A stretch of DNA of 55,156 nt from Planctomycetota bacterium (GTDB lineage Bacteria > Planctomycetota > Uabimicrobiia > Uabimicrobiales > JABWCH01). The notes below the pieces were generated by a model that was given only the letters and a program-made list of their open reading frames with translations, did not search any database and was not told the DNA's origin. This document shows positions 1 through 55,156 of this stretch, one piece after another. How positions within the stretch are numbered: position 1 is the stretch's first letter; the number at the start of each line of letters is the position of its first letter. The stretch lies in contig JAGVGO010000204.1 in NCBI GenBank assembly GCA_020057085.1, positions 1-55,156 of the forward strand. Reading direction: 5' to 3'. Both the position numbers and the translations under genes were made by a program.

Positions 1-156
1 ACACACGCATCAACCAACTGTCAACCGTGAGCGAACAATAAAACTGCCACGAAACTTGTGGGTACAAAACAGAGAGGTTATACTCTACCCATAATTTTTT
101 TATCCCCCCGAAGTGTTAGATACGCCCGTTGTCGAGGCGAATTTGCGAGAGATGTT

Positions 157-3100
157 TCAATAAGTTCGAGGGTTGTGGCTGCCGTAACACGAAGTATTCG
201 TCCAGCATGAGTTTTGTGTCGCCGACGTGGCCGCCTGCCAGCCAGACCAGGCACCGCCGATCATAAAATCGTAGCTCGGTGTATTGTCGGCATTGGGAGC
301 AGCGGCCGGCCAGAGGAATGTACCGCCGTGGATCATGCCGGGTCGGAATGTCCCGGTCGTGTCTGCCGAGTTGTAGCGGGCACCGGTATCCCAGGTCATA
401 GTTCCCTTCCTGAACAGACCGGCATGGCAAAGACGACAGCCAAAACCATAGGTGGCACTGGTAGGGCGGTGATCTGACCTGTTGTGGGCGGTAAAACGAC
501 TGCCGGTACTGGCTGAGACGTATGAAGTGGAAACATGACATTTGGTGCAGAAACCTTCATGCGCAGTGCGCACAGTACTACTGCCGGTAGGGTTATTGGG
601 ATCGAGTTCTCTGTCCACCATGAGCGAATAGAGGCCGCCGTGCCCGTCCACTTCGGTTGCGGGAGAAACCGCACCTCGCATCAAATGGCAGTCCCAGCAG
701 TTGAGAGTCTGACCGGTTCGCTTGAAAACGGCGTAAGCCGCTACCAGGGTGGTGTTATTGGAGTAAAGATTGTGGTAGCCATTGATCGGATGGTAGAAAC
801 TGTTGCTAGTCGCTACCTTGGAATCCACATCGAGAGCCGAGAAAGGGGTTGGCGTCTCCTGGAACGGCGTGCTTGGTGTGGCGCTGGCGCTGACGATTTG
901 GTAATTTTCCTGATCCGCAGCGCCGCCGGCGTCGTGGCATTTCAGACAAATATTGGTCATGACCTGGTTCTGGGTGCTTTCCCCGGTCGGCGGCGTGCCG
1001 TTGCGCCCCATGCCCGGGCCAAAAATGGTATGAGTGCCGTTGCCGGCATTGGTGAGCGGCAGCACAGGTCCACCTGAAGTAGCCGATAGCGTCAACGTGG
1101 TAGCAAGGGGTATACTTTGCACATAGTACGTCGTGTCAGGCAGCAACGGCACGGGAAGATAGCCGACGTAGCTCGTGCCGCCGTTGAGGCTGGTAAGTGG
1201 GAGTACAGGTCCGCCTGAGGTAGCCGAGAGCGTAAACGTGGTAGTAAGGGGTACACTTTGCACATAGTACGTCGTACCTGTCACCAGCGGCGCGGGCACA
1301 TCGTTGGCGGCGACTTTACCGCCGATCTGGGTGCTGGTGAGCGTGAACACAGGTCCGGGCCCCGGTGTCGCGCTTACGGTAAACTGCGTGGTAGGGGTGC
1401 CACTTACACTTTGCACATAGTACGTCGTAGCGGACACCAATGGTGTCGGCACAGGGTTGTGGAACTTGACCGGGGTATTGACCGCAAAAGTATGTGCTGC
1501 CGAAGTAGTCAGCGTATTTCCAGCAACCGCCGAGATCGTATAGGTAGTACCTGGAATATTCGCCAGTGTGACCGCGTTGTTTACCGCAAGGCCGTGTGCT
1601 GCCGATGTAGTCAGGGTGTTCCCTGCTACGGCCGAGATCGTCAAAGTCGGCGTGTTCCTCACTCTCACCTCAGTGCCAACCGTAAAACCGTGCGCTGCCG
1701 AGGTAGTCAACGTGTTCCCGCTAACCGTGAAAGTGAAGCTGGTAGGAATATTAAATTTGGTGAACGAAAATACCTGCGTTGCATCGTCTGGATTTTTCAG
1801 CCTCACCTTGCCTTCACGGTGTTGGCTGATGTCGTGGCAGACCAGGCATCGCAAGCTGATGTTATAGGCGAAAGCCGCTGGCGCTACCGGATCTGTGAGT
1901 GCAGAGAAGCCATGCCTGCCCTTATCGGCAGTAGCCGGAATGATATCACGACGTGAGCCAACGGCAGGGAAAATGCTGGTCTGTACCGTGTTATGGCAGT
2001 CGGCGCACATCTGTTTGGTAAGGCCGGCGCTGCGTTCGTACTGGAAACCGCCGCCGGCTACGCTGTTCTGATGGCGGTGGCAGGCGCTGCATGAGCCGGG
2101 AATGGCATCCGCGGTACTCCATTTTTTCATGAAATGATCGCTGTAGGCGGCATCTGTGCGTTTATGATAGAGCATACCGGCATTGCTATGGCAAACTTTG
2201 CACGGGCCCCAAGAAGTGCTGCCACTTAGACCTTTCGCATAATCGAGATTGCTCAAGAAGGTGACGTCGTTTGTGACATCGGCCGGATATTCTATGGTTT
2301 TTCTGATATTTTTGATGTTGGGCAACGCATCCTGGCGGTGCGGCTGATGGCATACCTTGCAGGTGATCGAAAACGCGGGATAGCTCGACCATGTACTCTT
2401 AGAATGGATATCTACGCTCGCATCTCCTGGCCCGCCGAGTTTGTGGCAGGCGTTGCAGAAATTGCCGGTGTCTTTGGCCGGATCGAGCAAAGGCCCGTTG
2501 GTGTTGGAACTCATATGACTTTTATGGCAGTCAAGACACCCATTGTCCCTGAACCCTATGTAAGCAGGCGTCCCTGTGTTGTCGTTGAGAAAATGGAAGC
2601 CATCTGTGCGCTGGTGCGCGGCGCGCTGGTTTTCTGGTAACTTGGGTTCTTCGGCCATTTGCTGATACGCAGCTACTTTGGGGGCGCGTGCAATCTCGGC
2701 AGCGGTGAACGTAGTCAGACGTTTATTCCGCAGATCGCACACTACCATAGAGCCATCGCTCAACAACACTAGACCGCCAGGGTTTTGCAACTGGCCTGGA
2801 TCCATGCCGAATTCGCCGATTATTTTCTGCAGCGTGCCGGCGGCGTCAAAAATGTACACGCCGTTCCACAAAGAATCTACGGCATAAATAAGTCCGGCCG
2901 CATCGACAGCAATACCTTCAGGGCGAACAAACCAGGCTGTATCGGCGGGTTTGTGGGTGATAGTGCTGAGGAAGTTGCCGGACAAATCGAATAGCTGGAG
3001 TCGCTGATTGCCGAAGTCGCCGACCACAATGCGTTGGTTTGTCTCATCCACAGCGACACCGGTAGGCCAGGAAAGCTGGCCATTACCTGTCCCCGACGTG

Positions 3101-3849
3101 CCAATGGTGGAGAGCAGGTTCTCGCCCGCGAGATGGAATACTTTGATCACACTTTCCTGGCTGTCGGTGACAAAAATCCGGGACTGAGCTTCGGAAACCG
3201 CGATGTCGTTGGGAACAGTGACAGCGCCAAAGCACCTGAGATAATTGCCCTGCTCGTTGTACACATCAATTCTTTGCTGGGTTTTATTGCCGACCAGAAT
3301 TTCGCCGTTTGTTTTGGCAGCAACGCCCAGTGGTTCGCCGTCCACTGTGAATTTGCCGGTGAGATTGCCTGCCAGATCGTAAATTCTGACACTGCGTTCA
3401 ATTGGATTGCTGACCAGGTAACCCTGCGCCAAACTCCTTGCTGACGTAAAAGCGATTCTTATTGGCGAAGGCGCATAAAATGGCGTTGCCAGTGTGCCCG
3501 GCTGGGAAGTCGCTGTCCCCGCATTGTTACTGACAATACAAAAATAGTCGCCCAAATCTGTCTGTGCCATCTGCTCTACTGTGTAACTGGCGGCATTGCC
3601 GGTAGCGACTAGCGAACCATCCTTATGCCACTCATAGGTCAGTGGCGTGGCTCCGGTCGCTCCGACCGAAAACGTCACTGCATCGCCCAGGTTTTTGGTC
3701 ACATACCGCTGCGGCTGCGTCACAATCACCGGAGCTGTCGTCACCTGGCCATTGTCCCAATTGCTGGAAGAATTTTTGTCATCACAAGATGTGCCAATGG
3801 CCAGCAACAAGACCATCAGCCAAAGCAAAATATTTTTGTATAAGTTCAT
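157..3849 (-). CDS. Secreted chimeric multiheme cytochrome c: Ig-like domain + NHL beta-propeller repeats + 11 CXXCH sites, interrupted by a Thr-rich repeat module
   Basis: 1230-aa ORF. AGGAGG lies 6 nt upstream of the ATG at 3849. N-terminal hydrophobic signal ends ...LLLAIGTSC. I-set-like Ig signature (TYEWHKDG...DLGDYFCIVSNNAG). NHL-type repeats (e.g. PTGVAVDETNQRIVVGDFGNQRLQLFDLSGNF). CXXCH starts at aa 438, 465, 497, 550, 587, 615, 668, 968, 1051, 1101 and 1138. Confidence 0.85.
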   Translation of the reverse strand: MNLYKNILLWLMVLLLAIGTSCDDKNSSSNWDNGQVTTAPVIVTQPQRYVTKNLGDAVTFSVGATGATPLTYEWHKDGSLVATGNAASYTVEQMAQTDLGDYFCIVSNNAGTATSQPGTLATPFYAPSPIRIAFTSARSLAQGYLVSNPIERSVRIYDLAGNLTGKFTVDGEPLGVAAKTNGEILVGNKTQQRIDVYNEQGNYLRCFGAVTVPNDIAVSEAQSRIFVTDSQESVIKVFHLAGENLLSTIGTSGTGNGQLSWPTGVAVDETNQRIVVGDFGNQRLQLFDLSGNFLSTITHKPADTAWFVRPEGIAVDAAGLIYAVDSLWNGVYIFDAAGTLQKIIGEFGMDPGQLQNPGGLVLLSDGSMVVCDLRNKRLTTFTAAEIARAPKVAAYQQMAEEPKLPENQRAAHQRTDGFHFLNDNTGTPAYIGFRDNGCLDCHKSHMSSNTNGPLLDPAKDTGNFCNACHKLGGPGDASVDIHSKSTWSSYPAFSITCKVCHQPHRQDALPNIKNIRKTIEYPADVTNDVTFLSNLDYAKGLSGSTSWGPCKVCHSNAGMLYHKRTDAAYSDHFMKKWSTADAIPGSCSACHRHQNSVAGGGFQYERSAGLTKQMCADCHNTVQTSIFPAVGSRRDIIPATADKGRHGFSALTDPVAPAAFAYNISLRCLVCHDISQHREGKVRLKNPDDATQVFSFTKFNIPTSFTFTVSGNTLTTSAAHGFTVGTEVRVRNTPTLTISAVAGNTLTTSAAHGLAVNNAVTLANIPGTTYTISAVAGNTLTTSAAHTFAVNTPVKFHNPVPTPLVSATTYYVQSVSGTPTTQFTVSATPGPGPVFTLTSTQIGGKVAANDVPAPLVTGTTYYVQSVPLTTTFTLSATSGGPVLPLTSLNGGTSYVGYLPVPLLPDTTYYVQSIPLATTLTLSATSGGPVLPLTNAGNGTHTIFGPGMGRNGTPPTGESTQNQVMTNICLKCHDAGGAADQENYQIVSASATPSTPFQETPTPFSALDVDSKVATSNSFYHPINGYHNLYSNNTTLVAAYAVFKRTGQTLNCWDCHLMRGAVSPATEVDGHGGLYSLMVDRELDPNNPTGSSTVRTAHEGFCTKCHVSTSYVSASTGSRFTAHNRSDHRPTSATYGFGCRLCHAGLFRKGTMTWDTGARYNSADTTGTFRPGMIHGGTFLWPAAAPNADNTPSYDFMIGGAWSGWQAATSATQNSCWTNTSCYGSHNPRTY
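1030..1737 (-). repeat. In-frame Thr-rich tandem repeats inside the cytochrome gene (aa ~705-940)
   Basis: There are three copies of ...GNTLTTSAAH(G/T)F... and four copies of ...TTYYVQS(V/I)...T(F/L)TLSATSGGPVLPLT.... The identical 20-mer CTTTGCACATAGTACGTCGT occurs at 1115-1134, 1256-1275 and 1409-1428. Confidence 0.8.
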
Positions 3850-3906
3850 AAAACCTCCTAGAACATAGTTCTATATCATATCCGATGAAATGATAACGGA
3901 TTGAAT

Positions 3907-5409
3907 CTATATCTCGTGCAATTTCCCTGCCGGATGCCCGCTTGCTTTGCCGCCGTGAAAATTGCCTAACTTTTCCATTATTTTTTTCATTTCCGGTGGC
4001 ATGATTCCTTGCATAGCCTTGGCCAGATAAGAATTATGCGTGATTATATGGATGACTTTGACGATGAATTCCTGCTTTTTGGCACTCATTTTTTCCAGGT
4101 TTTGCAGCTTGTGAAAATAGAAGTCGCGCGACGCCTTGCCAAGTTCTGTCGTCAATTCCTCCCGTGTCATGTTGACGGGTTTGACGACCGGCTCGACCAG
4201 GTTGTATTTGCTGTAATCTGTGACTTCGATGTAATCTTTGAGCGATTGGTAAATGGTGGCATAAGGCCACGGTGCGATAGCGAGAAAAAAGGCCAGGTCC
4301 GGATTGTAAAATTTAGCAAGCTCAAGCGTTTGCCGGATAGTTTCCGGCGTGTCGTCTGGCATGCCCAGCACAAAAGAGGTTTCCGACACGATGTCGTGCT
4401 GGTTGATAAGCTCCAGAGCGCGCAGCGAATCTTCGACTTTGATGTTTTTCTGGAATACATCCAGGGCTTTCTGCGAGGTAGATTCGACGCCGACGTAAAT
4501 ATGGTCTACCTCGGCTTCACGATATTTCCAAAAGATATCTTTATCTCTAATTATATCGTCAACCCGCGTTTCCATCAGGATTTTTACGCCGGTTTTTCGC
4601 TCGCGCAGCAGGTCCAATATTTTTTCCCAGCGATCGCGTGCATAAGTAGGCGTCTCGTCGGAAATCATCACTACATTGACACCAAAGCGGTCGCGCAAAT
4701 ATTCCAGCTCTTGCACGAAATTCTCCGCGCTGCGCCCACGCCAGCTTTTTTGCCAGAATAACTGCTGCGAGCAGAAGGTGCAGGCCTGGCAGCAGCCGCG
4801 CGAGGAGCTGACGATGGCCAGGCGCGAATTGGCCATAGCGCGGTAGGTGTAGATAGGCCAATCCACGAGGTCCCAGGCGGTGGGCAGGGCATCGAGATTC
4901 TGGATCATGGGCCGCGGCGGCGTTACGATCACTTGTCCATCCTGCCAGAAGGCAAGCGAACGGACTTTGTCCGGTTTGTCGCCGGCATTGAGACAATGGC
5001 ACAGTTCCACGAGTGTCTCTTCGCCCTCGCCGCGCACGATGAAATCCACGTAAGCATGGTGAGCGGGCAAAATTTCCTGGTAACAGAATGTCGGATGCAC
5101 ATTGCCGATGACAGTGACGATGTGCGGGGTGATTTCTTTGCTGAGCTTGAGCACCTGGAGTGCCGCGACGATTTCGGCGGTGAAAGCCGTGGTGGCGACG
5201 ACGTCCGGCTTTATCTCGCGGATACGGTTTTCTATCTCATCATAACCGTGCTGATGGCTCATGGCATCATAGATGTAAGGCTCGTACCCGGCAGCCCGCA
5301 AACTGCCTGCGATGTAGACAAAACCGACATTGAGCCACACGCCTGCCGATTCGACGACACCGGAATGGTATGGCGGAGTCACCAGCAACACTTTTTTGAT
5401 TTTCTTCAT
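3907..5409 (-). CDS. B12-binding-domain radical SAM protein (class B-like), function unknown
   Basis: 500-aa ORF. N-terminal Rossmann-like B12-binding region (KKVLLVTPPY...DVVATTAFTAEI...). Radical SAM cluster motif CxxxCxxC in SSSRGCCQACTFC. Its start lies 20 nt downstream of the upstream gene's stop. Confidence 0.85.
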   Translation of the reverse strand: MKKIKKVLLVTPPYHSGVVESAGVWLNVGFVYIAGSLRAAGYEPYIYDAMSHQHGYDEIENRIREIKPDVVATTAFTAEIVAALQVLKLSKEITPHIVTVIGNVHPTFCYQEILPAHHAYVDFIVRGEGEETLVELCHCLNAGDKPDKVRSLAFWQDGQVIVTPPRPMIQNLDALPTAWDLVDWPIYTYRAMANSRLAIVSSSRGCCQACTFCSQQLFWQKSWRGRSAENFVQELEYLRDRFGVNVVMISDETPTYARDRWEKILDLLRERKTGVKILMETRVDDIIRDKDIFWKYREAEVDHIYVGVESTSQKALDVFQKNIKVEDSLRALELINQHDIVSETSFVLGMPDDTPETIRQTLELAKFYNPDLAFFLAIAPWPYATIYQSLKDYIEVTDYSKYNLVEPVVKPVNMTREELTTELGKASRDFYFHKLQNLEKMSAKKQEFIVKVIHIITHNSYLAKAMQGIMPPEMKKIMEKLGNFHGGKASGHPAGKLHEI

Positions 5410-5429
5410 AATTAATTCGCATGCATCAA

Positions 5430-6683
5430 TTAGGCTGACTTTTTGGGGTCTCCGGGCTTCTTTGTATCTTCAGGCTTCTTGACCTGTGGATTCTTGACCT
5501 CGGGTTTCTTGGTGCTGTCCGGCTTGGTCATGCTATGCTCTTCCAGCTTCTGCGACAGATCATCCACCGCATCAGGCACGACGATGCTATCTTTAATGAA
5601 TAGTGTTTCCAGCGCCTGGCGGTAATATTTGATGGCCTCCGGCAGTTGCTTTGCTTTGTCCGCGGTCACGCCTTTTTCATAGAAATCGTGCGTCGCGCCG
5701 GTCTCCAGTTCTTCGTGCAAGAGGTCGCCGGCTTTGTGCAAATAGTCTCTTTGCTCCGCTTCTTTGCCGCTCAGCCGTGCCTGTTCATACAATAGACGCT
5801 GTTTGCGACCACCGAGCTTTTCATATTGCTGCAAGGCGGCTATGGCTTCTTTGTTTTTGTTGAGCATGCGGTAAGCGACCGCCATGCCCAGAGCCGGGTC
5901 GGGCTCTTTAGGGAATTGGCTGCTATACTGCTGGAAAAAGGTCAGCGCCTTGTCGTAACGCTTGTTCAGCAATTCCCAATTGCCGGTCTGCAAGAAGGCC
6001 GGCAAAAACTCGGGATACTGTTTCTGGACTTTCTGCAAAACACTTTCGGCCAGAGATTTCTGCCCACGCAACCAGAGTCGGCGGGCCATATTGAGATTGT
6101 AGACCTCTTTGCGCTCTTTTTCACTGAGGTTTTTGCCAGTGGCAGGGTTGAGTTTTTTCTCCATCTCTTCCTTGCTGATGTCGCCGCAGAGCCATGCCAG
6201 ATGCATCGTCACATCCAGCTCGTAGTTGTTGGGGCAGATGGGGCGATAACGCACCAGTGTGCCATCTTTGGCGACGACGAAGGTGCTGGGCAGGACAAAG
6301 ACTTCAAACTTGTTGAAAGCACTCCGCTCCTTGTCGGAAAGCAGCGGAAAGGCGATATTCCATGTTTTTGCTGTCTTTTGCGCAGTGGCGGTATCTTCGT
6401 CTGTGATACCGATAAACACGACACCCCGTTTGCCGAATTTGGCATAGACGTCGGCCAAAAGTTTAAATACTTGTTCCGAGATTGGTTGCTCGGCCTTGAA
6501 AAAAATAATGACACGCGGCTTGCCTTGATCCGCAGATGATTTGTAGTCGCCTATCTGAAACTCCGGCACTTTCTGTCCTTCTTTCAGATCACCCAGGTCG
6601 CCAACTCCTTGCGCTGACAGGAAGCAAAAACACATTATAAATAAGATCGAATATGTCATGAAACAGTTGGTAGAATACAGCAT
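5430..6683 (-). CDS. Secreted thioredoxin-fold (Cys-less redoxin-like) + TPR repeat protein, paralog A
   Basis: I chose the internal ATG at 6683 (MLYSTNCF..., AGGAG 7 nt upstream) by analogy with the paralog. Signal peptide ...FLSAQG. Redoxin-like core GKPRVIIFFKAEQPISEQ...VVFIGIT...FPLLSD...VLPSTFVV with QPIS where CXXC is expected. TPR-like helices follow, then a Lys/Pro-rich tail. Confidence 0.75.
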   Translation of the reverse strand: MLYSTNCFMTYSILFIMCFCFLSAQGVGDLGDLKEGQKVPEFQIGDYKSSADQGKPRVIIFFKAEQPISEQVFKLLADVYAKFGKRGVVFIGITDEDTATAQKTAKTWNIAFPLLSDKERSAFNKFEVFVLPSTFVVAKDGTLVRYRPICPNNYELDVTMHLAWLCGDISKEEMEKKLNPATGKNLSEKERKEVYNLNMARRLWLRGQKSLAESVLQKVQKQYPEFLPAFLQTGNWELLNKRYDKALTFFQQYSSQFPKEPDPALGMAVAYRMLNKNKEAIAALQQYEKLGGRKQRLLYEQARLSGKEAEQRDYLHKAGDLLHEELETGATHDFYEKGVTADKAKQLPEAIKYYRQALETLFIKDSIVVPDAVDDLSQKLEEHSMTKPDSTKKPEVKNPQVKKPEDTKKPGDPKKSA

Positions 6684-6747
6684 AACGCTCCTTTCGAATT
6701 TCAAACAAGGCATTACGGCCGGGGCCGGTTTTTTTCAAAATGAAACT

Positions 6748-6776
6748 TTATCCGACAAGTCCGACTTGTCGGATAA
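6748..6776 (-). terminator. Perfect 13-bp hairpin between the two Trx-TPR paralogs, a possible intrinsic terminator
   Basis: TTATCCGACAAGT-CCG-ACTTGTCGGATAA. On the minus strand it is followed by AGTTTCATTTTG. It lies 28 nt downstream of the paralog B stop codon. Confidence 0.5.
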
Positions 6777-6803
6777 AAAATTGATGTTTCATCGAAGAAA
6801 AAG

Positions 6804-8009
6804 TTATTTTGGTTTTTTCGCATCTTCTGGTTTCTTGGTGCTGTCCGGTTTGCTCATGCTGTGTTCTTCGAGTTTTTTGGACAGATTATCCACCGCATCA
6901 GGCACGACGATGCTATCCTTAATGAATAGTGTTTCCAGCGCCTGGCGGTAACATTTGATGGCCTCCGGCAGTTTCCCTGCTTTGTCCGCAGTCACGCCTT
7001 TTTCATAGAAATCGTGCGCCGCGCCGGCCTCCAGTTCTTCGTGCAAGAGGGCGCTGGCTTTGCGCAAATACTCTGTTTGCGTCGCCTCTTTGCCGTTCAG
7101 CCGTGCCTGTTCATACAATAGACGCTGTTTGCGACCACCGAGCTTTTCATATTGCTGCAGGGCTGCCATGGCTTCTTTGTTTTTGTTGAGCATGCGGTAA
7201 GAAACCGCTATGCCTAGAGCAGGGTCGGGTTCTTTAGGAAATTTGGCGCTGTACTGCTGGAAAAATGCCAGCGCCTTGTCGTAACGCTTGCTCATCAATT
7301 CCCAACTGCCGGTCTGCAAGGCGGCTGGCAAAAAATCGGGATACTGTTTCTGTATTTTCTGCAACACACTTTCAGCCAGAGAGTTCTGACCACGCAACCA
7401 GAGACGACGGGCCATGTTGAGATCGTAAATCTCTTTGCGCTCTTTTGGGCTGAGTTTTTTGCTGTTGTCAGGGTTGAGCTTTTTCTCCATCTCTTCCTTG
7501 CTGATATCACCACAGAACCATGCCAGATGCGTCGCCACATCCAGCTCGTAGTCGTTAGGGCAGACGGCCAGATAACGCACCAGAATGCCATTTTTATCGA
7601 TCACGAGTGTGCTGGGTAGTACAATGAGTTCAAGCTTGTTGAAAGCACTCCGCTCCTTGTCGGCAAGCACAGGGAACGCGATATTCCATGTTTTCGCTAT
7701 CTTTTGCGCGCTGGCAGCATCTTCATTGGTGATACCGATAAATGCGACACCGCGTTTGCCGAATTTGGCATAGACATCGCCCAAAAGCTTAAATATTCTT
7801 TCCGAGATTGCCTGCTCGGCCTTGAAAAAAATAATGACACGCGGCTTGCCCTGGTCTGTGGACGATTTATAGGCGCCTACCTGAAATTCCGGCACTTTTT
7901 GCCCTTCTTTCAGATCGCCCAGGTCGCTCACTCCTTGCGCCGACAAAAAGCAAACGCAAATTATCAATAAAACAGAGTATGTTATGAAATTGTTTGTAGA
8001 AGTTAGCAT
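6804..8009 (-). CDS. Secreted thioredoxin-fold (Cys-less redoxin-like) + TPR repeat protein, paralog B
   Basis: ATG at 8009 (MLTSTNNF...) with AGGAG upstream. The protein is collinear with paralog A and very similar throughout. Long stretches are near-identical at DNA level (e.g. 6880-6960 vs 5560-5640). It has the same Cys-less motif FFKAEQAISER. Confidence 0.75.
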   Translation of the reverse strand: MLTSTNNFITYSVLLIICVCFLSAQGVSDLGDLKEGQKVPEFQVGAYKSSTDQGKPRVIIFFKAEQAISERIFKLLGDVYAKFGKRGVAFIGITNEDAASAQKIAKTWNIAFPVLADKERSAFNKLELIVLPSTLVIDKNGILVRYLAVCPNDYELDVATHLAWFCGDISKEEMEKKLNPDNSKKLSPKERKEIYDLNMARRLWLRGQNSLAESVLQKIQKQYPDFLPAALQTGSWELMSKRYDKALAFFQQYSAKFPKEPDPALGIAVSYRMLNKNKEAMAALQQYEKLGGRKQRLLYEQARLNGKEATQTEYLRKASALLHEELEAGAAHDFYEKGVTADKAGKLPEAIKCYRQALETLFIKDSIVVPDAVDNLSKKLEEHSMSKPDSTKKPEDAKKPK

Positions 8010-8037
8010 AACATTGCTCCTTTCTGTAAGATGCTGG

Positions 8038-9486
8038 TTATTTGCTTCCGCGGTTGTTGATAAACGTTTTGCGGTCATAGTCATATTTGCGATGGCAGCC
8101 AGGCAAACAACCGCCACCTGTCTCGGTCTTGACAAATTTCAGAGGCAAGTTCCAGTTCGCCTTGCCGAAGGGCACCGAGTAACGGATATGTTTAGGCAAG
8201 TGGCTGGCATGCACTTCATGGCAAGAACGGCAAGTGCGGCCCTTCTTTTGGTGGACGTGAATGTAATGCAGATTTTGGTCACCGTTGCGGAAGTTGGTAA
8301 GTTGCGTGGTCGTGGCGGAAAGTACGACTTGCGAGTTATGGCAACTGAAACACAGTCCGTAGAGCTTTTCTTCAAAAGGGGCATAGAAAGCTTCGGGATA
8401 GGGCTTGCGCAACAGGCGGAAATATTCGGAACCGTGAGCGTTATGGCATGGTGCGCACAGGCTTTCGCGGATCGGGCCATGTTTCTCTTTGGCATCTTTC
8501 AAGCTGGCGGCAACATCAGCGATCGGTTTATTGTTTTCGCTCGATTTGAGTGGCTTGTTGTGGCAGGAGAGGCACAAGTCACTTTCCGGTTTGAGCAAAA
8601 GCGAATTGAGTGTCGAACTGTGCGGATCGTGACAGCCGCGACAAGCCTGGCCTTGCAGTACCGGGTCGTGCTTGAATTTTGCTTCTTGTACGGCTTTTTG
8701 TATTTTATCGTGGCATCCCAGACACAACGCCTTGGTATCCTGTCGCAATTGGAAGCGGAAAGCACTGGTGTGCGGATTGTGGCAACCGCTGCAGCCGAGC
8801 TTGTTGATGGCTGTGTGGACGGTAGATTCCTTCATTTTCTCGGCAAAATCTTCATGGCAACTCATGCACAACTCTTTATCCGGCGCGGTCAGCAGATGGT
8901 TCTCGGCGGAGCTATGTGGCGCATGGCAGCCAAGACAGGCGCCGGTTCCATAAGGGCCGTGGCTGTACTCCTGTGTCTTGATGGGATGGCATGAGGAGCA
9001 AATTTCACTAGGATCTTTAAGCAAAAGTCCCTTGAAACCTGAGCCGTGCGGCGAGTGGCAACCGGTGCAATTTTTGTCCGTGACCGGTTTGTGCGTGTGG
9101 GCACCTGGTTTAAGGTCATGGCACTCGGCACAAATCTCGCCTTTGGGCTTCACCAGCATGTTCTGGTTCGGCGATGCGTGCGGGTTATGGCAGGTAGTAC
9201 AACTGGCCGTTGACACCGGGCCATGGACGAAATTATTCTTGCTGTAATTGTCATGACACTGATAGCACAGTTTCTCCGGCGCTTCTACGAGTTTCTTGTG
9301 CTCTTTGCTATGACAGGAATCGCAGGCCATTTTCTCGAACGGCGAATGTTTGTTCGCCATTTTTTTATACGCATCCAGGTTTTTTTGATGGCATTTGCTA
9401 TTGCTGCAATCGCTCATCTCTCCTTCCTTGGCCAAGACCGGCCAGGCAAAAATGACCAGCAAAAACAAAGTTAAGGACGTTTTCAT
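8038..9486 (-). CDS. Periplasmic multiheme cytochrome c (15 CXXCH plus CX4CH and CX3CH candidates), paired-CXXCH / c3-c7-like
   Basis: 482-aa ORF. AGGAG precedes the ATG at 9486. Signal peptide ...AWPVLAKE. The unit C..CH.PH(S/G)S recurs (CTTCHNPHAS, CTGCHSPHGS, CLGCHAPHSS, CSGCHNPHTS, CRGCHDPHSS, CAPCHNAHGS). Confidence 0.9.
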   Translation of the reverse strand: MKTSLTLFLLVIFAWPVLAKEGEMSDCSNSKCHQKNLDAYKKMANKHSPFEKMACDSCHSKEHKKLVEAPEKLCYQCHDNYSKNNFVHGPVSTASCTTCHNPHASPNQNMLVKPKGEICAECHDLKPGAHTHKPVTDKNCTGCHSPHGSGFKGLLLKDPSEICSSCHPIKTQEYSHGPYGTGACLGCHAPHSSAENHLLTAPDKELCMSCHEDFAEKMKESTVHTAINKLGCSGCHNPHTSAFRFQLRQDTKALCLGCHDKIQKAVQEAKFKHDPVLQGQACRGCHDPHSSTLNSLLLKPESDLCLSCHNKPLKSSENNKPIADVAASLKDAKEKHGPIRESLCAPCHNAHGSEYFRLLRKPYPEAFYAPFEEKLYGLCFSCHNSQVVLSATTTQLTNFRNGDQNLHYIHVHQKKGRTCRSCHEVHASHLPKHIRYSVPFGKANWNLPLKFVKTETGGGCLPGCHRKYDYDRKTFINNRGSK

Positions 9487-9515
9487 AATCTACTCCTAAA
9501 AAAAGTAAACACAAA

Positions 9516-12290
9516 TCAAGGTTGTTCCAAAGTGGCAGTTTTCAGCGCATCGTCAATTGCTTTGTATTTGGAGGAATTTTTTGGCATCTGTTGTTGCAAC
9601 AAACGTAGTGAGTCCGCCGTTTCTCGGCGCACGCGCGGATCTGTATCCTGCAACATGGTTATCAATTGCTGATATTCGGCAAAGGCCGACATGATGCCTA
9701 GTCCTCTCACGGCAGCCTTGCGCACCAAAGGACTGGAATCTTTGAGTGCTGTGAGCAAATCATCTATGACACTGCGCTCTCGCGTATTGACCATAGAGAT
9801 GAGCGTATTGGCACGGATTTCCGGATCTTTCTCGCTGAACAGGAGCTTTCGCAGATTCTGGAGCGATTCTGTAGAGACTGTCTTTGGCGGCTCTTGCGTA
9901 CGTGAACGCCACAGCGTCTCTCGCCACATTACCCCCGCGCCGCCCAGGGTTAACAGCAGAAGTGTCAGTATCAACCATCGTTTGCCATGCATCGTTTTTC
10001 TGGCCTGATTGCCGGAAGGAAGCGGCGCAGGTGCTTTCATCTTGTCGGAAGAAAGCGGGGCGGGTGCTTTTGCAGGTGTTTTCATCTTGTCAGAAGAGCG
10101 CGGGGCGGGTGCTTTTGCAGGTGTTTTCATATCTACCTTGCATGGCTCTTGAGCAACGGGCTGTTTTTCCTGCGACAAGATTTCTTTGTCTTTGCTACTG
10201 ACTGTCGGCAGCGATGCCGTTTTTTTACCTTTTTTTATCAGTTCGTATTTGATGTTTTCCAGTGCCTCGATAACGTCCTCTGGTTTTTGGCAGCGTTCTT
10301 CTGGTTTTTTAGCAAGAAAACGCATGGTGAGATCGTTCAAGGAGGCTGAAATACTGGAATTTTTCTTGCGCGGCGGTGTTATTTTAGCGGACGTGTATTC
10401 CTGCAGCACGGTGATCTCTTTGTTCTGGAACGGTAGATCGCCGGTCAATATCACATACATAGTCATGCCAAGAGAGTAGACATCGGCACGGAAATCCACC
10501 GACTTTGGATCGGCAAACAGCTCTGGTGCCATATAAGCGGGTGTACCCAGCAAAATACCAGTATTGGTGAGTGTATCCAGGTTGCCAATTTCTTTCTGTG
10601 CGCCGACCCGGCGTGCCAGACCCAGATCGCAAATTTTTATGCCCTGCCCGACCAGCATGATATTACTTGGTTTGAGGTCGCGGTACAGCATATTTTGTTG
10701 CCACATGTAGCAGAGAGCAGATGCCAATTTGAGCAGAATGGTAACCGCTTCTTTTTCGACAAACGGACCATGAGCGGCGATATACGTATCGAGCGGTTCG
10801 CCTTTGATGAGTTCCATGATAAAGTAGTAAAGCCCGTAAGCATTGCCGAAATCTATCGCCTTGACGATGTTGGGATGGTCCAGTTTGGTCGCAATATCGG
10901 CTTCACGCATGAAACGCATCACGGATGTGGAGTCACCCAGTTCAGGGGCAAATACTTTGAGCGCCACATCCCTCTTGAGCGATAGTTGCAGCGCACGGTA
11001 GACCACGCCGAGACCGCCTTCCCCTATCTTCTCCTGCACTTCATAGCCAGGAAACAAATTTTTGCCGTCCTCGTTTTGCAGTTTTAGCAGGCGGTCCATG
11101 GTGGCGACGTCCAGTGCTTGGCCTTCCAACAGCAGATTATAGAGAGAGAGTTCTTTGCCCTGGACACGCTGCTCGATCTGTTGTTGCAGGCAGTTGTTGA
11201 GTTGCTCCAAAGAAACCAGAGAGAAAGACAACAAGAGTCGCTGCAGGATAGCATCTTCATGGCGCGAAATATTTTTGCTGCTAGCGATGGTTTTGGCTTT
11301 GCCGCCGGACAATTCGTCCGGCCAGGTATCGCCGGCCATGTTTGCCAGTTGGGCGACCTGCTCCAGCGCTTTTTGCAGCGAGATAGATTCTTCGCTATTA
11401 TAGCGTGCAGAAAATTCCTGGCGGACAAACTGCTGCAACGTGCCAGCCCCCTTCTCTTGCCACCAAGCCAGAGCTTTTTCCATCATTTCTTTGCCCAAAT
11501 GTCCCTCCATGAAGGCTATCTTAAAAAACAACAAATCGTTGCTTGTGCCGAGCTTTGCTTTTAGCCAACGGTATTCGTCCAGTTTCTGAAAGCCGGTCAT
11601 AAGTAAAGAAATACTGTTTAGATTTATTTCCCGAGGCGGCAGCTCGATATCTTCTTCAAAACGGAAGTTTCCTTTTTCCCAATCCAGGATCAGATAGAAA
11701 GCCAGACTTCCGTGGTAAGGGCCTGCTTTGGCCGCTATTATTTCTCCATTTTGCCAATAGATATTGCCTTGCAGACCCGATGTACTGTGCAGAGATAAGC
11801 AGCCTGTTTTGTGTGTCTGCTCTATCGGCGACAACAGTTCCGCAAGGGACATAGCCGCCAGTTCCCCCCGCAGTGAAATTTTTCTGGTGGTCGTGCTTGT
11901 TTGACGGTTGCTGCGCTGCACTGCATTTGCGTAAATATCGTTGAGCGAAGTCAGAAAATTTGCCGAGTCGTCGCCGTAGGCGACATAGCCGTCAATACCG
12001 AGTAGTTTACTGCCAGTTATGCTTTGTGACTCTTCCGCACTGCCGGTCAGTAAGAAAGGAATATCTTTGAATACGGGTTGTTCTTTGATTTTCAGGCAAA
12101 AATCAACCCCTTTTTGTTCGAATGCCTTGATGGTCATCAGCATGATGTGCGGCGACAAGGCAGCAATTTCTGTCAGAATGTCCTCGTTTTCCACATCAAG
12201 AGACAACAACATCGCCAGTTCTTGATTCTCTAACTGAATTGGACGGTTATTCTCTTTATGGAAAAGGAGTACAATTTTCAGTCTGTCCAT
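9516..12290 (-). CDS. Membrane Ser/Thr protein kinase with receiver-like N-terminus, DUF4388-like domain and C-terminal HEAT-like repeats
   Basis: 924 aa. AAGGA precedes the ATG at 12290. DUF4388-like segment (LAELLSPIEQTHKTGCLSL...GNIYWQNGEIIAAKAG...WEKGNFRFEE). Hanks kinase motifs GEGGLGVVYRA, VALKVF, YRDLKPSNIML, DLGLAR and GTPAYMAPE. TM helix WLILTLLLLTLGGAGVMW. HEAT-like DPEIRANT.., SSPLVRKAAVRGLG, DPRVRRETADSL. Confidence 0.85.
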   Translation of the reverse strand: MDRLKIVLLFHKENNRPIQLENQELAMLLSLDVENEDILTEIAALSPHIMLMTIKAFEQKGVDFCLKIKEQPVFKDIPFLLTGSAEESQSITGSKLLGIDGYVAYGDDSANFLTSLNDIYANAVQRSNRQTSTTTRKISLRGELAAMSLAELLSPIEQTHKTGCLSLHSTSGLQGNIYWQNGEIIAAKAGPYHGSLAFYLILDWEKGNFRFEEDIELPPREINLNSISLLMTGFQKLDEYRWLKAKLGTSNDLLFFKIAFMEGHLGKEMMEKALAWWQEKGAGTLQQFVRQEFSARYNSEESISLQKALEQVAQLANMAGDTWPDELSGGKAKTIASSKNISRHEDAILQRLLLSFSLVSLEQLNNCLQQQIEQRVQGKELSLYNLLLEGQALDVATMDRLLKLQNEDGKNLFPGYEVQEKIGEGGLGVVYRALQLSLKRDVALKVFAPELGDSTSVMRFMREADIATKLDHPNIVKAIDFGNAYGLYYFIMELIKGEPLDTYIAAHGPFVEKEAVTILLKLASALCYMWQQNMLYRDLKPSNIMLVGQGIKICDLGLARRVGAQKEIGNLDTLTNTGILLGTPAYMAPELFADPKSVDFRADVYSLGMTMYVILTGDLPFQNKEITVLQEYTSAKITPPRKKNSSISASLNDLTMRFLAKKPEERCQKPEDVIEALENIKYELIKKGKKTASLPTVSSKDKEILSQEKQPVAQEPCKVDMKTPAKAPAPRSSDKMKTPAKAPAPLSSDKMKAPAPLPSGNQARKTMHGKRWLILTLLLLTLGGAGVMWRETLWRSRTQEPPKTVSTESLQNLRKLLFSEKDPEIRANTLISMVNTRERSVIDDLLTALKDSSPLVRKAAVRGLGIMSAFAEYQQLITMLQDTDPRVRRETADSLRLLQQQMPKNSSKYKAIDDALKTATLEQP
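10024..10130 (-). repeat. 45-nt in-frame tandem repeat in the kinase linker (encodes MKTPAKAPAP(R/L)SSDK)
   Basis: The identical 29-mer GGGGCGGGTGCTTTTGCAGGTGTTTTCAT occurs at 10057-10085 and 10102-10130. A degenerate third copy lies at 10024-10056. Confidence 0.85.
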
Positions 12291-12514
12291 AATTTATCCT
12301 TTTGGCCAAAATTTGATCTATAGATATGCAAATCATGTACCAAAAAAAAATATTTTTTGAACCTTGATTTTCTTTTTCCTTCCGTATAGGCGGCGGTATT
12401 GTCAAACAAATTCAACACGCACGGGTGTATTGTATACGAGGCTCCTTTGGCAAGCAAACAATATTTTTTTTTACCCTTGCACTCCTTTGTTTTCATGGTA
12501 AAATTTTACAGAAA

Positions 12515-12556
12515 ATCAAGAAACATGGAACTGCTATCAAGAAACATGGCTTTGCT
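12515..12556 (+). repeat. Two tandem 21-nt direct repeats abutting the ATG of a small ORF
   Basis: ATCAAGAAACATGGAACTGCT (12515-12535) and ATCAAGAAACATGGCTTTGCT (12536-12556), followed directly by ATG at 12557. Confidence 0.8.
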
Positions 12557-12664
12557 ATGAAAAAGGATAACCCGATGTGGGATTTACTTATTGTCATCGG
12601 TTTTTTGGTATTGTGGGTGGTACTCAACCGTTTTGTACTTCCCAGATTCGGGATCAACACGTGA
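12557..12664 (+). CDS. Small single-TM membrane protein ORF ending at TGA, with possible Sec read-through to TAG at 12719-12721
   Basis: MKKDNPMWDLLIVIGFLVLWVVLNRFVLPRFGINT-TGA. An alternative start is the ATG at 12575, preceded by AAGGA. Read-through would add MSPQCEAVRQERPEDVHK. Coding status is not proven. Confidence 0.3.
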   Translation: MKKDNPMWDLLIVIGFLVLWVVLNRFVLPRFGINT

Positions 12665-12668
12665 ATGT

Positions 12669-12685
12669 CGCCTCAGTGTGAGGCG
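12669..12685 (+). other. Stem-loop 4 nt downstream of the TGA at 12662-12664 (SECIS candidate or RNA stabiliser)
   Basis: CGCCTCA-GTG-TGAGGCG forms a 7-bp stem, extendable by two G-U pairs. No T-tract follows. Confidence 0.5.
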
Positions 12686-12746
12686 GTACGCCAAGAACGT
12701 CCGGAGGATGTTCATAAATAGCCAACAACTTTAGAAGGAGTCAGCT

Positions 12747-13364
12747 ATGCGCTTTGTGGTGTTGTTTTTATTATCACTGTTAGCTCTGCCGTTGCGCGCG
12801 CTGACCGTTGCTGAAATTGTGCGCCTGCATGAAGCGCGCGTGGCCGAAGAAGTGATCGTCAAGTGGATCGAAGCCAACGACAGCGAAGTGACGCTCACTG
12901 TGGCCGACATTATCGAGCTGCAAAACAAAGGTATCGGTGCAAAAGTAATCCTGGCTTTGCTGCAGAAAGTCACAACAAAAACAAACGAGTCCAAAGCCAA
13001 CGAGTCCAAAATTGCGGCCAAGCACAAGAAGAAAGAGAAACCGCGGGAATTATCATCTTTTGACCGATTCTTCCTGTCAACGTATTACAGCCATGAGTAT
13101 GGCTGGCCGGAGCCCAATTATAAAAACCCTCAGGAACTCTTGGAAGCCGGCCTCTATTATCAACCGCCTGTCCATTATCCACATGCTTCGCGGGTAAGAG
13201 TCTACGGCTGGGGATATAGCTACCGTCCGCATCACTACTGGCCTTACACCGTTTCGCCTTTTTCTATCCTGGTGCCACGCGAATATGTGGAGAAAAGATC
13301 TCCTCTTGGCCTAGATACTGAATCTAATCAGGATGAGCAAGAGGAAGAAGAGAACAAGAATTAA
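12747..13364 (+). CDS. Secreted hypothetical protein (helical N-domain, Tyr/Trp/Pro-rich middle, acidic tail)
   Basis: 205 aa. GAAGGAG lies 6 nt upstream of the ATG. Signal peptide MRFVVLFLLSLLALPLRA. Confidence 0.6.
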   Translation: MRFVVLFLLSLLALPLRALTVAEIVRLHEARVAEEVIVKWIEANDSEVTLTVADIIELQNKGIGAKVILALLQKVTTKTNESKANESKIAAKHKKKEKPRELSSFDRFFLSTYYSHEYGWPEPNYKNPQELLEAGLYYQPPVHYPHASRVRVYGWGYSYRPHHYWPYTVSPFSILVPREYVEKRSPLGLDTESNQDEQEEEENKN

Positions 13365-13373
13365 GGAAAATGA

Positions 13374-13937
13374 ATGATCACGAGTAACGATTTGCGCAAT
13401 GGTATGCACATTGTCTTTGAAGGCGAAGTGTACACCGTTGTCGAGTTTGAACATGTAAAATCGGCCAACCGCCGTGCCATCGTCCGTGTCAGACTCAAAA
13501 ACATGAACACAGGAACAATTGTCGAGCATAAATACCAAGGCAAAGAAGCAGTGGAGCAAGCGACACTGGACAAGCGAGAATTGCACTATCTATACCGCGA
13601 TAAAAATTTGTACTATTTCATGGACAACGATACTTCGGAACAGATGTCGGTGGATGTGGAAAAGATCAAACACCTCTTGGACTATTTGAAAGAGGATGGC
13701 ATAGTCAATTTCACTTTCTACGAAGGCGAAGCAGTTGATATCGGTTTGCCCGATTTTATCGAGCTCAAGGTGACGCATGCTTTGCCTGGTGTCAAGGGAG
13801 ACACGGTACAAGGTGGTTCCAAACCTGTGACTTTGGAAACCGGCAAGGAGCTACAGGTGCCTTTGTTCATCAATGAAGGCGATGTGGTGAGAATAGATAC
13901 CCGTATCAATCGCTATATCGAAAGAGTGCAAAAGTAA
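13374..13937 (+). CDS. efp: Translation elongation factor P
   Basis: 187 aa. It is collinear with bacterial EF-P (SNDLRNG..., ...LPGVKGDTVQGGSKPVTLETG..VPLFINEGD.V.IDTR...Y..R). AAGGA RBS. Confidence 0.95.
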   Translation: MITSNDLRNGMHIVFEGEVYTVVEFEHVKSANRRAIVRVRLKNMNTGTIVEHKYQGKEAVEQATLDKRELHYLYRDKNLYYFMDNDTSEQMSVDVEKIKHLLDYLKEDGIVNFTFYEGEAVDIGLPDFIELKVTHALPGVKGDTVQGGSKPVTLETGKELQVPLFINEGDVVRIDTRINRYIERVQK

Positions 13938-13941
13938 TGGC

Positions 13942-13982
13942 GTCAGAGGTTACCCTACCTTTTGTGCAGGGTAGCCTCTGAC
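13942..13982 (+). terminator. 15-bp hairpin immediately after the efp stop codon
   Basis: GTCAGAGGTTACCCT-(11 nt)-AGGGTAGCCTCTGAC with one G-U pair. The T-run only appears about 20 nt later, so the intrinsic-terminator call is tentative. Confidence 0.5.
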
Positions 13983-14014
13983 AGATGAAATGTCCGCTTA
14001 TCACTCTTTTTTCT

Positions 14015-14043
14015 TTGACACGCTTCTTGCCACAGGCTATAAT
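14015..14043 (+). promoter_or_regulatory. Consensus sigma70-type promoter
   Basis: TTGACA (14015-14020), a 17-nt spacer, then TATAAT (14038-14043). It sits about 140 nt upstream of the 14181 ATG. Confidence 0.6.
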
Positions 14044-14058
14044 GACTGAGTAGCTCAG

Positions 14059-14089
14059 ACTGTTATTGATTTACACTGTTATTGATTTA
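14059..14089 (+). repeat. Two 15-nt direct repeats (period 16) in the leader downstream of the promoter
   Basis: ACTGTTATTGATTTA at 14059-14073 and at 14075-14089. Confidence 0.8.
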
Positions 14090-14180
14090 GTTTGTGTAGT
14101 ATACTCAGTGAAGAAACGATCCGATAACGTACAAAATTGGTGAACTTGGCACTATCAAGCCAAATTTAAAGGAGTCATCC

Positions 14181-14588
14181 ATGTCAGGCAAAAATTTTGC
14201 AATTATGATGTTCATCTTGGGGATCGCAGTCGGTATCATTGCCTGGAATATCGTCATGTTAGCTCTCCCTGCGCAGGCTTATGCGGATGCAACGAGTGGC
14301 ACTAGCGATGGCATTATTGCGGTCAGTGGATTGGTGACGAATGGTATATCCGGACTGTGGGTGCTGGACGCCAGGGATACTAAATCTTCTCCGTCTCTTT
14401 GCCTCTACGTTCCGGAAAGCAGCGGCAGAACTTTCAAGCTGGCCTCTGTAAGAAGAATCAAGTACGATCTCCAGCTTGTCTCTTATAACGATACCACTGA
14501 TAAAAAAATGAGTCCGAGCAGCCTGAAAGACCAAATTGAAAAGTTGAACCAGGAGGCCGAAAAAAACAGTGGAAATAAACCCAAATAA
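14181..14588 (+). CDS. Membrane-anchored hypothetical protein
   Basis: 135 aa. AAAGGAG RBS. N-terminal TM or signal-anchor FAIMMFILGIAVGIIAWNIVMLALPAQA. Confidence 0.6.
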   Translation: MSGKNFAIMMFILGIAVGIIAWNIVMLALPAQAYADATSGTSDGIIAVSGLVTNGISGLWVLDARDTKSSPSLCLYVPESSGRTFKLASVRRIKYDLQLVSYNDTTDKKMSPSSLKDQIEKLNQEAEKNSGNKPK

Positions 14589-14627
14589 CGCGCCAACAGA
14601 TCGGCAAAAGCTTGAAGGAGCGATGCG

Positions 14628-15668
14628 ATGGGACAAATTGAGTATTATTCCTTTGAAAGAGTCTTGAAAGAGTTACAAATCGAAGAAGAAGAACTCAAGA
14701 GGCTGGTTTCCGAGGGCGAAATCCGTGCATTTCGCGATGAAGACAAAATGAAATTCAAAAGATCCGACATCGAAGGTCTCAAGAAAGGAAGAATGACCGA
14801 ACCTACCATCATTCTGCCATCCGGCGAAAGCGATGAATCATCTGAAGACAGCGAAGTCTTGCTGGTTGAGGAAGACACTTCGGAAACACTTTTGGATATT
14901 GACGATGTGGCAGAGTCCAGCTCTACTTCTGTACCGACGGTAGATTTTTCTTCTTCGGAACAGGAAAGCGAAGATGCTGCGGGTACAAGCAGTGGCAAAG
15001 AGACAAAAAAAGAGTTGAGCGATTCCTCTGCCAGTGATGCTCTGTCAACCAGCGATGCATCATCTTCCGGTACTATTCCCAACGAGCTCACATTTGAAGA
15101 AGACAGCGGCTCCTATGTACTGGAATCTTCTGATGACGTTCTTATTGATTCTTCGCAAGAGCTCGTGCCTGTAGATGAAGGCACTTCATCGGGCGAATCC
15201 ACTTTTATAGATTCGGATACCGGTTTACAAACAGAACCGCTGGAAGATATCGGCACCGATGAAGAACTGCGCAAAGCCAGTAAAGCCAGTAAAGCCAGTA
15301 AACCTAGCCGGCCAAGCAAAGCGGCACCGGTAGAAGCAGAAAGCGAACCGGCGGAAGGCGATGTTACGGCACCAGTGGAAAGACACAGTACCCGTACTCA
15401 AGCTGTGGTGCCTATGACCATCGAAGAGCCGGTAAGTAGTGGTACGATGTTTTGCCTGGTGGCGACAGCGGTACTCTTGCTATTTGGCGGCCTTGTTGTA
15501 ATCAATACCGTCAAGGAAATAGATACACCTTTAACTGGCTGGCTTACCGATTTAACTACCCGTATTGTCCAACCCAAGGACGTCAACAAGTCGCTGGATA
15601 AGCATTTGCAGTGGAGAGCCAACAGACGTGATAATCCGGAGAAAAATTATCCCAATCGTGAAGATTGA
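14628..15668 (+). CDS. Helix-turn-helix (excisionase/MerR-like) protein with long acidic Ser/Asp/Glu-rich region and C-terminal TM helix
   Basis: 346 aa. GAAGGAG RBS. N-terminus YSFERVLKELQIEEEELKRLVSEGEIRAFRDEDKMKFKRSDIE. TM helix MFCLVATAVLLLFGGLVVI near the C-terminus. Confidence 0.65.
   Translation: MGQIEYYSFERVLKELQIEEEELKRLVSEGEIRAFRDEDKMKFKRSDIEGLKKGRMTEPTIILPSGESDESSEDSEVLLVEEDTSETLLDIDDVAESSSTSVPTVDFSSSEQESEDAAGTSSGKETKKELSDSSASDALSTSDASSSGTIPNELTFEEDSGSYVLESSDDVLIDSSQELVPVDEGTSSGESTFIDSDTGLQTEPLEDIGTDEELRKASKASKASKPSRPSKAAPVEAESEPAEGDVTAPVERHSTRTQAVVPMTIEEPVSSGTMFCLVATAVLLLFGGLVVINTVKEIDTPLTGWLTDLTTRIVQPKDVNKSLDKHLQWRANRRDNPEKNYPNRED
15273..15299 (+). repeat. 9-nt microsatellite (AAAGCCAGT x3) inside the 14628 gene
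   Basis: Three perfect tandem copies encode KAS-KAS-KAS, followed by the diverged AAACCTAGC. Confidence 0.85.
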
Positions 15669-15764
15669 CAAATAACCAGGCCAATAGCAGGACGGGGAAG
15701 TCGAGCATTTTTCTACAGCGACGAGGCTGGGCTTCCTCTATAACTTTTTTAAAGAGTGGCGGAT

Positions 15765-16484
15765 ATGAATAAAAATCAGCAAAAATTTATGATTGGTGTC
15801 GTGCTTTTCATATTTATGGCGTTTTGCTGCAGCCAAGAGGAAGAAGAAAAAAACCGTTATAGTAAAACCCCGAACAGTTTGCGTCGTTATTCCACTACCT
15901 CTCAGGAAAAAAATGCCGGTAGTTTTCTACCAGTTTATAACGACATTGCACAAGATCGCGATAAAGGTATTACGTTAGAAGACTGGAGCAAATATTTGCT
16001 TTCGGAAGACCGCTTTATTGCCATGGATAGCAATGGAGATGAGTTGATCAGTCGGGAAGAATTGGCGGTTGATCCCCTGCAAGGCGAAGCACAACTGATC
16101 GAACAAGGGGAAGATGTGATCAAGCAAGCATGCAAAAAAGAAGTGCCGGATTACACCAATAAACTGCAAAATTTCAAAAAAATAGGGTACCGGAACATCG
16201 GTAAATCTGCCGAATATGTAATTGATAAAAATGCACCGGCTTCGGACGTAGAAACATGCCAATATTCCGGTTGTAGTGAGATAGCCACGAAGCTATTCAT
16301 CCAAGCCAGGCATGGCAAAGATCTCAGTGGAAAAGTGTGTGCCGGTCATCATGCTCTGCTCTTTATCAAAGAACAACAAAAACAGTCTTCGTTGAATCCT
16401 TACATTTTCGCGCTGATTGTATTAGGTTTAACTGTGGCTGTTTCCCTTATGACCCCCGTGCTGGTTGGGGAAGCAAAAGCATAG
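15765..16484 (+). CDS. EF-hand-containing membrane-anchored protein
   Basis: Canonical EF-hand loop DSNGDELISREE. N-terminal hydrophobic segment and C-terminal TM (IFALIVLGLTVAVSLM). The start is ambiguous (GTG 15756 or ATG 15765). Confidence 0.6.
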   Translation: MNKNQQKFMIGVVLFIFMAFCCSQEEEEKNRYSKTPNSLRRYSTTSQEKNAGSFLPVYNDIAQDRDKGITLEDWSKYLLSEDRFIAMDSNGDELISREELAVDPLQGEAQLIEQGEDVIKQACKKEVPDYTNKLQNFKKIGYRNIGKSAEYVIDKNAPASDVETCQYSGCSEIATKLFIQARHGKDLSGKVCAGHHALLFIKEQQKQSSLNPYIFALIVLGLTVAVSLMTPVLVGEAKA

Positions 16485-16526
16485 GTAGCCTCTGCAACTT
16501 TATATCCGGTAGATGTGGGGTAGATT

Positions 16527-17471
16527 ATGAAGCCGACAAAAGTGTTAGCTATTGATTGTGGTGGCACGTTTATCAAGGCGGGTTTGATCACGGAAACAGG
16601 CGATATCCTGGCACAAACATCGGTGCCCACCAATGTGCAGCAAGGCCGTGAGACAGTTCTTGCTATTTTTCAATCGTTGATCGAAAAATACAAGGCGGAT
16701 ATAGAGGCTGTGGGCATGGCTTTTGCCGCACCTCTGGATTATGAAAATGGCATCATTTGGGAGCCAGTGAATTTTCCGAAAGAGTGGCACAACTTCGCTC
16801 TGGCCAAGACGCTCACGGAGCGCACCAAAATCCCTATTTATTTGCAAAACGATGCTAAATTGGCAGCTCTCGGTGAGTACTGGAAAGGTGCCGGCCAAGG
16901 TGTAGACGTGCTGGTGGTGCTTACATTAGGCACTGGCGTAGGCGGTGGCATAATTTTTAACGGCAATTTGTGGTTGGGCGCTAGCAAAATTGCCGGCGAG
17001 CTGGGGCATCTGATCATCGCTACGGACGGTCCGCGTTGTGGTTGCGGCAAAGTGGGATGTTTGGAAACTTTTGCCTCTTGTACTGCAGTGGTTCGCATGG
17101 CAGAAGAAGCACGGCAAAATGCCCCACAAGCTACCAAGCTGACTCAAGAAAAAAAACTTACGGCCGAAAGGATCTACCAGATTGCCAAGGCAGGGGATGC
17201 CACGGCGCAATCTGTGTTTGTGCATATGGGGCAGGCCTTAGCCAAAGGCATTGCCAACATATGCCATGTGATAGGCCCCAGAAAAATTGTACTCACAGCG
17301 GGCGGTGCTGGAGCTTGGGATATGTTTTATCCTGCTCTGATAGAAATGTTCTCGCGTATCAGTTTTAAAAGCGAACGAGACACTTTGCAACTGACACGTG
17401 GAATATTAGGAGAACATTCAGGAATTTTAGGCGCTGCGTATTGGGCTTTACAGCGGATAGGAAAACTTTAA
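16527..17471 (+). CDS. ROK-family sugar kinase (glucokinase-like)
   Basis: 314 aa. N-terminal ATP-binding LAIDCGGTFIKAGLI. ROK zinc motif GHLIIATDGPRCGCGKVGCLETFAS. Confidence 0.85.
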   Translation: MKPTKVLAIDCGGTFIKAGLITETGDILAQTSVPTNVQQGRETVLAIFQSLIEKYKADIEAVGMAFAAPLDYENGIIWEPVNFPKEWHNFALAKTLTERTKIPIYLQNDAKLAALGEYWKGAGQGVDVLVVLTLGTGVGGGIIFNGNLWLGASKIAGELGHLIIATDGPRCGCGKVGCLETFASCTAVVRMAEEARQNAPQATKLTQEKKLTAERIYQIAKAGDATAQSVFVHMGQALAKGIANICHVIGPRKIVLTAGGAGAWDMFYPALIEMFSRISFKSERDTLQLTRGILGEHSGILGAAYWALQRIGKL

Positions 17472-17491
17472 TCGTTTTTAGGTGAGCCGGT

Positions 17492-18136
17492 ATGGGTAGT
17501 GAAGCGGCGCATAAGAAAAGCTTGCAATATTTGGGACAACGTGCCATCTTGGGCGAATTGGCATGGGGTATTTTTCACGAACTCAATAACCATCTGCAGA
17601 TCGTCTTGGGATTTACCCAAGACCTTTGCGATACTCCTATGTCTTATGAAGATCAAAGCAAGGATATGAGCCTTGTGCTGGATGAAGTGAAGAAGTGCTG
17701 CCAGTTGTTAAAAAATATCAAATTTTTACAAATGGCCAACGACAGCCAGGGGTATGAGGACATTGAGGTGGCACTTGACAATATTCTGCCGTTGCTACAC
17801 TATAAGTTGTACAAAAAAAGTTTGCAATGCCACAAAGAAATTGCTCTAGGCATAGATTTGGTGCAAGGCGAAACCAGCAAAATCCGCAGTGCCATGGTGG
17901 TATTGCTGGCCGCAGCAGTGGAGAGAAGTCTTGACAAAAGCGATTTATACATTAGCGGCAGCCATTGGCGAGATAGGGTGGTGCTGGAGGTCAAATTCAG
18001 TCCGGCCCATGATTCACTTTTTTCGTGGAGCATGGAGGAATATTTGAACTTGCTGGATTATTCGTTCGATTCGCGAGGCGAAGGAAGTTTTCTGGTGTAC
18101 AGTTTAAAATTTCCATGTTTCCATGCCATAGAATAA
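17492..18136 (+). CDS. Soluble histidine-kinase-like protein (H-box present, ATP-binding boxes degenerate)
   Basis: 214 aa. AGGTGAG RBS. H-box ELAWGIFHELNNHLQIVLGF. I found no TM or sensor domain. The expected N-box Asn is absent (VVLLAAAVERS) and I found no DxGxG. Confidence 0.6.
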   Translation: MGSEAAHKKSLQYLGQRAILGELAWGIFHELNNHLQIVLGFTQDLCDTPMSYEDQSKDMSLVLDEVKKCCQLLKNIKFLQMANDSQGYEDIEVALDNILPLLHYKLYKKSLQCHKEIALGIDLVQGETSKIRSAMVVLLAAAVERSLDKSDLYISGSHWRDRVVLEVKFSPAHDSLFSWSMEEYLNLLDYSFDSRGEGSFLVYSLKFPCFHAIE

Positions 18137-18224
18137 AAACCGGATTGTAACAGATTACAGTGAAAGTCACGACAACGTGTGGACAAGGTGGATAGCGAAC
18201 CGTTTATCTGTTGTTGGGAAACCA

Positions 18225-18244
18225 AGGCGATTGCAAAATCGCCT
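18225..18244 (+). other. Perfect 8-bp hairpin with GCAA tetraloop between the HK-like and NtrC-like genes
   Basis: AGGCGATT-GCAA-AATCGCCT. It is followed by GGGGCGTTT, with no strong T-tract. Confidence 0.4.
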
Positions 18245-18285
18245 GGGGCGTTTAGATATTCGGTTTCCATTCAGCGGAGATGGCA

Positions 18286-19668
18286 ATGAAAAAGCATATT
18301 TTAGTGATTGACGATGATACTACTTTGCTTTTATGGTTCGAGAGAACTTTAGAGAGAGAAGGGTTTTTGGGCACTACTTGCAGTGACCCACAGGAAGGCA
18401 TCCGCAGAATTCAGGACAAACGGTACGATCTCATCATATGCGATCAGGGGTTGGGAGATATGGAGGGTATCCAGCTCCTCACCTGTTCCCAGACCTATTA
18501 TCCTGATGTGCCATTTATCATTATTACCGGTTTCGGTTCTGTACCCAAGGCCGTTGAGTCGTTCAAAAAAGGCGCTGCTGACTATATCACTAAACCGATA
18601 GATAAAAAAGAGCTGTTGACATTGATAAATCATGTTTTAGATGAGGCTGTTTCATGTATTCCCACAGAAGAATTGCCGTTACTTCAAGCAGAAATCTCTA
18701 AAACTATGGTGGGCAACAGTGAAAAGATGCAAAAACTTTTTTATGTCATTGCGCAGATCGCTAAAACTTCAGCCACGGTGCTGATAGAAGGCGAAAGCGG
18801 TACCGGCAAAGAATTGATTGCCCGCGCTATCCACCAGGTTAGCCTGCGTTCAGGAGCTCCTTTTGTTGCTATCAACTGCGGTTATCTCAATGAAAATCTA
18901 TTGGAAAACGAATTGTTCGGACACGTACAGGGCGCGTTCACCGGAGCGATAAAATATAAAAAAGGCCTAATGGAAGAGGCAAATGGCGGAACATTATTCC
19001 TCGACGAGATAGGTGATATGCCACTTTTGGTGCAGACCAAACTATTGCGCGTACTACAGGAGAGAGAATTTAAACCATTGGGTAGTAATGAAAATATCCA
19101 CGTTGATATACGCGTAATAGCGGCTACCAACGTAAATTTGCACGAGGCAGTAGTGCAAAAGAAATTTCGCGAAGATTTATACTATCGCCTGGCGGTGATA
19201 CCGATCATGGTGCCCCCGCTACGTGAACGTACGAACGATATTCCTCTGCTGGCCAAGCATTTTATGCAAAAATATGGGCTGGAAAATGGTAAAAATGTTG
19301 AACATATTACGCTTGAAGCCATGTCCCGACTCACTCATTATACATGGCCAGGCAACGTCAGGGAATTGGAAAATACAATTGCCAGAGCTGTGGCCTTGAC
19401 TACCAGCAACAGTATTACCTTGGATTTGCTGATACCCAAAGCGAGCACCGAGAAAACTTTGTTTTCGGCGATTGATGAGGAAACGAACCTGCGTGAGATT
19501 ATCCGCCGTGATACCAAGAGTGCTATCGAGGAGGCATTGAAACTGGCCAAGGGCAATCACTCACAAGCTGCACGTATTCTTGGCATCAGTCGTGCCTCGT
19601 TGTATCACAAAATAAAAAAATACGCATTGCCCCGCTTTTCCAAAAACAATACTACATCTATTTCCTGA
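18286..19668 (+). CDS. Sigma-54-dependent response regulator (NtrC family: REC + AAA+ + Fis-type HTH)
   Basis: REC domain with ILVIDDD...DLIICDQ. Walker [15 protein letters not shown] loop present. C-terminal [29 protein letters not shown] 18286 has GGAG 7 nt upstream; ATG 18280 is also possible. Confidence 0.9.
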
Positions 19669-19679
19669 AAGATGGGCAG

Positions 19680-20624
19680 ATGCAAGAACTACAATATCTC
19701 ACCAAATTTCGTATCCTTACCGAGATTGCTGTCGGTGGCATGGGAGCCGTTTATCTGGCCGAACAAATAGGCGTCAAGAATTTTCGCAAAACGGTCGCCA
19801 TCAAAACCATTCGTACCTCGCTTATCGCGGATGAGGAAACACTCGAAATGTTTCTCGGCGAAGCCCGCCTAGTGGCCGATTTGATCCATGAAAACATCGT
19901 CCAGGTATACCAACTCGGGGAAAGCGATGGTATGTATTATGTCATCATGGAATATGCGGGCGGGCCTAACCTTGAAACTTTTATGGTACGACACAAATTT
20001 ATGAAAAAGAGTGTGCCGGTAGATATCGCCGCATTTATTGTGAGCCGTATCGCCCGTGGCCTCGATTATGCACACAAAAAAAGAGACTATCAAGGTAAAA
20101 GGCTCAAAATTGTACACCGCGATGTTTCTCCTTCCAACATTATCATTACCTACCAAGGCGGGGTCAAATTGACCGATTTCGGTATTGCCAAGGCGCTCAA
20201 CATGAAGGTGCCGGATGAACATGAGGTAATCATGGGCAAATATTCCTATATGTCTCCTGAACAGGTGCGCTGCGAAGGCACGGATCTACGCAGCGATATC
20301 TTTTCCCTGGGGCTGGTTGCCTATGAACTTTTTACCGGTAAAATCATCTACGATGTGGATGATGGTTTGGCTTTACTCGAAGCGCTCAAAAAACCGGTTC
20401 CTTACCCACATCTCCTCAATTCAGCAGTGCCTCCTGCCCTCTCCGCAATAATCATGAAAGCAATTGCTCACAATCCTGACGACCGTTATGCTTCAGCCAA
20501 GGAAATGCAGGAAAAACTGGAATATTTCCTCTGCGATAGCGGATTTAGTTTTAGCAATGAAACATTGGCCAAATATGTCGAGCTGCTTTTTCCCGAAGCC
20601 AGGAAGAAACAGGGTAATAGCTAA
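19680..20624 (+). CDS. Soluble Hanks-type Ser/Thr protein kinase (kinase domain only)
   Basis: 314 aa. Motifs GGMGAVYLA, VAIKTI, VHRDVSPSNIII, TDFGIAK and YMSPEQ. Confidence 0.85.
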   Translation: MQELQYLTKFRILTEIAVGGMGAVYLAEQIGVKNFRKTVAIKTIRTSLIADEETLEMFLGEARLVADLIHENIVQVYQLGESDGMYYVIMEYAGGPNLETFMVRHKFMKKSVPVDIAAFIVSRIARGLDYAHKKRDYQGKRLKIVHRDVSPSNIIITYQGGVKLTDFGIAKALNMKVPDEHEVIMGKYSYMSPEQVRCEGTDLRSDIFSLGLVAYELFTGKIIYDVDDGLALLEALKKPVPYPHLLNSAVPPALSAIIMKAIAHNPDDRYASAKEMQEKLEYFLCDSGFSFSNETLAKYVELLFPEARKKQGNS

Positions 20625-20692
20625 TTTTCTCTATCACACCTCTGCTTTTCCCATTGTCAGCAATATGGATTGCGTTATTGGGAGGAAAAATT

Positions 20693-22561
20693 ATGCAAAT
20701 CAGGCGACTCATCGGTTTATTCTTATTGTTTGGCAGCTTTGCTTTTGCCCAACAGTACTACACCCCGGCGCAAAGGCAGATTATGGCAAGACGTGCAGCC
20801 ATCATGGATGGTTATCGTCTATTGGCAGAAGCAGTGCAAGGGGTACAGATCACAAACTCTGCAAAAGTCAAAGATTTTGTCGGCGCAAACGACGAAATCG
20901 GTGTCAACCTGCAACAATTGGTCATCCGCGGAGCTCAAATCAGCGTGACTCGCTATCTCCCGGACAACACTTGCGAAATAGAGATGAGATTGAACTCTAA
21001 AGAGATTACCAATTTTTTACAGATTACCCAGAATTTATATCAATTCCCACAATGGAAAGATGTTGATTTCAACGCTCAAGTTGCTAAAAACGAGTTTGTT
21101 CAGGTGACAGGACGGGGTGCTCCGCCGCTTGAAATCAGTCGCCAGGACGTTGACAGTTTGCGTCATGAAAACCAAGGTTTCCGCGATCAGATGGCACAGT
21201 TGAACGCCAGAAACCAAAACCTGCGAAACCAGATGGAACAAAGCCATATGTCGCAGGAAATGTTCATGAAACTGTCTCAGGCTAACAAAGATTTGCAAGC
21301 GGAGGTACACTCTTTACGACAAAAACACCAGGACATCCAGCTTCAACACCAAGTACTGAGCAGTCAGAAGGAGCAACTGCAAAGCGAAGTCACAATTTTG
21401 CGTGAGGCTAACCAAGTATTGCAAATGAAGTTGAGCCAGACGCAACAGACAGCCGAAGCAGCCGTTTCCTACCGGCAACAAAATAACGAGCTGACCACGC
21501 AGAACCAACAGTCACAGAAAAAATTGCAAGATATCACCGCACTAGCCCAGGAGTTCCGGCAAAAATACGAGGCCGCCAGTCAAACGCAAAAACAGATGAT
21601 GCAGCAACTCGAAGATCTGCAGAAACAGCAGCAAAACTCCGCCCAAAAAGAACAAGAGCGGCAACGATTGACAACGGAATGGCAAAAATTGCAAGGGCAA
21701 AATCAGGAATTACAGATCAAGATGCAAAAAATGCAAGCTCTGCTGGCGCATTACAAAATATACCAGAGCAAATATGAGGAAGGCGTCAAGAAAGTGCAGG
21801 AACTGGCAGATAAGAACAAAGAATTGCTTGAACAAATCCAGGAAAAAGGCCAGAAAGTGCAAAGCCAGAACTTGGAACTCAAAGAGTTACGTGAACAGAG
21901 CGGTCGTTTGAACAATGATGCCAACGGCGTGCGTCAGGAAAATGCCAAACTGCGTGAACAGCTTGTACAGGAAACACAAAATTTTACCAGCGAAAAAAAA
22001 CATTATCTGGCGGAAATGCAGCAAAAGCTGGAAGAAGAAAAAAAACGTGCACAGCAGATCGGTACGGAGAATGCACGGCTGCTCGAACAGATCAAAAATT
22101 TGCAGGGTATGATGGGAGACTCCAACAACCGTATTGCCCAGTTACAGGAAGAAATTACGGCTTACCAGACTCAGCCGAGCGGCGCTTGGGTGAGCGCCAC
22201 GCCACAGCAGAAATTGACGGCCAGACGAACGGCGATTCTTGACGGTTATCGTTTACTGGCGGAAGCTTTGCAGGGCGTACGTCTGGATGCACAGACAAGC
22301 ATACGTGATTTTGTCAGCGAACGGGATGAAATGAATACCGCCATCGAAGGGTTCGTGCGTGGTGCACAGATCATCTCGACACGCTGTCTGCCTGATGGTA
22401 CCTGCGAAATTGATATGGTCATTGATCTGGAACAGTTCATTCGTTTCCTGCAACGCATGGCGCAACAATACCGCGCAGAAAACTGGCTGCGCAAGTTGGA
22501 AGAATCTCGTTTTCAACCACGCAGCATGCTCAAAGTCACCGGCAGTGGAAGCCTAAAGTAA
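20693..22561 (+). CDS. Secreted Gln-rich coiled-coil protein bracketed by two paralogous LPP20/FlgP-like domains
   Basis: GGAGG RBS precedes ATG 20693. Signal peptide [22 protein letters not shown]-domain [22 protein letters not shown]...[20 protein letters not shown] and C-domain [22 protein letters not shown]...[20 protein letters not shown]. About 380 aa of heptad-like Q/E/K/L sequence lies between them. Confidence 0.7.
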
Positions 22562-22575
22562 AAGGAGACTCTTCC

Positions 22576-23796
22576 GTGCTCAACAAACAGAAAACCAAGT
22601 GCATCGGTATTCTCACTGCAGGCGGTGATTGCCCTGGGCTTAACGCAGCCATCCGTGGCGTAGCCAAGGTGGCTATGCACTATGGCATGCAGGTGATCGG
22701 GGTGCTGGACGGCTTTCGCGGCCTTGTGGAAAATCGTACTGTCTCGCTCGACAACAAGTCGGTGAGCGGCATTCTTACGTTGGGTGGTACCTTGCTCGGT
22801 ACCAGTCGTGACAAGCCACACAAGATGATGATGGGTGGTGAAATCATGGACATGACGCAGGTAGCTGTTGCCAATGCCCGGCGTCTACAGCTCGATTGCC
22901 TGGTATGCCTCGGCGGCAACGGTACGCAAAAACATGCGCTGCGTTTGCACAATGCCGGTCTTGAAGTGGTGACGTTGCCTAAGACTATTGACAATGACGT
23001 GGCTGAAACAGATATTACGTTTGGTTTCGACACTGCCATGAACATTGCCACTGAAGCGATAGACCGTTTGCACACTACTGCCACCAGCCATCACCGTATC
23101 ATCGTGTGCGAAATCATGGGGCACAAAACGGGCTGGCTTACCTTGGGCGCCGGCATTGCCGGTGGTGCCGATGTTATCTTGATCCCAGAAATTCCTTACG
23201 ATCTCAATGTCGTAGCCGAACATTTGATTGCCCGCCGGCGCAGCGGCAAGCGTTTTTCTATTGTCGCCGTTGCTGAAGGTGCCAGGGCAATAGGCGAAAA
23301 CACCCAAGAGCCGGTAGAGAAGCAAAATAAAAATGGCAATGGAAAAGAAGATAAGCAAAATAAAAAAGAAAAGAAACCTAAACAAAAGAGTGTACGCGAA
23401 GCGACTATTCTGGCAGATGCCGCAGCAGACGGCAGCGAGACTACTCCTCATCTGGTGCAGGAGCCAATGGCCAGCCGACTGGCACGCCATCTACAACAAC
23501 TTACTGGCATGGAGGCACGCGTTACGTTTCTCGGCCATGTTCAACGCGGCGGCGCCCCGTCTCCCACCGACCGTCTGCTCTGTACCCGACTTGGTACAAA
23601 AGCGGGAGAGCTTATTGCCGAAGGTATTTACAATGTGATGGTGGCTGTCAAAGGGGAGCAATGTGTTGCCGTGCCGCTCGAAAAGGTTGCCGGAGTTGAA
23701 AAACGGGTACCGTTGGACCATCCGTGGATTGGCACGGCACGCCTCATGGAAACTTCTCTCGGCGATATGCCGACGCTCAAAGTACACCCTTCGTAG
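22576..23796 (+). CDS. pfkA: 6-phosphofructokinase (PfkA family) with a Lys-rich insertion
   Basis: GTG start with AGGAG 9 nt upstream. Motifs [33 protein letters not shown] and LGHVQRGG. Confidence 0.9.
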
Positions 23797-23823
23797 AGAC
23801 CCGAATAGCAAAGGAAACTCACT

Positions 23824-25332
23824 ATGCAACACTCCTTGCAAAAAGGAGCGCAGATAGGAACCTACCGGCTTGGCGAAAGGTTATGGAAAGGAAGTTTTGG
23901 CGAAACCTGGAAAGCCAGTGACAACACGGGTGAGTCTGTGGCCATCCAGTTTATCCAACAAGCCGTGATGGTGGAACAGATGCGCCAGCAGCCGTCGCAA
24001 TTACCAACAGCCACCACCTCGACTATCGCTCAACTTTTGGTTGTGCAGTTGAGCCCGCCGGCATTCATCTGGCAATACATGTCTGGTCGCCGGCTTGCCA
24101 CTTTTGTCAAAGAGTTGGGCCGACTGAAACTCAAGATTGCCGTACACATTGCCCGCAAGCTTCTGGAAATCTTGACGTTCTCTGCTTCCAAGGGAATGGT
24201 GCATGGCGGGCTGCGGCCTACCCGCATTCTCATCAATGCCGAAAAAAACGTGGTGATCACCAATTGCGGTGTGGGTTACTGGGAACAACGAGCGGTATCG
24301 GCGCTCTACAAAAGCGGACATACCGATTCATGCAAAAATATCATCCCCTACTTCGCACCCGAAGTACTGGAAGACCAGCTATTCGACGACCCGAAGAGCG
24401 ATGTGTATGCGATGGGTATGGTATTGGCCGAGATGCTGCTCGGCCAACGCCCGGCCAAGGAAGAGATACCTTCGCTCTTCGATAAAGCCGCAGTGCCCAA
24501 ATCGCTTGCTGCCGTAGTGTTCAAGGCTATTGCCGATTTCGAGGAGCGTTATCATCACCCGCAGCAAATGTACGATGATCTGACCCATTTCGTCAAGCCG
24601 GTCAAAGCTAAAACCGTGGAAACGATCTACATACCACCCCCAAACAGCATGCCGAAGGCTGTCACTTTGGAGGCGATTCCTGCCGATTCGGAAGAGTATC
24701 GTGTGTATCAGGCACAGATGATATCGGCTAGACAGACCATTGATGCGGAAGTCATGGCAGCCGAACCAGCCGAAAACGATGAAGGGTTCGAAAGCGTCGA
24801 GAAAAGTAGCAAAACCGCGCGTCTGTCGCCTGCGCCACAAGTGGGGGGAACGGCTACGGCCGACACAGATTTAGCATTGCAACGAGTGGTTGCTGCATTC
24901 GCACCGGAAAAGAGTAGCGGCGCGGCAAAAATTCCGCCCATAGCGATGCAACCTGGCGAACCTACCAGCGACGAGGTACTCAACCGCCTGGACCACGAAC
25001 CAATCTGGCCAACGCTCTTTGGCAAGTACACCGCTGCACTCCTGGTTTCTCTCATAGTGCTTACTGCTCTAACCCTGCTGGTACGCAGGGAACATATGAC
25101 AAGTGAGTGGCTATGCCCATGGCCTTTACTGGTGTGGCAAGGGTTATTGCAGTTGCCTTTTTGGGGCAGATATACTTGTGTCACGGGGCTGCTGGCCGGT
25201 AGTATATTGCTGTTGGCGCTACCCTGGCTCGACACGGGCAGCAAAAATCGTCGCCGCTGGTTATGGAGTCTGGCCGGCCTATGGTTTTTGTTGTTGCTGG
25301 CATTGATCTTTTTGGCTAAGGCTGGTTTTTGA
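23824..25332 (+). CDS. Membrane-anchored Hanks-type pseudokinase
   Basis: The kinase fold is recognisable (YRLGERLWKGSFGETW..., YFAPEVL, DVYAMGMVLAEML). VAIK is replaced by VAIQ, HRDLKPxN by HGGLRPTR, and DFG by NCG. C-terminal TM helices are present. Confidence 0.7.
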   Translation: MQHSLQKGAQIGTYRLGERLWKGSFGETWKASDNTGESVAIQFIQQAVMVEQMRQQPSQLPTATTSTIAQLLVVQLSPPAFIWQYMSGRRLATFVKELGRLKLKIAVHIARKLLEILTFSASKGMVHGGLRPTRILINAEKNVVITNCGVGYWEQRAVSALYKSGHTDSCKNIIPYFAPEVLEDQLFDDPKSDVYAMGMVLAEMLLGQRPAKEEIPSLFDKAAVPKSLAAVVFKAIADFEERYHHPQQMYDDLTHFVKPVKAKTVETIYIPPPNSMPKAVTLEAIPADSEEYRVYQAQMISARQTIDAEVMAAEPAENDEGFESVEKSSKTARLSPAPQVGGTATADTDLALQRVVAAFAPEKSSGAAKIPPIAMQPGEPTSDEVLNRLDHEPIWPTLFGKYTAALLVSLIVLTALTLLVRREHMTSEWLCPWPLLVWQGLLQLPFWGRYTCVTGLLAGSILLLALPWLDTGSKNRRRWLWSLAGLWFLLLLALIFLAKAGF

Positions 25333-25333
25333 T

Positions 25334-27367
25334 ATGAATGACAAAAAATATGTGATAATTTTAGCAATGCTTCTTATTTCCGTATGTATTGCCCCTTTTT
25401 TTCTGCTTGATCTGCCTGAACAGCATATGGTACCGGTTGAATGCCTGATTGCCCTCGGTTTTGTTGCCGCCGCGCTCTTGTTGTGGCTTCTCTACCGTTA
25501 CCATGGTCGCAATGTAGATCGTTGGATTACGCCCATCCCTTACAGCAAAGCGGTTGGTAGTGCGGCAGAAATTATGGAAAAAGATCCGGCAGTGATTTAC
25601 TGGTTGAGCGACTATTTTCTCATGCTCCATGCCAACGGCACCAAGACCGAATATTCACACCAGATCATCCATCTGAAAAATACCCTGCGAGTCAGCGATT
25701 TCGAGCAGACCGGCATTGTCCATCCTCTGGGGGCTTGTGCCGTACGCCAGATCCGTGCCGCGCACTACAGCAAAGATGGTGTACTCAAGAAGGTAAAGAT
25801 TACGCGCATGCCATCGTTCCCGGCCGAGACTCAGAACGGCATGGAGGTGTTTGCCGGGCACAACGTGCAATTCCTCAATCTGGTGGCAAACGACACTACC
25901 GAATTCTCTTTTGTGCGTGATTTCGTCAAGCCGCCGGTACAAGGCAAGTTCAACTGGGATGCCATTTTCGTCAACTTCCATTTTCCCTATTGCGTGCGCC
26001 GCCGCATCACTGTAGCCGTCCATCGCGACAGCAGAAGTGAAATCAAGCAACACCATCTGGAGCTAGAGCCGCGCCGTTGGAGCAAAGATGGCTACGAATT
26101 TTACGAATGGGATTTGCAACACCTGCCCGCCTACAAGGATGAGTATGCACAACCACCGGCCCGCGATTGCCAGCCGTGGTTCGATATTTCCACCTGCCCC
26201 GGCTGGGACCCTATCATTGTCTGGCTACGCAAACATCTGATCAAACCGGTAAAAGACAAAAAGGAAGTGAAAGATATCTTGGGCAAAATCGTCACGCCGG
26301 AAATGAAGCTGCGTGACAAGGCCAAGGCTTGCTATGACTATTGTGTGAACCAGATCAGTTATGGCCGCGAAAGCAGCTTGAAGCCGGCTGACAATGCCCA
26401 GGCGGGAGATCAGGTCGCCAAAGTGCTGCGCGGCGACTGCAAAGACCAGACCTCGCTCTTGCTTGCCTTGTTCCAGGAACTCGGTATTGCGAGCGAGGCC
26501 GCTGCCGTGCGTGTCGAGGACGGTGCGAAGACGCCCTATCTGCCGTCGCAGCGATTCGATCATGCCATTTTGCGTTGCCAGATTGACGGCGAATATCTGT
26601 GGGTTGATCCCACCGCCAAGCATATCGTGTTCGGCAATATCTCGCAGGAACTGGAAGGCTCAGAGGCGCTCTTGATCTATCCTGACAAACCAGGCGAATG
26701 GGTGGATATTCCCTACAGCAGCAAAGCGAAAAATACCACCACTTATCGCGCCCAGGCACAGTTTGTCGGTGACGATCTCAAAATCTCTCTTGACATGATT
26801 TACCACGGCCATTTTGCCGCGGTTGTGCGCGGCTACATGTTGTACACGCCGGAAAGCATGCAGGAAAGCCTTGCCACTGTCTTCAACGAGCGCATAGGCG
26901 CCTGCAACCTAGACCAATTTAGCTTGCAGGATGGTTGGCAAAATCAGGACCCGTTCCATCTCAAGGTTACACTCACTGCCCGCAATTGGCTCAAACATGC
27001 CGGCGATTTGCATCTCTTGAAACTGCCGTGGCTTGGTTGTCACATCGGGGTAGCCACGGTGGCGGAACAAAGCCGCAAGACTGATTACATGGTGCCTGGT
27101 CCGGAGCGTGTCGAGTACCATCTGGAAATGGTGCTTCCCGATGGCCACGTACTCGACAAAAAAGAAGCAACACAAGCATTCACTGCCTACGGGCACAGCC
27201 TGACGGTATCCTACGTCGCACAAGAAAACAAGCTGCTGATGTCAACGGTGCTGGAAACCGAGGTTGCCCAGATTCCGCGCCAGGAATATGGCGGCTACCG
27301 TGATTTCGTGCAGACCGTCAACAAATTTTTCGAGAATCTGTTGGTGCTGAAACCCAAGGGACAGTAG
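25334..27367 (+). CDS. Membrane-anchored transglutaminase-like (cysteine protease fold) protein, DUF3857/transglutaminase type
   Basis: 677 aa. Two N-terminal TM helices. Cys-His-Asp core RGDCKDQTSLLLALF ... FDHAILRC ... LWVDPT. The ATG lies 1 nt after the upstream stop. Confidence 0.8.
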   Translation: MNDKKYVIILAMLLISVCIAPFFLLDLPEQHMVPVECLIALGFVAAALLLWLLYRYHGRNVDRWITPIPYSKAVGSAAEIMEKDPAVIYWLSDYFLMLHANGTKTEYSHQIIHLKNTLRVSDFEQTGIVHPLGACAVRQIRAAHYSKDGVLKKVKITRMPSFPAETQNGMEVFAGHNVQFLNLVANDTTEFSFVRDFVKPPVQGKFNWDAIFVNFHFPYCVRRRITVAVHRDSRSEIKQHHLELEPRRWSKDGYEFYEWDLQHLPAYKDEYAQPPARDCQPWFDISTCPGWDPIIVWLRKHLIKPVKDKKEVKDILGKIVTPEMKLRDKAKACYDYCVNQISYGRESSLKPADNAQAGDQVAKVLRGDCKDQTSLLLALFQELGIASEAAAVRVEDGAKTPYLPSQRFDHAILRCQIDGEYLWVDPTAKHIVFGNISQELEGSEALLIYPDKPGEWVDIPYSSKAKNTTTYRAQAQFVGDDLKISLDMIYHGHFAAVVRGYMLYTPESMQESLATVFNERIGACNLDQFSLQDGWQNQDPFHLKVTLTARNWLKHAGDLHLLKLPWLGCHIGVATVAEQSRKTDYMVPGPERVEYHLEMVLPDGHVLDKKEATQAFTAYGHSLTVSYVAQENKLLMSTVLETEVAQIPRQEYGGYRDFVQTVNKFFENLLVLKPKGQ

Positions 27368-27368
27368 A

Positions 27369-29801
27369 TTACAGCCCCTTGCTCAATATGCCGTGTTCCA
27401 GGCGGAAGGTGCTGTCGGCGTTTTTCGCCATGTTTTCCTGATGCGTGACGATAACAAAGGTTTGCTTGAGCTGCCGGCTCAAGTCCCATAACAACTCCTG
27501 GATCGCCTGCGCATTCTTTTCGTCGAGATTGCCGGTCGGCTCGTCGCAGAACACGATCTGCGGTTCGTTCATGAGCGCACGCGCAATGGCCACTCGCTGC
27601 CGTTCGCCGCCGGAAAGTTCGCGCGGCAGGTGGATGAGCCTTTCCCCCAACCCCACCTTGTACAGCAGCTCGGCTGCTCTCGCTTGCTCTGCGCGTTTGC
27701 TATACGGCCAGGTCCAGACACTGTGGCGGATGAGAGACGCCATGAGCACATTTTCCAGGGCGCTGAATTCCGGAAGCAAGTGGTAGAACTGGAAGATAAA
27801 GCCCATGTTGATGTTGCGCACACATGCCTGGGCATTACGTGGCAGCAAGTGCAGGTTTTGGCCGTTGAGGTAAACGGTGCCCTCGGTCGGCGTGTCGAGC
27901 AGCCCCATGATGTGCAACAAAGTACTCTTGCCGGCGCCTGAAGTGCCGACAATGGCTAAAATTTCTCCGCGTTGTACTTCCAGTTTGATGCCTTGCAAGA
28001 TGCGCAGCGTGTGAGGTCCCATGACATACTCGCGCGTCACGTTGTCAACGTAAAAAAAGGCATTCCTGGCTTTGTCAGGGATGGGCGTGTCGCGTACCAG
28101 GCGATGCCACCAGCGCAGGCTCGGCACCTCGGAGTTGAGCGCCTCCACCACATCCATGCGGGCGGCTTTGAGCGCTGGGATAAGACAGGCGAGAAGAGAC
28201 AACACCAGCGTCACGACCACGATCACGGCGATATTGGGGTAGCTGATTTCGCAGGGAATCTGGTCGAGGTAATACACGTCGCGCGGGAATACGCGAAAGC
28301 CGGTGTTTTCGTAGATGAGATCGGCCACCCAGTTGATATTGAGAGCAAAACTGATACCGGCGACGGTGCCGATGATCGAGCCGAACAAACTGATGAAAAA
28401 GCCATTGCTCACGAAAATTCCCATAATACCGTTGTCCGCCGCGCCCATTGCCTTGAGAATGCCGATATCCTTGACTTTTTGCGATACCATGAGAATGAGG
28501 ATGATCATGATGGTGGCCACTGCCAGGATGACGATAAGCGACAGGATGATGGCCATGATGTTGCGTTCCAGACGAATGGCGGCGAGCAGCGTGCGGCGAC
28601 GATCTTCCCATCGTTCGATGATGAATTTTTTCATAAACGGCACATCGTTGAGCGTTTTTTCCAGATGTTTTTTCGTCTTGTCGGCATGCTGCGGATCGTC
28701 GAGCGCGACGCAGATTTCGCTCACGTCGTTCGTCACATCGAGAAACCCTTTGTCGCTCGGGTCATCCTTGTCTGGGAGCAGGTCACTGCGTCGTGCATAG
28801 ACGAGTCGTACATCAATCTCCTGCCAGCCGGATTTAAAGGCGCCCACCACGATGAATTTACGGCTGACCGCCTGCAGCTTGCCGTCTTTGTCGCGTGTGC
28901 CGGTCATGAGTGAGACGGGATCGCCGCGTTTGAGGCCGAGCTGGCGCATCAATTCGTAACCCATGAGTAGCGGACGGTCGTCGTCGAGTGGTTCGAGAGG
29001 CTTGCTGAGGTCGAGGCAGCCGGCACTATTTTTCATGTGCGGCGAAAAATGCGCAAGATAACCCGGCAGGTCGCGGTCGTCCAGTAATTTTGCCAGATTG
29101 TCGAAATATGCTTGCCAACTTTGCATTTCCTGCTGTGGCAGGGCAGGCATGTTGTCTTTCACTTCGTTCGGCAGATCCGGTTCGAGCAACACCACTTTGC
29201 CGTAGTTGTCTATGGTATAGGCGACAAACCTCCGGTACGGTTGAAACTTGTTGGGCGTGTCGTCGTTGCTTACATATTCGCGTGTTTCCTGGCATATCAC
29301 GCGCGTGAGTGGTGTATTGCCGGTAGCTCTCTGGGCACCGAGTACCTGCCACGACAATTTTTCACGATAGATGCGCCTGACATTGTCTTCGAGCAGTTCC
29401 TCGGTACATAATTTGTGTTCCTTGTAAGCGGAGACCAGGTATTCGTCCAGTTTTCCCACTTGCTGCTCTTTGTCGTAGTCAATGCCGATGACCATGCCGC
29501 CGGCATAGTAGCGTCCGGTGCCGATCAGCACCAGGCCGTTCAAGTGCGGAGAACAGGCCACCACATGCGGCGCGGTGATTACCTTTTTTTCGATGTCGCT
29601 ATAGTTGTATTCCGGCGTCCTTACCGTCATGATGATGTGCGACAAGCTGCCTTGCAAACGGAAAACGAATTCCTTCTTGAAGCCATCCATCACCGCCAGC
29701 ACCACCACGAGTACCATGACTCCCAATGCTACCGCGAGAATCGAAAAAATTGTGATCAAACGGGAACGGATGTAACGCAACGCAATGACGAATTTATACA
29801 T
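27369..29801 (-). CDS. Fused LolC/E-type (FtsX/MacB-type) permease + LolD-like ABC ATPase
   Basis: 810 aa. N-terminus ALRYIRSRLITIFSILAVALGVMVLVVVLAVMDGF is typical of LolC/E. Extracytoplasmic region ~375 aa. FtsX-type TM bundle aa ~415-545. NBD aa ~585-810 with GTSGAGKST, LSGGERQRVAIARAL and VFCDEPTGNLD. Confidence 0.8.
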   Translation of the reverse strand: MYKFVIALRYIRSRLITIFSILAVALGVMVLVVVLAVMDGFKKEFVFRLQGSLSHIIMTVRTPEYNYSDIEKKVITAPHVVACSPHLNGLVLIGTGRYYAGGMVIGIDYDKEQQVGKLDEYLVSAYKEHKLCTEELLEDNVRRIYREKLSWQVLGAQRATGNTPLTRVICQETREYVSNDDTPNKFQPYRRFVAYTIDNYGKVVLLEPDLPNEVKDNMPALPQQEMQSWQAYFDNLAKLLDDRDLPGYLAHFSPHMKNSAGCLDLSKPLEPLDDDRPLLMGYELMRQLGLKRGDPVSLMTGTRDKDGKLQAVSRKFIVVGAFKSGWQEIDVRLVYARRSDLLPDKDDPSDKGFLDVTNDVSEICVALDDPQHADKTKKHLEKTLNDVPFMKKFIIERWEDRRRTLLAAIRLERNIMAIILSLIVILAVATIMIILILMVSQKVKDIGILKAMGAADNGIMGIFVSNGFFISLFGSIIGTVAGISFALNINWVADLIYENTGFRVFPRDVYYLDQIPCEISYPNIAVIVVVTLVLSLLACLIPALKAARMDVVEALNSEVPSLRWWHRLVRDTPIPDKARNAFFYVDNVTREYVMGPHTLRILQGIKLEVQRGEILAIVGTSGAGKSTLLHIMGLLDTPTEGTVYLNGQNLHLLPRNAQACVRNINMGFIFQFYHLLPEFSALENVLMASLIRHSVWTWPYSKRAEQARAAELLYKVGLGERLIHLPRELSGGERQRVAIARALMNEPQIVFCDEPTGNLDEKNAQAIQELLWDLSRQLKQTFVIVTHQENMAKNADSTFRLEHGILSKGL

Positions 29802-29846
29802 ACTGATCTCCGATTACAGAATCTAAAGATTTGCCCATGCATGGGA

Positions 29847-30119
29847 CTATTCGCGCGGCGGCTGCTGGGGACGGTCGTCGGGCACCGGATCATAGCCGCT
29901 CTGACACCACGGATTACAACGTAGAACGCGGTAGATACCGAGGAGTGCGCCGCGCACCAGGCCTTTCTTCTGCAAAGCCTCGATAAAATATTGCGAACAG
30001 GTAGGCCTGAAACGGCAGCACGGCGGCAGGCAAGGAGCAATAAAAACCTGGTAAAGCCGGATCAGGGCGATGAACAACTGTCGTATGCAGGATGCTAACC
30101 CAATCATTACACTTTTCAT
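29847..30119 (-). CDS. yidD: Membrane protein insertion efficiency factor YidD
   Basis: [44 protein letters not shown]...GYDPVP. The ATG at 30119 overlaps the rnpA stop (ATGA). Confidence 0.85.
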
Positions 30120-30484
30120 GCCTGTTGCGGCGACAACCACTGCACGGCCCGTTGCATGATTGCCTCCACTTCCTTTTGCACTATTTGCCATTCCAGTGTA
30201 GGCTGGGCGTTGTTCGGCATGATGACGAGATCGGCAGCGACAGCGTCTCGCAGCGTGCTTTGCCGAAAGGCTTCACGTACCAGCCGTTTGAACCGATTGC
30301 GCTTGTGTGCATCACCGAATTTACGGCCAATGCTGATACCCAGACGGAAACAGGGCGTATCGCTGCGCACGCAGCAACCCATCATGTGCGGCTGCGGAAA
30401 ACGTTTGCCTTTTTGTATGGCATAAGTGAACTGATTGGCTTTACGGATGCGGTGTTTGTGGGAAAATCGCTGCGACGACTTCAT
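30116..30484 (-). CDS. rnpA: Ribonuclease P protein component
   Basis: [20 protein letters not shown]...[28 protein letters not shown]. The ATG at 30484 overlaps the upstream ORF's stop (ATGA) and gives 122 aa. Confidence 0.85.
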
Positions 30485-30921
30485 GGGCGTTTCTTCAGGT
30501 CTGGCGGCATAATCTGCCGTGCAAAACTTTTGCATTCACGTGAGCAACCTCTGCCCTGCTGTTCCTGGCATACTACCCATACTTCGGCAGGAAAAGCACC
30601 TGCCGGGTGCTGCCATAAATAGCCGCCAACTTCTGCCATCAATTTTTCGCGCGCAGTGACCGTGAGAGGCCTGTATGGATGTATAGTGGCTCGATATTTT
30701 ATGCCTTGAACCGTAGTAATCTGGGCGATGCGAATTTTTTCCAGGTCAAACAAAATTTGCATGTGGCCGGCCAGGCCGTGAGACTGTTTGACGGTCGGCA
30801 ACTGTTGCAGCATGAACATGGAAACGACAACGAGCAACAATATGCCGACGACCCCTATAGTGACAATGATTTTCAGATTTTTGTTCATAATTCTTTTGCA
30901 GGCTATTGGCCCAAATGGCAT
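30481..30921 (-). CDS. Small membrane-anchored hypothetical protein
   Basis: TM helix IIVTIGVVGILLLVVVSMFML. The start is uncertain (ATG 30921 overlapping the upstream stop, or ATG 30888). Confidence 0.5.
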   Translation of the reverse strand: MPFGPIACKRIMNKNLKIIVTIGVVGILLLVVVSMFMLQQLPTVKQSHGLAGHMQILFDLEKIRIAQITTVQGIKYRATIHPYRPLTVTAREKLMAEVGGYLWQHPAGAFPAEVWVVCQEQQGRGCSRECKSFARQIMPPDLKKRP

Positions 30922-32531
30922 CAATCTTCTACGGACATGGTTTCTACTGGTGCATATTCATCTGTAAGCTCTATGCTATCCCGATATTTTTCCATATCCT
31001 CTTTCTCTAAGATTCGCACTAAATTTTGCGAAAGGTGCTTTAGATTGTACTTGATAGATTTTTGCAGAAGAGTGTCGGAACTGACTGAATGAGCATCTTT
31101 TACACAGAAAAGAATGATATTGCTGGAATCTGTCTCCGCTACACTATATGGCGCAAAGACAAATAGTTTGTCGAATTTTGCTGACAAAGTTTTGATTAAA
31201 GACTGATAGAATACACTGAATTTTCCATCTCGCGCCGAGATAATGTTGATTCCTAAAACGCCTTTAGCCGTTAAAGCATTAGATAATTCGCCAAAAAATT
31301 CTTTGGTTATCAAATGAGGTGGTACATTTCTTGGGCCGCGGAAGGCATCTAAAAAGATAAAGTCATAGCAATCTTTTTTATCTCGAAACCATCTTCTGCC
31401 GTCCTCGATATGAGCTTGGAAATTTTGGCTCTCTTCCAACTTAAAGAATGTCTTACTCACTGAGACAAGAGCCGGATCAATTTCGATTACATCCACGTGC
31501 GCTTTCGGAATTTTTTTGTGGAAGACAGTGGGCATGGTAAAGCCACCGCCCCCAATGAAACATACCTTGTGAATATCTTCTTCATGCAGGAAGCATTGCA
31601 CCAATTCCCAATATTTGGTGTACTCAAATATCAATTTGTAATCTTTTTTGGACATCGCCGCTTCCTGGGTGGAATCTAACTGCAACAAGTAATAGGAATT
31701 ATTTTCTTTGTCCACCATGTCGTAGACTCTGATGAGATGGTAGGGGCTGAGCTGTCGGTAAACTTCTCCTTTATCCGGAAAAATACTGACCGCGTTGAGC
31801 CTCACATTTTCGAGATAAAGAAGGGGTAAAACCAATATCAGTACCAGAAATAGCTTATGCCAATATGGTTTTGTGATCACCAGCAAACCAAGCACAAACA
31901 GGATACCAGCGGAAATGAAATAAATCGTGGATAGATGGAACGTTGGGATCAAATAAAACCCTGTGAGAAATGTACCGATGATGCTGCCAACGGCAGAAAT
32001 GGAAGAGACAAGACCAGAGGCAAGCCCCACAACTTTTAGACATTCCGAAATACCTTTAACACAGGCAGGGGGGATGGTGGATAAAAAAATAGCCGGTAAC
32101 AAAAATACTGCCAAAGTACCAACGATCGGTCCCATAATTATCGTCTGATTGGCGAGCGCACTGCCCAAAAATACCTTACCTAAAATAGGTATAACAGCGA
32201 CAGAGAAAGCCGAGAGCAACAACAAAATCGGCAACAGCTTGCGTTGTTGATATTTGTCAGCCATTATTCCCCCCACTAAATACCCCACAGCTAATGCAAA
32301 AAGAATGGTACCAATAACGCCTGTCCAGCAATATATCGTATTCCCGTAAAGAGGTGCCAGTAAACGTGTGGAAGTCAATTCAATTACCATAACCAGACCG
32401 CCACAGATAAAGGATATTACCATCAAGAAAATATAGCCGAAATAGCCATTTTTGTGAACAGAGACCTGCACCTCTTGTGGCTGTTCCGCCTCCACTTCTT
32501 TAGCTTTCGTCCTTAGTTTTTTCTTTGACAA
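30921..32531 (-). CDS. Fused polytopic membrane domain + spermidine-synthase-like methyltransferase-fold protein
   Basis: About 7 predicted TM helices, then the SpeE-like motifs VCFIGGGGFTMP, VIEIDP and YDFIFLDAF. The maximal ORF reaches 32624, but its 5' end overlaps terminator-like hairpins. TTG at 32531 has AAGGGA upstream. The start is uncertain. Confidence 0.7.
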   Translation of the reverse strand: MSKKKLRTKAKEVEAEQPQEVQVSVHKNGYFGYIFLMVISFICGGLVMVIELTSTRLLAPLYGNTIYCWTGVIGTILFALAVGYLVGGIMADKYQQRKLLPILLLLSAFSVAVIPILGKVFLGSALANQTIIMGPIVGTLAVFLLPAIFLSTIPPACVKGISECLKVVGLASGLVSSISAVGSIIGTFLTGFYLIPTFHLSTIYFISAGILFVLGLLVITKPYWHKLFLVLILVLPLLYLENVRLNAVSIFPDKGEVYRQLSPYHLIRVYDMVDKENNSYYLLQLDSTQEAAMSKKDYKLIFEYTKYWELVQCFLHEEDIHKVCFIGGGGFTMPTVFHKKIPKAHVDVIEIDPALVSVSKTFFKLEESQNFQAHIEDGRRWFRDKKDCYDFIFLDAFRGPRNVPPHLITKEFFGELSNALTAKGVLGINIISARDGKFSVFYQSLIKTLSAKFDKLFVFAPYSVAETDSSNIILFCVKDAHSVSSDTLLQKSIKYNLKHLSQNLVRILEKEDMEKYRDSIELTDEYAPVETMSVED

Positions 32532-32590
32532 AGTTTGTCCCTTTTTTACAGCGACTAATTTGACAATGGTGGTGCGTGCATAAAAATCCC

Positions 32591-32606
32591 CGCCACGGAT
32601 GTGGCG
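32591..32606 (-). terminator. Candidate intrinsic terminator downstream of mazF
   Basis: On the minus strand: CGCCAC-ATCC-GTGGCG followed by GGGATTTTTAT. Two more hairpins lie at 32617-32636 and 32647-32664. Confidence 0.45.
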
Positions 32607-32697
32607 TAGTCCATTTCCTGGCACTAAAGTGCCAGGCTCTATAACTTTGCCGCATTCGCGGCAAGAGAAAATTTGACTTTTTACACACGCATCATAT

Positions 32698-33048
32698 TTA
32701 TATTTTTTTCAGCCCTACCGCTATTTTCAATGCTTCTTCTATCTTAGCGAGCGAATTTTCGGACAATGTTCCATATTTTCCTAAAATTCGTTTCTTATCT
32801 ACAGAGCGCAAGTGCAAAAGCAAAGCTTTAGATTTTTCCACCAAACCACCTTCAGGCGGCTCCAGTAACACCTCGAATGGATATATTTTATCCACTTTTT
32901 TGGAAGTGATTGCAGCAATAATAATGACAGGACTATGTTGGTTGATTATATCAGGCGAGAGTACAATAGCCGGCCTTTCTCCTGCTTGCTCTGAACCTTC
33001 TGCAGGGTCTAATTGTACCCGAATTATCTCACCTCTTTGAATTTTCAC
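32698..33048 (-). CDS. mazF: Type II toxin MazF/PemK-family endoribonuclease
   Basis: RGEIIRVQLDPAEGSEQAGERPAIVLSPDIINQHSPVIIIAAITSK...IYPFEV. A GTG start at 33048 gives 116 aa and overlaps the antitoxin's 3' end. Confidence 0.85.
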   Translation of the reverse strand: MKIQRGEIIRVQLDPAEGSEQAGERPAIVLSPDIINQHSPVIIIAAITSKKVDKIYPFEVLLEPPEGGLVEKSKALLLHLRSVDKKRILGKYGTLSENSLAKIEEALKIAVGLKKI

Positions 33049-33304
33049 TTGCTTGCCTTTCCACCTCTTCTTCCAAAGGATGATATTCACGCTCTATGTC
33101 CAGGTAAATTTCTTGCATTTCCTGGCATCCTTCTATAATCTGCTTACGTAGCTTCTCCTGTTCTTGATTTTCCATCCACTCTAGCAAAAGTTTTGTCATT
33201 ACCTGACTTCTTTTATTTTTGGGAATTACACTTTCAAATCTTTGCAATAATGATTCAGGTAAAGAATATGTCTTTTTCACCAATTTACCAATAACTTGTT
33301 TCAT
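33029..33304 (-). CDS. Ribbon-helix-helix antitoxin (MazE/CopG-like)
   Basis: 91 aa, immediately upstream of and overlapping mazF. RHH-like KKTYSLPESLLQRFESVIPKNKRSQVMTKLL. Acidic C-terminus. Confidence 0.7.
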   Translation of the reverse strand: MKQVIGKLVKKTYSLPESLLQRFESVIPKNKRSQVMTKLLLEWMENQEQEKLRKQIIEGCQEMQEIYLDIEREYHPLEEEVERQASENSKR

Positions 33305-33341
33305 AAAAACTCCTTATTTTTCAGTCTCGTAGGGACGCAAG

Positions 33342-33386
33342 TTAATAGCCAGGGGCGTAAGCGGCGTAAGCCCTGGGCTATAACAA
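33342..33386. repeat. Imperfect palindromic intergenic element (REP-like) sharing a 17-mer with 49569-49585
   Basis: TTAATAGCCAGGGG-CGTAAGCGGCGTAAG-CCCTGGGCTATAA. The exact 17-mer GCCCTGGGCTATAACAA occurs at 33370-33386 and at 49569-49585. Confidence 0.6.
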
Positions 33387-33401
33387 TTCGCGCTTGAAGA
33401 G

Positions 33402-35159
33402 CTACGAATCTTTGGCGATTAGTTTGCTCAGGATGACATTGCGAACAAGAGAAGAGGCACTCAGAATAGCATACGGATTCAATTTATCCAAACTGTCGTC
33501 CTTAGAATGATAGTGGGCGTATTCGTATTGGATAAGTAAGGTAGACGGTACGTCGAGCAAATTGTAGATGGAGTGATCGTCGCCAATTTGCAGGGGAGCG
33601 CCTAGCTCGGCTCCCATTTCTTTTGCTATAGCAAGCACCTGCTCTGTCAATTTCTCGTCGGTAGTATTATACACCCGTGTATATAGAAAGGATATACCTA
33701 TCATGTCAAGGCAAAGCACAAATTTTAAATTTTTCACTTCATTTCGGTGATTGAATCCATAATGTTTGCTCCCCAAAAAATATTCTTCCCTTGTCCCTGG
33801 CTCTCCTGCTGTTTCGCCGTCATAGAAATGAAACGACAGGCCGATGCGATTACTGACACACCAATCCATAAATAATTCATCACGAATAAGATGCAGTAAT
33901 GCTAAGACACCGGAAAGGCCGTTGTTCGCACCGGGGTCGGCGATATTGCCGGAGAAACTGTCGTAATGGGTACAAAGTAAGATAAGAGTATCGAACTTAT
34001 ATTGAGGTTCTATGTAAAAATTTTCTAATATCACGTTGCCATGAAAAGAGTGAGAGCAACTAAAGCTATCCTTTTTTAGCTTAAAGGAATTGGGGAGGCC
34101 TTTTTCCAATATTGTTTGCAATACTTCGCGTGCTTTTAGGTTACCTATATTCCTTGGGCCTACAGAAGCCATCGCCCTTATCATGTCTTGCATGTTTGCT
34201 GAGTAGTCCACAATCTCTTTGTCCGAACCTATTGTTGAGGAGTTGAATTTTTTAGCCGTAAGCGTTTTAATATCAATCGGAAGATTAGCAAAAATAGAAG
34301 AATAATGAGATGGAGCCGTTTGCAGCGTTGTCTCGTAACCTTGCAGCAAAAGAGCCTTGTTGCATTCATTGAAAGGAAGGCTGGTTAAGCCGAAGCCAAT
34401 CTCTACTATTTGCGAGAGTGAATACTCCCTTTCGTCAAAAGGGCCTATGCCGTCGAGCTGAGAAAAACTTCTAAAGCTAAATGGAGGCTCCTGGAGATAC
34501 CCGCAGTAAGTCGGCCAGAATCTGTCGTTGACAGGCACTATCTCTTTTAACCTGGTCAAGTAATTTAAGTCTCCCTGTCTCAATGCTAAAATAGCCTGTG
34601 CTGCTACATAGGTAGGGAAAAAAACACTGGTTTTATGGATAGAAATATTCTTTAACAGGGAAATAGCTTCCTTTATGCTCTTGGCTTCACACAAGGTGGT
34701 AAGCTTTTTATAAGATTCCTGATTTTCTGGTGTATTGGCAACAGGCTCGTGGGTTCCGATATCTATTTTATTCCTGTATGTTGCGAAAATTTTGTCTTGT
34801 GAAATATAACCGGGTATGGAGTAAGCGATCTTGACTAAAGATGTCCGATCTCCCACAACGTTTTGTGAAGCTGTCGGTAAAAAGGGAGGCATTTGGAATT
34901 TAAGTCTAAAACCGAGCGGCTCAACGACGACCTCTTTGAGCAGGCGCCAGCCTGTCAAAGGGATTTTGTCACAGCGATTTATGTGCATGTATTCTACGGT
35001 GAGCAAAATTTTGCTGTTTTTCGGGATAGCAATATTACCTGTCACCACAACATAGCCGCTCTCGTTCCTTTTCTCGCCGTTAACGACATGAAAAAAAACG
35101 AATACGGCCAGACAAGAGGCTAAAATTACGCTGGTGAGTATTAAAATTTTCTTTATCAT
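33402..35159 (-). CDS. Secreted M28-family peptidase-like protein with substituted metal ligands
   Basis: 585 aa with an N-terminal signal-anchor. C-terminal M28 motifs THYDS, PGANNGLSG, YDGETAG, LCLDMIG, DDHS and YHSKDD. Confidence 0.7.
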   Translation of the reverse strand: MIKKILILTSVILASCLAVFVFFHVVNGEKRNESGYVVVTGNIAIPKNSKILLTVEYMHINRCDKIPLTGWRLLKEVVVEPLGFRLKFQMPPFLPTASQNVVGDRTSLVKIAYSIPGYISQDKIFATYRNKIDIGTHEPVANTPENQESYKKLTTLCEAKSIKEAISLLKNISIHKTSVFFPTYVAAQAILALRQGDLNYLTRLKEIVPVNDRFWPTYCGYLQEPPFSFRSFSQLDGIGPFDEREYSLSQIVEIGFGLTSLPFNECNKALLLQGYETTLQTAPSHYSSIFANLPIDIKTLTAKKFNSSTIGSDKEIVDYSANMQDMIRAMASVGPRNIGNLKAREVLQTILEKGLPNSFKLKKDSFSCSHSFHGNVILENFYIEPQYKFDTLILLCTHYDSFSGNIADPGANNGLSGVLALLHLIRDELFMDWCVSNRIGLSFHFYDGETAGEPGTREEYFLGSKHYGFNHRNEVKNLKFVLCLDMIGISFLYTRVYNTTDEKLTEQVLAIAKEMGAELGAPLQIGDDHSIYNLLDVPSTLLIQYEYAHYHSKDDSLDKLNPYAILSASSLVRNVILSKLIAKDS

Positions 35160-35181
35160 AACTTTTCAGAAGCCAGCTTCT

Positions 35182-36207
35182 TTACTTCTTCTCGCTTACC
35201 ACTTCTGCCGAATAAGTAAGAGCGTAAATCCCAAATTGAGGAACCCAATGCCCATATGAGTTGTAATCATTCTGATAACTCTCATGTTCTTGCATACCCA
35301 TCATCACATTGGTCAGGTATGCCTTGCGGTAGGTCAGATCGTTCGTTCTTCGGTAGAGCGACCATAAGCCCCAGGCACGCGAAAAATTCATGCCTAAGTG
35401 GTGGAAATTTTTAAATGATTCGATGGGTAATAACGATGTCGTATCTGGCTGGTATTTACTGAGTATCTGCTTGAACAGATCGGCGTCGGCCGTGACCTCG
35501 CAAAGATGCATATAGTTGCCAAAGCGGGAGAAAAATTCCGGGTATTTTTTGCTATCGTGGGCAAAGGACATTTTACGCTCGGTAACGTGAAAGATTGTTT
35601 TTGCTTGGGAAGCGACAAACTCCGCTATTTCCGTGTTTTTGCTAAACTCGGCATAATCGTGTAAATGCCGAAAAGCCCACTCTGCATTGGCATATTCTCC
35701 TATGTAAACGAAAGGAGGAGATAATTTGTAATAGCCCATTAACGATGTGGCAATTTCGTCTGCCATCGGCCTCAGGCTGGTAATCTCGGTTACCGCTTCA
35801 TACTCCATCTCCAGCCTAAGAAACCAGGCACGGCCATAAGGCATCTCAAAATTTGCGCGTTTACTCAAAAATGTTTTTTCCTGAGCCACGCCTGAGGCAG
35901 CGAAAGAATTTTTCACAAATTCAATGTACTGCTTCTTTTTGCCAGGAGTTACATATTTGGATGCTCTCAGCAAAGCCCAATATCCATGAACGGATGAATG
36001 CCAGTCAAGACAGCCGTGAAATATAGGATAACCGGTATCTGTCCTGTTCACTGCCGCAACGACTGATTTACTCAACTTCTCTATATAAAGAGTTCGTTTC
36101 GCCAAAAACTCCGACCAATCATTGTCCTCAGCCACATTGTGTTGCGCCGTAAGCATACCACACAAACACAGTAATGCCGATAAAAGTAGCAGCCATCGCT
36201 TTCTCAT
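35182..36207 (-). CDS. Secreted DUF2891-like protein
   Basis: ATG 36207 with AGGAG upstream. Signal peptide MRKRWLLLLSALLCLCGMLTAQ. The motif HGCLDWHSSVHGYWALLR is one I recall as typical of DUF2891. Confidence 0.6.
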   Translation of the reverse strand: MRKRWLLLLSALLCLCGMLTAQHNVAEDNDWSEFLAKRTLYIEKLSKSVVAAVNRTDTGYPIFHGCLDWHSSVHGYWALLRASKYVTPGKKKQYIEFVKNSFAASGVAQEKTFLSKRANFEMPYGRAWFLRLEMEYEAVTEITSLRPMADEIATSLMGYYKLSPPFVYIGEYANAEWAFRHLHDYAEFSKNTEIAEFVASQAKTIFHVTERKMSFAHDSKKYPEFFSRFGNYMHLCEVTADADLFKQILSKYQPDTTSLLPIESFKNFHHLGMNFSRAWGLWSLYRRTNDLTYRKAYLTNVMMGMQEHESYQNDYNSYGHWVPQFGIYALTYSAEVVSEKK

Positions 36208-36226
36208 AGTCAATTCTCCTGCCGCC

Positions 36227-37999
36227 TCAGCCTTGCTTGTTCTGCCCATATTTGGTCGTGTATTCATAAGATGCCGTACCGGTCTTGGGAAAACGCTGGT
36301 CAAATTTGATGACAACGAGCGTCAGGTCGTCACGCCATGGCCGTCCCTGACAAAATTTTTGCAATTCATCGTGGCAGTCGCACACAATCTGGTTGGCTGA
36401 CTTGCCGGCGCTCGCTTTCACTACGGCATGCAACCGTTCTGAACCGAATTCTTGACCTGCAGGGTCCATCGCTTCGGTGATGCCATCGGTGGATAGCACA
36501 AGAATCTCACCAGGGCGGATCTGTACTTCACGGCTCTCGTCATAGTCGTACTCTTTGATCATGCCGAGAGGAATACCTGTACTTTCAAGGGCTTCAAATT
36601 CTTGTGACGATCTATGATACAATATCGGGTTATCGTGGCCGGCGTTGGCATAACGCACGGTCATAGTCTTGGTATCCAGTTCGCCGTAAAACATCGTGAT
36701 GAAGCGATCTTCACCCATGTCGTCGGCAAGCAGGCGATTAAGTTCGTTCATCATCACCGGAATAGTTGCCGATTTGCCGGCAAGTGCCTTGACAAAAGCG
36801 CGCGAAGTGGCCATGAGAAGTGCAGCGCCGACGCCGTGGCCGGTGACATCGCCGATGGCAATGGCCCAGCGTCCCTGTCCGAGATCGAGGAAATCGTAGT
36901 AATCGCCGCCGGTTTCGTCGCAGGTAACATTCCAGCCGACCAGATCGTACTCGAAATTTTCCGGCGCGCCCGAAGGCAGCAAGCTGGTCTGTATTTTGCG
37001 AGCAATGTCGAGAGCCTGCTGCATGCGTTCCTTTTCCATGTAATCTTTGAACAGAATGGCACGATGCGCCGCCACACCCGCCTGCTTACCGATTGCCGTA
37101 AGCAAATCGAGATGTGCCTTGTTGAAGCGGTTGCTGAGCGCGACCGAGTCAATGTAGATAGCGCCGAGTACTTCTTTCGACGACTCGAGCGGCACGCTGA
37201 TCACCGACTGGATATTTTGTGCCACGATGCTCATATTGCCGCTGAAACGGTCATCGAGCATGGCATTGGCCGAGAGAACAGATACCCCTTCGTGAATCGT
37301 TTTTTTGAGGATGGTACGCGACAGTTTGGTTTCTCCTCCTTGCAGATCACGTTGCACCAGGACGCGGAAATCTTCTCCTTCCGGCACGACGATAAACGCG
37401 CGGTCAGGCTTGAACACTTCCATAATCTTGTCCATAATCGCCGCAAACAATTTGGCCTGGTCTTGCTCGGCATTGGTGAGATTGCTCACTTCATAGATGG
37501 TGGAGAGATACACCGCTGCCATGTCGCCTTCGCCTTCCTTTTCGTGTCCATCTTGTTTGTGATAGATACGCGAAGAGACGGCAAGCGACTGGTTGACATC
37601 TACCCGTTCCATAATGGTGTTGGGCGATTTTTCGACAAAGTCATCCTTGACAAATGAAGCAGAAGCAGCCGGGGCTTCCGGTTGCAGTTCTTTGAATTTC
37701 AGCTCGGTCTGGCCGATCTTGAGAATATCGCCATCAACGAGTTTGCGGGAAATGATAATTTTGTTGTTGACAAAGGTACCATTGGTACTCCCTAGATCTA
37801 CGAGCAGAAAATGGTCTCCCTTCCATTCTACGAGAGAATGGTTACGCGAAATGCCTTTATCCAGTATCTGGACCTGGCAACTGTTGTCGCGACCGATGAC
37901 TTTCTTGTCGCCTTCTGCCAAGGCAAAAGATGCGCCCATCTGTTTGCCGTTTCTAATCAATAATGTCGCGGTTGCTTTGGGATTTGTATCAGCAGTCAT
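36227..37999 (-). CDS. FHA + GAF + PP2C/SpoIIE-type Ser/Thr phosphatase
   Basis: FHA domain (VIGRDNSCQVQILDKGISRNHSLVEW...LVDLGSTNGTFVN). A central GAF-like region. PPM motifs GGDYYDF, GDVTGHGVGAALLM, YANAGH and LSTDGITEA. Confidence 0.85.
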   Translation of the reverse strand: MTADTNPKATATLLIRNGKQMGASFALAEGDKKVIGRDNSCQVQILDKGISRNHSLVEWKGDHFLLVDLGSTNGTFVNNKIIISRKLVDGDILKIGQTELKFKELQPEAPAASASFVKDDFVEKSPNTIMERVDVNQSLAVSSRIYHKQDGHEKEGEGDMAAVYLSTIYEVSNLTNAEQDQAKLFAAIMDKIMEVFKPDRAFIVVPEGEDFRVLVQRDLQGGETKLSRTILKKTIHEGVSVLSANAMLDDRFSGNMSIVAQNIQSVISVPLESSKEVLGAIYIDSVALSNRFNKAHLDLLTAIGKQAGVAAHRAILFKDYMEKERMQQALDIARKIQTSLLPSGAPENFEYDLVGWNVTCDETGGDYYDFLDLGQGRWAIAIGDVTGHGVGAALLMATSRAFVKALAGKSATIPVMMNELNRLLADDMGEDRFITMFYGELDTKTMTVRYANAGHDNPILYHRSSQEFEALESTGIPLGMIKEYDYDESREVQIRPGEILVLSTDGITEAMDPAGQEFGSERLHAVVKASAGKSANQIVCDCHDELQKFCQGRPWRDDLTLVVIKFDQRFPKTGTASYEYTTKYGQNKQG

Positions 38000-38145
38000 A
38001 AAACCTATGCCATGAAAAAAAACTATGGCGCTGTGCGCCAAAGTAGTTTGCAATAAAAACGAACGCCTTATTTATTATTGGGAAGAGAAAGAAAATAGTA
38101 TCCGTTTTGCAATAGTTTATTGCCGTTGCAATCAGACCACTGTTC

Positions 38146-38173
38146 ATTATACCATTTCTTCGGTTGCTCACAA
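38146..38173 (-). promoter_or_regulatory. Candidate sigma70 promoter for the FHA-GAF-PP2C gene
   Basis: Minus strand: TTGTGA, a 16-nt spacer, then TATAAT with an extended -10 TG (TGGTATAAT). Confidence 0.35.
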
Positions 38174-38189
38174 CATAAAACAGTAAAAA

Positions 38190-39371
38190 CTACGGCAAAC
38201 GATATAGCATAGCAGCCATGTCGTAATAAAATTTGGGCAGCCATTTGCCGGAAAACCAGGCACCCTGGTAATGGCCAATAATCTTGCCGTGGTCTTTCTC
38301 GGCAGTGACTCCCATATAATTCCATACACCGGGTAGTGAGCGGCCGTTATAACGCAGGATGGTAGCATTGCTCGGCCCTGACATGGAGATGGTGTTGACG
38401 ACGCCGTCGTTTTTCCACCAATCGTGAGCAGGCAGTGCATCATTGCCACGGTAATGGCCCATCATATAGGCATGTACCCAGAAGAGTGGGTTCATTGTCG
38501 GGCGTGGGCACTCGCAGCCACTGTCGGAATCGAGGACATAAGTTTCTTCTGTGGCATAGCTGAAATAATAAACATTGGAAAAACTGTGCACTATTTGATT
38601 GAATTCCTGAGATCCTTTTGGCAACAGGTCGTACAAGGAGATGTCTTTGGTATTGCCGATAGTCGCATCCAGACGCTTGAGAAAATCACGCAGCGATTCC
38701 CCAGAGTTGGGATGTAAATTCCATTGATCCATGTCAAAATTGTATACTTCCCAGTCTGTGCCGACCAATGCCAGAAAACTGGCAACAATCTCCTCGGCAC
38801 AGCCGCTGGAAAATTTATTGATGACGGTCGCCAGAGTGGTGCCGTTGTTGGGTGTGGAAATCGTAGTGACAGATTTGAGCCAGAGCGCGTCGCTGCCCAC
38901 GCCGAAAAAGTCGCGCGCTAAGAGCTCACCCAGCATGCGACAGGTTTGCCCGCCCATACTGTGGCCGATCACATGCACCGGCATGTTACGGTTCCACTGC
39001 GGATAAAAACCGGCATAGCTTTTGCCGAAGCGGTTATGCTTGTAGTGGCTGGCATGTCCCTCGCCGTAATCGAGGCGCCCGCCTTTGATTTGGTAAAATA
39101 GTTCGCAGGCACGGTCGTGGTTGGAGGAAATAGGCCCTACCGAAGCGGTGTACACGACAAAACCGCGGTCGCGCAAATATTTCTCGATGTCGAGCGCAGA
39201 GCCGCCCCAGTATTTGTAGCCTTTCACTTCGTCCGGTCCCCAACCGCCAAAACCATGCACGAGAATGATCGGGTAGTGGTTGACAAAATCGCTGCCGTCC
39301 TCGATCTGGGACAGCAGTGGTGAGGCTAAGAATAGACACAACAGCCAGAGGATTTTTATGTATTTGTACAT
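38190..39371 (-). CDS. Secreted lipase (alpha/beta hydrolase, Staphylococcus/Geobacillus-like lipase family)
   Basis: Signal peptide, PIILVHGFGGWG, YWGG and the nucleophile elbow GHSMGGQT. Confidence 0.8.
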   Translation of the reverse strand: MYKYIKILWLLCLFLASPLLSQIEDGSDFVNHYPIILVHGFGGWGPDEVKGYKYWGGSALDIEKYLRDRGFVVYTASVGPISSNHDRACELFYQIKGGRLDYGEGHASHYKHNRFGKSYAGFYPQWNRNMPVHVIGHSMGGQTCRMLGELLARDFFGVGSDALWLKSVTTISTPNNGTTLATVINKFSSGCAEEIVASFLALVGTDWEVYNFDMDQWNLHPNSGESLRDFLKRLDATIGNTKDISLYDLLPKGSQEFNQIVHSFSNVYYFSYATEETYVLDSDSGCECPRPTMNPLFWVHAYMMGHYRGNDALPAHDWWKNDGVVNTISMSGPSNATILRYNGRSLPGVWNYMGVTAEKDHGKIIGHYQGAWFSGKWLPKFYYDMAAMLYRLP

Positions 39372-39411
39372 GTTGATTCCTTATCTGAAACATGCGATGT
39401 ATAAAAAGCCT

Positions 39412-39484
39412 GTAGTCGCAGGCTTTATGCCTGCGCGAATGTACTAGATGCTGCCGCGAACGCGGGCGTAAAGCCCGCGACTAC
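39412..39484. repeat. Pair of 24-nt GC-rich units in inverted orientation (REP/BIME-like)
   Basis: GTAGTCGCAGGCTTTATGCCTGCG (39412-39435) matches the reverse complement of CGCGGGCGTAAAGCCCGCGACTAC (39461-39484) with 3 mismatches. Each unit contains its own hairpin. Confidence 0.7.
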
Positions 39485-39677
39485 ACGGGCTGGTCACGCA
39501 AAGACAAAGTTGCCGTGAAGCGGTTATGCCCTTCGATTATAGCCGAGGAGAATGCGCGATGCAATCATAATCTGCCGCATAGATACATGTTATCTCTTGT
39601 ATCTCGGTCCAATATGTGATATGATAAGATGTGCCCTAAATTTATGCAGCCTCAACAAAGGAGAGAAGTAGCGAATT

Positions 39678-40730
39678 ATGAAACCGATCTACTGTGTGAA
39701 ATGCAACAGTGTGTGCCAGCCTCCCCGCGGACGAACCAACACCGTGGTATGTACTCAGTGTGGCTTCATTTTTGAAGTGATGCGTGGAAGTTTGCACGAA
39801 GAAGAAGCGACGAACAGCGCCGCCGGCAGCCATTTCGATACTCCATTGCCGGCTGGGACGCATGCCGTACAGGCACCAACTGAGCGCAGCAATGTGGACA
39901 TTGCCGGTACAAAGAGTACGCCGCCGGTGAGCCGAGAGAAGCCAGAGAAAGCTTCCGCCAAAACCATGAACGCCATCAAAAGAAAAGAGAATGCGGACGC
40001 AGCAAATGAAAACAGCGACGATGACGAGAGCGAACCGTCCGGCAAAAACACTGCGTCAGTCAGAAAGGACGACGCAGAAGATACGGACAAAAAAGGCCGC
40101 TTTGCTTTGCAAAGGCCGGAAGATATGGTCTACGAAACGTATGCCGCGCCGCTCAAAGACATTGAGGCCGTTTTACAGAAAACCATCGACAGGTCCAAAC
40201 AGTCGTTGCCGGCAATAATTGAAACGCCCAAGCAGTCGTTGCCGCAGATGGTGGGCCGTCTGAAAGAACCCGAAGCCAAGCCGGCACCCAAGGCAGATTT
40301 GGCCAAGCTCAAGACTTCTACTCTCCCTACACCCGTGAAAACTCCTGCGCCCGCTTTGGCTAAACCGCCTTTGCCGAAGCCGCGGACGCAAGAAAATCGC
40401 CCGACACATAGCCGTCGTCGTAACCTGGCCAATACAGTCAAAGATAGCTTTACCAAAATAAGACGCCCGGCCAAGAAGCCGCCATTGCCATCTATGCCGG
40501 CTAAAGTAGTCGCTAAAACCAAACCGCGCAGGATGCTGCGCTTATTGCTCGCCACTGTCTTTCTGGTTATTCTGTACATCTTGAGCATGGCCCCTGTGGT
40601 GTGCTATTTTCCTAAACAACCTGCCTGGCTGACACAATTCTATTACCCGGTGGCAGTTTTAAAGCAATACATCCCGTGGCTGGAAGAATACCAGCAACAG
40701 TGGGCGTCTTTTATAAGAAACCACATTTGA
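39678..40730 (+). CDS. Zinc-ribbon protein with Lys/Pro-rich disordered region and C-terminal TM helix
   Basis: CVKCNSVC-x17-CTQCG at the N-terminus. TM helix LLLATVFLVILYILSMAPVV. AAGGAG lies upstream. Confidence 0.55.
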   Translation: MKPIYCVKCNSVCQPPRGRTNTVVCTQCGFIFEVMRGSLHEEEATNSAAGSHFDTPLPAGTHAVQAPTERSNVDIAGTKSTPPVSREKPEKASAKTMNAIKRKENADAANENSDDDESEPSGKNTASVRKDDAEDTDKKGRFALQRPEDMVYETYAAPLKDIEAVLQKTIDRSKQSLPAIIETPKQSLPQMVGRLKEPEAKPAPKADLAKLKTSTLPTPVKTPAPALAKPPLPKPRTQENRPTHSRRRNLANTVKDSFTKIRRPAKKPPLPSMPAKVVAKTKPRRMLRLLLATVFLVILYILSMAPVVCYFPKQPAWLTQFYYPVAVLKQYIPWLEEYQQQWASFIRNHI

Positions 40731-40884
40731 TTCGTGGCCGTCGCCGTAGTCGTGAGCGTTGCCGTTTGCAATACAAAATGATAACTCACCTATCCCCTGG
40801 CGGGAGAGGTCGCCAGAAGCCGAAGGCGACTGGCGGGTGAGGGGGATGAGTGCCTAACCATAGGCTCCTATTCTCCTAGTCAAA

Positions 40885-43083
40885 TTACTTGGCGATATAT
40901 TTCTTTACTTCCTTTGCAAATTCCTCCTCTGGAATAAACTCTACATGGCCATCCAGGAAAAGCACATTGCGACCCGTCGCGTGGATTCCCTCCTTGGTCC
41001 AGGCAAGATATTGGAGAGTGGTATCCTTAAACGGGCTCGTTATGGGTGCTGTGCGTACTTCATAATCTGTCACTTCTGGACGTTTTTGCTTGAAATCCGC
41101 AGCCGTCCCAGGTTTATGACCAGAGATAGGAGAAATAAAAACCTCCGGCTCTATGAGAATCTTTGTCTCGTAAAGGGTGGTGAAAAAGTCCGGATTTTTG
41201 AGAGGCGGGTACTTTTTCCCTTTGCCAAAGTCCTCCCGATAAAGCATGACAGCCTTCCCGATCCGGCTCAGGTTGACTTTACATTTCATCTGCATTGCCT
41301 TGTCTTGCACGGCGCTAAGCGCAGGCAGCAGGAGAGCTGCCATAATGCCGCTGCCCGCTACAAATCCGGCCGTAGGAGCCATATTCCCTATCGTGAATTG
41401 GGAGGTTATCTTTATGCCGTCAGAGTGGGATCCCCACTGGAATGTGGAAGGTCCAAATAACGGGCGGAGCCCGGATGCTTTGGGAAACCTGGAAACATCG
41501 AAGGGGAGGCCGAACTCGCGGACGGCTCCTTCGAGAAATGAGAAGACAGGGAGCATCGTGTTATAAACATACAAATTCCCGGTGACGCCGTTGTCCCAGA
41601 CAGTGATGCCGGTTTCTCCAGAGATATTGAACGGCAAAGGCACTTTGGCCTCGGCATGAGCTTCTTTATAATCCACATAATCTTTTAGATTTTGCACCAG
41701 ACCTGAGAGAATCAACGTATCTCCCTCAATCAGGAAACAGGAATTCATGCCGAGGTAATAATTCAGACAATATTGTATCAAGGCGGCCGGACTCGGCTCG
41801 TATTGGCGGCTCTGGATGCGCTCCATCAAATTTCCAGGCGGCAATACGAAATAGCAGATAGCTTTGCCCTTATAATCCGTGTTTTTTTTCAATATCAAGC
41901 CGGACTCTTCCAGGCGAGATACAATATTCTGGAACTTGGCTACATCACGGAGCCGGATCAGCCCAAAAGATGTGCCTGCCAGTTCTTGGGGTGCCGGCGT
42001 AAAAAACAAAAAGTCACCGGCAAAGGGGTCGAGGATGTCCGCGGCAATATCCAACCTGGACTGCTCCTGCCAGCTCTTCATGCTTTCTTCAAATTGCCTG
42101 TATTTGGCTGACTCCAGAGCAGAAAAAGAGTCCTTGAAAAAACAGAAAACTTTTTGCGGGTCCAAGGGAATATAAGTGAACTGGCTGAACGCACAAGGGA
42201 CATGAGGCAAAAGTTTTTCAGGACTGCCGCCAGAAAAACTCAGAAGTTGGGTAAGCCCCTTTTTTTCTCCCGGTGCAAGCAAGGCAAAATTGTTCTGCAA
42301 TAATTTGCCACCGGAGAGCGACCACATCAAGCCTTTCCAATTTTTGACACCCAGGACATCCATCGCTTTTATGTCATTGGGAGTGGATGTTTTCTGCACT
42401 GCCAGCTCGATGTTCCAATAAGCGGATAGCAAGATGTTTTTGGCAACGCCGTTCATCTCTCGCAACTTTTTAAAATTGGCATTTTCCACTAAAGACTTTT
42501 GCATGGAAAGGATATCGGAAACCGATGCTTTGCGCGTGGCCAGCAAATAGCACCCTTTCCATGTCCATGCGAAAAGCGTACTTTTTCCCTTTACCTGAAA
42601 CTCTTCCATGTCAATCGGCTTTTGCCCTTTGATGGGGACGGAAGAACGTTTGCTCGTCATGCCCAAAAATTTCGTGAGCCCTGTGCGGATTTTTTCCTGG
42701 ACCTCTTTTCCCTGTCCGAATACGATCATGACATCCGGTTCACCTCTATTCGGTTCTCTGACTCCTACGATACAATCGCTTTGCAAAATTTTGAGATATT
42801 CTTCCGGCTTATAATCACTCTTTTGTATTTCCGCAAGCGGCAGGCGAGCCCAGACAGCTTCGCCCATATCTCCCAACATTTTTTTGGCATCCTGAAATTC
42901 CTGGCTTTTAAAAACTTCCTGCCATTCTGGCTGCTGCTGTTTTTCCCACGAGGAAGCACCGCAGAAATAGAAAGACAGCAAAGTATTTTCAGGAAGTAGC
43001 GACTCCAGAGGCTGGCCGCTTACAAATGGCGATATCACGCCTGCAAATAGCAAGAAACAGAACACAAAACAACATTTTCTCAT
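40885..43083 (-). CDS. Secreted large (DUF3352-like?) domain protein with a C-terminal DUF1559/H-X9-DG pseudopilin-like module
   Basis: ATG 43083 with AGGAG upstream. Signal peptide MRKCCFVFCFLLFAGVISPFVSGQ. C-terminal GFVAGSGIMAALLLPALSAVQDKAMQMKCKVNLSRIGKAVMLY ... HATGRNVLFLDGHVEF (H, 9 residues, DG). Confidence 0.75.
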   Translation of the reverse strand: MRKCCFVFCFLLFAGVISPFVSGQPLESLLPENTLLSFYFCGASSWEKQQQPEWQEVFKSQEFQDAKKMLGDMGEAVWARLPLAEIQKSDYKPEEYLKILQSDCIVGVREPNRGEPDVMIVFGQGKEVQEKIRTGLTKFLGMTSKRSSVPIKGQKPIDMEEFQVKGKSTLFAWTWKGCYLLATRKASVSDILSMQKSLVENANFKKLREMNGVAKNILLSAYWNIELAVQKTSTPNDIKAMDVLGVKNWKGLMWSLSGGKLLQNNFALLAPGEKKGLTQLLSFSGGSPEKLLPHVPCAFSQFTYIPLDPQKVFCFFKDSFSALESAKYRQFEESMKSWQEQSRLDIAADILDPFAGDFLFFTPAPQELAGTSFGLIRLRDVAKFQNIVSRLEESGLILKKNTDYKGKAICYFVLPPGNLMERIQSRQYEPSPAALIQYCLNYYLGMNSCFLIEGDTLILSGLVQNLKDYVDYKEAHAEAKVPLPFNISGETGITVWDNGVTGNLYVYNTMLPVFSFLEGAVREFGLPFDVSRFPKASGLRPLFGPSTFQWGSHSDGIKITSQFTIGNMAPTAGFVAGSGIMAALLLPALSAVQDKAMQMKCKVNLSRIGKAVMLYREDFGKGKKYPPLKNPDFFTTLYETKILIEPEVFISPISGHKPGTAADFKQKRPEVTDYEVRTAPITSPFKDTTLQYLAWTKEGIHATGRNVLFLDGHVEFIPEEEFAKEVKKYIAK

Positions 43084-43093
43084 AACATTTCTC

Positions 43094-45784
43094 CTAATCG
43101 CTTGCGGGAACCCAATGTCCCCCATCTACCGTACGCCACCCACCGAGCCTGGGTGAATTTTGTTGCACAGATTCAAGATCGAAAGCCGCCTCGACTTCCG
43201 GCATATTGGTAAACCCGGAATACTGTCGGTTAACATTGGGGCAGGCATAGACTTCTCCGCTTTGATCCACTACAAATGCACGTATGCCCGAAGTTCTGTA
43301 CGTCATAGGCCACGCGTAAATAAGGTAACGGTTTTCCATGTGATCGGTAGAGGCGGGATCGGTTTCGGGAGAAGAAGTTTCCCCGATATATCCTGTAGCT
43401 GTAGGAAGGTAGCAACGGAAACAATAGCCGCTTTTAACGGCAATGCCGTTATTCTGCCGGGCGGTCATCCCTAATACCGTGCTGATAAAAGAAGGATATG
43501 CAACCTTTCCCGAACCACGCAAAGGAACTGTTCCCGCAAGCTCCTGGATAAAACAAAATTCCCCAGTGCCGTCTTGATCCTGGTCTACCATCGCTTGGGA
43601 CTGGAATTGCACCTGAGCGGTGCTTAAAGTCCGCAAAGTCCCGATGGCGCTTCCCTCGTTTGCGGAGATCCTGGCCCGCAAAAGCCCCGGAATCGCAATC
43701 GCTGCCACAATGGGAACGACGACAACAGCATTGCTTCCCAACCCTCCTCCGGCATCCAGGAGAGAGAAATCAGGCACTCCGCTCGCATAAAGGGAAAAAG
43801 AAAGAGTGTCCGGTTTGCTTTGGACGCATGCAAGTTCCGGCAGCATGTACTTTTCCAGTACCTTGGCCTGCGGCAGGTTGGCCACTTCCAAAGGAATGCC
43901 GATATCCCTCACCAGCCCCTCCGCTCCCTGGAGCATTGACAGGAAGTTTCGATATCCGGGGGCAAAACTGGTGCCGGGCTTTCTAAATATCAAAGTAGTG
44001 TGCGGCCCTGCTTGGGCAATATCGTTTTGTACGGTACTGACCAGTGTTTCGCCTTTGGCATTTAAAAAATCTATGTAAGATTTCAGGCCGTGGATCAGGC
44101 CGCTAAAGGCCACTACCTTATCATTGACAAAAAAGTAGGCGCGATAGGGATTGAGTAAAACCAGGAGCTGGGGATCGAACTGTTGCGCGAGCTTCAGCAG
44201 TCGCTCTCCGGAACCCAAATTGTTCTGCCAATAGTGAATCTCATAATATCCATAGGTTATCACTTGTTCCGCAAAGCCCCACGCTTTAAAACAAGCGGCA
44301 ATCCGTGTTTGCAAATCTTCTTTGTTTTTGACGGCGAGCAGATGGATGCCTTCCTGGAAAAAGCCGCCTTCGACAGGCTGCCTCGCAAAATAGGCACACT
44401 CTTTGTCGAGACAGCGGAGAATATCGGCTATCGAGGAAATTTTGAGCTGCTCGTCCGCATAAGAATATACCTGGGGAGCGATTTGCCGGACGATCGTCAG
44501 AAGTTCCACCCAGGCCTCTTTGAAATCGCGGCAGCTTTCTATGTAGATGGTGGAGTCTTTAGGAACTAACGAGAGATGCGCAGAACGGCAATCCTCTCCC
44601 CAGAAAAATTTTGTAAAACCGCGTTTGTCATCCGGGCAGTAAATCGCCAGTTTGCTGAAGAGTTGCGGACCCTCATATCCCCAGGCGACGCCCACGCTTT
44701 TCCAACCGGCAAAACCCATCATAGTTGCCAGTCTCATGGGATCCGGCGGGATATTTTTGTACAACATATCTAAATTCACATAAAGATGCGTCGCCACCTG
44801 CCCGGCTGCGGAGGTATTTTTCACTATTTCTTGGAAATCGCGAAACGAAGCCAGGGACTGTCCAGGCGATTCCTTTTGCGTCATCTGTGTCAGGCTTTCC
44901 TTGCTCGTTCCTAGCAAGAGACGCCTGCCAACCATTCCCACAAAGACAAAGCCCATCGGGCCTTGCACTGCCATGAAAGGATACCCTGCAATAGTTTCCG
45001 GAGTAGCGTTCGGGGAGTTTTTGCTAATCCAGGATACTAACAATTGCCAAAACTCATCTTTCCCTTTTTCCTGTATATCCAGAGACAGGAGAAGTGAAGG
45101 TGGCTTCGTCCTGGGTAACTCAATAAGCGCCAGCGACACCTCGCCGGAAAAAGCTGCCAATATTTCTTTTCTGCTCTTCCCGAAGCCTTCTTTCAGTGGA
45201 GCATCCACATCTTTCAGCATAGGCTCTAGCAAATCTTCCAGAGGGGCAATAAAAGCCTGAAAATCCGGTTCCTGTAACAGTTTGCCCAGGTTCGTCATGG
45301 CAAACCCCACCCCCGCGCAGTCTATCTTAGGAAAATTGATGAGCAGCAAGGTATTGGCCGGCAGTAAATTGGCAATCCCTCCTCCCGGCCCCGACGTGGA
45401 TTCTTGTGTAAGCAAAGCCAACCGTTTCAATTTGGCTATTTGGCTTTCCATGTTTTTTCGAGTATCTTGTTGGAATAATTTCTGGACTTCTTGAGCATAC
45501 TGTGCCAGAGACTCTTCTCCGCTCATTTTGTCCAATAATGCTCGATATTCTTCACCCGACTCCTGTTGCAGAGAAGATAAATTCAAGAGAACTTTCTGAT
45601 AATGTAGCAAAGCTCGTGTGTACTGTTTTTCCGCCTCGCCTTTCAGGGCTTCCTGCAGGTTCTGCAAAGACTCCTCATATAATTTCTTCACTGTTTCGTT
45701 GTTTTGCTTGGGGCTGCAACCCGAACCCAGAAAGGTTAGCAAAAACACTACGACCACTGCGAGCTTGAAATAGCAAAGCTTCAT
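43094..45784 (-). CDS. Secreted/lipoprotein large (DUF3352-like?) domain protein with a C-terminal PulG/type IV pilin-like module
   Basis: 896 aa. Signal ...FLGSGC. The N-domain is paralogous to the downstream gene (LLPANTLL..., SGLIHGLKSYIDF...). C-terminal NAVVVVPIVAAIAIPGLLRARISANEGSAIGTLRTLSTAQVQFQS...DQDQDGTGEF. Confidence 0.75.
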   Translation of the reverse strand: MKLCYFKLAVVVVFLLTFLGSGCSPKQNNETVKKLYEESLQNLQEALKGEAEKQYTRALLHYQKVLLNLSSLQQESGEEYRALLDKMSGEESLAQYAQEVQKLFQQDTRKNMESQIAKLKRLALLTQESTSGPGGGIANLLPANTLLLINFPKIDCAGVGFAMTNLGKLLQEPDFQAFIAPLEDLLEPMLKDVDAPLKEGFGKSRKEILAAFSGEVSLALIELPRTKPPSLLLSLDIQEKGKDEFWQLLVSWISKNSPNATPETIAGYPFMAVQGPMGFVFVGMVGRRLLLGTSKESLTQMTQKESPGQSLASFRDFQEIVKNTSAAGQVATHLYVNLDMLYKNIPPDPMRLATMMGFAGWKSVGVAWGYEGPQLFSKLAIYCPDDKRGFTKFFWGEDCRSAHLSLVPKDSTIYIESCRDFKEAWVELLTIVRQIAPQVYSYADEQLKISSIADILRCLDKECAYFARQPVEGGFFQEGIHLLAVKNKEDLQTRIAACFKAWGFAEQVITYGYYEIHYWQNNLGSGERLLKLAQQFDPQLLVLLNPYRAYFFVNDKVVAFSGLIHGLKSYIDFLNAKGETLVSTVQNDIAQAGPHTTLIFRKPGTSFAPGYRNFLSMLQGAEGLVRDIGIPLEVANLPQAKVLEKYMLPELACVQSKPDTLSFSLYASGVPDFSLLDAGGGLGSNAVVVVPIVAAIAIPGLLRARISANEGSAIGTLRTLSTAQVQFQSQAMVDQDQDGTGEFCFIQELAGTVPLRGSGKVAYPSFISTVLGMTARQNNGIAVKSGYCFRCYLPTATGYIGETSSPETDPASTDHMENRYLIYAWPMTYRTSGIRAFVVDQSGEVYACPNVNRQYSGFTNMPEVEAAFDLESVQQNSPRLGGWRTVDGGHWVPASD

Positions 45785-45847
45785 GGTGGTGTTTCCTTTA
45801 AAATGTAAATGAAACTCATCTTGCCTGGCGTCATTTGACGATTTACG

Positions 45848-45876
45848 GTTATAGCAAAGTCGCCTGGCGGTGTCAA
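45848..45876 (-). promoter_or_regulatory. Near-consensus sigma70 promoter upstream of the 45784 gene
   Basis: Minus strand: TTGACA, a 17-nt spacer, then TATAAC. It sits about 60 nt upstream of the ATG. Confidence 0.5.
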
Positions 45877-45939
45877 TCTTTTTTCCCGCCCTGCCCCGTA
45901 ATGGAATGTCTCTGGGGCAGAGCTGGCAGGGTAGTCCGC

Positions 45940-48900
45940 TTATCTATCGCCGAGCGCCGGCAGTTGTACCACGGCGATTACCAGCTTGCGTCCCTCACCT
46001 GGTTTGAGATAGGTCCACGCCAGAAAATTGCGGTCGGGTGACAGTGTCACATGGTCGCTTTCGTGAAAGAGCGGCTGCTGCGCAGCGTCGGTCAGTTGCC
46101 AGTCGTGACTGAGGCTGTCGAGCGAAGTGAGTGTCAGCACCGGATGTTTAGCTTCTTTGTTGGTGAGCAGGTAGAGCACGTACGCCGGCGAACCGAACAG
46201 TTCTGCTCCTTTAGCACGGATTTCGATACCGGCCGGCATGAGTACGCTGCCGCCGTTCGACACGATCTTCTCGCGCCCTGTTTCGGCATAGATGCGTGTG
46301 ATGGCCACCTTGCCGCCTTCATGTTCCAGGTATGTTACCAGCCACTGCCCGTCTTTGCTCCATGCAGGGGCAAAATGGTTACCGGGCATTTCGTTTATTT
46401 TTCTAAGAGTGTCTATTTTCCAGGCATTCTGCTCCCATGAAGCGGTGGTATAGTAGACATCACTGTTGTGGTCCCCTGCTTTGTCGGCAGCGCACAATGC
46501 GACCTTGAGAAGTTGGCCGTCACTGCACACTGCAAAATCACGTAATTCAGCCAATTGCAGCGATGTCGTCCGCAGCAGGCAATATTCTTTGCCGTCGTGC
46601 AGGTAAAACAAGTCGTTATCGCGCAGAAAGAACAAAGAAAGTTTGTCGGCCAAAAGACACCAGTGCGGCTGGCGATCGTATTCGGGACTGTCCGTGACTG
46701 GCTTGGGTTCGGGGAACTGGTTGCGGGTGTAAGAGAGGTGATAGATGTCGTAAAATCCCATCTTCCTGCCGCTGAAAGCCAATAAAGATGTATGGGGCTG
46801 AGGGGCCCAGGCGGGGAAAGCGAGCCAGCGATGTTTGGGATCATAAAGCTCCACGGTGTGTTCGTGCCCGCTCACCAAATCGAGCAGTTGCAACGCCCGT
46901 TGTTCGCGTTGCAAAGTCTGGAAACAAAGCACGCTGCCGTCATTGGACCATTGCGGCAATGATGGCTCACCTTCGCATGCCACTTCGTGCATATCGAGCA
47001 GAAAACCCGACGGCATCTCGCACTGCGGTGGCAGCGGACGCCACCAGAAGGGCCAGCATCTTTCGAGCTGTTCCTTCATCTGCACCAGTGCCTCACTGTC
47101 TTCCAGGCTTACCGTTTGCTTGTTTGCCCAGATATTTTCCCAAAGGCGTTCCGTATTCGATTTTTTGAACAGATGCAAGGTCCACGGAGTTTGCTTGAGA
47201 GTTTCTTGCAATTTGCGCGTCTTGTTCCACATTGCTTGCAGATTGCTCTCCGCTTCTTCCTGTAACAACGGGAACCCCAGGTTCAGTTTTACCAACTCCT
47301 GTTCATAAAATGTTATATCCGATGGTGTGGCGCGGTGATAATCCTGCTGTAACACTTTGTCCAAATTCGCTTTCCAGGCCAGCCATCCAGCCTGGTTTTT
47401 CAGCAGGAAGAGCTTGTTGTGCAGTCTGTTGTGGTTCACAACAAGCTGTGCCAAGAGACTCTCTACCGCGAGCATCTTGTTCGCCTTGTTTTTCTGCACT
47501 TCACTCAACGATTGCCCAAGCTGTTTGTAAACATTGTCGAGCAGTGGACCATGTTCCGCCAGGACGTCGTCTGCGTGGAGCGGACGTGCATACAGCCATT
47601 TCTGTGAAATTTCCGACCACTTGGCGGCCTGGCTAATCCATTGTTCTTTGACACACTGTTCGTATAGATTGTTGGTTTTGCTCAACAATTCAATGCAGTA
47701 GAGACGTAAATCTAGGGACGCCTTTTCCAGCAACTGGCGCAGTTCTTTGCTACGGTTGAAATAATCTTGTATCTGTTCCGGCGAAAGAGTCTCCACCTGC
47801 TCTGTACTCAGGCTGTCCCACATTTTTTTGATTTCCAGCCAATTAGCCTCTTTGTTACCGATCGGACGGATTGCCTCGAACAGTTTTTGCAACTCCTGAA
47901 ATTGCACATGTGCTTCTTTGAGCATGTATTCTTTTTGCTGGCGAACGGTGTTTTGTATCACCTGCATTTTTTGCAAAATGTTCTCCAGACCGGCAATCTC
48001 ACTGGCAGCAAGTTCTTTTTTCCACTCCCACAAAGATTGCCACTCTTTGGCAAGTTCCGGCCATTGCCGGGAAGTGGAATTCCAAGTTTCCTGAGCCATG
48101 TTCTGGTAAATATTGTGCGCCTTCTGTAGTAGCTCAGTCATCTCTTTTTGTGTTTCTGCCTGCAAATCTTGCAATGTTGCCTGAATTTCACTCAGGCGTT
48201 CGTAGTGTTTGGCACTGGCGGCCGGCGTTGCGTTTTCCAGACGGAAATGACGCAGTTCCTGCCATTGACTTTGTGCTTGAAACCATCTGGCCTGCCGTTT
48301 GACAAGAGAATTTGGTTCGAGCAAGACAGTCCATTTTTCGATGTTTTGTTTGCAACTAGCGACTTTGTTTTGCATTTCTTTGCAAGAATTCTGTGCATTT
48401 TTTTGCATATCCACAAAGCCGCCCAGCAAAGATTCGAGCTCTACCGCTTTGGCCAACGGAATATCGAGGAGAGAAAGCCACTGCGCATCCCATTGCGCTA
48501 TGGTTGTGGCATAGGACGGTACAGCCTGTGCCCAGGGGTCGTGGCGGATGTTGTTGGCAATACCCTGCGCACTATGATACATCCTCGTCACCAGTTGCTG
48601 CATTTCTGCCTGGTATGCCAGGAGTGCGGTGCGCAGTGTAACCAGCTCGCTTTCCAGCTTGCGTGTTTCCTGAGGAGAGAGGAGCGTGAGGTCAGCATCG
48701 CGGATTTCCCGCCATTTCTGTTCATAGGCGATCCATTTTTCCTGGCGCGTGACAATGGCCGCCTTGACGAGGGTGGTGTACAGGTTTTGCACTTCGCCGT
48801 ACACGGCAGCAAAACTTTTGTGCGCTTTTTCTTTTTGTTCCCTGGCCTTGGCTGCGAGATCGAGCAGTGCGAGGTATATTTCTTCAAAATGAGCGGCGCC

Positions 48901-49521
48901 GGCCAGGCCTTTCGCTTCCCGTTTTTCCCAACTTTTTTCCCACGAGCTTTGTACCGCTTGCCAGCGCGAAAACTGCTGTGCCCAGTTATCCTTAGACACG
49001 GTCAGGTAGAGTTGATAGGTATCTTGTAACATCTTGCTGTACTGTTTCTCGCTTGCCAGTTCCAGCGCATGCAGTTCGTCAGCGACATTTTTGATTTGCT
49101 GTTGATAGAGAGCCGCCTCCGATTCGGGTATGCTATCGACGGCGCGGCTTTGCAAATTCAACCAGGTGCTTTCCAGCCGCCCCCATTCATCGCTGCGCCG
49201 GATTATCGGTATTTCACGCAGTTTGTTGTAGAAGATGCGTATGTCCTCTTTGAGTTTTTGCGTCAACTCGCTGCCGCGGCTTTCTACCACCTGTTGCGAC
49301 TGTACCACCAGCAATTTGATCTCGCGTGCCAGTTGAATGTTCTGTTTGAGCCGTTCCAGCTCATTTTGAATCTCGTCTATTTCTTTTTTTTCCAGACGCC
49401 GGACAATGATCTGCAATTCCTGAATCAACATATCCAACTTGCTCGCTGCCTGGTTTTCCTGTGGCAGGGCAGGAACAAGAAAACACAATAACAAAATGCA
49501 CAGCGTTATTTGCCGAGACAT
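45940..49521 (-). CDS. Secreted protein: five ~150-aa Trp-anchored alpha-helical super-repeats + C-terminal beta-propeller (TolB/PD40-like) region
   Basis: 1193 aa. Signal peptide MSRQITLCILLLCFLVPALPQ. The C-terminal ~357 aa carries PD40-like strings (QWSNDGSVLCF, PAWSKDGQWLVTY, LSPDRNFLAWTY). Confidence 0.75.
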   Translation of the reverse strand: MSRQITLCILLLCFLVPALPQENQAASKLDMLIQELQIIVRRLEKKEIDEIQNELERLKQNIQLAREIKLLVVQSQQVVESRGSELTQKLKEDIRIFYNKLREIPIIRRSDEWGRLESTWLNLQSRAVDSIPESEAALYQQQIKNVADELHALELASEKQYSKMLQDTYQLYLTVSKDNWAQQFSRWQAVQSSWEKSWEKREAKGLAGAAHFEEIYLALLDLAAKAREQKEKAHKSFAAVYGEVQNLYTTLVKAAIVTRQEKWIAYEQKWREIRDADLTLLSPQETRKLESELVTLRTALLAYQAEMQQLVTRMYHSAQGIANNIRHDPWAQAVPSYATTIAQWDAQWLSLLDIPLAKAVELESLLGGFVDMQKNAQNSCKEMQNKVASCKQNIEKWTVLLEPNSLVKRQARWFQAQSQWQELRHFRLENATPAASAKHYERLSEIQATLQDLQAETQKEMTELLQKAHNIYQNMAQETWNSTSRQWPELAKEWQSLWEWKKELAASEIAGLENILQKMQVIQNTVRQQKEYMLKEAHVQFQELQKLFEAIRPIGNKEANWLEIKKMWDSLSTEQVETLSPEQIQDYFNRSKELRQLLEKASLDLRLYCIELLSKTNNLYEQCVKEQWISQAAKWSEISQKWLYARPLHADDVLAEHGPLLDNVYKQLGQSLSEVQKNKANKMLAVESLLAQLVVNHNRLHNKLFLLKNQAGWLAWKANLDKVLQQDYHRATPSDITFYEQELVKLNLGFPLLQEEAESNLQAMWNKTRKLQETLKQTPWTLHLFKKSNTERLWENIWANKQTVSLEDSEALVQMKEQLERCWPFWWRPLPPQCEMPSGFLLDMHEVACEGEPSLPQWSNDGSVLCFQTLQREQRALQLLDLVSGHEHTVELYDPKHRWLAFPAWAPQPHTSLLAFSGRKMGFYDIYHLSYTRNQFPEPKPVTDSPEYDRQPHWCLLADKLSLFFLRDNDLFYLHDGKEYCLLRTTSLQLAELRDFAVCSDGQLLKVALCAADKAGDHNSDVYYTTASWEQNAWKIDTLRKINEMPGNHFAPAWSKDGQWLVTYLEHEGGKVAITRIYAETGREKIVSNGGSVLMPAGIEIRAKGAELFGSPAYVLYLLTNKEAKHPVLTLTSLDSLSHDWQLTDAAQQPLFHESDHVTLSPDRNFLAWTYLKPGEGRKLVIAVVQLPALGDR
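47032..49185 (-). repeat. Protein-level tandem super-repeats (5 x ~150 aa) in the 1193-aa ORF
   Basis: W-x6-W anchors at aa 113/120, 263/270, 413/420 and 561/568, with W-x6-L at 713/720. Secondary W clusters at aa 180, 330, 480, 628 and 780. Spacing alternates 67 and ~83 residues. Confidence 0.75.
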
Positions 49522-49540
49522 AATCGCCTCCTTTACCCAT

Positions 49541-49596
49541 GGCTTACCGCAGGCAGAAGCCTGCTATCGCCCTGGGCTATAACAAGATAAGCCTCT
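49541..49596. repeat. Structured intergenic element (REP-like) related to 33342-33386 and 39412-39484
   Basis: GGCTTA...CGCAGGC-AGAA-GCCTGC...GCCCTGGGCTATAACAA...TAAGCC. The GCAGGC/GCCTGC hairpin resembles the one at 39418-39435. Confidence 0.5.
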
Positions 49597-49606
49597 CTCT
49601 CTTTAG

Positions 49607-51211
49607 CTATTTTGGCGTATTTTTACAAACAATGCGTCCTTCGACACTGATGTTCAGTTTGCCTTTCTTCTTGAGATACTGTTCGACCATTTTGGGGAAA
49701 GGGTCTGGCGACACCGTTTTTTGTTCTTTGCCTTTGAGCATCACATAATCATCGCCGCCGGAAGCAAGATAATCGAGGGTAATCAGACGATAATTTTTGC
49801 GCGGTTGCAATGGTTCGCCGTGCACCTTGACTTCCAGCACGCGGGCGAAGACCGGCAGCTCAGGGTTGAAAGTGAAAGAAAAACCGGCGATCTGCAAAAA
49901 GGCGCCGCTCACTTTCTGGTATTGCGACACAGCATTTTCCAGCATCTCTTGCAACGCCTCTCCGCTCACTGTCACTTCCACGACTTTGTTCTTGTAAGGA
50001 AGTGCGGCGGCCAGCCTACCTTTGTTGATAGAGCCGGCCGGGATGGAAGCGCGGATACAACCGCTGTTGAGAGCAGCGATATCGGACTCCGTAGAGCTGG
50101 CGAGCAGAATGTCGGCGAGCAAATTGCCGAAACTGGTCTCCTGCTGGCGCACTGTCTGGTAGTCGCCGTCGAGCAGGACATCGCTCACACACACTACTTC
50201 CGCCATCTCTTTTTCCTCGGTCTGCCATTTATGAATCAATTCCAGGCTTTTGGTGTCTTTGAGACCACGGCAGTCGTCCGTTGCCGGACCGATCTGGTAA
50301 AACTGCGGAATGCTGGCAGCCCATTTGCCTTGCCTCTGTGTCAACTCGATTTCACCGAGCTCACCGCCGCGTTTTTTGCGGACACGCGCGACGACAACAG
50401 TACCTGCCTGGGTGACGCGGTGCGCGGTCTCTACATCGTGGCGGCCGATAATCAAATGGGCGAAAGGAATTTCCTCGGCCAGTTTAAGGTCTTCGTTGTG
50501 GCGCAGATTGCTGAGCAGGATAATGATATCCACCTTGTTCTTGAGTTCCTCTGCGCATTTTTTCGCTTCCTGGATCGGGTCCTTGAACAAGAGTCCTTCG
50601 ATGGCGGCTGGTTGGGCCTGCACCGCCGCTTCTTCCGTAGTGATGCCGATAATGCCGAGTTTGACACCATCTGTCTGATGGATCAGGTAAGGCTGCAACA
50701 ACCTGGTATCGCCCTGGTAAACGTTGGCACTCAGCATGGCGAACCTGGCTTTTTTCATTTCCTTGAGTAATGCTTTGGGGCCGTAGTTGAGTTCGAGCTT
50801 GCCGAGACTCGTGGCGGTAAGCCCAAGCAGGTTCAAAGCCTCCAGTGCCGGAGTGCGATCATTGATGTCGCCGGCCAGAAAGTCGCCGCAGGACAATACC
50901 AGGGTACGAGGCGCACGCCTTTTTTCCATTATGGCAGCGAGGTATTCGAGCCCTCCCACTTGCTCCCCTTCTTCAAGTACCGGAAGCAAGCTGGAATTCC
51001 AAGAGGCAAAATAGAAGAGGCGTATCGTTGGTTGTGATGACACGGCAGGCACAACGGGCTTAGTAGCGGGAGGCTCTTTGGCGGGAATAGCTTGTTCGTT
51101 TGCCACCAGTGGGGCATTTGTTTGCGTCGTCTGCTGTTGATTGCGGCAAGCGAGCAGCAAGAGCAGAAGCGACAATAGACCCAAGGTACGCCAATGATTA
51201 TCGTATTGCAT
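49607..51211 (-). CDS. Lipoprotein of the 5'-nucleotidase/metallophosphoesterase family with a degenerate catalytic site
   Basis: ATG 51211 with AAGGA upstream. Lipobox-like LLLLLACR. The C-terminal 5'-nucleotidase-type substrate-binding domain is recognisable. In the N-terminal domain, FYFASWNSS replaces the DxHG motif and GKLELNYG replaces GNHEFD. Confidence 0.7.
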   Translation of the reverse strand: MQYDNHWRTLGLLSLLLLLLACRNQQQTTQTNAPLVANEQAIPAKEPPATKPVVPAVSSQPTIRLFYFASWNSSLLPVLEEGEQVGGLEYLAAIMEKRRAPRTLVLSCGDFLAGDINDRTPALEALNLLGLTATSLGKLELNYGPKALLKEMKKARFAMLSANVYQGDTRLLQPYLIHQTDGVKLGIIGITTEEAAVQAQPAAIEGLLFKDPIQEAKKCAEELKNKVDIIILLSNLRHNEDLKLAEEIPFAHLIIGRHDVETAHRVTQAGTVVVARVRKKRGGELGEIELTQRQGKWAASIPQFYQIGPATDDCRGLKDTKSLELIHKWQTEEKEMAEVVCVSDVLLDGDYQTVRQQETSFGNLLADILLASSTESDIAALNSGCIRASIPAGSINKGRLAAALPYKNKVVEVTVSGEALQEMLENAVSQYQKVSGAFLQIAGFSFTFNPELPVFARVLEVKVHGEPLQPRKNYRLITLDYLASGGDDYVMLKGKEQKTVSPDPFPKMVEQYLKKKGKLNISVEGRIVCKNTPK

Positions 51212-51394
51212 AGAAAATCCTTTCGCGGTGTATGACAGACAGAGATAACTTTCCTTCAATTGTAGTTAAGAAAAACGCGGCACGCAAGTAATTTTTCATC
51301 CGTCTATAACGTTTTTACCGAAGAAATCTCATGCAAACAAAAGAATTATGTGGTAAAATGGTGGGGAAAACAGGAATTTCTAAAGGAACAACAC

Positions 51395-51667
51395 ATGAAC
51401 ATTCGTTATTGGTTGGTGATGTTACTAACACTCGCCTTGCTCGGCTGCGTCGCTAGCGACAGCTCGGTTGAGCTAAACAATGAACCCCAGGTAGCTGAGT
51501 GGGGCAACAGAACCTGTCCGGTGATGCGTGGTGTAGCAGTGGATGCCAACTGTTACGCTATCTTTGAAGGCAAGAAACTATATTTCTCCAGCTCTAGCAG
51601 CCGCACAGAATTTATGCAAAATCCGGAGGCGTACCGCGCCGAACTGCTCTCGTCATCCGGCAAATAA
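51395..51667 (+). CDS. YHS-domain lipoprotein
   Basis: AAGGA RBS. Signal plus lipobox LALLGC. YHS-like CPVMRGVAVDANCYAIFEGKKLYFSSSSSRTEFMQNPEAY. Confidence 0.65.
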   Translation: MNIRYWLVMLLTLALLGCVASDSSVELNNEPQVAEWGNRTCPVMRGVAVDANCYAIFEGKKLYFSSSSSRTEFMQNPEAYRAELLSSSGK

Positions 51668-51679
51668 GGTTTTTTGGGC

Positions 51680-52348
51680 ATGAATGGCATTATCTTGTAT
51701 TTGATCCGGCACGGCGAATCGGCTTACAATTCGCAAGGGTTGATCCAGGGACAATGCGATGTCCTGTTGAGCGACAAAGGACGCCGTCAGGTGTGTACGC
51801 TCGGCGAGCGGATGAAAAAAACGACACCGGTAGATATGATCATCACGAGCGATCTCGTGCGCGCCCAGGAAACGGCCAAAATCCTGTCTGCCTATGTGCC
51901 GGTCAGCCCCATCGTAGACCGTCGCTGGCGCGAAATTTTCTGGGGTTCCTGGCAGGGGCGCACATGGCAGGAAATCGTCAAACTGCCCGAATTTGCCGTT
52001 TATCTCCAGGAGTGGTACACCTACCAGGGGCATGGCGGCGAATCATGGCAAGAGGTCGGCAGCCGCATCCGTGGTGCGCTCGATGACATCGAGAGACAAC
52101 ATTTCGGCAAACGCATCGCTATCGTGACGCACGGCGGCACCAGCCGCGTTACCCTGATCGAAGCGCTCCGTTTGCCACCGCGCTACTATCCATTCAATTC
52201 GGACAACGCCTCGATCACCGAGCTGGTGTTTGAAGAAAAACGCTGGCGCCTGCGGCGACTCAACGACGCTGCCCACCTCGAAGGAAGCACTCTCGAAGAC
52301 CACTGTTTCACCGGAGATGCGTATGCCAATAAAGCTAAACAGCAGTGA
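51680..52348 (+). CDS. Histidine phosphatase family protein (phosphoglycerate mutase-like)
   Basis: RHG motif LYLIRHGESAYN..G..QG..D..LS..G. A second catalytic His lies in IVTHGG. Confidence 0.8.
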   Translation: MNGIILYLIRHGESAYNSQGLIQGQCDVLLSDKGRRQVCTLGERMKKTTPVDMIITSDLVRAQETAKILSAYVPVSPIVDRRWREIFWGSWQGRTWQEIVKLPEFAVYLQEWYTYQGHGGESWQEVGSRIRGALDDIERQHFGKRIAIVTHGGTSRVTLIEALRLPPRYYPFNSDNASITELVFEEKRWRLRRLNDAAHLEGSTLEDHCFTGDAYANKAKQQ

Positions 52349-53738
52349 TTTGGTGGTGATTGTACTCTATCTCGTCAGCATCGCCGGCATCATCTGCTGG
52401 CACAGCAAACGCAACCAGCAGGTTGCCGATTTCTTGCTGGCCGGCCGCAAGCTCACCCTGCCGGTGTTTGTCGGCACCCTTGTCGCCACCTGGTATGGCG
52501 GCGTGCTTGGCATTGCCGAATTCACCGCCGGGGCAGGGCTCGCCGCCTGGTTTACCCAGGGCATCATGTGGTATGGTGTCTACTTACTGTTTGCCTTTTT
52601 CTTTGTCAGCAGGATCAGCAGCCTGCCGTTTTATACCGTGGTTGACGTGCTGGACGCCAGATTCGGACGTGCGCCGGCGTTGTTAGGCGGACTCTTTACT
52701 TATCTCATGGTCAACCCCGCTCCCTATCTCTTGTCTCTCGGGGTAGTGCTGCATCTCTTCGTCGCTCTCTCGTTACCTTATACCGTCTGCCTGGGAGCCG
52801 TCTGCCTGGCGATCTACACCATGCTCGGCGGCTTTCGCGGCGTGGCGTATAGCGACCTCTGGCAGTGTGTGTGGATGTACCTGGCTTTTGGCCTGTTATT
52901 TGTTTTTGCCTTGTATCAATGGGGTGGTGCGTCATTTTTACAGCAAAACCTCACCCGCGTGCCTGGCTACGAACACCATCTGGCTTTGCATGGCGGCCTC
53001 CCCTGGCCTTATTTGCTGGCATGGGGCGGCATGGCCTGTTGGGTGCTGGTGGATCCCAATTTTTATCAGCGATGCTACGCCGCTACTTCGCCCCAGGTGG
53101 CGCGGCGTGGAGTCATCATTGCCATCCTGTGCTGGGCGGTGTTCGATATCCTGTCGTGCGGGTCGGCGCTCTATGCCGTGGCCGCCCACAATGCCCACAT
53201 CTTGAGCATTGCCGATACCAAGATGGCGCATTTCGTCGCCGCCGACTATTTGTTGCCTTCGCCGCTCAAAGGGCTTTTTATCGCCGGCGTCGTGGCCAAT
53301 ATCGCCTCCACTGCCGACTCTTTTCTGCTGGCAGGCGCTTCCATCCTGGCGCGTGATTTTTATTGGCGGCTTTGCCGGGACAAGACGAGCACGGTCAAGG
53401 TGGTAACAGCGACCCGCTGGGGCATCGTTTTTACCGCGCTGTTCGCTGCGGCGCTTGCCGTATGGTGTCCGTCGGTAGTGCGCCTGTGGTATACCATCGG
53501 CACAATCGGGGTGTCGGCACTTCTGGTACCTATGCTGTGTGCCCTCTTTGTCCCCTGCTACTGCCGGAATAAGGCGGCTTTGGCCAGTCTCTTGAGCGGC
53601 GGTATGCTCTCGCTCTTGTGGTTGCTCCTGGGGCACACGGTAAACGGCAGCGTACTCTACCCGCTGGGGTTGGAACCGCTCTATCCGGGATTGTTGGCTT
53701 CGCTTGTGGCTTATCTTGTTGTGTTTTGGTTTCTATGA
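52323..53738 (+). CDS. Sodium:solute symporter (SSS) family transporter
   Basis: About 13 hydrophobic helices. N-terminus VVIVLYLVSIAGIICWHSKRNQQVADFLLAGRKL is typical of SSS proteins. ATG 52323 with GGAG upstream overlaps the upstream gene by 26 nt. Confidence 0.85.
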   Translation: MPIKLNSSDLVVIVLYLVSIAGIICWHSKRNQQVADFLLAGRKLTLPVFVGTLVATWYGGVLGIAEFTAGAGLAAWFTQGIMWYGVYLLFAFFFVSRISSLPFYTVVDVLDARFGRAPALLGGLFTYLMVNPAPYLLSLGVVLHLFVALSLPYTVCLGAVCLAIYTMLGGFRGVAYSDLWQCVWMYLAFGLLFVFALYQWGGASFLQQNLTRVPGYEHHLALHGGLPWPYLLAWGGMACWVLVDPNFYQRCYAATSPQVARRGVIIAILCWAVFDILSCGSALYAVAAHNAHILSIADTKMAHFVAADYLLPSPLKGLFIAGVVANIASTADSFLLAGASILARDFYWRLCRDKTSTVKVVTATRWGIVFTALFAAALAVWCPSVVRLWYTIGTIGVSALLVPMLCALFVPCYCRNKAALASLLSGGMLSLLWLLLGHTVNGSVLYPLGLEPLYPGLLASLVAYLVVFWFL

Positions 53739-54667
53739 ACACAGCCTTGCATCCCAAACGTTTTTATGATTACAATACTTTTCTGCATGAAAAATTCGGC
53801 GGGAAGGTTTATAAGATTTGCCTCGATGCCGGTTTTACCTGCCCGAACCGCGACGGCAAGAGAGGTGTGGGGGGCTGCATCTATTGCAACAACGCGAGCT
53901 TTAGCCCGGGTGCCAGGCTGGCTGACACGCCGATCCATGAGCAGATAGCAGCAGGCATGGCAGTCGGCCGCAACCGTTTCAAGGCAGAGAAGTTTATCGC
54001 CTATTTCCAGGCTTTCACCAATACCTATGCGCCTCTTGAGAGGCTGCGCGAGCTGTACAGCCAGGTGTTGGTTTACCCCGAGGTCGTAGGCCTTGCCATC
54101 GGCACCAGACCCGACGCCGTTGACACTGACAAGATTGCACTGCTGGCCGAGTTGGCACAGAACAAGTTCGTCTCGCTCGAATATGGCGTGCAGAGCATGC
54201 ACGACGCTACGCTGGCGTGGATCAGACGCGGCCACACCTATGGCGATTTTGTGGCGGCCATGGATTGGACGCGCGGGCGCGGCATCCATGTGTGCGCCCA
54301 TGTCATGCTCGGTTTCCCGTGCGAAACACGCGCCGGGATGGTATGCCTGGCCGACGAGATGACACGCGTAGGCATCGCCGCCATAAAAATCCACAACCTG
54401 ATCGTTACCCGCGACACACCGCTTGCGCAGATTTATGCGCAAGAACCGTTCCCGCTCTTTGCCTACGACGAATATGTGGAACTGGTGTGCGACTTTTTAG
54501 AACATTTATCGCCCGTCATCGTGGTCGAACGGCTGTGTGCCACGACACCCGACGAATATCTGATTGCGCCGCGCTGGCACAAGTCGCCTGGGCAGCTCAG
54601 TCAGGATGTCAGCAAATGTCTGCTGGCACGAAACAGTTACCAGGGACGGCTGGCCTATAGCCAATAA
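53735..54667 (+). CDS. yhcC: TIGR01212-family radical SAM protein (YhcC-like)
   Basis: It is collinear with E. coli YhcC as I recall it: GFTCPNRDGKRGVGGCIYCNN, YFQAFTNTY, GTRPD and EYGVQS. The ATG overlaps the upstream stop (ATGA). Confidence 0.85.
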   Translation: MNTALHPKRFYDYNTFLHEKFGGKVYKICLDAGFTCPNRDGKRGVGGCIYCNNASFSPGARLADTPIHEQIAAGMAVGRNRFKAEKFIAYFQAFTNTYAPLERLRELYSQVLVYPEVVGLAIGTRPDAVDTDKIALLAELAQNKFVSLEYGVQSMHDATLAWIRRGHTYGDFVAAMDWTRGRGIHVCAHVMLGFPCETRAGMVCLADEMTRVGIAAIKIHNLIVTRDTPLAQIYAQEPFPLFAYDEYVELVCDFLEHLSPVIVVERLCATTPDEYLIAPRWHKSPGQLSQDVSKCLLARNSYQGRLAYSQ

Positions 54668-54682
54668 TCGAAAAGGGAAATT

Positions 54683-55024
54683 ATGCCTACTTTGCTCATT
54701 GCCTACGACAACAACACCGTGGAGCAAAAGTTAGAAAAATATGCAGCGATTGGCAGATCCAAGCGATGCACGGTGTGCATCAAAGACATCAAGCTGTCGC
54801 GTGTGCAGTGTGAAATTATCCAGGACGACAGCGATTTCATTCTCGTAGACCTGCACAGCCAGAACGGTACGCGCCTGAACGGCAAACTCGTTACCGAAGC
54901 CATCCTAAAAAACGGCGATAAAATCACCATCGGCCGTGCCGAACTGACGTTTGTCAACAGCGGCCTGGCAGTTTCCGACAATCTGCCGCCGCTCACTATC
55001 CCGGTGAAAAAATATAGTCCATAA
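54683..55024 (+). CDS. Small FHA-domain protein
   Basis: IGRSKRCTVCIKDIKLSRVQCEI...LVDLHSQNGTRLNGKLV...NGDKITIGRAELTF. Confidence 0.75.
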   Translation: MPTLLIAYDNNTVEQKLEKYAAIGRSKRCTVCIKDIKLSRVQCEIIQDDSDFILVDLHSQNGTRLNGKLVTEAILKNGDKITIGRAELTFVNSGLAVSDNLPPLTIPVKKYSP

Positions 55025-55156
55025 AATCGTACTAAAATATATAAAATTATGAAAAATTTTGTAACTATTCAGCCGTAGAACACCGATCGGCTCGTCTTAG
55101 TTTGAGAAGATAGCAAATAGACATTATTGGAAATAAGGATATTATGGGAGGACAAG

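Follow-up and report, generated by a model that had tools for sequence, protein, structure and literature searches.

The window analysed here is a 55,156-nt stretch of DNA from a Planctomycetota bacterium (contig JAGVGO010000204.1), and it carries at one end six open reading frames, all on the minus strand, between positions 157 and 12290. In minus-strand order they encode a Ser/Thr protein kinase, a multihaem c-type cytochrome, two paralogous proteins that join a thioredoxin fold to TPR repeats (Trx-TPR), a cobalamin-dependent (class B) radical-SAM enzyme (rSAM) and an Ig/NHL/haem lipoprotein (protein A). A sequence-only reading had proposed this layout, with gaps of 29, 28, 20 and 57 nt, and its coordinates and spacings are correct; all gaps inside the cluster fall within 20-57 nt except one that holds a hairpin. 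Profile matches return the domains that it had named, Pkinase with DUF4388 and HEAT, Paired_CXXCH, AhpC-TSA/Redoxin with TPR, B12-binding with Radical_SAM, and Ig_3 with NHL and cytochrome domains. Its count of 26 CXXCH motifs in two proteins (15 and 11) is likewise right, and no other ORF of the 55-kb window contains one. tRNA and Rfam scans of the window gave no matches.

The kinase (9516..12290, minus strand, 924 aa) matches Pfam Pkinase at 180 bits, DUF4388 at 69 bits and HEAT_2 at 51 bits. From the N terminus it has a weak receiver-like region, DUF4388 and then a Hanks kinase domain at aa 416-668, which is complete (PF00069, 180 bits over profile positions 1-253 of 263). A Pro/Ala/Lys-rich linker with 15-aa repeats (at 10027-10130), one probable membrane helix at about aa 772-789 and the C-terminal HEAT repeats follow. 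The window also encodes three or more further Ser/Thr kinases, as well as an FHA-GAF-PP2C phosphatase. A candidate promoter for the cluster, the sigma-54-type −24/−12 element TGGTACATGATTTGCA (12327..12342, minus strand), lies 37 nt upstream of the kinase start codon. The element is defined by its consensus match alone, with one mismatch to TGGCAC-N5-TTGCW, and the window holds just two such one-mismatch matches on both strands. Across this putative divergent promoter lie genes for a secreted protein of 205 aa and for EF-P, and the gene at 18280-19668 codes for a sigma-54-dependent response regulator.

The predicted secreted cytochrome (8038..9486, minus strand, 482 aa; Paired_CXXCH, 247 bits) is of the MtrA/DmsE kind. 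The 15 CXXCH motifs are present as counted, but a CX4CH at aa 27 and a CX3CH at aa 460 had been missed, giving 17 candidate haem sites. The CX4CH aligns with a CXXCH in the close relative described below. The CX3CH is invariant across all relatives and belongs to a conserved C-terminal module, FRNG..NLH..HV..GRTCRxCHExHA...GGxCxxGCH..YDR. The protein scores under the cut-offs of the DmsE family (156 bits, cut-off 192) and the GSU2203 family (141 bits, cut-off 325), and it matches PDB 6r2q_A, which we take to be MtrA, at E=5.8e-12. Some organisms mature CX3CH and CX4CH sites with their general systems, which makes a dedicated helper dispensable, and we know of no special lyase that CX3CH needs.

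The cytochrome is followed by Trx-TPR paralogue B (6804..8009, minus strand, 401 aa) and paralogue A (5430..6683, minus strand, 417 aa from Met11). The ORF of paralogue A extends to 6713, and Met11 was picked as its start by alignment to paralogue B and to the relative's contig L085. Both have a signal peptide, a ResA-like fold and a TPR domain; paralogue A adds a Lys/Pro-rich tail. They are 81.5% identical and have 300 nt in common at 91% identity. ResA is their best thioredoxin family match in NCBIfam, at 43 bits against a cut-off of 170, and the top nine PDB matches of paralogue A are ResA structures, from E=3e-6 (3c71_A) to 4e-5. The description of these proteins as redox-dead is borne out by alignment, in which W-C-P-H-C of B. 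subtilis ResA faces E-Q-P-I-S; the active-site CXXC is absent from both copies, CPHC being aligned to QPIS in paralogue A and QAIS in paralogue B. The cis-Pro loop is retained (LPST aligned with LPTT, LP(S/T)T in the comparison with ResA). An AlphaFold2 model built from a four-sequence alignment was unusable (mean pLDDT 44, pTM 0.26). Between the two genes lies an intrinsic-terminator-like hairpin (6746..6778, minus strand) with a 15-bp stem, a 3-nt loop and a T-rich tail. This hairpin, already reported after paralogue B, is real, with an RNA fold of −39.2 kcal/mol (z = −4.06; 0/200 shuffles as stable), and contig L085 has a 9-bp GC stem and a U-rich run at the same position. It is a candidate terminator inside the putative operon.

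The rSAM (3907..5409, minus strand, 500 aa) consists of an N-terminal B12-binding domain (PF02310, 96.5 bits) and a radical-SAM core (PF04055, 88.4 bits) with the cysteines C206-x3-C210-x2-C213. It lacks a signal peptide and is predicted to be cytoplasmic, while its neighbours' products are predicted to be exported. The BchE model TIGR02026 gives it 404.1 bits, a full-length similarity over profile positions 2-431 of 497 that stays under the cut-off of 481.35, and the next-best NCBIfam match, HpnR, gives 137 bits. In a neighbour-joining tree it falls in a tight clade with relatives from Nitrospirota, Geobacter/Geomonas and Aromatoleum (61-78% identical), separate from and sister to true BchE from photosynthesis clusters (37-39% identical). 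Carriers of the clade are non-phototrophs, and no bch or puh genes occur in the window or in the related rSAM loci. The score, the identity, the separate clade and these neighbours rule out BchE itself. HpnR (cut-off 650) and the ladderane-type lipid enzymes (91 bits, cut-off 360) were ruled out as well. Comparison with characterised families by HMM supports the sequence-only reading here, as the enzyme does not belong to a characterised pigment or lipid family.

Protein A (157..3849, minus strand, 1230 aa) begins with a lipobox (...LAIGTS|C), an Ig domain and a six-bladed NHL beta-propeller. A 7-haem domain, Thr/Ser/Pro-rich internal repeats (1050-1740) and a 4-haem domain follow, accounting for its 11 CXXCH motifs. 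Ig_3, NHL and cytochrome Pfam models all match; the propeller (PF01436) finds PDB NHL structures at E=4e-38, and the haem domains find no match among solved structures. The propeller resembles propeller proteins, and the haem parts resemble cytochromes, encoded downstream of the rSAM in Nitrospirota loci. Judged by these similarities, protein A equals the separate NHL protein and downstream cytochrome of those loci, fused. With its lipobox, propeller and 11 CXXCH, protein A shows a trait of extracellular electron transfer (EET) clusters of the uet and OmcE/OmcS type, an NHL lipoprotein together with multihaem cytochromes.

The contig stops 156 nt beyond the protein A gene. The window contains no ResB/CcsA genes, but the contig ends there, so this does not show that cytochrome-biogenesis genes are absent, and the lack of Ccm/Nrf-type genes reported from the sequence is an artefact of the contig end. 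The sole close relative, two contigs (L085 and L001) of one sample, has an ORF that matches ResB N-termini (E=2e-10) after its protein A orthologue, exactly where the window's contig stops, and elsewhere the rSAM clade is linked to ResB/CcsA. No outer-membrane beta-barrel porin gene was found next to the cluster on the side that the contig covers; all six genes are otherwise assigned, and the far side is cut off by the contig end.

The relative encodes a kinase, a 16-haem cytochrome and two Trx-TPR proteins, and also an rSAM followed by an Ig/NHL/12-haem protein. Gene order and orientation are the same as in the window, at 33-78% protein identity; protein A shares 33% identity with a 1478-aa protein encoded after the rSAM in L001, and a partial kinase orthologue upstream of the cytochrome gene in L085 is 52% identical. 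A homologue search with the whole kinase matched the kinase domain alone (about 28% coverage), giving no full-length relatives elsewhere. Control of the cluster by this kinase, as once proposed, comes down to adjacency in two genomes. Synteny otherwise supports co-conservation: the block recurs in the close relative, the cytochrome/Trx-TPR pair in remote relatives, and the rSAM clade repeatedly stands beside multihaem cytochromes. The cluster is two conserved sub-modules joined, one of kinase, cytochrome and Trx-TPR, the other of rSAM and NHL-haem lipoprotein.

The first sub-module can be followed through the Trx-TPR proteins. A profile search found 94 representative clusters of this architecture (E<=1e-10), and in an alignment of 24 members the two cysteine positions hold Q and S with a conservation of at least 90%. 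Six of the eight contigs with upstream DNA have, directly 5' of the Trx-TPR gene, a gene that ends in the C-terminal module of the window's cytochrome, including the invariant GGxCxxGCH (48-56% identical; gaps of −8 to +47 nt), and the pairing persists at about 25% Trx-TPR identity. Multihaem cytochromes are encoded downstream of the Trx-TPR gene in L090, L092, L104 and L105, together with an NHL lipoprotein in L105 and an NrfC/NrfD-like pair in L104. Two remote relatives, L094 and L095, have no cytochrome neighbour; they lie on short contigs and were the only true relatives that a metagenome scan with a narrow Trx-TPR alignment brought up.

The second sub-module can be traced through the rSAM. 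The rSAM clade in Nitrospirota, Geobacter/Geomonas and Aromatoleum adjoins ResB/CcsA, giant multihaem cytochromes and NHL propeller proteins, and 57 of 77 non-redundant loci have ResB/CcsA or a cytochrome with at least five haems within their flanks; the other 20, many of them short contigs, have neither. ResB/CcsA lies almost exclusively on the strand of the rSAM and 5' of it, whereas positions +1 to +3 are enriched in cytochromes. CcsA is on the same strand at most three genes upstream in 17 loci and directly adjacent in seven, with neither LuxE nor a second rSAM intervening. Spacing is operon-like; in L010, for instance, CcsA, a lipoprotein, the gene labelled F2 and the rSAM succeed one another at −4, 22 and 30 nt. 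The CcsA-like neighbours score 158 against an NCBIfam equivalog cut-off of 187.6, as expected of specialised paralogues. Gene orders vary among phyla (MHC-ResB-CcsA-rSAM; rSAM-NHL-5-haem-MHC; in Aromatoleum, MHC-LuxE-rSAM-MHC-ResB), which argues for selection for linkage and not for one inherited arrangement. Cytochrome-rich genomes raise the chance of accidental adjacency to multihaem genes, much less so to ResB/CcsA, which are presumably present in one to a few copies per genome. One flanking cytochrome, from Aromatoleum, has an N-terminal domain that matches PDB 7tfs, presumably the OmcE filament, at E=5.5e-27. A Nitrospirota cytochrome that groups loosely with it has no filament-structure match, and the idea that flanking cytochromes are nanowire subunits was dropped. 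A profile search found no full Trx-TPR gene in the rSAM loci, which leaves this lineage as the only one where both helper families come together.

A comparison with known systems places the cluster among variants of EET and cytochrome-maturation clusters, and no published link to an rSAM was found; literature searches brought up nothing relevant joining B12-dependent rSAM enzymes to CcsBA or multihaem cytochromes. The uet cluster of 'Candidatus Tenderia electrophaga' (Tenderiales), assigned to extracellular electron uptake, combines the undecahaem cytochrome UetJ, the NHL beta-propellers UetH and UetI, other multihaem cytochromes, a dedicated System II pair CcsA/CcsB and an NrfG-like TPR protein within a single conserved block (bioRxiv 10.1101/2022.05.06.490989). 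The window similarly joins 11 haem motifs to an NHL propeller, here in one protein, and has a second multihaem cytochrome and TPR helpers, with ResB in the relative. The description of uet, in contrast, includes neither a radical-SAM enzyme nor a thioredoxin-fold fusion (bioRxiv 10.1101/2022.05.06.490989), and the beta-barrel UetC, PPIase, cupredoxin and trihaem c7 proteins of uet were not found in the window. Minimal OmcE clusters of Desulfuromonadia consist of two multihaem cytochromes, two beta-propeller lipoproteins, a filament subunit and a large beta-barrel, and adjoin resB/ccsB; no rSAM is discussed for OmcE/OmcS clusters (bioRxiv 10.1101/2025.10.22.684050). No beta-barrel or PPIase gene was found in the window, and its cytochromes match no filament structure by sequence.

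Dedicated haem-lyase systems offer a second parallel. Atypical haem sites are served by NrfEFG in E. coli, SirEFG and CcmI in Shewanella, and CcsA1/NrfI in Wolinella, whose loci place extra synthase components, a TPR apocytochrome chaperone and a thiol-oxidoreductase-type protein beside the served cytochrome (PMC6976685). In the window, a TPR/thioredoxin-fold protein likewise follows a cytochrome with an invariant CX3CH, and divergent ResB/CcsA copies go with the rSAM clade. The thioredoxin fold and TPR are, however, fused in the window, the context is System II and not System I, and without cysteines reduction by the Trx-TPR proteins is impossible. We know of no radical-SAM partner of NrfEFG/SirEFG/CcsA1-type systems. 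The rSAM shares the two-domain architecture of BchE, its nearest characterised family, and differs in having cytochrome and cytochrome-biogenesis genes as neighbours in place of puh/bch. The proposed Trx-TPR design also recalls CnoX (YbbN), a cytoplasmic E. coli chaperedoxin and holdase with a thioredoxin-like domain lacking a functional CXXC and a C-terminal TPR. The window's proteins differ from it in having signal peptides and a fold nearest to periplasmic ResA, and no sequence-family link to CnoX was detected.

The repeated placement of the rSAM and the cysteine-less Trx-TPR proteins beside cytochrome and cytochrome-assembly genes suggests that they are unrecognised cytochrome c maturation factors. 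We lean, with moderate confidence, towards the block being an envelope (periplasm-to-surface) electron-transfer module with its own cytochrome-maturation helpers. The phrase "own maturation or chaperone factors" came from the sequence-only reading, and it is the best reading given the co-conservation, the linkage of the rSAM clade to cytochromes and its place outside known pigment and lipid families. In such a module, the soluble 15-17-haem cytochrome would serve as a periplasmic electron wire, the lipid-anchored protein A cytochrome as a distal redox partner and the NHL propeller, a separate protein in other EET clusters, as a scaffold or assembly element. The Trx-TPR proteins appear to descend from the ResA/TlpA lineage of apocytochrome reductases, having lost both active-site cysteines (QxxS) and kept the substrate-groove cis-proline, so they most likely bind unfolded apocytochrome rather than reduce it. 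They would act as an apocytochrome escort or holdase, like the TPR chaperones CcmI, NrfG and SirG, possibly for the invariant C-terminal CX3CH.

The rSAM, as a member of the BchE-sister clade, may assist cytochrome c biogenesis by System II. BchE is membrane-associated and acts on a porphyrin propionate side chain (PMC10114771), and as it is the closest characterised relative, haem or another tetrapyrrole is the most likely substrate. Haem modification is the leading guess for the chemistry: the tetrapyrrole might be altered before export and attached by a specialised ResB/CcsA pair encoded beyond the contig end. A fuller version, which we put forward tentatively and on balance doubt, is that the enzyme alters haem (e.g. 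at a propionate or methyl group) for System II, so that some giant cytochromes of Nitrospirota, Geobacter-type bacteria, Aromatoleum and this lineage carry modified haem c, and that the QxxS Trx-TPR proteins are new ResA-derived apocytochrome chaperones.

Other substrates for the rSAM have to be weighed against haem. It could instead modify the cytochrome or another exported polypeptide, by C-methylation or a cross-link, in the cytoplasm and ahead of Sec export, in the manner of the anaerobic sulfatase-maturing enzymes and the B12-rSAM methylases of RiPPs and methyl-coenzyme M reductase (MCR). An enzyme without a signal peptide beside exported proteins is consistent with this, as are weaker NCBIfam similarities to RiPP C-methyltransferases and the MCR glutamine methyltransferase (91-133 bits), and a protein substrate would also fit the way the enzyme is linked to particular large cytochromes and NHL proteins. 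We nevertheless consider it quite improbable: the tetrapyrrole enzyme BchE is by far the nearest characterised family (404 bits against at most 137), and ResB/CcsA, the haem exporter/lyase, is the partner with the strongest and most polar linkage, ahead of any one cytochrome family. A pathway apart from cytochromes, acting on a membrane lipid, quinone or cobamide, seems unlikely to us; cytochrome proximity would then reflect common anaerobic regulation or an ancestral chromosomal neighbourhood. Here the company of the enzyme matters, as 38 loci encode a LuxE-like adenylating enzyme, 43 a 116-aa membrane protein and many a member of a second B12-rSAM clade, a set that would fit a lipid or cofactor pathway equally well. 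One rSAM paralogue is fused to the small membrane protein, genes for cobalt transporters and NikR often lie nearby, and resB/ccsB of Desulfuromonadia lies in a generally syntenic region (bioRxiv 10.1101/2025.10.22.684050). Against it stand the short distances to same-strand CcsA, linkage that holds in three or more phyla with differing gene orders, and the window and its close relative, where LuxE and the small membrane protein are absent and the rSAM still lies between cytochrome-related genes.

A more sceptical account would make the block a chance juxtaposition at a contig end, with generic periplasmic stress or peroxiredoxin-like Trx-TPR proteins and a kinase that is one of many. The further kinases and phosphatase of the window, the strong hairpin that splits the block and the single close relative are all compatible with it. 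We judge it very improbable, given the preserved order and orientation in that relative, the short spacing outside the hairpin gap and a cytochrome/Trx-TPR pair that is stable at great divergence. The Trx-TPR proteins also lack both the peroxidatic and the CXXC cysteines, which excludes a peroxiredoxin or reductase role.

Multihaem cytochromes underpin metal respiration, corrosion, electrosynthesis and 'nanowire' conduction, and cytochrome c biogenesis by System II is not known to need more than ResB/CcsA and thiol-redox helpers. A B12-rSAM that accompanies ResB/CcsA and giant cytochromes across several phyla would imply an unknown step, which could yield a modified haem or cytochrome. A cysteine-less ResA-like/TPR family that trails one cytochrome family would represent a novel type of periplasmic apocytochrome chaperone. 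Both proposals are directly testable, since cultured Geomonas and Aromatoleum strains carry members of the rSAM clade. If true, a modified haem or cytochrome could shift redox tuning and help explain the difficulty of expressing some of these proteins in other hosts.

Six minus-strand open reading frames occupy positions 157-12290 of the window, and the coordinates and spacings that a sequence-only reading had given them were reproduced. Pfam and NCBIfam identify them, in gene order, as a kinase of the Hanks type that contains DUF4388 and ends in HEAT repeats (9516-12290); a 482-aa secreted cytochrome of paired CXXCH units, of the DmsE/MtrA kind and under the family cut-offs (cytochrome E, 8038-9486); two proteins in which TPR repeats come after an AhpC-TSA/Redoxin fold (Trx-TPR, 6804-8009 and 5430-6683); a B12-binding radical-SAM protein (rSAM, 3907-5409); and a 1230-aa protein that combines cytochrome domains with a lipobox, an Ig domain and an NHL propeller (protein A, 157-3849). 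We take PDB 6r2q to be MtrA and 7tfs to be the OmcE filament. The earlier counts of 15 CXXCH motifs in cytochrome E and 11 in protein A stand, and zero were found in other ORFs of the 55-kb window. Cytochrome E also has an extra CX4CH at residue 27, where its closest relative has a plain CXXCH, and a CX3CH at residue 460 that is invariant among all relatives found; these sites probably bring its haem number to 17. The window spans its entire contig, which stops 156 nt beyond gene A, and no further start is seen there.

Protein A carries three repeats of ~47 aa and three of ~33 aa, rich in Thr, Ser and Pro, between its two haem regions (1050-1740, minus strand). The counterpart in a close relative has another insert at this site, of WGS..VFAVG propeller-like repeats, so the middle of the protein is a variable cassette. 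At the N-terminus (3775-3849, minus strand), Asp-Asp occupies +2/+3 after the lipobox LAIGTS|C. Under the E. coli rules, which need not hold in this organism, Asp at +2 would keep the protein at the inner membrane; the relative's counterpart has Phe at +2.

The cluster is conserved in that relative, where two contigs of one ENA sample, L085 and L001, jointly reproduce it. On L085 are the kinase (52% identity), a cytochrome with 16 haems (76%) and a pair of Trx-TPR genes (62-66%). L001 begins with a CbiO-like fragment; next come an rSAM paralogue (49%), the rSAM orthologue (78%) and a 1478-aa Ig/NHL/12-haem protein (33%). The first 122 residues of the next ORF match ResB N-termini (E=2e-10); the relative's cluster continues into a cytochrome c synthase gene exactly where the window stops.

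The sequence-only reading could not assign the layout, with rSAM between cytochrome genes, to a known pathway, and comparison with family models places rSAM outside the characterised pigment and lipid families. On the BchE equivalog model it reaches 404 bits, short of the 481 cut-off, and on no other characterised family more than 137 bits. Its relatives number in the thousands, and the best 120 are all 67-78% identical; with one genome taken per species, identity is 65-74% in Nitrospirota/Thermodesulfovibrionia, 61-64% in Geobacter/Geomonas and 61-62% in Aromatoleum. Cultured strains that carry the clade include Geomonas paludis Red736, G. azotofigens Red51, G. silvestris Red330, G. limicola Red745, Aromatoleum toluvorans Td21 and A. 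evansii KB740 (L056, L057, L060, L064, L080 and L084). Genuine BchE sequences, taken from photosynthesis gene clusters on plasmids, are only 37-39% identical to it. A neighbour-joining tree places rSAM in a tight clade whose successive sisters are the close relative's paralogue and then BchE. By its sub-threshold score, low identity and separate clade, rSAM is BchE-like without being BchE itself.

The neighbourhood of this clade was surveyed by calling and clustering ORFs in 84 related loci, with neighbours counted in 80; 77 are non-redundant. The calls came from a simple script that fails in high-GC DNA, and Aromatoleum was checked by hand. Among the neighbours a CcsA-type protein is the most frequent, with 48 of 80 loci, ahead of a 116-aa membrane protein (43), a LuxE-like adenylating enzyme (38), ResB (35) and large multihaem cytochromes with 6-35 CXXCH (27), a loose and heterogeneous family produced by single-linkage clustering. 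ResB/CcsA or a cytochrome with at least five haems flanks rSAM in 57 of the 77 non-redundant loci, which are phylogenetically non-independent and in many cases lie on short contigs. If ResB and CcsA occur in one to a few copies per genome, a random 20-kb window would be expected to contain them in about 1% of cases, against 61% observed, a back-of-envelope comparison that rests on this assumed copy number. ResB and CcsA lie almost exclusively upstream of rSAM on the same strand; cytochromes are enriched in the three downstream genes and fade past seven. Spacing is operon-like in L010, L058 and L071, where genes overlap by 4 nt or lie 20-30 nt apart. Gene order varies with the lineage; with MHC denoting a multihaem cytochrome and rSAM2 a second B12 radical-SAM protein, the arrangements are MHC-ResB-CcsA-(lipoprotein)-(membrane protein)-rSAM; ResB-CcsA-rSAM2-LuxE-membrane protein-rSAM; rSAM-NHL propeller-5-haem-MHC in several Nitrospirota; and MHC-LuxE-rSAM-MHC-ResB in Aromatoleum toluvorans. 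The CcsA-like neighbours score 158 against a curated equivalog threshold of 187.6, as specialised paralogues would. No curated NCBIfam model covers any of the accessory families. The NHL part of protein A matches the separate propeller proteins of the Nitrospirota loci, and both of its haem regions resemble the cytochromes encoded after those propellers; protein A is therefore a fusion of two recurrent rSAM neighbours.

CX4CH is very common in the flanking multihaem cytochromes (L005-L084), with 110 occurrences vs 881 CXXCH and presence in 30 of 65 proteins; the control spacings CX6-8CH occur 0-1 times. A B12-rSAM paralogue (L046:7588-9369) ends in a membrane domain similar to the small, histidine-containing membrane protein usually encoded ahead of rSAM. 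Because of this fusion, the small protein (116-aa ORFs, e.g. L010:6090-6440), which has no Pfam or NCBIfam match, is suggested to be a membrane partner of B12-rSAM enzymes. Genes for a NikR-like regulator and a CbiMNQO-type cobalt transporter often flank rSAM (L006, L063, L066, L069, L070, L073, L077, L079, L083), which fits a heavy cobalamin demand.

The Trx-TPR proteins fold most like ResA of Bacillus subtilis, which reduces apocytochrome c disulfides in System II. The cis-proline loop is retained, and W-C-P-H-C of ResA aligns with E-Q-P-I-S. The earlier description of these proteins as redox-dead holds: they are unable to reduce disulfides or to work as peroxiredoxins. Close members number only four among 5.8 billion proteins, two in the window and two on one other contig. 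Copies are 79-81% identical within each genome and 62-66% between genomes, a pattern that points to homogenisation or to two separate duplications; the window genes have a 300-nt stretch in common at 91%. With a full HMMER profile search a wider family emerged, of 94 representative clusters at E<=1e-10 that are about 320-360 aa long and have the same architecture. Aligning 24 members shows Q and S in place of the two cysteines, at least 90% conserved.

Neighbourhoods were examined for nine members of this wider family and two from a metagenome scan, mostly on short contigs. On six of the eight contigs with upstream DNA, the preceding gene ends in the C-terminal module of the window cytochrome (48-56% identity over about 115 residues), including the invariant GGxCxxGCH, and the Trx-TPR gene starts -8 to +47 nt from its end. 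An E-type cytochrome with a QxxS Trx-TPR behind it is therefore a conserved gene pair, even at only about 25% Trx-TPR identity. Two members of one subgroup have unrelated neighbours. Further multihaem cytochromes lie downstream in L090, L092 (25 haems), L104 and L105, and L105 adds an NHL lipoprotein. In L104 (2015-4873) the pair is followed by a 4-haem cytochrome, an NrfC-like 4Fe-4S protein and an NrfD-like membrane protein, a quinol-oxidising entry module missing from the window cluster.

A one-mismatch match to the sigma-54 -24/-12 element, TGGTACATGATTTGCA, lies at 12327-12342 on the minus strand, 37 nt upstream of the kinase start codon, and is one of only two in the window. The hairpin previously noted after the first Trx-TPR gene is real and strong, with a 15-bp stem (6746-6778, z = -4.06). 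A stable hairpin separates the paralogues in both genomes (window 6684-6810, minus strand; L085:4340-4425, GC-rich), at the same position and with different sequences, and may attenuate transcription or stabilise mRNA between the cluster halves. By consensus matching, the two elements suggest an enhancer-dependent transcript that would be attenuated at the internal hairpin. A sigma-54-dependent response regulator is encoded at 18280-19668, with a possible HisKA-like ORF ahead of it (17492-18136). The one indication that the kinase controls the cluster is their adjacency in two genomes. The window encodes additional Ser/Thr kinases, together with an FHA-GAF-PP2C (SpoIIE) phosphatase, at 19680-20624, 23824-25332 (plus strand) and 36227-38053 (minus strand); the genome is rich in eukaryote-like phosphosignalling, which weakens a specific reading of the cluster kinase.

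Elsewhere on the minus strand, a MazF/PemK toxin gene lies beside a small upstream ORF, likely its antitoxin (32698-33304). A MacB-type periplasmic domain, an FtsX permease and an ABC ATPase are joined in one protein of 810 aa (27369-29801). Three large secreted or lipoprotein-like proteins of 746, 896 and 1193 aa (40885-49521) match hardly any family, the exceptions being DUF2950 and one PD40 repeat.

The general kind of cluster is already known from extracellular electron-transfer loci. The uet cluster bundles multihaem cytochromes, NHL/beta-propeller proteins, dedicated CcsA/CcsB and an NrfG-like TPR protein, the OmcE/OmcS regions adjoin resB/ccsB, and sets of lyases and chaperones dedicated to unusual haem sites are well established (PMC6976685). 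Our literature search found no description of a B12 radical-SAM protein as recurrent partner of ResB/CcsA and giant cytochromes, nor of a family of cysteine-less ResA-like/TPR fusions tied to a single cytochrome family.

Sequence and synteny together present a model in which rSAM would be cytoplasmic and act on haem before export. This reading is in itself less likely than not; it ranks first because the nearest characterised relative, a membrane-associated enzyme, modifies a porphyrin propionate side chain (PMC10114771) and the tightest genomic partner is the haem exporter/lyase. Modification of the apocytochrome by rSAM ranks behind action on haem, and an unrelated lipid or cofactor role ranks third. 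The Trx-TPR proteins would most simply be apocytochrome-binding escorts, because the ResA peptide groove is kept, its chemistry is lost and the TPR domain is of the kind that underlies the apocytochrome chaperone role of CcmI, NrfG and SirG (PMC6976685). Their fixed position after cytochrome E suggests a tie to its invariant CX3CH site. The soluble 15-17-haem cytochrome would serve as a periplasmic wire and the lipid-anchored protein A as its distal electron partner, locations that we infer from the signal peptide and the lipobox. That a genuinely new step of cytochrome c biogenesis is hidden here is rather unlikely. The six genes would represent two conserved sub-modules merged into a single electron-transfer unit of the envelope that brings maturation helpers of its own.

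Follow-up and report, generated by a model that had tools for sequence, protein, structure and literature searches.

Can the head of a pilin serve as the C-terminal part of an exported protein and, if so, on which side of the membrane does it reside? The question is raised by two adjacent genes, here p1 and p2, from a bacterium of the phylum Planctomycetota, in a window (the whole stretch of DNA that was analyzed) of 55,156 nucleotides. What defines a pilin is its class III signal at the N-terminus: in type IV pilins and pseudopilins (N_methyl/IPR012902), a leader at the extreme N-terminus ends in Gly or Ala and is followed by Phe or Met at position +1 and Glu at +5, the approximately 21 hydrophobic residues of alpha1-N form the membrane anchor, and the long alpha1 helix packs on an antiparallel beta-sheet head. 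In p1 and p2, as an earlier note on this DNA had proposed, pilin-derived modules are located at the C-terminus instead, behind an exported paralogous domain. Each protein consists of a Sec- or lipoprotein-type signal and a paralogous domain of ~540 aa, joined through a short flexible linker to a weakly hydrophobic helix and the pilin-derived module, with ~570-690 residues upstream of the latter. The features are as follows.

43094..45784, minus strand: p1 gene, 896 aa (signal, coiled-coil insert, DUF3352-like domain, helix and DUF2950-type pilin head), from the list of open reading frames
45716..45784, minus strand: p1 N-terminal signal, aa 1-23, ending LGSGC, lipoprotein-like by hydrophobicity and sequence
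45395..45706, minus strand: p1-specific helical/coiled-coil insert, aa ~27-130, without counterpart in orthologs
43781..45382, minus strand: p1 N-domain, aa ~135-668, divergent DUF3352 superfamily, TP0453-like fold (predicted)
43679..43729, minus strand: p1 residual alpha1-N stub, aa 686-702, AVVVVPIVAAIAIPGLL, aligning with pilin residues ~7-22
43097..43678, minus strand: p1 alpha1-C and DUF2950-type globular head, aa 703-896 (PF11453, AF2)
43556-43588, minus strand: p1 DxDxDG loop, VDQDQDGTGEF
40885..43083, minus strand: p2 gene, 732 aa from M15, from the list of open reading frames and the ribosome-binding site
43015..43083, minus strand: p2 Sec-type signal, MRKCCFVFCFLLFAGVISPFVSG, by sequence and hydrophobicity
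41404..43014, minus strand: p2 N-domain, paralog of the p1 N-domain
41308..41367, minus strand: p2 residual alpha1-N stub, GFVAGSGIMAALLLPALSAV, its profile aligning with GspG and PilA from residue 7
40888..41307, minus strand: p2 alpha1-C and DUF1559/H-X9-DG-type head (TIGR04294, AF2)
40948-40983, minus strand: p2 H-X9-DG motif, exact, HATGRNVLFLDG

Gene layout and predicted signals

Both reading frames are intact and in tandem on the minus strand, where the earlier note had placed them; the window contains no N, and neither junction has a run of one base that is 7 or more long. The listed reading frame of p2 starts at 43125 and encodes 746 aa, the likeliest start being M15 (nt 43083), with an AGGAG 9 nt 5' of it that overlaps the p1 stop codon. 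With this start, the intergenic gap is 10 nt, and the adjacent p1 and p2 are probably co-transcribed; a scan for promoters and terminators returned no signal above chance.

The signals of p1 and p2 are predictions from sequence and hydrophobicity. In p1 orthologs, the signal ends IVGC or LFGC, and p2 orthologs have AxA-type signal sites. The p1 insert is helical in the AF2 model, with low pLDDT, and ortholog alignments begin at p1 residue 132. Apart from the N-terminal signal, the only hydrophobic segment in each protein is the pilin-like helix.

The N-terminal domains

The N-domains of p1 and p2 are paralogous (23% identity over 382 aa, E=6e-15 in BLASTP), and the shared strings quoted earlier in support of this relationship are found in the alignment. 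A word-indexed homology search returned nothing for p1, only the protein itself for p2, and three proteins for a 50-sequence profile; an exhaustive HMM search with the N-domain profile retrieved 166 cluster representatives, the majority with the same layout and with a tail of one of three pseudopilin types. The Pfam search detected no match of p1 or p2 to DUF3352 (PF11832) at E<=1, whereas five of the relatives found with the N-domain profile (P0021, P0049, P0012, P0034 and P0141) score 32.9-50.9 bits against this model, above its cutoff of 26.8 bits. The AF2 model of the whole p1 protein has a mean pLDDT of 84.6, and a Foldseek search with it yielded matches to the N-domain only, led by TP0453 (E=2.7e-5), with a target-normalized TM-score of only ~0.43 and ~270 columns aligned of the ~540-residue N-domain; RseB and P47 are among the weaker matches. 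TP0453 is a lipoprotein of T. pallidum that interacts with membrane and lipid. Judging by transitive profile matches and Foldseek, the N-domain of p1 and p2 is a divergent member of the DUF3352 superfamily, so the earlier guess of DUF3352 is borne out at the superfamily level but not as a direct match.

Two types of pilin-derived tails

The tails of p1 and p2 belong to two different pseudopilin subtypes, as had been suggested from the sequence. The p1 tail exceeds the gathering score of DUF2950 (PF11453; cutoff 20.2), scoring 28.1 bits when the entire protein is searched and 32.9 bits when only the tail is, in a match that spans only positions 105-248 of the 274 in the profile. Thus, the segment described earlier as pilin is indeed pilin-derived, but the head itself is of the DUF2950 type. 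The p2 tail is of the DUF1559/H-X9-DG type: the exact H-X9-DG motif that had been pointed out is present and scores 19.2 bits against TIGR04294, above the cutoff of 19 (E=7.5e-4). The match of p2 to DUF1559/SBP_bac_10 (PF07596) is below the gathering score (16.2 against 23.3 bits) and covers only the last 20 profile positions, and p2 is not a GspG equivalog (TIGR01710/PF08334; 14.2 bits, far below 88.85).

In single-sequence searches of the PDB, the top matches of the p1 tail were type IV pilins, in alignments that begin at pilin residue 10, at a non-significant E=0.05, and the p2 tail retrieved no significant pilin, an unrelated cyclophilin (CYP7) being returned. Significance for pilin homology was reached only with family profiles. 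The profile of orthologous p1-type tails matches M. xanthus PilA with E=4e-8, and that of orthologous p2-type tails matches GspG with E=9e-7 and PilA with E=2e-6; the profile matches to pilins and to H-X9-DG are significant, as the claim of the earlier note required.

The secondary-structure order in the models of p1 and the p2 tail fits a long alpha1 followed by a beta-sheet head. In p1, a 41-residue helix (689-729) precedes a beta-sheet, with pLDDT >90, and residues 679-697 have pLDDT <50; the p2 tail (pLDDT 90.4) is modeled as a helix, four strands and a C-terminal helix. For the p2 tail model, Foldseek found no significant pilin fold (best match, PilX, E=0.92).

Pilin features retained and lost

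N_methyl has no match in p1, p2 or the family tails, and a class III motif resembling G[FM]TLIE is absent beside the helix in p1, p2 and 149 relatives. Both tail-type profiles align with PilA and GspG starting at mature residue ~7, so the claimed absence of the class III leader and Glu5 is upheld. What is retained is a hydrophobic stub of 13-17 residues in which the pilin Pro22 is conserved; at the N-terminus of alpha1, about 6-9 residues are replaced. The truncation had been put at about half of the helix; it is real but smaller, nearer a third of the hydrophobic tract. The p1 stub is the most conserved segment of the protein (0.69 compared with 0.37 in the N-domain), and in p2 the values are 0.49 and 0.32, respectively.

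The modules of p1 and p2 are copied from a canonical planctomycetal prepilin but no longer have its class III leader, F1 and E5, nor the initial 6-9 residues of its alpha1. Given established pilin biology, modules that lack the leader, F1 and E5 would be neither cut by prepilin peptidase nor polymerized in the manner of pilins; the missing cleavage site and E5 argue against such processing and filament assembly, so far as sequence can tell.

The predicted dGapp, calculated with a re-implemented predictor, is +0.31 for the p1 helix and +0.74 for the p2 helix, and the family medians for the fused helices are +0.8 to +1.2, compared with -2.0 to -3.9 for seven canonical prepilins from the retrieved loci. 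By this prediction, membrane insertion is ~3 kcal/mol less favorable for the fused helices than for canonical pilin helices.

Distribution and conservation of the family

HMM typing of the tails covered 151 sequences, with 41 tails of the DUF2950 type, 36 of the DUF1559 type and 13 of the GspG type; the 61 that gave no tail match comprise short tails, other tails and fragments. At least 90 cluster representatives were typed as carrying a pseudopilin tail. TIGR04294 matches 9 of 63 family tails (best 8.5e-12), and DUF1559 matches 14 of the 63 at E<=0.01 (best 3.8e-19). Genuine T2SSG domains, with E-values down to 4e-18, are present in other family members; some single proteins, for example P0141, exceed the Pfam cutoffs for both DUF3352 and T2SSG, and in P0025 and P0045 a GspG-like domain is inserted within the exported N-domain. 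The tails are conserved to the same degree as the N-domain and keep the DxDxDG loops and the GspG-type loop motif. None of the family tails is a recognizably cytoplasmic domain, and one is a TlpA/ResA-like thioredoxin. Cys pairs in the DUF1559-type tails gave a mixed result that is uninformative on the compartment.

The tandem pair is also found in two metagenome-assembled genomes (L001 and L002), with p2 orthologs directly downstream of p1 orthologs and identities of 39-40% for p1 and 34-37% for p2. In the complete genome of Ca. Uabimicrobium amorphum (L041, NZ_AP019860.1), a p1-type gene is followed by a family paralog whose tail is p1-like, not H-X9-DG. Across genomes, the two parts are fused rather than split, contrary to what separate genes joined by error would lead one to expect, and the sole split pair breaks inside the N-domain. 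A candidate tandem paralog 5' of P0042 (in L003) was rejected, the neighboring gene being unrelated. No genes for type II secretion or type IV pili were found in the window or beside homologs whose gene neighborhoods were inspected, and the neighborhoods of distant members contain no conserved partner except the tandem paralog. One operon (L035) encodes two fusions together with a GspG-like protein that has an N-terminal membrane anchor.

The location of the pilin heads

The reading that we favor, with a probability of about 0.5, is that the whole chain is exported, that the weakened helix does not halt translocation, and that the periplasmic head is a docking or tethering module. The N-terminal signal would direct Sec export of the entire chain, and the truncated alpha1 stub would be too weakly hydrophobic for translocation arrest, so the pilin head would reach the periplasm, the usual site of pilin heads. 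Speculatively, in what is the weakest step of this scheme, the conserved stub and head may form a membrane-proximal docking or oligomerization module, with the other paralog or membrane-embedded pseudopilins as the conceivable partner; such docking would keep the lipid-carrier-like domain tethered to the inner membrane.

The same heads occur in other contexts. The DUF2950-type head is found in canonical N_methyl prepilins of the phylum (L037 and L039), and the p1-type head also follows a Sec signal and LRR (L038), a Sec signal and a DUF2092/LolA-like domain (L055), and a signal and a helical domain (L060). The latter three proteins lack an internal hydrophobic helix, so the head there is exported along with the upstream domain; in L068 and L071, where a kinase and three hydrophobic segments precede it, the head is thereby placed outside. 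The GspG-like domains inserted within exported N-domains, the L035 operon, the loops kept in the tails and the lack of recognizably cytoplasmic tails speak for export as well. The earlier note had seen a puzzle in the topology, in that an exported domain followed by a single membrane pass would leave the head in the cytoplasm. The single internal hydrophobic segment is indeed there, but the puzzle is probably softer than it was made out to be because the helix is predicted to be ~3 kcal/mol weaker and the same head is exported elsewhere.

Set against the exported reading, the helix is borderline rather than clearly non-membrane, with 17-25 uncharged residues, and is followed by basic residues in p1 (RAR) and in several relatives, P0107 and P0141 among them. 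Also counting against this reading, docking included, are the pLDDT of <50 at residues 679-697 of p1, the non-significant Foldseek result for the p2 tail and the lack of type II secretion or type IV pilus genes in the window and beside the inspected homologs. Moreover, the helix is deleted in other exported fusions and yet is the most conserved segment here, so it could be a true membrane span. The proteins would then be type I bitopic, with the N-domain exported, the helix acting as a stop-transfer anchor (N-out, C-in) and the head re-used for a cytoplasmic interaction. This, the main rival, we regard as less likely, although only a single internal hydrophobic segment, of 17-25 uncharged residues, is present, the sequence before it is mildly acidic and that after it neutral to basic, strongly basic clusters follow it in P0107, P0141 and P0065, and short-tailed relatives end in the helix and an R/K-rich or low-complexity tail, like ordinary anchors. 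At least three periplasm-type pseudopilin heads and a TlpA-like thioredoxin would have to be recruited and selected in the cytoplasm, whereas the head is extracytoplasmic in all its unambiguous contexts and no tail carries a classical cytoplasmic domain. A type I topology also leaves the weakening of the helices relative to canonical ones unexplained; in several members, for example P0052, P0065, P0125 and L072, the segments are too short or polar for a membrane span, and the Ca-type loops are conserved in the tails.

Another arrangement, decidedly improbable in our view, is a periplasmic protein in which the stub is buried in a lipid-binding-like cavity of its own or the paralogous N-domain, with no contact to membrane or pseudopilins. 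The resemblance of the N-domain model to TP0453 and, more weakly, to RseB and P47, the high conservation of the stub, and the LolA-like DUF2092 as a second fusion partner of the same head would all accord with such self-chaperoning; the low pLDDT of the stub (<50), however, makes its docking in the AF2 model not confident, and the LRR or TPR-like fusion partners have no such cavity.

It is still less probable, indeed scarcely so, that the 3' part yields a separate pilin, through internal initiation or proteolysis upstream of the helix, that acts as a membrane-anchored pseudopilin: there are Met residues near the p2 junction (NMAPTAGF...) and a TTG preceded by GGAGG in p1, but the candidate starts are unconserved and absent from L001_p2, there is no conserved Shine-Dalgarno sequence, no family member has a basic leader or the G-1/F+1/E5 motif, and the prepilin peptidase site would be on the wrong side. 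Finally, an assembly or frameshift fusion, or tails that are non-functional remnants, is hardly credible, even with p1 and p2 absent or nearly unique in the word-indexed database and homologs that come from metagenomes and genomes assembled from them, given the same fusion at 34-40% identity in independent genomes, a complete one included, tail conservation equal to that of the N-domain, tail models of high pLDDT, and a lone split case (P0154/P0155) that is a frameshift within the N-domain rather than at the junction.

Returning to the exported chain, a broader extension of it can be put forward only tentatively: that the pilin heads of Planctomycetota serve for general purposes as a periplasmic adaptor without leader, a 'reverse modular pilin', or, stranger, that the heads are cytoplasmic. 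As an adaptor, the head would be fused behind exported or membrane proteins of the DUF3352-like, LolA-like, LRR and Ser/Thr kinase kinds; the conserved stub of the DUF3352 family might let the protein join pseudopilin assemblies, in their membrane pool or at their base, and the lipid-carrier-like domain could thereby be coupled to the type IV filament machinery.

Implications

Pilin heads can leave the assembly route of type IV filaments and serve as C-terminal modules, in a family conserved across Planctomycetota that includes the culturable predator Ca. Uabimicrobium amorphum. Genomes of Planctomycetota encode about a hundred DUF1559-type 'pseudopilins', far beyond the needs of filaments; the fusions suggest that many of these are periplasmic interaction modules rather than filament subunits. 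Through this family, DUF3352 and DUF2950, both domains of unknown function, become connected with pilin biology. The family also provides a clean test case for the hydrophobicity that is needed in a stop-transfer helix.

Comparison with known systems

The superfamily of the N-domain, with DUF3352 (PF11832), DUF4836 and TP0453, consists of exported proteins or lipoproteins; unlike p1 and p2, none of these is described with pilin tails, and p1 and p2 differ in having no direct Pfam match. Compared with canonical planctomycetal prepilin-like proteins, in which N_methyl is combined with a DUF1559/SBP_bac_10 or DUF2950-type domain (L037 and L039 for p1; L028-L030 for p2), residues ~7-53 of alpha1 and the heads are the same, but the canonical proteins are only ~230-390 aa long, start with a leader-G|FTLIEL and have a predicted dGapp of -2 to -4.

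The DUF1559/H-X9-DG prepilin-like family is massively expanded in Planctomycetota (PMC8567305). In the proteome of Tuwongella immobilis, three Sec/SPI proteins with SBP_bac_10 were counted and fractionated, with no analysis of architecture, family or topology (PMC8567305); compared by description only, they resemble p1 and p2 in combining an ordinary signal peptide with a DUF1559 domain in a planctomycete. Apart from this passing count, literature searches on DUF3352, DUF2950, DUF1559 and H-X9-DG found no account of the architecture, in agreement with the earlier statement that no such system was known.

The closest relatives in design are the modular type IV pilins (S. sanguinis PilB and PilC, CofB, GspK), which likewise join a pilin module to a bulky non-pilin module through a short linker (PMC8179133). 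In these proteins, the class III signal (IPR012902) is N-terminal, the extra module is grafted C-terminally and polymerization proceeds via alpha1-N (PMC8179133), whereas p1 and p2 lack the class III signal, F1 and E5 and have an ordinary N-terminal signal for export. The domain order of p1 and p2 is the reverse of that in every described modular pilin, and it recurs across the phylum.

Two paralogous proteins with pilin-derived C-termini

Two adjacent genes encode the paralogs p1 and p2:

43094-45784, minus: p1, 896 aa
45395-45706, minus: helical or coiled-coil insert of ~100 aa in p1 (aa ~27-130)
40885-43125, minus: p2 as listed among the ORFs, 746 aa

The most likely start of p2 is M15 (nt 43083), which yields a protein of 732 aa and places an AGGAG 9 nt upstream, over the p1 stop, so that the gap between the genes is only 10 nt and translational coupling appears plausible. 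Each protein contains just two hydrophobic segments, namely, an N-terminal signal (MKLCYFKLAVVVVFLLTFLGSGC in p1, lipoprotein-like by sequence and hydrophobicity; MRKCCFVFCFLLFAGVISPFVSG in p2) and a pilin-like helix. The domains of ~540 aa between them (hereinafter N-domains) are paralogs of each other, with 23% identity across 382 aa (BLASTP E=6e-15), as the earlier note had proposed from shared strings, all of which are present. The insert in p1, which lies between the lipoprotein-like signal and the N-domain, is missing from orthologs and gives weak, sub-threshold matches to BamD/YfiO and DUF6694.

Pfam searches over both N-domains gave no match. Several relatives collected with the N-domain profile, however, exceed the DUF3352 cutoff (P0021, 50.9 bits; P0049, 42.2; P0012, 39.1; P0034, 38.4; P0141, 32.9), one of them also matching DUF4836, and a Foldseek search with the p1 model retrieved Treponema pallidum TP0453 (E=2.7e-5, probability 1.0, target-normalised TM-score ~0.43). 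The structure paper on TP0453 reportedly describes a lipoprotein that is associated with the outer membrane and has membrane-interacting amphipathic helices. The family consensus of the N-domain has no evident catalytic motif. From the DUF3352 matches and the likeness to TP0453, we conclude that the N-domain is a divergent exported module that possibly interacts with lipids or membranes.

That two different pseudopilin subtypes follow this one domain, as first read from the sequence, is borne out by profile searches. The p1 tail matches Pfam DUF2950 (28.1 and 32.9 bits; cutoff 20.2), and its helix aligns from pilin residue 10 with Myxococcus xanthus PilA, geopilin and Thermus thermophilus PilA. 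The p2 C-terminus is indeed an exact H-X9-DG (TIGR04294, 19.2 bits against a cutoff of 19), with a partial DUF1559 match under the Pfam cutoff; canonical DUF1559 prepilins align with p2 from ...ILAxLLLPAL onward. Profiles of the orthologous tails reached PilA (p1-type, E=4e-8) and GspG and PilA (p2-type, E=9e-7 and 2e-6), and all these alignments start at about mature residue 7, so the leader, F1 and E5 are missing from the modules. In agreement with the reported loss of the leader and of Glu at +5, none of 151 family sequences has an N_methyl match or a class III motif beside the helix. As modelled by AF2, p1 (mean pLDDT 84.6; residues 679-697 below 50) has a 41-residue helix (689-729) and then a beta-sheet, both above 90, and the p2 tail (pLDDT 90.4) has four strands between a helix of 39 residues and another at the C-terminus. 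This helix-then-sheet order fits that of pilins, but a Foldseek search of the PDB with the p2 tail found nothing significant (best, the minor pilin PilX, E=0.92), so the models are consistent with a pilin fold, short of proof.

A family of fusion proteins

An exhaustive profile search recovered N-domain relatives in 166 cluster representatives (E<=1e-3), in most of which a signal precedes the N-domain and a hydrophobic segment (~570-620) leads into a tail of 100-260 aa; the homologs are without names in the source databases. When 63 tails were scanned against Pfam and NCBIfam, 22 matched DUF2950 (best E 2.3e-14), 14 DUF1559 (3.8e-19), 12 T2SSG (4e-18), 20 TIGR01710 (GspG; 1.2e-16) and nine H-X9-DG (8.5e-12). 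Our own HMMs typed 41 of the 151 sequences as p1-type, 36 as p2-type and 13 as GspG-type; the 61 without a tail match are short tails, other tails and fragments. Nearest-neighbour N-domains bear the same tail type in 66 of 77 cases, and this grouping suggests a few old fusions with occasional tail swaps.

Two MAGs of Planctomycetota keep the p1-p2 tandem (34-40% identity), and in Ca. Uabimicrobium amorphum, whose genome is complete, a p1-type gene precedes a P0011-like family paralog with a p1-like rather than an H-X9-DG tail. The closest homologs of the window, likewise from Planctomycetota, would place it in this phylum. In orthologs, conservation of the globular tail versus the N-domain is 0.39 versus 0.37 for p1 and 0.48 versus 0.32 for p2, and the hydrophobic stub, the remnant of pilin alpha1-N, is the most conserved segment (0.69 and 0.49). 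The sole split case found, P0154/P0155, is broken within the N-domain, and inspection of the window revealed no Ns or long homopolymers at the junctions of N-domain and tail. Given the recurrence of the fusions, the conservation of the tails and the position of the only break, comparison of the sequences excludes decay as the origin of the fusions, and likewise the assembly or frameshift artefact that the earlier note had considered.

Scanning genomes for the p1-type tail yielded 46 loci, nearly all from Planctomycetota, with the head in five kinds of context.

Contexts of the p1-type head (L numbers, genome loci)
(a) Head of canonical prepilins, ~230-290 aa, starting ...RGFTLIELMIVVAIIAIIAAIAIPGLLRAK; N_methyl 38.8 bits in L037
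(b) Behind a DUF3352-like domain; ~15 loci
(c) Behind a Sec signal and LRR (L038) or a Sec signal and DUF2092/LolA-like domain (L055), or two tandem heads behind a signal and a helical domain (L060); no internal hydrophobic helix
(d) Behind a Ser/Thr kinase and three hydrophobic segments; L068, L071 (Ca. Uabimicrobium)
(e) Behind other exported domains with a degenerate helix; L072

The proteins of context (d), from Ca. Uabimicrobium sp. HlEnr_7 (NZ_CP165719.1) and Ca. U. amorphum (NZ_AP019860.1), are ~760 aa long, with an N-terminal kinase and a C-terminal DUF2950-type head that may be the extracytoplasmic sensor of a receptor kinase. Two family proteins, P0025 and P0045 (loci L031 and L032), have a GspG-like globular domain (T2SSG E=8e-14) inserted N-terminally within the DUF3352-like domain and a small pilin-like tail at the C-terminus. 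An operon in L035 (10001-14767) comprises two tandem DUF3352+T2SSG fusions and, as third gene, one for a 130-aa GspG-like protein, which overlaps a fusion gene by 4 nt and in which a generic N-terminal anchor replaces the class III signal.

Topology and possible role

By standard rules, a signal, an exported domain and one hydrophobic segment leave the tail in the cytoplasm, and the earlier note saw a puzzle in this. The rules do predict such a type I membrane protein, anchored by the helix, and the resemblance of short-tailed relatives to ordinary anchors and the basic clusters behind the helix in some members make it a serious rival, albeit a less likely one. The helix itself is predicted to be only weakly membrane-prone: our own re-implementation of a Hessa-type predictor, tried out on pilins already known, on Lep H1 and on GpA, gave dGapp of +0.31 for p1 and +0.74 for p2 (family medians +0.8 to +1.2) against -2.0 to -3.9 for seven canonical prepilins encoded in the retrieved loci, a systematic predicted loss of ~3 kcal/mol. 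The bias of flanking charges is also weak, and all unambiguous contexts of the head are extracytoplasmic. The GspG-like domains within the exported N-domains of P0025 and P0045, and the anchored GspG-like protein of L035, argue in the same direction, as do the DxDxDG loops and GspG-type loop motif kept in the tails. No tail carries a cytoplasmic-type domain; a TlpA/ResA-like thioredoxin is present in one, and TPR or low-complexity regions in others. Taken together, these points favour export of the whole chain with a periplasmic head, to which we assign a probability of roughly 0.5-0.6.

Having neither a G-1 site nor E5, the modules, judged by established pilin biology, can neither act as substrates of PilD nor build regular filaments as subunits. 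Conceivably, the stub and head would form a membrane-proximal device for docking or oligomerisation, of p1 with p2 or of either with membrane pseudopilins, that would tether the lipid-carrier-like N-domain to the inner membrane. The N-terminus of p1 looks lipidated, which may give this protein an anchor at each end. T2SS or T4P genes were found neither in the window nor in those neighbourhoods of relatives that were inspected.

Other genes in the window

45940-49521, minus: 1193-aa protein directly upstream of p1, same strand; signal, ~800 aa repetitive and coiled-coil-like, C-terminal PD40/TolB-like beta-propeller; not kept beside the p1-p2 pair in other genomes
39678-40730, plus: 350-aa ORF convergent with p2, no Pfam match; N-terminal CxxC...CxxC zinc-ribbon-like motif, long Lys/Pro/Ala-rich low-complexity middle, C-terminal hydrophobic helix
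157-9486, minus: five-gene cluster; NHL-repeat and MtrC-like multihaem cytochrome (1230 aa), cytochrome with seven paired-CXXCH repeats (482 aa), two tandem AhpC/TSA-TPR paralogs, B12-binding radical SAM protein
9516-12290 (minus), 19680-20624 (plus), 23824-25332 (plus), 36227-38053 (minus): three Ser/Thr kinases (one with DUF4388 and HEAT repeats) and one FHA-GAF-SpoIIE/PP2C phosphatase

The five-gene cluster may represent a module for extracellular electron transfer or redox functions. Eukaryote-like signalling genes are dense in the window. The G+C content is 0.42-0.47 at 12000-22000 and 30000-36000 versus 0.49-0.57 elsewhere, and several ORFs without a Pfam match lie at 12.7-18.1 kb and 20.6-22.6 kb.

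Comparison with known systems

The literature on DUF3352, DUF2950, DUF1559 and H-X9-DG yielded no account of such an architecture, as the earlier note had supposed, beyond three Sec/SPI + SBP_bac_10 proteins counted, without analysis, in the Tuwongella proteome (PMC8567305). The catalogued modular pilins, over 1,200 proteins with 264 architectures among them, all combine an N-terminal IPR012902 with C-terminal extras (PMC8179133). By contrast, in the p1/p2 family the order of the domains is reversed and the class III signal (IPR012902) is absent.
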